A DNA stretch of 24,000 nucleotides from Methyloferula stellata AR4 (GTDB taxonomy: Bacteria > Pseudomonadota > Alphaproteobacteria > Rhizobiales > Beijerinckiaceae): contig NZ_ARWA01000001.1 in NCBI RefSeq assembly GCF_000385335.1, forward strand, positions 426,081-450,080. The letters are read 5' to 3'. This document shows, in pieces, positions 1-24,000 of this stretch (position 1 is its first letter; every line of letters begins with the position of its first letter). The position numbers were made by a program, and so were the translations under genes. The notes beneath the pieces are model-generated. The model was not told where the DNA came from and ran no database searches. It worked only from the letters and a program-made list of their open reading frames with translations.

Positions 1-556
1 CGGCGCCGGCGGCACAAAAATGCTTGGCAGTCGCGGCAATCGAATAGCGCGCCGCCGAATTCTCGCCTTGGAAGCCGCGGATCTTTGCCTCGGCAAATCT
101 CGCCGCGACGAAAGGGTCCTCGCCTGGACCTTCGGCGATCCGTCCCCAACGCGGATCACGCGATACATCGAGCATGGGCGCGAAAGTCAGCGCGATCCCG
201 TCGCTTGCTGCTTCCATCGCCGCGGCGCGCGCCGTGCGCTCCCATAAGAGAGGATCGAAGGCGCCTGCTTCGGCAAGCGGAATAGGGAAGATCGTCCGAT
301 GTCCGTGCAGCACGTCAAGGCAAAAGAGAAGCGGAATGCCGAGCCGCGTCTCTTCGACCGCCAATCTCTGAGCCGCCGCAGTCGTGTCCCGGCCCCAGAG
401 GTTCAGAAGGCCGCCGACGCGCCCGGCACGAATGTCCGCACTCGCCTCGCCGCCGCCCGCGGGCCCGGTGACGGCTTGGCCAGCCGCCACCAGATTGAGC
501 TGACCGATCTTTTCCTCCAACGTCATGGCGGCGAGAAGCGAATTAATCACGTCCAT
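1..556 (-). CDS. bglX: Glycoside hydrolase family 3 beta-glucosidase (BglX-like), N-terminal part; the gene continues past the window start
   Basis: Absent from the ORF track because it runs off the window. My minus-strand translation from ATG 556..554 reads MDVINSLLAAMTLEEKIGQLNLVAAG...GIPLLFCLDVLHGHRTIFPIPLAEAGAFDP...TFAPMLDVSRDPRWGRIAEGPGEDPFV...SIAATAKHF. This aligns closely with my recollection of the E. coli BglX N-domain (DEKIGQL, YDVLHGQRTVFPI, DVSRDPRWGR.SEGFGED, KHF). No signal peptide is visible. Confidence 0.85.
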   Translation of the reverse strand, partial: MDVINSLLAAMTLEEKIGQLNLVAAGQAVTGPAGGGEASADIRAGRVGGLLNLWGRDTTAAAQRLAVEETRLGIPLLFCLDVLHGHRTIFPIPLAEAGAFDPLLWERTARAAAMEAASDGIALTFAPMLDVSRDPRWGRIAEGPGEDPFVAARFAEAKIRGFQGENSAARYSIAATAKHFCAAGA

Positions 557-618
557 TGCTCGGCCATCTCCTCAAACGGCGGCCGGTGAGCATAGCCGAT
601 CTTTGCGCGGGTAGTGCT

Positions 619-2475
619 ATGATGGATAGACCTACAAAGAGCGAGACGCGGGTGGAGCAGGTTCATATGGCAGACCAGATCTTTGTCGAGCCACGATCTG
701 CAGATGACGAGTTCGCGCCGCAACTGAAAACGATTTGGGAGGCCTTTTATGCTTCGCGCCAGCGCGCAAGCTTGCTTTGGCTCGGCGCGGGTCTTGTGGC
801 GGTGGTCGGAGCAACCGCCTTTGGACAAATCCGGCTCAATGCGTGGAATCAACCGTTTTACGACGCTCTTTTCCGCAAAGATCTCCCGGCCATGGGCTCC
901 CAGCTTCTGGTTTTTGCCGGCATAGCCTGCTTCCTGCTTGTCTTGAATGTCGCCCAGACCTGGCTCAACCTGACGGCGAAAGTGAATTTGCGCGAAGGAT
1001 TGACACGCGATCTGTTCGCGCAATGGCTCACGCCGGATCGCGCTTTTCTGCTCGCAGGTTCCGGCGAGATCGGGGTCAATCCGGACCAGCGCATCCACGA
1101 GGACGCCCGCCATCTCGCTGAACTTTCGATCGATCTCGGCGTCGGTCTCCTCCAGGCAACGCTTCTCTTGGCGAGTTTCATCACCGTCCTGTGGGCTTTG
1201 TCGGAGGGCGTGACGTTCGAGCTTCCTGGGAGAAGCCTTTCCATACCCGGTTATATGGTCTGGGCGGCGCTTTTCTACGCCGGGACGGCGTCCTGGGCGA
1301 GCTGGCGGGTCGGCCGCCCCCTCATCCTCATCAACGCCGAACGCTATGCCCGTGAGGCCGATCTGCGTTTCGCTCTCATGCATGTGAACGAACACACCGA
1401 CGGGATCGCGGTCTATCGCGGCGAGGCGGGAGAACAAGGTCGCCTCGGCAAGGAGTTCGATCGTCTTCTCCTCATACTCCGCCGCCTCGTCCGCGCTACG
1501 ACGAATTTGACCTGGCTCACGGCAGGCTATGGATGGTTCACCATCGCGGCGCCGATCGTGGTCGCTTCGCCCGCCTATTTCGCGGGACATCTGACCGTCG
1601 GCGGATTGCTCATGGCCGTCGGCGCTTTCAACCAAGTGCAGCAATCGCTGCGTTGGTTCGTCGATAATTTCGGTGCGATCGCGGATTGGCGTGCGACGCT
1701 GTTTCGTGTCGGCGATTTTCGCCGGGCGCTGATCGAAATGGATGAGATCGGCAAAGAAGCGAGCCGCGTCGAAGTTGTAACCACGGCCGACGACAAGCTC
1801 CGTTTGGATAATCTATGCATCTTTTCGCCCTCGGGCTGCACCACGTTGAATGAAGCGCATGTCGAGATCGCGCCATCGCAGCATGTCTTGATTATTGGTG
1901 CCCCGGGTTCGGGCAAGACCAGCCTCTTCCGCGCCATGGCCGGTCTCTGGCGTTGGGGAACGGGGACGATCAGCTTGCCGCCGGCAGATGGCATCATGTT
2001 CATGCCGGAGCGGCCCTATATAGCTGACGGCGCTTTGCGGGACGTTCTCGCTTATCCAGTTGCACCGGATAGGTTCGCAGGACATGAATTCCTCGAAGTT
2101 CTGACGCGCATGGGTCTGTCGCACTTGTCGGACCGGCTCGATCATGTCGCGCAGTGGGACAGAGAACTGACCGTGCCGGAGCAGCAAGCCCTCGCTTTCG
2201 CGCGCGTGTTGCTCCAAAAGCCGCGCTGGCTTTTAATCGACGAGGCGATAGAGTCGCTTTCTCCGGAAGCACGCAAAACGCTCTTCGATGTGTTCGAACA
2301 TGAATTGGCCGCGACGGCTGTCATTTACATCAATGGACCGCAGGCCCAAGACAAGTTCTATACGCGCGTTCTATATCTAAACATGAATCCGCAAGGTCAG
2401 CGTTTGAAGATTCCAGCCCTGCCGAGTTCTGCGGCGGCGAAGAAGAAACAAACCCTTTCCGCAAACCTGCGCTGA
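619..2475 (+). CDS. Fused permease/ATPase ABC transporter of the SbmA-BacA-like / ABC_membrane_2 type (YddA, BclA, Rv1819c family)
   Basis: Track ORF 556..2475. The N-terminal half has several hydrophobic helices and the NPDQRIHED motif typical of this TMD family. The C-terminal NBD has Walker A GAPGSGKTSLFRAMAGL, a degenerate signature LTVPEQQALAFARVLL and Walker B WLLIDEAIESL. The start is uncertain: TTG 556, ATG 619/622 or ATG 667. It is divergent from bglX with only about 60 bp between the starts. Confidence 0.85.
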   Translation: MMDRPTKSETRVEQVHMADQIFVEPRSADDEFAPQLKTIWEAFYASRQRASLLWLGAGLVAVVGATAFGQIRLNAWNQPFYDALFRKDLPAMGSQLLVFAGIACFLLVLNVAQTWLNLTAKVNLREGLTRDLFAQWLTPDRAFLLAGSGEIGVNPDQRIHEDARHLAELSIDLGVGLLQATLLLASFITVLWALSEGVTFELPGRSLSIPGYMVWAALFYAGTASWASWRVGRPLILINAERYAREADLRFALMHVNEHTDGIAVYRGEAGEQGRLGKEFDRLLLILRRLVRATTNLTWLTAGYGWFTIAAPIVVASPAYFAGHLTVGGLLMAVGAFNQVQQSLRWFVDNFGAIADWRATLFRVGDFRRALIEMDEIGKEASRVEVVTTADDKLRLDNLCIFSPSGCTTLNEAHVEIAPSQHVLIIGAPGSGKTSLFRAMAGLWRWGTGTISLPPADGIMFMPERPYIADGALRDVLAYPVAPDRFAGHEFLEVLTRMGLSHLSDRLDHVAQWDRELTVPEQQALAFARVLLQKPRWLLIDEAIESLSPEARKTLFDVFEHELAATAVIYINGPQAQDKFYTRVLYLNMNPQGQRLKIPALPSSAAAKKKQTLSANLR

Positions 2476-2590
2476 AACATTTCAAGGGGAGCGCAATGAG
2501 CTCGCACATTATAAGGCTAAAACATCTATTGGAGCGGAATCCGGGTCACCCTAAAAAATGCGCTGTCGCGCCGGGCAGGATGCTGAGACG

Positions 2591-3871
2591 ATGACGGCCG
2601 CCCACAAACCGCGCGCCGCCCCTGCTCAAAAACCGGTTTTGTCGGATGCCGCGCTGTTCGATCTCGTTCAGCGTCAAACCTTTCTCTATTTCTGGGATGG
2701 GGCCCACCCGGCAAGCGGCCTTGCGCGCGATCGCATCCGCGAGCCTTCGGACTCAAAGGACGACCTCGTCGCAACGGGCGGCACGGGTTTCGCCGTCATG
2801 GCCATCATCGTCGCGGTCGAGAGAGCTTGGATTACGCGGGACGACGCGCTGGCGCGTCTCGCATTGATGCTCGATCTTTTGGAAAGAGCGACCTGCTACC
2901 ACGGCCTTTTTCCGCATTTCATGAATGGCCGCACCGGCGCAACCATACCCTTCAGCCGCAAGGACGATGGCGGCGACATCGTCGAGACCTCGCTGCTTTT
3001 TCAAGGCCTGTTGTGCGCAAGGCAATATTTCGACCGTGATACGCCAGCCGAGGCCAGATTGCGCGACCGTGTCACCTGGCTGTGGCTCGATGTCGAATGG
3101 GATTGGCACATGCGCGATGGACGCAACGTGCTGACCTGGCATTGGAGCCCTAACAACGGCTTCAGCCTCGGGCACGAGATTCGCGGCTGGAACGAATGCC
3201 TGCTGACCTATGTCCTTGCCGCGTCCTCGCCGCGATATGCGATCAAGCCATCGGTCTATCACGAAGGTTGGGCACAAAGCCGCGGCTTTCTCAACGGCCG
3301 CACCTATTACGACGTCGAACTGCCGCTCGGACCGCCTTATGGCGGTCCCCTGTTTTTCTGCCATTACGCCTTCTGCGGTCTGGATCCACGCGGGCTTGAG
3401 GATGTTTATGCCGACTATTGGCGGCAGAATGTGAATCATGTGCGGATCAATTTCGAACATTGCGTCCGCAATCCCGGACATCATAAGGGCTACGGGCCTT
3501 CCTCTTGGGGCCTCACGGCGAGCGACGATCCCCGAGGCTACAGCGTACATGCGCCGGACAATGATAATGGCGTAATCGCTCCCACCGCCGCTCTATCGAG
3601 TTTTCCCTACGCGCCCGAGGCTGCGCTTCGCGCCGCCCGGCATTTTTATGAAAAGTTGGGCGGTAGGCTTTGGGGCCGTTTTGGTTTTCACGATGCCTTC
3701 AGCGAGGATGCCGATTGGGTCTCGGAGAGCTATTTTGCCATCGACCAAGGACCCATCGTCAGCATGATGGAGAACCACCGCACGGGCCTTTTGTGGAGTC
3801 TGTTCATGAAAGATCCCGACATTCAATCGGGCTTGCGCCGCCTCGGCTTTAAAAGCCCGCATCTGAAATAG
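2591..3871 (+). CDS. GH144-like endo-beta-1,2-glucanase ('glucoamylase family protein', PF10091-type), no signal peptide
   Basis: Track ORF 2558..3871. The N-terminal LSDAALFDLVQRQTFLYFWDGAHPASGLARDR block and the overall length match my recollection of the PF10091/GH144 family (Chitinophaga SGL type). The start is ATG 2591 or ATG 2558. Neither gives a hydrophobic signal sequence. Confidence 0.7.
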   Translation: MTAAHKPRAAPAQKPVLSDAALFDLVQRQTFLYFWDGAHPASGLARDRIREPSDSKDDLVATGGTGFAVMAIIVAVERAWITRDDALARLALMLDLLERATCYHGLFPHFMNGRTGATIPFSRKDDGGDIVETSLLFQGLLCARQYFDRDTPAEARLRDRVTWLWLDVEWDWHMRDGRNVLTWHWSPNNGFSLGHEIRGWNECLLTYVLAASSPRYAIKPSVYHEGWAQSRGFLNGRTYYDVELPLGPPYGGPLFFCHYAFCGLDPRGLEDVYADYWRQNVNHVRINFEHCVRNPGHHKGYGPSSWGLTASDDPRGYSVHAPDNDNGVIAPTAALSSFPYAPEAALRAARHFYEKLGGRLWGRFGFHDAFSEDADWVSESYFAIDQGPIVSMMENHRTGLLWSLFMKDPDIQSGLRRLGFKSPHLK

Positions 3872-3888
3872 AGCCATGCGCGGAGGAA

Positions 3889-5388
3889 TTGAATCCCTTG
3901 GCCGAAGAGCACGCAGCGGACATAAAACCCGGCACGCTTCCCGACTGGATGATGCGGCAATATCAATTCTGCGCCGTGGCGATGCCGCGTGCCATTTCGG
4001 CCACGGATCTCGTCAAGGAACGACGCGGCTTCGCTCAGACGATCAGGCCCGTGCGGGGCTCCATCTTGGCTTCAACGGAACGCGCGTCTTACGATCCAGA
4101 TCCCGATTATTTCTTTCATTGGCTGCGCGACTCGGCCCTGGTCATGGACGCCTTGCGCCTCTTGATCGAAGATCAATCGTCAGGCTTCGAGGCCGTCGCG
4201 CGTTTCGACGATTTCATCCAGTTCAGCGCGGCGCTCTCGCGGCTCGACGGCCGGGCCGTTCTGGCCGGCCCCGACTTTAGACAGGCGATCGATGCGTCGT
4301 TTCGCGCCTATGTCCGGCCCGACGCCGAGTTCGAAGCGCTCTTTGGGGAGCGTGTCCTGGGCGAGGCGCGGTTCAATCCCGACGGAACGCTCGATATCAG
4401 CAAATGGTCGCGCCCGCAGCACGACGGTCCGGCCTTGCGCGCTCTCACCTTGCTGCGGTTTTGGAATCTTGGCGGCCCTCGCGATAAGGCCAGCGACACG
4501 GTTTTGCAGTCCCTGCTCGAAGGCGATCTCGATTTCACGCTTCGCCATTGGCAGGAGCCTTGTTTCGACATTTGGGAGGAGGCTTCGGCCTATCACTACC
4601 ACACCCGCATCGTCCAATATGCGGCCTTGAGCGACGGTGCAGCGTGGGCAGAGATGCGGGGCGATGGAGCGCGCGGGCAAGCCTATCGTGTTGCGGCGCA
4701 AGAGCTCGTCTTGCATCTCGAAGATCATTTCGATCCCGGTCAAGGCGTCTATCTCAGCCCTTTGCCCGGCACGCCGCAGACGGGCGGCTCTTTGCTTGCC
4801 ATGCGGCTCGATATTGCCGTGATCCTCGGCGTCCTCCACGCGGCACGGCCGAACGGACCCCATAGCGTGCTCGATCCGAAAGTTCTCGCGACGCTGGCCC
4901 GGCTCGAACAGCTTTTCATCAAAGAGTACAGGATCAATAAAGAACAAGGCCCGCATGGCGCAGCCGCGATGGGACGCTATGCCGGTGATAAATATTATAG
5001 CGGGGGCGCCTATTATTTTGCGACGCTTGGCGCGGCGGAATTCTATTTCCGCTATGCGGAATCGATCGGGCGAGGCGAAACGATTCCGGTTGCTGACGAG
5101 AACCGCGGACTGTTGGCGAATATGCTTGGCCTATCGCCCGAAGCGCTCGCAGTCCCTTCGCTCGAACCGCGACATAGAGAGACGCTTTTCGAAGCCTGCA
5201 TGGACCGCGGCGATCGATTCATGGACGTGGTGCGGGCACATACGCCAGCGTCCGGCGAATTGTCGGAGCAATTCGATCAGACGAGCGGCGCGCAAACGTC
5301 AGCCAAAAACCTTACCTGGAGCTATGCTGCCTTCATCACTGCTTTTGCCAGCAGGAAAAGAGCCCTGAGCCGCCTGAAATACGCCTAG
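3889..5388 (+). CDS. Glycoside hydrolase family 15 (glucoamylase-family) catalytic-domain-only protein
   Basis: WSRPQHDGPALRALTLL and CFDIWEE correspond to the classic glucoamylase motifs (W.RPQ.DGPALRA; DLWEE general-acid region). YFFHWLRDSALV matches the Y.W.RDS motif. GGAGG lies at 3882-3886. TTG 3889 sits only 2 nt after it, so in-frame TTG 3898 is an equally plausible start. No signal peptide and no N-terminal beta-sandwich domain. Confidence 0.85.
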   Translation: MNPLAEEHAADIKPGTLPDWMMRQYQFCAVAMPRAISATDLVKERRGFAQTIRPVRGSILASTERASYDPDPDYFFHWLRDSALVMDALRLLIEDQSSGFEAVARFDDFIQFSAALSRLDGRAVLAGPDFRQAIDASFRAYVRPDAEFEALFGERVLGEARFNPDGTLDISKWSRPQHDGPALRALTLLRFWNLGGPRDKASDTVLQSLLEGDLDFTLRHWQEPCFDIWEEASAYHYHTRIVQYAALSDGAAWAEMRGDGARGQAYRVAAQELVLHLEDHFDPGQGVYLSPLPGTPQTGGSLLAMRLDIAVILGVLHAARPNGPHSVLDPKVLATLARLEQLFIKEYRINKEQGPHGAAAMGRYAGDKYYSGGAYYFATLGAAEFYFRYAESIGRGETIPVADENRGLLANMLGLSPEALAVPSLEPRHRETLFEACMDRGDRFMDVVRAHTPASGELSEQFDQTSGAQTSAKNLTWSYAAFITAFASRKRALSRLKYA

Positions 5389-5540
5389 GCTGCGCCAGTG
5401 CGGCCTTGAGCGTCCGTCGGGGGTGTCCGTAACAAATGCGGCGACCAGCTCGAAGACCGATGGAGCCCTCTGCCTGGCAAAACGGCGACAGTTCCATGAG
5501 TGGCCGCGCGTGCCAAGCTCCACTATATAGGTTCGAGGCG

Positions 5541-5584
5541 GGCGGCTTGGTCCGCCGAAAGCCGGGCGGAATGATCCCGGTTTT
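5541..5584 (+). terminator. Candidate intrinsic terminator for the glucan operon (two short GC hairpins, then TTTT)
   Basis: GGCGG(5541-5545)/CCGCC(5552-5556) hairpin, then CCGGG(5562-5566)/CCCGG(5576-5580) followed directly by TTTT 5581-5584. The stems are short, so support is weak. Confidence 0.3.
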
Positions 5585-5699
5585 AGCGGTGGCATTGCCG
5601 AAATCCGAGTTCGAGGACGGATGAGGCTGGGCCCACTGGCAATGCTTGACGTGGCCGCTCGCGAGGCAACGTGACCGGCGATGCGGTTCTGAGGTGCAC

Positions 5700-7109
5700 A
5701 TGGAAGGTTTAGGCTCGGCACGTCTGCGCGATCTCCCATCCGTAGATGCCGTTCTGAACACTGCCGCGGCGACAAAGCTCTTGGAGCGGTTTGGCCGCGC
5801 TGCATCGACGAGCGCCATTCGCGCGGCGCTTGGGGACGCGCGCACGGCGCTTCGGTCTGGCGCATCCTCAGTCCTAAGCGCGGATGAGCTGGCGCTCGAA
5901 GCGCGCGACAGGCTCGAGGCGGAAGACCGTTCCGGTCTGCGCCCGCTGTTCAATCTCACAGGCACAGTGTTGCACACGAATCTCGGCCGCGCCGTCCTGG
6001 CCGAAGTCGCGATCGAGGCAGCGACGGCGGCCATGCGCGAGCCCGTGGCTTTGGAGTTCGACTTGTCAGCGGGCGGACGGGGCGAGCGCGACGATCATGT
6101 GCGCTCGCTGCTTTGCGCGCTCAGCGGCGCAGAGGATGCGACGCTCGTCAATAATAACGCGGCAGCTGTTCTGCTCTGTCTCAATACGCTGTCGGATGGC
6201 CGAGAGGCGATCGTCTCGCGCGGCGAATTGATCGAGATCGGCGGCGCCTTCCGCATGCCGGACATTATGGCACGAGCGGGCGCAAAGCTGGTCGAGGTAG
6301 GCACGACAAATCGCACCCACGCCAAGGATTATCGTTCTGCCCTCAATGCGCAGACCGGTGTGATCCTTAAAGTCCACACCTCCAATTATCAGATCAAGGG
6401 TTTCACCGCCGAAGTCGGCGCGCGCGAACTGGCCGTGATTGCCGGCGAAGCGAATGTGCCTTTGATGAACGACCTCGGATCCGGCACGCTTGTCGATCTT
6501 TCGCACTATGGTCTGCAGAAGGAACCGACCGTACGCGAGGCCGTGGCCGAAGGTGCCGGCCTCGTCACATTTTCCGGCGACAAGCTGCTCGGCGGACCGC
6601 AAGCCGGCTTCATCGTCGGCAAGCGCGAGTTGATCGCGGCGGTCAATCGCAATCCGATGAAACGCGCATTGCGCGTCGACAAGATCCGGCTGGCAGCGAT
6701 CGAGGCGACGTTGAAACTTTACCGTGACCCTGATCGCCTCGCCGAGCGCCTTCCGACATTGCGGCTGCTGGCCCGGCCTCTGCCTGAGATCGCGGCGCTG
6801 GCGCAGCACCTGCTGCCCGCCGTGACGCAAGCCGTCGGCGCGAATTTCATGGTGGCTCTATGCGAATGCCGCAGCCAGATCGGGTCCGGCGCGCTGCCGC
6901 TCGACACGATCGCCAGCGCTGGTCTCGTCATCCGATCCCGCGCCGGAGGTGGGGCGCTCGAACGACTTGCGGCGGCGTTGCGTGGACTCGATCGCCCGGT
7001 GATCGGGCGGATCGAGGACGGAGGCCTCGTGCTTGATTTGAGATGCCTGACCGATGAAGCGGCGTTTTTGTCCACGCTCTCGAGGTTGAACACGCATGCG
7101 TTGGCTTGA
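5700..7109 (+). CDS. selA: L-seryl-tRNA(Sec) selenium transferase (selenocysteine synthase)
   Basis: Track ORF 5646..7109. The FSGDKLLGGPQAGFIVG PLP-lysine motif and the LFNLTGTVLHTNLGRA N-terminal motif are both typical of SelA. I place the start at ATG 5700 (MEGLGSARLRDLPSVDAVL...) rather than the alternative-codon start at 5646. Confidence 0.9.
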   Translation: MEGLGSARLRDLPSVDAVLNTAAATKLLERFGRAASTSAIRAALGDARTALRSGASSVLSADELALEARDRLEAEDRSGLRPLFNLTGTVLHTNLGRAVLAEVAIEAATAAMREPVALEFDLSAGGRGERDDHVRSLLCALSGAEDATLVNNNAAAVLLCLNTLSDGREAIVSRGELIEIGGAFRMPDIMARAGAKLVEVGTTNRTHAKDYRSALNAQTGVILKVHTSNYQIKGFTAEVGARELAVIAGEANVPLMNDLGSGTLVDLSHYGLQKEPTVREAVAEGAGLVTFSGDKLLGGPQAGFIVGKRELIAAVNRNPMKRALRVDKIRLAAIEATLKLYRDPDRLAERLPTLRLLARPLPEIAALAQHLLPAVTQAVGANFMVALCECRSQIGSGALPLDTIASAGLVIRSRAGGGALERLAAALRGLDRPVIGRIEDGGLVLDLRCLTDEAAFLSTLSRLNTHALA

Positions 7110-7878
7110 GTGGATCACAGGCCGGCGCAATCCGCGCCGCGATGTTTTGGCCGAAGCGCGCGCCGCGGCCGACGCAGGCGATTATGCTGCGGCCCTTGCG
7201 CTATGGGGGCCGCTTGCCCATGCGGGCGTGGCACGCGCCCAGAACAATATCGGCGCCTGCTTCTCTGAGGGTCTTGGGGTCGAGCGCGATCCTGCGCTTG
7301 CCCTCAAATGGCTGACGCTCGCAGCCGAAGGCGGCGATCCGGTCGGACAGCGAAACCTGGCGACGGCCTATTATAAGGGCGCGGGAGTTGAGGCGGACAT
7401 AGCCCGCGCGGCCGAACTCTACCGGGCCTCGGCGGCGCAAGGCGACGCCATCGCGCAGGACATGCTGAGTTTCCTGCTGCTTGAAGATAAGTCGATCTCG
7501 GCCGATCTTACGGAGGTGCATCGCTGGGCCCGGTCCGCCGCCGAAAATGGAGTAGCCAGCGCCATGACGCGATTGGGAATGCTCTATCACAACGCGATCG
7601 GCGTCGAACGCGATCCGGCCGCGGCCGTGCAGTGGTGGCGGCGCGCCGCCGAACTTGACGACGCCGATGCGCAGGCGATGCTTGGCGCAGCGCATCATCT
7701 TGGCAGCGGCGCGCTCGCGGACCAATCGATGGCGCTCGTCTATTTGCTGCGGGGACAGGCGGGCGGCAGCCGTTTGGCCGCGCCATTTCTCGGGCCTGTC
7801 CGCGCGGCACTTTCGCCCGCGGCGATCGTCGAGGCCGAACGGCAGGCGCAGCAGAAGCGGCTGGATGTGACGCCATGA
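7096..7878 (+). CDS. Sel1-like repeat (SLR/TPR-family) protein wedged between selA and selB
   Basis: Repeated about 36-aa units with the SLR signature: AQNNIGACFSEGLGVERDPALALKWLTLAAEGGDPVGQRNLATAYYKGAGVEADIARAAELYRASAAQGDAIAQ..., TRLGMLYHNAIGVERDPAAAVQWWRRAAELDDADAQAMLG. ATG 7096 overlaps the selA 3' end (stop 7107-7109). Its stop TGA 7876-7878 overlaps the selB ATG 7875 (ATGA). Confidence 0.8.
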   Translation: MRWLEWITGRRNPRRDVLAEARAAADAGDYAAALALWGPLAHAGVARAQNNIGACFSEGLGVERDPALALKWLTLAAEGGDPVGQRNLATAYYKGAGVEADIARAAELYRASAAQGDAIAQDMLSFLLLEDKSISADLTEVHRWARSAAENGVASAMTRLGMLYHNAIGVERDPAAAVQWWRRAAELDDADAQAMLGAAHHLGSGALADQSMALVYLLRGQAGGSRLAAPFLGPVRAALSPAAIVEAERQAQQKRLDVTP

Positions 7879-9944
7879 TCATCGGAACCGCCGGCCATAT
7901 CGATCATGGCAAGACAGCTCTGGTCAAAGCCCTGACCGGCGTGGATGCCGACCGCCTCAAGGAGGAAAAGGCACGCGGCATGACCATCGACCTCGGCTTC
8001 GCCTATTTGCCAACCGAGGCCGGACCCATTCTGGGTTTTGTCGATGTGCCCGGCCATGAGCGTTTCGTGCATACGATGCTGGCTGGCGCAAGCGGGATCG
8101 ACTTCGTCCTTCTCGTGGTCGCGGCGGATGATGGCGTCAAACCGCAGACCTTGGAGCATCTCGCGATCATCGACCTGCTCGGGATCAAGCGTGGTCTGGT
8201 GGTTCTGACAAAGGCCGATATCGCCACGCCCGAGCGGCTGGCAGATGTCGAGAACCAGATAAGGGCGGTGATCGCCGGAACGGTGCTCGAGAGCGCCGGC
8301 ATACTGCCGTTTTCGGCCGTCACGGGACAAGGTCTCGACGCCTTGCGCACCCGCCTTATCGCCGCCGCCTCCGACCCCGTGGACCGCGCGGCAGACGCGC
8401 GCTTCCGTCTCGCGGTCGATCGCGTCTTTACCCTCTCAGGCGTCGGCGTCGTCGTGACCGGCGCTGTGCTCTCAGGGTCGGTGCAAGTCGGCGACCATGT
8501 GCTCATCAGCCCATCCGGCCGCGCGGCGCGGGTGCGCTCGCTGCACGCTCAGAATAGTGAAGCGCAGATTGGCGGGGCAGGCGAACGCTGCGCTCTCAAT
8601 CTGGTGGGCGAGGACATCAACAAGGAAGCAATCCAGCGCGGCGACGTCGTGCTCGATCCAAAATTGCATGCGCCGACCGATCGCATCGATGCGAGATTGC
8701 GCCTGCTTCCGGGCGAGACGAAACCGGTCGGCCAATGGTTTCCGGTGCGGCTCCATCACGCCGCGGCGGAGGTCGGCGCGCGTATCGTCGTGCTCGCCGA
8801 CGAGCCGATCCAGGCGGGAGCCGTGGCAGATATCCAACTCGTGCTCGAACGGCCGATCGCCGCCGCGCAGCAGGATCGCTTTGTCATTCGCGACGCATCG
8901 GCGCAACGCACGATCGGCGGCGGCCGGTTCATCGACTTGCGTCCGCCTGCGCGGCGGCGGCGCACGCCGGAACGCCAAGCACAGCGCGCGGCTCTTGCCA
9001 TCGCCGATCCGCGTGCCGCTTTCGCGGCCCTGCTCGCGACGCCGCCCTATGCATGGGATTTGGCCGGCTTCGGTCGCGACCGCGCTTTGACAGCCGCGCA
9101 GACGCAGCGGCTTGCCGATGAGCTGGGACTCGTTCTCCTCGACAATGGCGTGTCTCGCATCGCAATCTCGCCTGCGCGGTGGCAGATGTTCGTGGCGAGC
9201 CTCATAGATCAGCTTGCTACCTTCCACGCCGAGACCCCCGATCTTCAGGGCATCGGCCGCGAGAAGCTGCGTCTGCTTTTACAACCGAGGCTCACTACGC
9301 CGGCCTTCGTCATCGCCTTGCAAAAAGCGGCCCTGACCGGCGAAGTGGTTCTCGACGGTGCGTTCGTCCGGCTTTCAACGCATGCGGCGCGTTTTACGCC
9401 GAAGGACGAAGCGGCCTTTGCCGCGATCGCGCCGCAGCTCGGCGGCGCGGACCGGTTTCAGCCGCCGCGCGTGCGCGACATCGCAAAGGCGATGCCGCAC
9501 CCAGAGGCCGACGTCAGGCGCCTGCTCAAACTCGCTGGGCGCATGGGTCTGGTCGATGAGGTGGCGCATGACCATTTCTTCCTGCGGCCGACCGTCCATG
9601 AAATGACGGCAATGATTGAAAGTGTAGCCGCCGATGGAGATGGCGTCTTCGCCGCCGCGCAGCTCCGTGACCGCTTGGCCAACGGCCGCAAGGTGGCGAT
9701 CCAGATCCTTGAATTTTTCGACCGGCACGGCGTCACGCTCCGTCAAGGCGATCTGCGCCGCGTCAATAAACATCGGTTGGATCTGTTCGGCCCCGCCGGG
9801 CTTTCATCCGCCGATCAACATGGAAGAGAATCGTCCCTGGTGGGGCGTTCGGACTTCAAATCCGAGTGGGGCTGCGAGCCTGTCTCAGGTGGGTTCGACT
9901 CCCACTCTCTTCCGCCAGCCTTCTCCCGGAGCGGATCTCGATGA
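7875..9944 (+). CDS. selB: Selenocysteine-specific translation elongation factor SelB; the ORF tail reads through selC
   Basis: N-terminal GTPase motifs [34 protein letters not shown], followed by winged-helix-like C-terminal domains. SelB-like sequence ends near ...[14 protein letters not shown] (about codon 638). The last 51 codons translate the spacer and the tRNA-Sec gene. The first in-frame stop is TGA 9942-9944. Confidence 0.9.
9822..9917 (+). tRNA. selC: tRNA-Sec (anticodon UCA), 96 nt including encoded CCA
   Basis: Folded by hand. 8-bp acceptor stem GGAAGAGA/UCUCUUCC plus discriminator G and CCA. 6-bp D-stem CGUCCC/GGGGCG with 4-nt loop UGGU. Anticodon stem UCGGA/UCCGA with loop CUUCAAA (UCA at 9856-9858). 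Long variable arm. 5-bp T-stem GUGGG/CCCAC with loop UUCGACU. This is the bacterial 8/5 tRNA-Sec architecture and resembles my recollection of E. coli selC. Confidence 0.92.
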
Positions 9945-11008
9945 CGGAAAGCGCATCCATGTCCCAATCGCCCCCTCGCCTGACCGATTTGGCGCATGGC
10001 GGAGGCTGCGGGTGCAAGCTTGCCCCATCCGTGTTGCAGCAGCTTCTCGCCAATCAGCCGCAAGCGGGCCCCTTTGCGAATCTTCTCGTCGGGACGGAGA
10101 CAGGCGACGACGCGGCTGTCTGGCAGATCGATGACGAAAACTGCGTCATTGCCACCACCGACTTCTTCATGCCCATGGTCGATGATCCGCGCGATTTCGG
10201 CCGCATTGCCGCGGCCAATGCTCTGTCCGACATCTACGCCATGGGCGGAACGCCGATCATGGCGCTGGCGGTCCTGGGAATGCCGCTCGACAAGTTGCCG
10301 GTGGAGACGGTGCGCGCGATCCTGCAAGGCGGTGCCTCGATCTGCGCCGAGGCCGGCATTCCGGTCGCAGGCGGACATTCGATCGATTCCGCCGAGCCGA
10401 TCTACGGCCTCGCCGTGATAGGCCTATGCAAACCGGGCAACATAAGGCGCAATTCCGGCGCCCGCCCCGGCGATGTGTTGATCCTGACCAAGGGGATCGG
10501 CATAGGCATCTATTCGGCGGCGTTCAAAAAGCAGAAGCTCCCCGATGATGCCTATGCCGAGATGATGGCCTCGACCACTCTGCTGAACCGCATCGGTCAT
10601 AAGCTCGCGCATGACGGGGATGTGCATGCCATAACGGACGTGACCGGCTTCGGGCTCCTCGGCCATGGTCTTGAACTGGCCCGCGGCGGCAACGTCAGCC
10701 TCGACATAGACTACAAGCGCATCCCGTTTCTGACGCAGGCGGAAGCTCTCGCTGAGGCGGGATTTGCCACCGGCGCATCGGGACGCAATTGGACGAGCTA
10801 TGGGGACGGGGTCGTCTTGCCGGCGGACTTGCCGGCCTGGAAGCGCGCCCTGCTCACCGATCCGCAAACCTCGGGCGGACTGCTCGTCGCCTGCGCGGCG
10901 GATCGCGCTGAGTCTATTAGAACTGCCATCGAGGCCGCGGGTTATCCGCGCGTCAGCATCATCGGGTCGGTCGCACAAGGCGAACCGGCGATCCGCATCG
11001 CACATTAG
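9941..11008 (+). CDS. selD: Selenide, water dikinase (selenophosphate synthetase), Cys-type
   Basis: Track ORF 9866..11008. [16 protein letters not shown] is the SelD glycine-rich active-site loop, with Cys rather than Sec. An AIR-synthase-like fold continues (DDAAVW..., TTDFF.P.VDDP.DFG.IAA.NA.SD..AMGG.P). I place the start at ATG 9941, which overlaps the selB stop (ATGA). Confidence 0.92.
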
Positions 11009-11022
11009 CTTTGGGGGGATCA

Positions 11023-12135
11023 ATGACCACAGCGCGCCAGCCCCATCCGGCATCAGATAATTTGGAGCCGGATGCGGGCGGAAAACCGGTTCCCACTTTT
11101 CCTCATCCAGCTCTGGGATGGATAACCTTTCTCCTGATCGCGGTCTTGGGCCTCTTCTACGTGAAGTGGTTCCCCTACTATAATCGCGCCTTTGTCGCCG
11201 CGGCCAATCATTCGATCGGTCAATCCATTTTGATGGGCAAGGCCGCAAGTCCGCCGGCTCCTTCGCTCAGCGCCGCGCTCGATTATGCGTTCGCCTATGG
11301 CAAGGCGATCTGGCAGGCCATGGTGCTCGGCCTGCTGCTCGGTTCCGCCATCCAGGCCTTGCTGCCCGTCAATTGGGTCGCGAAACTTTTGGGCCGGACG
11401 AGTTTCGGCAGTGTCGCCGCGGGCGGTTTATTGGCGCTCCCCGGTATGATGTGCACTTGCTGCGCGGCGCCTGTCGTCGTCGGGCTGCGCGAGCGTCAAG
11501 CGTCACCCGGCGGGGCGATCGCGTTCTGGCTCGGCAATTCTGTGCTGAACCCGGCGACGCTTGTCTTCATGGGTTTCGTGCTCGGCTGGGATTGGACGGC
11601 CTTGCGCCTCGGCCTCGGCATTTTGATGGTGTTTGGGATCGGCTATCTGGTGAACTTGATGGTCACGCCGCAAGAAGCCACGGCGGCGCAGACGCAACTC
11701 GCGGAATTGACCGAAAAACCGCAGACATCCGGCACCTTCACGCGGTGGATGCAAATCCTGGCGCGCATGTCGGTGCGGCTGATTCCCGAATACATCATAC
11801 TGGTCCTGGCACTGGGCGCGGCGCGCGCCTGGCTTTTTCCTTTTGTCGGACCGGAGGTCAGCAATCATATCGGATGGATCGCGGCACTCGCGGTCGCAGG
11901 CGCGATCTTCGTCATCCCGACCGCTGGCGAAGTGCCGATCGTTCAGGCGATGCTTGCGCTCGGCGTGGGCGTCGGACCCGCTGGCGCATTGCTGATGACG
12001 CTGCCGCCGATCAGCGCGCCGTCGCTCGCGATGCTCGCCCGCTCCTTCCGGCCGCAAGTGCTCGCCTTCGTTTCGGCCTCGGTCGTCGGCTTCGGGCTCG
12101 CCGCCGGCCTGCTTGCGATCGCGTTGAAATTTTAG
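11023..12135 (+). CDS. Polytopic membrane permease of the PF03773 (ArsP/YraQ 'predicted permease') type with a Cys-Thr-Cys-Cys motif
   Basis: Track ORF 11011..12135. About 8-10 hydrophobic helices. LPGMMCTCCAAPVVVGL (codons 11452-11463) resembles the vicinal-cysteine motif of this family. ATG 11023 is preceded by GGGGGGA, 14 nt after the selD stop. The first about 30 codons overlap a hairpin/repeat region, so the true start could differ. Confidence 0.75.
   Translation: MTTARQPHPASDNLEPDAGGKPVPTFPHPALGWITFLLIAVLGLFYVKWFPYYNRAFVAAANHSIGQSILMGKAASPPAPSLSAALDYAFAYGKAIWQAMVLGLLLGSAIQALLPVNWVAKLLGRTSFGSVAAGGLLALPGMMCTCCAAPVVVGLRERQASPGGAIAFWLGNSVLNPATLVFMGFVLGWDWTALRLGLGILMVFGIGYLVNLMVTPQEATAAQTQLAELTEKPQTSGTFTRWMQILARMSVRLIPEYIILVLALGAARAWLFPFVGPEVSNHIGWIAALAVAGAIFVIPTAGEVPIVQAMLALGVGVGPAGALLMTLPPISAPSLAMLARSFRPQVLAFVSASVVGFGLAAGLLAIALKF
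11074..11114. repeat. Partial copy of the hairpin repeat also found at 14732-14771
   Basis: gcgggcggaaaaccggttcccacttttcctcatccagctct versus 14732-14771 gcgggcggaaaaccgctcacacttttcctcatcccgctct. By hand alignment about 35 of 41 positions are identical with one indel. It contains the GGAAAA/TTTTCC and GGATG/CATCC inverted pairs. Confidence 0.6.
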
Positions 12136-12142
12136 ATACGGA

Positions 12143-13072
12143 TTATCCGGCAAGCAGCAGCGGATTTGGCGCGTGGCGCGACCAGCCCGCCTCGCCGACG
12201 AGAATGTCGAGCCCCAATGTCGCGAGGTCGTCGGCGAAAGGATCGACGTTGATATCCTTTGTTTGATAGAGCATTTTCGCGTAGCTGTGGCATTCGTTGC
12301 AGGTCTCGGCCTTGACGGCGCCTGAATCGCCTTCGATTCCCTCCTGCATCAAGGAGCGCGCCTCGCCGCAGGTGATGCAAACGGCGCGCACATGGTTCCA
12401 TGCCGTAGAGCAGAGCGAACAATAAAGATAACGCGTGCCCGGCGTCTTGCCCGACGCGGTCACCACGCCGGAAACCGGCGTCGAGCCGCAGCAGGGACAA
12501 AGCCCGCGCTGCGGCAACAGCGACAAGGACGGCGCGGGCAAACGAGACGCCAGGCTCGTGAAATAGACTTGCAGAGCCGCCGCCACATAGAGCGCGGCGC
12601 CCGCATCGGAAGGATCGACGCTGCCATGCAGGAAGCCGTCGGCGAGAGCTTCGACCGCTTCCGGCGCATAAGCCCGCAGCTTCGCCATCTCTGCCAAGGC
12701 TTCCGGTGGCGCGGCACTCTTGTCGAGCTCATCGAGCACAAGAGCCAGTCCGTTTCGCCAGACGGGGTCGCGCCGATGGCCGTCGGCCGCGAGAGGTGGC
12801 ATGCCCGCTTCGACCGCTTGCTCCACCGCGGCGAGATCCGGCCCGGCGAACGGCCCGAGCTTCGTTGCGGCAAGGTGCTGAGCCTTCGCAAGTTGCGCCA
12901 TGAAGCGCAGCCATTCCTCCAATGGATGGCCGGCCGACAGAACCTCCAGCCGGGCGGCGGTCCGGGAAAATCGCGTCGCGAGGTTGGGCAGGATCAGCGC
13001 GTCGGGCGCCGTGACGCCGCCCTGCGGATCGCCGATCCAGACGCCTTGAGAACCAACTTCGCCTTGTCTCAT
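12143..13072 (-). CDS. fdhE: Formate dehydrogenase accessory protein FdhE
   Basis: Four Cys pairs typical of FdhE: CPCCGS...YLYCSLCSTAWNHVRAVCITCGE...AETCNECHSYAKMLY. The stop is only 7 bp from the convergent permease stop. Confidence 0.9.
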   Translation of the reverse strand: MRQGEVGSQGVWIGDPQGGVTAPDALILPNLATRFSRTAARLEVLSAGHPLEEWLRFMAQLAKAQHLAATKLGPFAGPDLAAVEQAVEAGMPPLAADGHRRDPVWRNGLALVLDELDKSAAPPEALAEMAKLRAYAPEAVEALADGFLHGSVDPSDAGAALYVAAALQVYFTSLASRLPAPSLSLLPQRGLCPCCGSTPVSGVVTASGKTPGTRYLYCSLCSTAWNHVRAVCITCGEARSLMQEGIEGDSGAVKAETCNECHSYAKMLYQTKDINVDPFADDLATLGLDILVGEAGWSRHAPNPLLLAG

Positions 13073-13096
13073 CGACGCCGCCTCATGCGTTGCTTC

Positions 13097-13771
13097 TCAT
13101 CTGCGCGGCGCGTCGCTGTGGGCGCGCGGCGTCGGCCCGCGGGAGCCACTTGCCGCCAGCCCTCTGAACCACTTGCGGTGGTGCCGCCACGCCCAGCCCG
13201 GCGTCACATAGCCCTGCGTCATCGCCCGAAGCGAGCCTTTGACCCAGATCGCGGCATAGACATGGATGATCCACACGAGGATCGCCGCTATTGCCGCGAG
13301 ACTATGGATCAGGACCGCGACGCGTTGCGTTTCGATCGAGGTGTAAGTCGAGAAATAATATTCCCAGATTACCAGGCCCGTAAAGAGCAGCACTGGCACG
13401 AGCAGCGCCATCGACCAGAAGACGAATTTTTGGCCAGCATTGAAACGGGGGACTTCCGGAACATTTTCTTCTTCGTTCACCAGCACACGATTGATCGCGC
13501 GAAGCCAGGCGATATCGTCGCGGCTCCACATATTGTCGCGCCAGAACTGTACGATCAGCCCGGCATAGCTGATGAACAGCACGATGCCGATCCACGGATG
13601 GATCGCCCGCGTCTGTTGACCGCCGCCAAAGAGTGCCGACAAGAAAAACAGCGACGGGTCGAACATCGAAAGCCCGGAGAGCAATAGAAGGACGAAGCAG
13701 CCGCCGGTGATCCAGTGGTTGACCCGGGTGAGGGTCGGATTGCGGATCAATGTTCCTCTGGGATAGGTCAT
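13097..13771 (-). CDS. fdnI: Formate dehydrogenase gamma subunit (cytochrome b556, FdnI/FdoI type)
   Basis: Track ORF 13097..13870. From ATG 13771 it reads [37 protein letters not shown]...[15 protein letters not shown]...[36 protein letters not shown]...W...HH.KW, which aligns along its length with my recollection of E. coli FdnI. ATG 13771..13769 overlaps the fdxH stop 13770..13768 (ATGA). Confidence 0.88.
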
Positions 13772-14694
13772 TGTGCAGCATCCTTCACGCTTGGCGGCTC
13801 CTCGCGAAGCAGGCGCTGCGCTTCCGTTTCGTCCTCCGGCTGCACCTCGTTCGGCCCGACGGTGATCCAATGCATGAAGCCGGAGATGGCAGCGAAGGCG
13901 ATGCCGGCCAGAGCCACGGGCTTCAGAAGTCCTTTCCAGATCGAGACGAAGACGCTGATATGCGGGTCCTTAGGCAGGCCCGCGTAGATCGTCGGGTCGT
14001 CGGCATGCTGCAAAACATACATGACATGCGTGCCGCCCACGCCCGGCGGATCATAGAGGCCGGCATTGGCGAAGCCGCGCGACTTGAGATCGACGATACG
14101 CTCCCCCGCCCATGTCGTCATGTCGGTCTTCGACCCGAACATGATCGCGCCAGTGGGGCATGACTTGACGCAGGCCGGTTCCAACCCGACCGAGACCCGA
14201 TCCGAGCACAGGCTGCACTTGTAGGATTTGTGATCCTCCGGACTGATGCGGGGAATGTTGAACGGGCAGCCTTTGACGCAATAGCCGCATCCGATGCAGG
14301 CGTCGCTGATGAAATCGACGATGCCATTGGCATGTTGCACGATCGCGCCGGGCGCCGGGCACGCCTTGAGGCAGCCAGGGTCCTCGCAATGCATGCAGCC
14401 GTCCTTGCGGATCAGCCATTCGAGATTGCCCTTGTCATCCTCCCATTCGGTGAACTTCATCACCGTCCAGGTGTTCTGATCGAGGTCGAGCGGATTATCG
14501 TAGGTGCCTTCGAAATATCCGACCTCGCCGCGCAGATTGTTCCACTCCATGCACGCCGACTGACAGGCCTTGCAGCCGATGCAGCGCGACACGTCGATCA
14601 GTTTCGCGACCTCCTGCTCGTGATCGCGAACCGACGGCGGCGTCAGGGTCGACGCCGAGCGCCGGATGTAATCTTGCGATTGCAGATCTGCCAT
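13768..14694 (-). CDS. fdxH: Formate dehydrogenase beta (4x[4Fe-4S]) subunit
   Basis: Ferredoxin-type Cys clusters [45 protein letters not shown] and a C-terminal membrane anchor helix ([22 protein letters not shown]). AAGGAG RBS upstream of ATG 14694. Confidence 0.92.
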
Positions 14695-14870
14695 CGACGG
14701 CTCCTTACATCACGATGATTTAGAGCGGGACGCGGGCGGAAAACCGCTCACACTTTTCCTCATCCCGCTCTAGAGCATGATCCCAAAAAGCAGCAGACTT
14801 TTTGGACAGGATCATGCGGTTAAACGACTGCTTAAAGCGTGCTCACCATTCAACTTGAAACGACGCCGCT
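14695..14870. repeat. Stacked-hairpin intergenic repeat element (REP/MITE-like) filling the fdnG-fdxH gap
   Basis: Three consecutive inverted repeats. TAGAGCGGGA(14721-14730)/TCCCGCTCTA(14764-14773) encloses GGAAAA/TTTTCC. Next is ATGATCC..CAAAAAG/CTTTTTG..GGATCAT (about 14776-14817). Last is GCTTAAAGCG/CGCTTTAAGC (about 14831-14876), whose distal arm contains the fdnG stop codon. The core aaaccgctcacactttt resembles a dispersed Rhizobiales repeat I recall; this is unverified. Confidence 0.65.
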
Positions 14871-17800
14871 TTAAGCGACGGGCGGTGTCGTCTTCTCGAT
14901 GTTTACAAGGAATGCCTTGAATTCAGGGGTCTGCGTATTGGCATCGCCGACCGACGGCGTGAGCGTATTGGCGCCATAGCCCTTGCGGGCCTGGCCGGTG
15001 AAGCCCCAATGCAGCGGCACGCCGATCACATGGGTTGGTTTTCCGTCCACCATCAGCGGACGGATACGTTTGGTGACATAGGCCTTGCACACGATCACCC
15101 CGCGCTTCGACGTCAGGCGGACCCATCCGGCCTGCGTAATTCCCTTTTGCTTCGCTAGGACCTCGCCGATCTCGATGAATTCCTCCGGCTGGAGAATCGC
15201 GTTGATTAGCGCGTGCTTGGTCCAGAAGTGGAAGTGTTCGGTCAGCCGGTAGGTGGTCGCGACATAGGGGAAATCCGCCGAGGTTCCGAAGTCCGCCCGG
15301 TCGTCGGCGAATACGCGCGCCGCGGGGTTGGTGCTGACCTTGGGGTGCAGCACATTGGGCGACGGCGATTCAAACGGTTCGTAATGTTCCGGGAACGGTC
15401 CCTCGACCAATTGGTCGCGCCCAAAAAGCCGCCCGACTCCTTCAGCATTCATGATGAAGGGACCGACCGCATCGGAAGGTTTCGTCGTCGGCGCGTAGTC
15501 GGGCACATCGATGCCGACCCATTTCGTGCCGTTCCATTCGATGATCGGCTTCTCTGGGTTCCAGGGTTTGCCGGCCGGATCCGCGCTGGCACGGTTATAG
15601 AGAATCCGGCGGTTGGCCGGCCAGGCCCAGGCCCAGTTCGGCGCAATGCCTTGCTCGCGCGGGTCGGTCGCATCGCGGCGCGCCATCTGATTGCCCTTCT
15701 CGGTGTAGGAGCCCGAGAAGATCCAACAGCCTGACATGGTCGTGCCGTCGTCGCGCAATTGCGCGAAACCATCCAGCAATTGACCGGCGCGTAATGTCGT
15801 TGCACCCGTGGCGTCCTTGATATCGACCAAGGCGCGACCGTTCATGTCCTTCGCCAATTCCTCCGGATTCGGATCGACCGGATTCGTGTAATTCCAGGTC
15901 AGGTTCAGGAGCGGGTCTGGAAACGCGCCGCCGTCCTTGCGATACATTTCACGCAGCCGATGGAAGATGCCGGACATGATCCAGATGTCGCTCTGCGCTT
16001 CGGCTGGCGGCTCTGCGGCCTTCCAATGCCATTGCAGCCAGCGCGACGAATTGACGAGCGAGCCGTCCTCCTCGGCGAAACAGGTTGTCGGAAGCTGGAA
16101 GACCTCGGTCTGGATCGAGGCCGGATCGGACGGGTTCTGCGGACCGAAATTTTCCCAGAACCTCGATGTCTCCGTGTCGAGCGGATCCATCACGACGAGG
16201 AATTTCAGCTTGCCCAGCGCCTTGCGGATCTTGCCTCTGTCCGGAAATGCCTGCAGCGGATTGAAGCCCTGGCAGATGTAGCCGTTCATCTCGCCATTCG
16301 CCATCATCTCGAAGGCTTTTATGATGTCGTAGAGCGGGATATCGAGCTTCGGCAGCCAATCATAGGCCCAGTCATTGTCCGGCTGTGCAGCGTCGCCGTA
16401 GATCGCCTTCTGGAAGCTGACGAAGAACTTCCGATAGTTCTGCCAGTAACTGGTTTGTCCGGGACGCAGCGGCTTAAAGAGCCGCTTCTTCATATAGTCC
16501 TCGAAACTGGTCTCCTTATCGCTCGGAAGCGTGAGATAACCCGGCATCAGGTTTGACAGAAGGCCGATATCGGTCAGCCCCTGAATATTGGAATGACCGC
16601 GCAAAGCATTCATCCCGCCGCCGGCGATACCGATATTGCCCAGCAGGAGCTGGACCATCGCCATAGCGCGAATATTCTGAGTCCCTATCGAATGCTGGGT
16701 CCAGCCGAGTGCGAACATGCTCGTCAACGCCTTGTCGGGCGCGGAGGTCGAGGCGAACAGTTCGCAGATCTGCAGATATTTATCGCGCGGGGTGCCGCAG
16801 ATACGCGACACCATTTCCGGCGTGTAGCGGTCTACATGCTGGCGAAGCAGGTTGATGACGCAGCGCGGGTTCTGCCACGTGTCGTCGATCTTGGCAAAGC
16901 CGTTCTCGTCGAGTTCGTAGTCCCAGCTTGACTTGTCGTAGGCGTGCTTATCCGCTTCGTAACCGGTAAACAGCCCATCCTCGAAGCCGTAGCCTTCCTT
17001 CACGATCAGGCCGGCATTGGTATAGGCCCGCACATATTCGTGCTGGATCGCATCCTTCTCCAGAAGATAGCGCATCATGCCGTTGAGGAACGCGATATCG
17101 GTTCCCGGACGGATCGGCGCATAGACATCGGCGACCGCTGCCGTGCGCGTAAAGCGCGGATCGATTACGACGAGCTTGGCCGCGTTCTCGATCTTTGCCT
17201 CGACCACCCATTTGAAACCGCACGGATGCGCTTCGGCGGCATTGCCGCCCATGACCACAACAACATCGGCATTCTTGATATCCTGCCACGTGTTGGTCAT
17301 TGCACCGCGACCGAATGTTGGGGCCAGACTGGCCACCGTCGGTCCGTGTCAGACGCGTGCCTGGTTGTCGAAGACCACCATTCCGAGGGCTCGGGCGACC
17401 TTCCATGTCACATAAGCCGTCTCGTTCGACGACGCGGAGGCCGCCAGCATGCCCGTGCTGAGCCATCGGTTGACCGTCGTGCCGGCGGAGTCCTTGGGGA
17501 TGAAGTTCGCGTCGCGATCCTGCTTCATCAGCGTCGCTATGCGGCTCAATGCGAAATCCCACGAGACCTGCTTGAACTCGCTGCTGCCGGGCGCCCGATA
17601 TTGCGGATACTTCAACCGTGTGGGCGCATGCACGATATCGAGCAGAGCCGAGCCTTTGGGGCAAAGCGTGCCGCGGTTCACGGGATGGTCCGGATCACCT
17701 TCGATATGGATGATGTCGGATTTGGCGTTCTTCGCGCGGTCGCCAAGACTGTAAATCAGGATGCCGCAGGCAACCGAGCAATAGGTGCAGGTGTTGCGGG

Positions 17801-17942
17801 TTTCGGTTGTGGCTGCCAGCTTGTAAGGCCGGAGCGAAGACGCAAGCGCGGCACCTGCGAAGCCAAAGCCAAGAGCACCAAGACTGGTTGCAGCGAGACC
17901 GGCGCCAGTGAGCTTGATAAAGCCGCGACGACTTAGATGCAT
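14871..17942 (-). CDS. fdnG: Formate dehydrogenase alpha (Mo/W-bisPGD) subunit, periplasmic, selenocysteine-containing; one gene spanning two track ORFs
   Basis: Track ORFs 17349..17981 and 14871..17336 are joined in frame by TGA 17351..17349, giving ...VVFDNQARV-U-HGPTVASLAPTFGRGAMTN..., the canonical FdnG/FdoG Sec context. Tat signal MHLSRRGFIKLTGAGLAATSLGALGFG from ATG 17942 (RBS GGAG). N-terminal Fe-S motif CTYCSVACG and HIEGDPDHPVNRGTLCPKG. Confidence 0.93.
17309..17351 (-). promoter_or_regulatory. Sec-UGA recoding site plus bacterial SECIS-like hairpin in fdnG mRNA
   Basis: mRNA: UGA CAC G-GACCGA-CGGU-GGCCA-GUC-UGGCC-CCAACAU-UCGGUC. The outer stem is GACCGA/UCGGUC (17344..17339 with 17314..17309). 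The apical stem is GGCCA/UGGCC with loop GUC. The hairpin starts 4 nt after UGA, similar in layout to the E. coli fdhF/fdnG SECIS as I recall it. Confidence 0.7.
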
Positions 17943-18007
17943 TCCGCGCACTCCGTTCAAACCCACGCGACAGATGAACAAGGCCGCGCGGGGACGTCCG
18001 ATACGCA

Positions 18008-18036
18008 GATATAGACAAAAGCAGCGGACGTCTCAA
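18008..18036 (-). promoter_or_regulatory. Candidate sigma70-type promoter of fdnG
   Basis: On the minus strand: TTGAGA (18036..18031), a 17-nt spacer, then TATATC (18013..18008), about 65 nt upstream of ATG 17942. Sequence-only prediction. Confidence 0.3.
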
Positions 18037-18153
18037 GCCTATGCAAATAAAGTCTTATTGCGTCCAAGCTGCTGATTTTTTCAAAATGACCCGAAGAATT
18101 TCGTGAATGCGATATTGGAGAGATTATCGCTGTCCGCAAAAATGCCTGTCCCT

Positions 18154-18660
18154 TCATAAGCAATGGAGGCCCGGCATTCGTCCGCCGCTCCCATGAGTGC
18201 CTTGTGAGTTTTGTTCGGCCACCAAGGCTTCGGCCATGCTCGCGCGCCCCGGGCGAGCGGGAACATTTTTGTGATGAGGCATGCCGGCGATCGGAAGGCG
18301 GCTGTCGCTAGAGCGGAATAAGGAAAAGCGTATAGCGGTTGATGCGCGGCCGTGATGTCGTTGGAACAGCTTCGAAAATGCAGTGGCAGTCTCATAGCCC
18401 GCTCGACGTGCAATCCCCTCGTCACTTGATTCGAGTAGAAATGCAGCCTCCGTCATCCGGCGTGCGATCAAATAACGGTGCATGGACTGGCCGACGGGCT
18501 TCCAGTCAATACGGCAGCTTGGCGCGACATACCGACGTTCTATGTAATCAGAACGAAAGACAAGGTACTCGCACCCGAGGAAGCCGCGCTCGCGACGTGA
18601 CGATACGGTTCCCGGTGCCAGCGCCGGGAGCCCAAGGCTTGCTGGGAAGGCGTAAGGAAT
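18154..18660 (-). pseudogene. AraC/XylS-family HTH remnant (probably truncated or degenerate)
   Basis: The frame of track ORF 18154..18483 stays open upstream to beyond 18660. It reads ...YIERRYVAPSCRIDWKPVGQSMHRYLIARRMTEAAFLLESSDEGIARRAGYETATAFSKLFQRHHGRAS..., resembling the two HTH units of AraC-family regulators. There is no ATG/GTG/TTG in frame between 18483 and 18660. The frame then runs antisense into the hydrolase gene, so no ligand-binding domain can be encoded. Confidence 0.35.
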
Positions 18661-18696
18661 GACTCGGCCTTCCCGATGATCGAAGGAAGAAAGATT

Positions 18697-19467
18697 ATGA
18701 TGATGAACAGACGTATTTTTTCGCGCGCCATTGTTGCCGGCGCCGCCGCTTCATTGATTTCGACCCGCGGCATGGCCGCAAACCCGGCTCCGACGAAGGC
18801 GCGTAACATCGTCTTCGTGCATGGGCTATTCGCTGACGGGTCATGTTGGTCCGAGGTGATAGCGAGATTGCAGCCGCAAGGCTTCAACTGCACGTCCGTC
18901 CAAAATCCTCTGACAACGCTGCCAGAAGCAGTGGCCTCGGCCCAACGCGTACTGGCGCAGCAAAATGGCCCGACCGTGCTGGTCGGGCATTCGTTCTCGG
19001 GAATGATCGTCACCGAGGCCGGTGTGCATCCGAGCGTCTCGGCACTTGTTTATATCGCAGCGCGGGCACCGGATGCGGGCGAGGATTACACAGCCTTGGC
19101 CAAGACATATCCGACGCCGCCGGCGTCCGCTGGAATCGTCTTCGACGGCGATGAGGGGCGTCTCGGCGAGGCGGCGTTCCTGCGCGATTTCGCGGGCGAC
19201 TTGCCGGAAGCAAGGGCGAAGGTTCTCTATGCGGTCCAGCAGCCGTTTCATAAGGCTCTGTTAGCCGGCAAGACCGAGCATGCTGCCTGGCGGTCGAAGC
19301 CGAGCTTTTATGCGGTTTCGACGGAAGACCGGACGATCAACCCCGATCTCGAACGTTTCATGGCCAAGCGCATGGGCGCCACGACCATCGAAGTGAAGGC
19401 GAGCCATCTTTCGCTGATTTCCCACCCCGATGAGATCACCCAGCTGATCCTGCAAGCAGCCGGATAG
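18697..19467 (+). CDS. Secreted alpha/beta-fold hydrolase (Tat-like signal)
   Basis: Track ORF 18676..19467. AGGAAG RBS lies 7 nt before ATG 18697. Signal MMMNRRIFSRAIVAGAAASLISTRGMAA. IVFVHGLFADGSCW (oxyanion region), nucleophile elbow GHSFSG, and a late SHLSLISHP histidine motif. Confidence 0.85.
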   Translation: MMMNRRIFSRAIVAGAAASLISTRGMAANPAPTKARNIVFVHGLFADGSCWSEVIARLQPQGFNCTSVQNPLTTLPEAVASAQRVLAQQNGPTVLVGHSFSGMIVTEAGVHPSVSALVYIAARAPDAGEDYTALAKTYPTPPASAGIVFDGDEGRLGEAAFLRDFAGDLPEARAKVLYAVQQPFHKALLAGKTEHAAWRSKPSFYAVSTEDRTINPDLERFMAKRMGATTIEVKASHLSLISHPDEITQLILQAAG

Positions 19468-19692
19468 TGCGGCCGGCGAAGAGGTCGGCCATTCGGTAAG
19501 TGCCAACTGCCGCAAGTATGCAGGATTTTTGACGCGGCTTGAGTCTTGTATGGGATTATCGGCGCTTGTATTTTTGACCTACGTGCGTTTGCCGTCGCGG
19601 AAGGGGCTCATTCTGGGCTATGATCGGCGATGGCAAACAAGCCATCAGCGCCACCCCGAGTGGACGAACTCACTGATGACAAGGAGCATGTC

Positions 19693-20223
19693 ATGTCAGA
19701 ACCCGACGAAGGCCCTGGGGCCGCCCCGGTTAAGAAGTCAAAAATAAAAGAAGCCGCCCCGGTGGAAGAAAAGATCGATTCCGTTCTCCATGTGGACCGG
19801 ACGGCTGCGCCCGCCCATCCCGAATGGATGAAAACCCCGCTGCACCCTGAACTCGAACTGACCGGTCCGGCCGAATACGACCTCAAAACAAACATGGATC
19901 TCTCGTTCATCGCAGGTCAGGGAGACGGCAAGTTCACGGGCCTGGACGCCTACGAGCACCTGAAGAGCAATAATTTGCTCGACGGGTGCTTGGGAATTGC
20001 GGACGGCCTTGCCATCCAAGAGCGCGGCGTGAAGGCTTTCAGCAAGTTCTTCGAGTCCAAGGACAGCGCGGTGGTAGCCCTATGGACGGCGGTTTTTACC
20101 GACGAAGAGGGCAAGCTCTGCGTTCCGCTTGCCATTCCTGTCCTCAGCAAAGTGGCGATAACGAAGGGCGACCTCAGCGTCCTTTGGACCAAAAACCGCC
20201 CTCTGGTTCGCTTCAAAAGCTGA
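19693..20223 (+). CDS. Hypothetical protein with a disordered Lys/Glu/Pro-rich N-terminus and an unrecognised C-terminal domain
   Basis: Track ORF 19630..20223. Strong RBS AAGGAG (19681-19686) lies 6 nt before ATG 19693. The ORF is followed by a strong hairpin. I recognise no family motif. Confidence 0.55.
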   Translation: MSEPDEGPGAAPVKKSKIKEAAPVEEKIDSVLHVDRTAAPAHPEWMKTPLHPELELTGPAEYDLKTNMDLSFIAGQGDGKFTGLDAYEHLKSNNLLDGCLGIADGLAIQERGVKAFSKFFESKDSAVVALWTAVFTDEEGKLCVPLAIPVLSKVAITKGDLSVLWTKNRPLVRFKS

Positions 20224-20245
20224 ACTCCGCAGGGCCCAGCCCTTT

Positions 20246-20277
20246 CCCCGCGCTCGCCTCAAATTGGCGGCGCGGGG
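20246..20277 (+). terminator. GC-rich hairpin after the orphan gene (candidate terminator, no clear U-tract)
   Basis: CCCCGCGCTCGCC-tcaaatt-GGCGGCGCGGGG gives a 12-bp stem with one unpaired base. It is followed by ATTCATCT rather than a T-run. Confidence 0.35.
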
Positions 20278-20602
20278 ATTCATCTAGGCAACTGGTGTGC
20301 CCGGCTCCGATGAAGCGGCACGGCGGGCCGCTGCCAGGTGCGCGGAGGGATCGCACGACGCAAAAGAAATCGATGTACCGACCCGCTCAGGGAGGACTCA
20401 GTCAGCTATTCGAGTCGTTTCCGGGGGCATTCGTCGCGCAGGGTCTTGGGCGCGGAGCGAGGGGTCTTGAGCCCATCAGCCCGCGGCTGGACCAACCCCA
20501 AAATCAAATGTAATTGTTTTGATGGATTTAATGAGCAAGAGGGAACCGAATTATGTACTTATACACTTGAAAAATATTGTATTTTACAAGCATATATTTT
20601 TT

Positions 20603-20624
20603 TGTACCAACACGTGTACCAACA
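20603..20624. repeat. Tandem direct repeat TGTACCAACA(CG)TGTACCAACA inside a 29% GC tract
   Basis: TGTACCAACA at 20603-20612 and again at 20615-20624 (12-bp period), with the central palindrome ACACGTGT. A diverged copy TGTACCGAC lies at 20373-20381. Confidence 0.6.
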
Positions 20625-20810
20625 TTAAAAATTTGTAGTCGGGTTCGGGTGTTTTTCTGCCGATCTTTTTGCTCCGATCCCATCCTAAACGCAAAATCTT
20701 CGGCAGCAAACACGTTAAAGATCGCGGCACATTACGGGCGCTATATGATCGCCTATTTGCATCCGTCTGCTGTCATTCAATCCTCGCAGATGAGCGACCT
20801 CTGAGCCTTG

Positions 20811-20861
20811 TCGTCCCTTGAAGGACGAGCGCGTCCGTTTAGGACGACCGTGGGGTAGAAT
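20811..20861 (+). promoter_or_regulatory. Twin palindromes plus -10-like TAGAAT upstream of the protease gene (candidate operator/promoter)
   Basis: TCGTCC-cttgaa-GGACGA (20811-20828), then CGTCC-gttta-GGACG (20832-20846), then TAGAAT at 20856-20861. The start codon is at 20926 with RBS ACGGAGG (20912-20918). Confidence 0.3.
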
Positions 20862-20925
20862 ACAACCACACAAAATCATATGGATCTTCGTCTGCTTGCT
20901 GCTGGACATCAACGGAGGCGCCCGA

Positions 20926-21741
20926 ATGAAAGAGGTCATGACAGAAGACGAATGGAAGGCACATGCACGTCAGGCAGTCGCGCAGATGAAAAACTTTACG
21001 GCCCCGTTTGTCTCGCCTATCTCGTACGAGAAGCCGAACGATGTGCCCCGCTTGTCTGGCACTGGCTCCTTCATCGAGATATTCAGTCGGCGCTTTCTAT
21101 TGACGAACGAACATGTGCTGATCGACGATAAGACCGGCGATCCTTTCCCGGATTTAGCGTACGGTCTACGAGGAACCGACAATGTCTTTCGGATGCTGAA
21201 TGGGCAGGTCTCCGCAGGATACCCGATCGACTGCGCAATCGCTCCGATCACTGCCCAGGTGTGGGAGGCAAGCCATCAAGCGGCGACTATTCCCGAAGCG
21301 CTGATCACTTGGGCGCATGTCCCCGTCCCTCGTGAAATCCTGTTTTTCCGTGGCTATGCGCAGGAGAATTCGAGCTTCCACTTCGAGAACCTGCTTAGCG
21401 GTTCCACCTCCTATGGAACGCAGGAGATGGCGGAGTTACCAGATGGATTGAACAGCCGGTTCTTTTTCACGCTCCATCATTCGCCTGAAAAGGCTGAGAT
21501 GATCGATGGCGATCGTAGTCTGCCGCTGCCACCTGGTTTCAGTGGCTCAACTGTCTGGAACACGCGCTACGTGGAATGCCTATCTGCCGATCAGGCATGG
21601 ACACCGGCAGAGGCCCGTGTAAGCGGCATTGTCTGCCGCTGGCGCACGGGCGATACAGGAATAGTTGTCCTTCGTATTGAGTACATGCGGAGCTGGCTAC
21701 TCAACGCCCTAAACGAAATGAGTCTGAACAATCACTTTTGA
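20926..21741 (+). CDS. Cytoplasmic chymotrypsin-fold (trypsin-like, PF13365-type) serine protease
   Basis: Track ORF 20818..21741. I start it at ATG 20926, with RBS ACGGAGG 7 nt upstream. The His-Asp-Ser triad motifs occur in canonical order: GSFIEIFSRRFLLTNEHVL (His codon 21112-21114), YPIDCAIAPI (Asp), PPGFSGSTVWN (Ser codon 21541-21543). No signal peptide or TM helix. Sampled GC is about 48-50%. Confidence 0.75.
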   Translation: MKEVMTEDEWKAHARQAVAQMKNFTAPFVSPISYEKPNDVPRLSGTGSFIEIFSRRFLLTNEHVLIDDKTGDPFPDLAYGLRGTDNVFRMLNGQVSAGYPIDCAIAPITAQVWEASHQAATIPEALITWAHVPVPREILFFRGYAQENSSFHFENLLSGSTSYGTQEMAELPDGLNSRFFFTLHHSPEKAEMIDGDRSLPLPPGFSGSTVWNTRYVECLSADQAWTPAEARVSGIVCRWRTGDTGIVVLRIEYMRSWLLNALNEMSLNNHF

Positions 21742-21924
21742 CGATTTGCACTGCTGCGCACTTCGCAAGCTAAAAGGCAGACGTCGTTACCCACGAATGG
21801 CGTCCGTTCCATCGTCGTGAGCGGGCCATGTTCGCCGTCGTGGGATGGCTGAACCCGATTGCAAAAAGGGACAAGACCACCGTCCCCGCTGGCGAGTCGG
21901 CAGTCGCTGTGCGATGATGAGCCT

Positions 21925-23370
21925 ATGGACGACCCCCAGATAACCGAGATCTCGTTCACCCGCTTCAACGCTTTGGGCGGATATGCCCGCGCGCCAGGCT
22001 CGTGGCTGGTGTTCGACGAGTTGGCGTTTTTCGAAGCCGCTGGTGGCGACGTGATCGGTATCGCGACGAGGGATATCGCGGACCGGGACTTTGGGGGCAT
22101 CGTGATGGCACGGGACCGGAAGCTGCGGTTCCGTGCCGTGAACGTGACGGAATTCCACCCGACGCCCGAAGGGGGCAAGGAATCTCTGTTCGTAGGAATG
22201 CGGGAAGCCGCCTGCGCGCGGGCCGAGGATCACTACCAGGGTGACGAGGACGGACAGCCGGTCGACTTCTTCGCCCACCTGCACAACGCAGGGCGGCTCA
22301 ACCCTTCGTTCGTGCGGCTCACCAACGACGAGGGCTATTCGCCGGCGCGCGGAATCATCGAGTCACTGATGCGATGGCACGAAGATGCCGACGGCAACTT
22401 CGTCGAGCAGTTCCAGACGACCGGCTTCGATCAACGCATCTGGGAGCTGTACCTGTTCGCTATGCTAATCGAAGCCGGCTACGTTTTGGACCGCAGTCAC
22501 AACACGCCAGACTTCTGCTGCGACGGGATGCTCGGCTCGCTTTTCGTCGAAGCCGTGACCGTGGGACCGACGCTGAAGAACGGGAAGCTCGTTCCGGCGC
22601 CGCCTACGGAAACGCCGGAAGAGATCGATCTGTTCATGAAGCAATACATGCCGATCAAGTTTGGTAGCCCGCTTTATTCGAAGCTCAAGAAGAAGTATTG
22701 GGAACAAGAGCACGTCGCTGGGGCGCCGTTCGTCCTCGCTGTCGCCGATTTTTCCGCTCCCATGTCGATGGTGCGTTCGGCATCCGCCCTCACACGATAC
22801 CTGTTCGGCTATGAACAAGTTGCGAAAACCGACGCGCACGGCAACCTGACGATGCTGCCCCAACGGATCGACGAGCACAAGTGGGAGGACAAGACGATCC
22901 CCTCTGGCTTCTTCAGGCTACCGGGCGCGGAGAACGTCAGCGCGGTTATATCTACCACTGCGGGCACCATCGCGAAGTTCAATCGGCTGGGCGTCCTCGG
23001 CAAGTTCGGGTCCAAGCGCGTCTTGGTCATTCGCAAAGGGATGATGGTCGACCATAACCCGAATGCGACGCATCCGAAGCTCTTCAAGGTGATCGTGAAC
23101 TCGACCGGCTACGATGAGGACTGGATCGAGGGTCTTAATGTTTATCACAACCCCATTGCCAAAATCCCCCTGCCGATGGAGATGCTGCCGGGAGCCGCGC
23201 ACCATCACTGCGATGAATTTGGCCGGGTTACCAGCCACACACCCGAATTTCACCCGATCGCCTCGATGACCGAGCAGCACGTTCCGGTCGACGTCGATCA
23301 ATTGTTGGCTGAAGTCGGCGACAAAACACATGCGGTCTGGACCCTGAAGGCAGATGACGTGGGCGCCTGA
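21925..23370 (+). CDS. Hypothetical 481-aa protein with a central PD-(D/E)xK-like (restriction-endonuclease-fold) motif set
   Basis: Track ORF 21859..23370 (TTG). ATG 21925 is the next possible start, and neither has a strong RBS. The central region reads FDQRIWELYLFAMLIEAGYVLDRSHNTPDFCCDGMLGSLFVEAVTV. That is a helix with Glu, a strand, P-D (Asp codon 22510-22512), a 12-aa gap, then hydrophobic-E-x-V (Glu codon 22549-22551; the canonical Lys is Val). I recognise neither the flanking N-terminal (about 170 aa) nor C-terminal (about 230 aa) region. No P-loop. Confidence 0.6.
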   Translation: MDDPQITEISFTRFNALGGYARAPGSWLVFDELAFFEAAGGDVIGIATRDIADRDFGGIVMARDRKLRFRAVNVTEFHPTPEGGKESLFVGMREAACARAEDHYQGDEDGQPVDFFAHLHNAGRLNPSFVRLTNDEGYSPARGIIESLMRWHEDADGNFVEQFQTTGFDQRIWELYLFAMLIEAGYVLDRSHNTPDFCCDGMLGSLFVEAVTVGPTLKNGKLVPAPPTETPEEIDLFMKQYMPIKFGSPLYSKLKKKYWEQEHVAGAPFVLAVADFSAPMSMVRSASALTRYLFGYEQVAKTDAHGNLTMLPQRIDEHKWEDKTIPSGFFRLPGAENVSAVISTTAGTIAKFNRLGVLGKFGSKRVLVIRKGMMVDHNPNATHPKLFKVIVNSTGYDEDWIEGLNVYHNPIAKIPLPMEMLPGAAHHHCDEFGRVTSHTPEFHPIASMTEQHVPVDVDQLLAEVGDKTHAVWTLKADDVGA

Positions 23371-23716
23371 CGAAGTCGCAGGAGGCGGCTTTTAGCTAAC
23401 AGCTAGACGATGATCTTCAGTGGCCAAGCTGGCGTGGACCCCTGGATGCGGGGTTCACCTCAGCCTACCTCCTTGCAAACAGCTTTCTGCTTGATCCGAG
23501 TGCTGTCGCATCAGCAATGAATCACGATGCCTAGAGGCCACTGGGCTTTATGGTGACGCAGAGATTTCAACAAACACTCTGCGCTCTCCACCGAAGAAGA
23601 GCCGTCAACCAACACCCCGCAAACGCTTGGCAAGTCGCGTTCGGTCGCCTGAAGTCTCTTCATGTCGCCGCCTATATCCCTGCGCCGTCAATCAGGCGGC
23701 GCAGGAGTAAAGAAGA

Positions 23717-23913
23717 ATGCCTCAAATCCAAGAACCACATCCTCAAGGCGCAATGTCGGTTGACCGCTTTGCCCGCTGGGCCGGCATCGGCCGCACCTTG
23801 GCATGGGAGCAAATCCGCCAGCCGTCAAGGCTGGCCACCGGACCCTTGTCACGGTCGAGGAAGCCTCTCGCTGGCTGGCATCACGCCCTCTTCGGGAGGC
23901 TGCCAATGTCTAA
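23717..23913 (+). pseudogene. AlpA/excisionase-type HTH (HTH_17-like) gene, apparently interrupted by a 1-nt frameshift near 23816-23824
   Basis: AGGAG (23703-23707) lies 9 nt before ATG 23717. Frame 1 reads MPQIQEPHPQGAMSVDRFARWAGIGRTLAWEQIRQ, then degenerates. The +2 frame continues VKAGHRTLVTVEEASRWLASRPLREAANV* (stop 23911-23913). Joined together, this is the typical phage/ICE excisionase-like pattern (...kaG.rtlv..eea..wl). Confidence 0.45.
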
Positions 23914-24000
23914 GAAGAAAAGCGACATTGACCTCTATCTGAGGGGCGACCCGGCAATCCTGACGAAGGCTGTAGAGGAAATCCTGCGGGCCGGTTATCC
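23906..24000 (+). CDS. 5' end of an unidentified gene (continues past the window end)
   Basis: GGGAGG (23894-23899) lies 6 nt before ATG 23906, and the start overlaps the HTH gene stop. It reads MSKKKSDIDLYLRGDPAILTKAVEEILRAGY..., open to the window edge. Confidence 0.4.
   Translation, partial: MSKKKSDIDLYLRGDPAILTKAVEEILRAGY

Follow-up and report, generated by a model that had tools for sequence, protein, structure and literature searches.

Two neighboring genes of Methyloferula stellata, one for a predicted trypsin-like serine protease (gene 1) and one for a member of the PD-T7-1 anti-phage family (gene 2), are probably independent cargo genes that lie side by side in a defense island and not a protease-plus-nuclease system. 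The first-pass annotation of this DNA had proposed the latter, that is, an orphan, undescribed two-gene module whose protease might activate its nuclease-like partner or be licensed by it. The observations behind our reading are the family membership of the two genes, their folds, the conserved triad of gene 1, the lack of synteny, and the island context.

Layout and composition of the locus

Both genes lie on the same strand of the window, by which we mean the whole 24,000-nucleotide stretch that was analyzed, and the gene callers run on this genome returned identical calls for them (Table 1), in agreement with the first reading. The GC content of the window is 0.607 (0.616 over positions 1 to 19500), and the lower-GC segment claimed for the pair holds for gene 1 (0.545) but barely for gene 2 (0.598). 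GC drops to 0.446 in the 500-bp interval 20501-21000; the AT-rich tract noticed earlier upstream of gene 1 is confirmed and is probably a cargo junction or a promoter region. The palindromic sites reported beside it were recovered as well, as a repeat around CACGTG that is possibly an operator and as a hairpin with 20-nt arms (repeat search).

Table 1. Features of the gene 1-gene 2 locus in window coordinates
Feature	Position	Strand	Remarks
AT-rich tract	20500..20660		GC 0.30 versus 0.61 for the whole window; upstream of gene 1
Direct repeat TGTACCAACA	20603..20624		Two copies flanking a CACGTG palindrome; repeat search
Shine-Dalgarno GGAGG	20914..20918	+	7 nt upstream of the start codon of gene 1 (ATG, 20926); read from the sequence
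Gene 1	20926..21741	+	271 aa; predicted cytoplasmic serine protease of clan PA (chymotrypsin fold, Trypsin_2-like)
His63 codon, predicted catalytic His	21112..21114	+	In LTNEHV; aligns with V8 LTNKHV
Asp102 codon, predicted catalytic Asp	21229..21231	+	In IDCAI; aligns with V8 DLAI
Ser206 codon, predicted nucleophile	21541..21543	+	In GFSGS; aligns with V8 GNSGS
Spacer gene 1-gene 2	21742..21924		183 bp; not conserved with any other locus
Gene 2	21925..23370	+	481-aa PD-T7-1 family member
Putative PD-(D/E)xK-like core of gene 2	22420..22749	+	aa 166-275; E174, D196, E209-A-V

The locus is a defense island, with a type II restriction-modification pair following downstream, in keeping with the mobile or defense-island setting supposed at the outset. 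The 95-aa ORF that follows gene 2 and runs off the window end had been called excisionase-like, a label that gained no support: the ORF matched nothing in Pfam or PADLOC. A tRNA or att site marking an island boundary was sought in the window and not found (its sole tRNA is a tRNA-SeC at 9822-9917), an Rfam search of positions 19400-24000 gave no match, and a promoter and terminator scan yielded nothing exceeding shuffle expectation.

Assignment of gene 2 to the PD-T7-1 family

By its sequence, gene 2 is a full-length PD-T7-1 member, with residues 7-451 aligning to positions 2-446 of the 452 in the PADLOC model (PDLC04073; 98% coverage; E value, 2.6e-174; 578 bits); it also matches phrog_8571 (E value, 1.4e-95). 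PD-T7-1 was cloned from E. coli ECOR46 (RCQ85672.1) as one CDS and validated as a single-gene anti-phage system (Vassallo et al. 2022, Tables S1/S2), was reconfirmed as a single gene by expression in K-12, and in E. coli guards against T7-like and T-even phages. Because such a system had already been validated, the claim that gene 2 is orphan or undescribed does not survive this match. PD-T7-5, which is likewise single-gene and, like PD-T7-1, annotated "nuclease" (Vassallo et al. 2022), shares the central region of gene 2 (aa 114-421; PADLOC PDLC04110), but the match is much weaker (E value, 4.9e-47) and PD-T7-5 has no counterpart to the gene 2 N-terminal domain; we assign gene 2 to PD-T7-1 and not to PD-T7-5.

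Gene 2 resembles the known PD-T7-1 proteins in its end-to-end model match and size class (481 aa versus about 450 aa), in the position of a weak, putative PD-(D/E)xK-like core, and in its stand-alone habit on mobile genetic elements or islands. It differs in its alphaproteobacterial host, the members for which phage defense has been shown being those of E. coli, and in the protease gene upstream, which is not a trait of the family. Homologs of gene 2 form more than 2316 clusters; plasmids, lambdoid phages, and Klebsiella phages carry stand-alone examples, and the enterobacterial phage-borne ones are ~30 to 40% identical to gene 2.

The nuclease-like layout first read from the sequence (E / P-D / 12 aa / E-x-V) is present as E174, P195-D196 and, 12 residues on, E209-A-V, a motif without Lys; E174, D196, and E209, together with K245, are invariant among 31 homologs. 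In the AF2 model, this region is made up of a helix (166-183), two strands (197-201 and 204-213), a second helix (231-255), and a further strand (269-275). Published HHpred results for PD-T7-1 give a weak signal for Hjc over residues 177-219 (80% probability). When searched against the PDB, the full-length gene 2 model found nothing significant with Foldseek (SfsA, E value 0.25; Hjc, E value 2.1), and the gene 2 profile gave a marginal MarR-like match over residues 4-90 (E value, 0.023). These weak profile and fold signals suggest a restriction-endonuclease-like core in gene 2, which may be a nuclease; the earlier view of a defense gene with such a core thus fits both the PADLOC family and the published HHpred signal.

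Gene 1, a predicted cytoplasmic trypsin-like protease

The gene 1 protein is too diverged to match Pfam, NCBIfam, or PDB sequences and had no match in PHROGs or PADLOC either; its identification draws solely on structure and family profiles. Its AF2 model (pLDDT, 85.3; pTM, 0.88) is a single 271-aa domain with the chymotrypsin double beta-barrel plus N- and C-terminal helices, for which Foldseek returned DegS, HtrA1, and uPA from the PDB at E values of ~1e-7 and a probability of 1.0 (target TM-score, 0.6 to 0.78; 145 matches at an E value of ≤1e-3). The family profile matches the V8 glutamyl endopeptidase (E value, 8.6e-6), with whose motifs those of the gene 1 triad align. The motifs first read in gene 1 (LLTNEHVL, IDCAIAPI, and GFSGSTVW) are all present, and the residues H63, D102, and S206 that they supply, in the canonical His-Asp-Ser order, do not vary in a set of 20 relatives or in one of 82 (22 to 71% identity in the larger set). 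The link to Pfam PF13365 (Trypsin_2) is indirect, since gene 1 itself gave nothing against this model at an E value of ≤1, and passes through the relatives, 59 of 82 of which match it (E value, ≤1; best, 2.3e-8).

A hydrophobic N-terminus is absent (the highest Kyte-Doolittle mean over 15 aa within residues 1-60 is 0.63), and neither the sequence nor the AF2 model contains a PDZ domain, so that gene 1 lacks the signal peptide or anchor plus PDZ that define the HtrA/DegP type. The fold, the triad, and the V8 profile match agree with the first-pass annotation in pointing to an intracellular protease, and gene 1 is accordingly modeled as an active-looking, cytoplasmic trypsin-like serine protease. 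With the S1B/S1C proteases of clan PA (V8, Spl, HtrA, DegS, DegP, and DegQ) it shares the double beta-barrel and the order of the triad, but it differs from them in lacking a signal peptide, a PDZ domain, and a pro-peptide, and its family has a mobile-element or island setting instead of a housekeeping one.

This family comprises 951 clusters (50% identity) at an E value of ≤1e-3 and is found in Alpha- and Gammaproteobacteria; the best 150 of the 951 clusters are mostly ~255 to 300 aa long, with the shorter ones being partial. Judged from these sequences, it appears to be a widespread, unannotated family of stand-alone, single-domain proteins. A few members weakly match the PADLOC models for the Lamassu LmuA-protease, the retron type XI RT-protease, and the candidate PDC-S45 (best E values, 1.6e-5, 8.9e-5, and 1.7e-3) via the common trypsin domain. 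The gene 1 protein itself matched none of the three at an E value of ≤1, and the Lamassu or retron cores to which the PADLOC proteases are fused or paired are missing at gene 1.

Synteny of gene 1 and gene 2

We searched for gene 2 by tblastn in loci that hold up to 8 kb on each side of a gene 1 relative and obtained no match in 20 such loci or in a set of 35; three fetched plasmid loci with gene 1 relatives gave no gene 2 match either. None of the 45 loci with a gene 1 relative that were fetched besides the window, the closest (76%) included, has a gene 2 relative. In the other direction, the eight loci retrieved around gene 2 relatives, four of which are 73 to 76% identical, all lack gene 1, and the relatives with 76% and 73% identity, like the plasmid- and phage-borne ones, have unrelated neighbors. 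This side of the comparison covers about a dozen contexts, out of more than 2300 clusters. At the DNA level, blastn homology with other loci breaks off at each CDS edge, and from no fetched locus does it cross the spacer. The pair does recur in a second sequencing sample, where the gene 1 protein is identical, so this sample is not independent evidence for the pairing. By these comparisons, gene 1 and gene 2 are not a conserved pair, their adjacency being confined to the source genome. Homologs of the two genes are thus not syntenic outside close relatives, an outcome that the first-pass annotation had itself named in advance as speaking against its proposal, so that neither a conserved two-gene system nor a design in which the protease licenses the nuclease finds support here.

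Since protease-activated nucleases are an established design, a two-gene pro-nuclease or abortive-infection system, in which gene 1 would either activate the PD-T7-1-like nuclease or be licensed by it, is plausible in principle. Precedents exist in the trypsin-MBL and caspase-nuclease (canu) modules, where the nuclease is a gated zymogen of the MBL fold, the protease carries a fused Avs, Hachiman, Lamassu, or DRT sensor, and the protease and effector genes coevolve (Tuck et al. 2025, PMC12799240; Evans et al. 2025, bioRxiv 10.1101/2025.11.14.688446). The M. stellata locus is like them in that a trypsin-like protease gene adjoins a predicted nuclease gene within a defense island. Both of its proteins keep their predicted catalytic residues, its two genes share a strand, and the scan of the 183-bp spacer between them found neither a terminator-like nor a sigma-70-like site. 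The locus departs from the known modules in several respects, which make this design highly improbable: (i) the nuclease is a PD-T7-1 protein that works as a single gene in E. coli, lies outside the gated-zymogen families (MBL, alpha/beta-hydrolase, Pepco, EACC1, and gasdermin), and, compared with 30 homologs, all of which stand alone wherever their context was looked at, shows no insertion, deletion, or added pro-segment that could act as a gate; (ii) the protease is a bare domain with none of the sensor fusions (STAND, Hachiman, Lamassu, or DRT) of the known modules; and (iii) the adjacency is limited to one genome, with the nearest homologs of each gene lacking the other and homology ending at the CDS edges. 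Co-transcription and a lineage-specific functional link in M. stellata may nevertheless exist.

Neighborhoods of gene 1 relatives

The gene 1 family moves alone, at prophage ends, in integrating conjugative elements (ICEs), on conjugative plasmids, and in integrase-flanked islands. The closest relative (76%) has an HTH gene on one side and an integrase on the other, some others adjoin an integrase, one lies at the end of a lambdoid prophage of E. coli LD91-1 (NZ_CP192621.1, 1555740-1556528), and another is housed in an ICE region with ArdC and ParB. Defense and conflict genes are frequent company: CBASS genes, Bil-type ubiquitin-like genes (one relative), a Gabija-like pair with an integrase (one relative), an adjoining Abi_2 gene, an adjoining DUF4238 gene, a NERD protein with toxin-antitoxin genes, and, on Ti and At plasmids, PIN, TIR, and ABC-3C genes. 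Across 23 distinct loci, no ORF family within 4 kb of gene 1 is common to more than three, so that no conserved partner emerges, and there is no conserved small ORF beside gene 1, given that homology stops at the CDS edges.

Two candidate partners were considered and rejected. An upstream ORF of ~431 to 460 aa in a distant subgroup proved to be a tyrosine integrase. The alpha/beta-hydrolase gene upstream in the window (18676-19467), a conceivable protease-gated effector, has an N-terminus that reads as signal-like, lies 1.4 kb off with the GC content of the rest of the window (0.60), and is not conserved beside gene 1 relatives.

One could still imagine gene 1 as a portable, promiscuous activator of whichever effector lies just downstream, and the next same-strand gene is indeed effector-like in several loci (PD-T7-1 in the window; elsewhere a DpnII/MboI-like nuclease, a TIR protein, and DUF6361). 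In other loci, however, the downstream gene is convergent or an integrase, and the gaps to it are mostly about 170 to 390 bp. Where the arrangement looks operonic, the partner of gene 1 lies upstream and differs by locus (an HTH_36 gene with a 4-nt overlap, or a HEPN/Toprim-associated gene 14 nt away), with no recurring partner family, and we regard such an activator as improbable.

A role in the service of the mobile element, as an establishment or anti-defense protease that breaks down immune or repressor proteins of the host, would fit the relatives found together with ArdC and ParB in ICE regions, those beside integrases and at the prophage end, and the 16 of 22 plasmid matches that fall on plasmids typed as conjugative. 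We consider it unlikely all the same, as many contexts are dense defense islands and not leading regions, no homolog was found among 50,697 phage genomes, and nothing ties the gene 1 family to a known anti-defense family. This alternative bears on the role of gene 1 alone and does not rescue a two-gene module.

Proposed independent action of the two genes

If the two genes are independent cargo, gene 2 would act alone in M. stellata as PD-T7-1 does in E. coli: its unassigned N- and C-terminal regions would sense infection, and its degenerate restriction-endonuclease-like core (E174, D196, and E209, where E-A-V has another residue in place of the usual Lys) would then attack nucleic acid. Gene 1 would likewise act autonomously, on a target other than PD-T7-1, and most likely as a single-protein conflict or defense factor that cleaves a host or invader protein. 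Lit of prophage e14, a single prophage-borne zinc metalloprotease and abortive-infection factor that acts alone, offers a functional analogy for gene 1 only, its fold being unrelated. That the gene 1 family is an undescribed, self-contained conflict gene, used in defense or counter-defense, is a tentative proposal to which we give somewhat less than even credence; that gene 1 also processes PD-T7-1 in Methyloferula is less likely.

Had the original proposal held, it would have added a new protease-plus-nuclease design to bacterial immunity. What the locus offers instead is a known single-gene family, PD-T7-1, in a new host, next to an unrelated neighbor, and a worked example of how adjacency within a defense island is no evidence of a system. 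It also provides a lead, namely, an unannotated family of bare, predicted cytoplasmic trypsin-like proteases in mobile defense islands that is a candidate for a defense or anti-defense role and may represent an undescribed autonomous conflict gene.

Results

The two genes that the first-pass annotation combined into a candidate undescribed protease and nuclease conflict or defence system, gene 1 (a trypsin-like serine protease gene) and gene 2 (a partner with a PD-(D/E)xK-like core), do not form a conserved pair. In 20 loci with gene 1 relatives, drawn from genomes and metagenomes with up to 8 kb on each side, tblastn detected no gene 2 relative, three plasmid loci with gene 1 relatives gave no gene 2 match, and among 42 loci the genes occur together in the source genome only. 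The closest relative of gene 1 (76%) is flanked by an HTH gene and a tyrosine integrase gene, and those at 73-74% identity adjoin unrelated genes; relatives of gene 2 with 76% and 73% identity occur on their own, and the same is true of one copy in a lambdoid phage and three on plasmids. The nucleotide homology shared with other loci is confined to the two genes and never crosses the 183-bp spacer between them. Gene 2 has no inserted or deleted residues compared with 30 homologues and therefore offers a protease no additional pro-segment to cleave off. The two genes could share a transcript, and a functional link specific to this lineage therefore retains some probability, which we consider very small.

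The source organism is Methyloferula stellata, an NCBI protein of which is 100% identical to the gene 1 product. Gene calling on an independently assembled version of this genome gave the same two genes. Homologues start at or near the ATG of gene 1, so that the hydrophobic N-terminal extension of a longer TTG ORF is not in the protein, and the true N-terminus has no hydrophobic stretch. The protease motifs of gene 1 and, in gene 2, the E/PD/ExV layout lie where first described, and the upstream AT-rich tract and small palindromes were also seen; the proposed lower GC holds for gene 1 (0.545) and hardly for gene 2 (0.598 versus a window mean of 0.607), and no match was found for the "excisionase-like" neighbour. 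The repeat with its palindrome and the nearby hairpin in the AT-rich tract may be an operator and a promoter; neither was conserved in other loci.

Features at the locus, elsewhere in the window and in related loci (window coordinates unless a locus is named)
Feature	Position	Strand	Remarks
Gene 1	20926-21741	same as gene 2	271-aa ORF; homology to other loci, 20935-21741
GGAGG	7 nt 5' of gene 1 ATG at 20926
Gene 2	21925-23370	same as gene 1	481-aa ORF; homology to other loci, 21938-23358
Gene 2, aa 141-180	22345-22464		mean column identity 0.90-0.94
AT-rich tract	20500-20660		GC 0.30
TGTACCAACA, two copies around CACGTG palindrome	20603-20624		5' of gene 1
Hairpin	20653-20710		arms 20 nt, 80% complementary
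Source genome past window end	L021 9141-16976		L021 coordinate + 14765 = window coordinate
Molybdopterin oxidoreductase	14871-17981	minus	two called ORFs, 210 aa and 821 aa
In-frame TGA	17349-17351	minus
tRNA-SeC gene	9822-9917
Second Trypsin_2 gene	L010 6876-7916		347 aa, Pfam E 2.4e-11
Gene 1 relative	L010 8001-8804
Nucleotidyltransferase and/or DUF6602	L039 15969-16771; L051 8346-9823; L053 1355-2832
AAA ATPase and S8 peptidase	L049 5763-9024		Xanthomonas euvesicatoria pXCV183

Gene 2 had no match in Pfam, NCBIfam or PDB sequences. PADLOC identified it as PD-T7-1, a single-gene anti-phage family (E 2.6e-174, profile positions 2-446 of 452), with a weaker match of its core to PD-T7-5, and it also matches phrog_8571; by this profile evidence gene 2 is a new member of a known family, which comprises more than 2316 clusters and was found in 103 plasmid and 16 phage records. 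PD-T7-1, from E. coli ECOR46, was isolated in a functional selection and cloned as one CDS annotated "Nuclease" (Vassallo et al. 2022, PMC9519451, Tables S1 and S2). Its protection was stronger for T-even phages than for T7, and on re-testing it protected against a Teseptimavirus and shrank T7 plaques (PMC12409345). Reviews group it with single-gene PD-(D/E)xK systems, its mechanism being not known, and the published HHpred support for a nuclease is weak (Hjc, 80% probability, residues 177-219). In our analysis, E174, D196, E209 and K245 are invariant across 31 homologues, the AF2 model (pLDDT 76) has the helix and strand order expected for a nuclease core, and Foldseek returned SfsA and Hjc, both sub-threshold, so that our sequence and model evidence for a nuclease is as weak as that published. 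The earlier structural guess agrees with the literature, although the family already had a name.

The best-conserved stretch of the PD-T7-1 homologues (aa 141-180, with the run RW.ED.DGNF.EQFQ..GFDQR.WE) overlaps the worst region of the AF2 model (aa 128-167, pLDDT <50) and may be a functional site that folds only with a ligand or oligomer. The best gene 2 match in the protein search had 76% identity, while the gene 1 protein of the same genome was present at 100%; the collection searched may lack the PD-T7-1 homologue of M. stellata.

Gene 1 went unrecognized in sequence libraries (Pfam, NCBIfam, PHROGs, PADLOC and PDB sequences). With 20 homologues as input, AF2 gave a confident model (pLDDT 85.3, pTM 0.88), which matches DegS, HtrA1 and urokinase in their protease domains (E~1e-7, probability 1.0). 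A profile searched against 1.84 billion representatives matched 951 clusters at E<=1e-3; among the best 150, most are ~255-300 aa long, the shorter ones being partial profile matches. In an alignment of 82 sequences spanning 22-71% identity, only H63, D102, G143, S206, G207 and W225 are invariant, and 59 of the 82 relatives match Pfam Trypsin_2 at E<=1 (best 2.3e-8). The family profile matches V8 glutamyl endopeptidase (E 8.6e-6), and the family motifs LTNeHV, DlAi and GlSGS align with LTNKHV, DLAI and GNSGS of V8, which we take to be the catalytic-triad motifs of that enzyme. PADLOC gave weak, domain-level matches of the family to the LmuA and retron-XI proteases; gene 1 has no signal peptide, PDZ domain or sensor domain. 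The structural match, the invariant residues and the links to Trypsin_2 and V8 together argue that gene 1 encodes a genuine, probably active cytoplasmic clan-PA serine protease of an unannotated family. A short match to DUF2934 (best E 6.3e-8) is present in seven of the 82 members; Pfam gave no match for the window protein.

Relatives of gene 1 lie beside CBASS genes, a Bil-type ubiquitin-like operon with Fic, a Gabija-like pair with an integrase, a DpnII/MboI-like nuclease with an AAA_16 protein, Abi_2, a HEPN/Toprim-associated protein, DUF4238, a NERD protein with toxin-antitoxin genes and, on Agrobacterium Ti and At plasmids, PIN, TIR and ABC-3C genes. SAVED-HNH effectors occur among the pooled neighbours, one relative is carried by an ICE with ArdC and ParB, and another lies at an E. 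coli lambdoid prophage end, directly after the tail-fibre genes. A single-gene defence or conflict function for gene 1 fits this island association best. Sixteen of the 22 plasmid matches are on plasmids typed conjugative, and a search of 50,697 phage genomes gave no family member; a role for gene 1 in the service of the mobile element, such as establishment or anti-defence, is a genuine alternative, if a rather improbable one. Less likely still is a promiscuous activator of whichever gene lies downstream. When all ORFs lying up to 4 kb from gene 1 were clustered across 23 distinct loci, no family was common to more than three, and the sole recurring neighbour in the distant gene 1 subgroup is an integrase.

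In L010, a locus of a gene 1 relative, a second, distinct Trypsin_2 gene lies directly upstream of the relative, in tandem, and L011 has the same layout; this protein was not detected by tblastn with gene 1, and the tandem could be a two-protease arrangement or coincidence. Nucleotidyltransferase and/or DUF6602 genes recur in islands with gene 1 relatives, with a clear pair on an Agrobacterium plasmid, and may be another island-resident module. On Pseudosulfitobacter (L048) and Roseivivax (L047) plasmids, PD-T7-1 homologues lie amid ParB, SSB, H-NS, DUF932 and DUF736 genes, a setting that resembles the leading or maintenance region of a plasmid more than a classical defence island. On pXCV183, an AAA ATPase and S8 peptidase directly 3' of the PD-T7-1 homologue are taken to be a separate module; the peptidase class differs from that of gene 1.

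Beyond the window end, the source genome encodes a 453-aa product with a weak Rep-like match (E 0.034), a type II restriction enzyme (PDDEXK_13/REase-ARP) accompanied by a C5 methylase, a 309-aa product that weakly matches a receiver domain and an HATPase_c_3 protein of 804 aa. A second sequencing sample has the same gene pair but other genes directly 3' of gene 2. Judged by gene content, the locus is a defence island.

Elsewhere in the window, a molybdopterin oxidoreductase gene is split by an in-frame TGA in the context ...FDNQARV*HGPTVASL...FGRGAMTN, which we take as the site of selenocysteine in the alpha subunits of formate dehydrogenase; the window also contains a tRNA-SeC gene. The oxidoreductase is probably a selenoprotein mis-split by gene callers.

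Discussion

Our data suggest that the locus very probably carries two autonomous cargo genes: the PD-T7-1 homologue would act alone, presumably as an infection-triggered nuclease, and the protease would act on a target other than gene 2. In known protease-effector immune modules, the effector is an MBL, a hydrolase or a pore zymogen, the protease is fused to a sensor, and both genes co-evolve (Tuck et al. 2025, PMC12799240; Evans et al. 2025); this locus differs on each defining point tested. With a negative synteny test and gene 2 identified as PD-T7-1, the novel two-gene system is unsupported, although the defence flavour of the locus was correctly recognized and the first-pass observation as a whole was largely correct. 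The gene 1 protease family is an uncharacterized lead worth a direct test.
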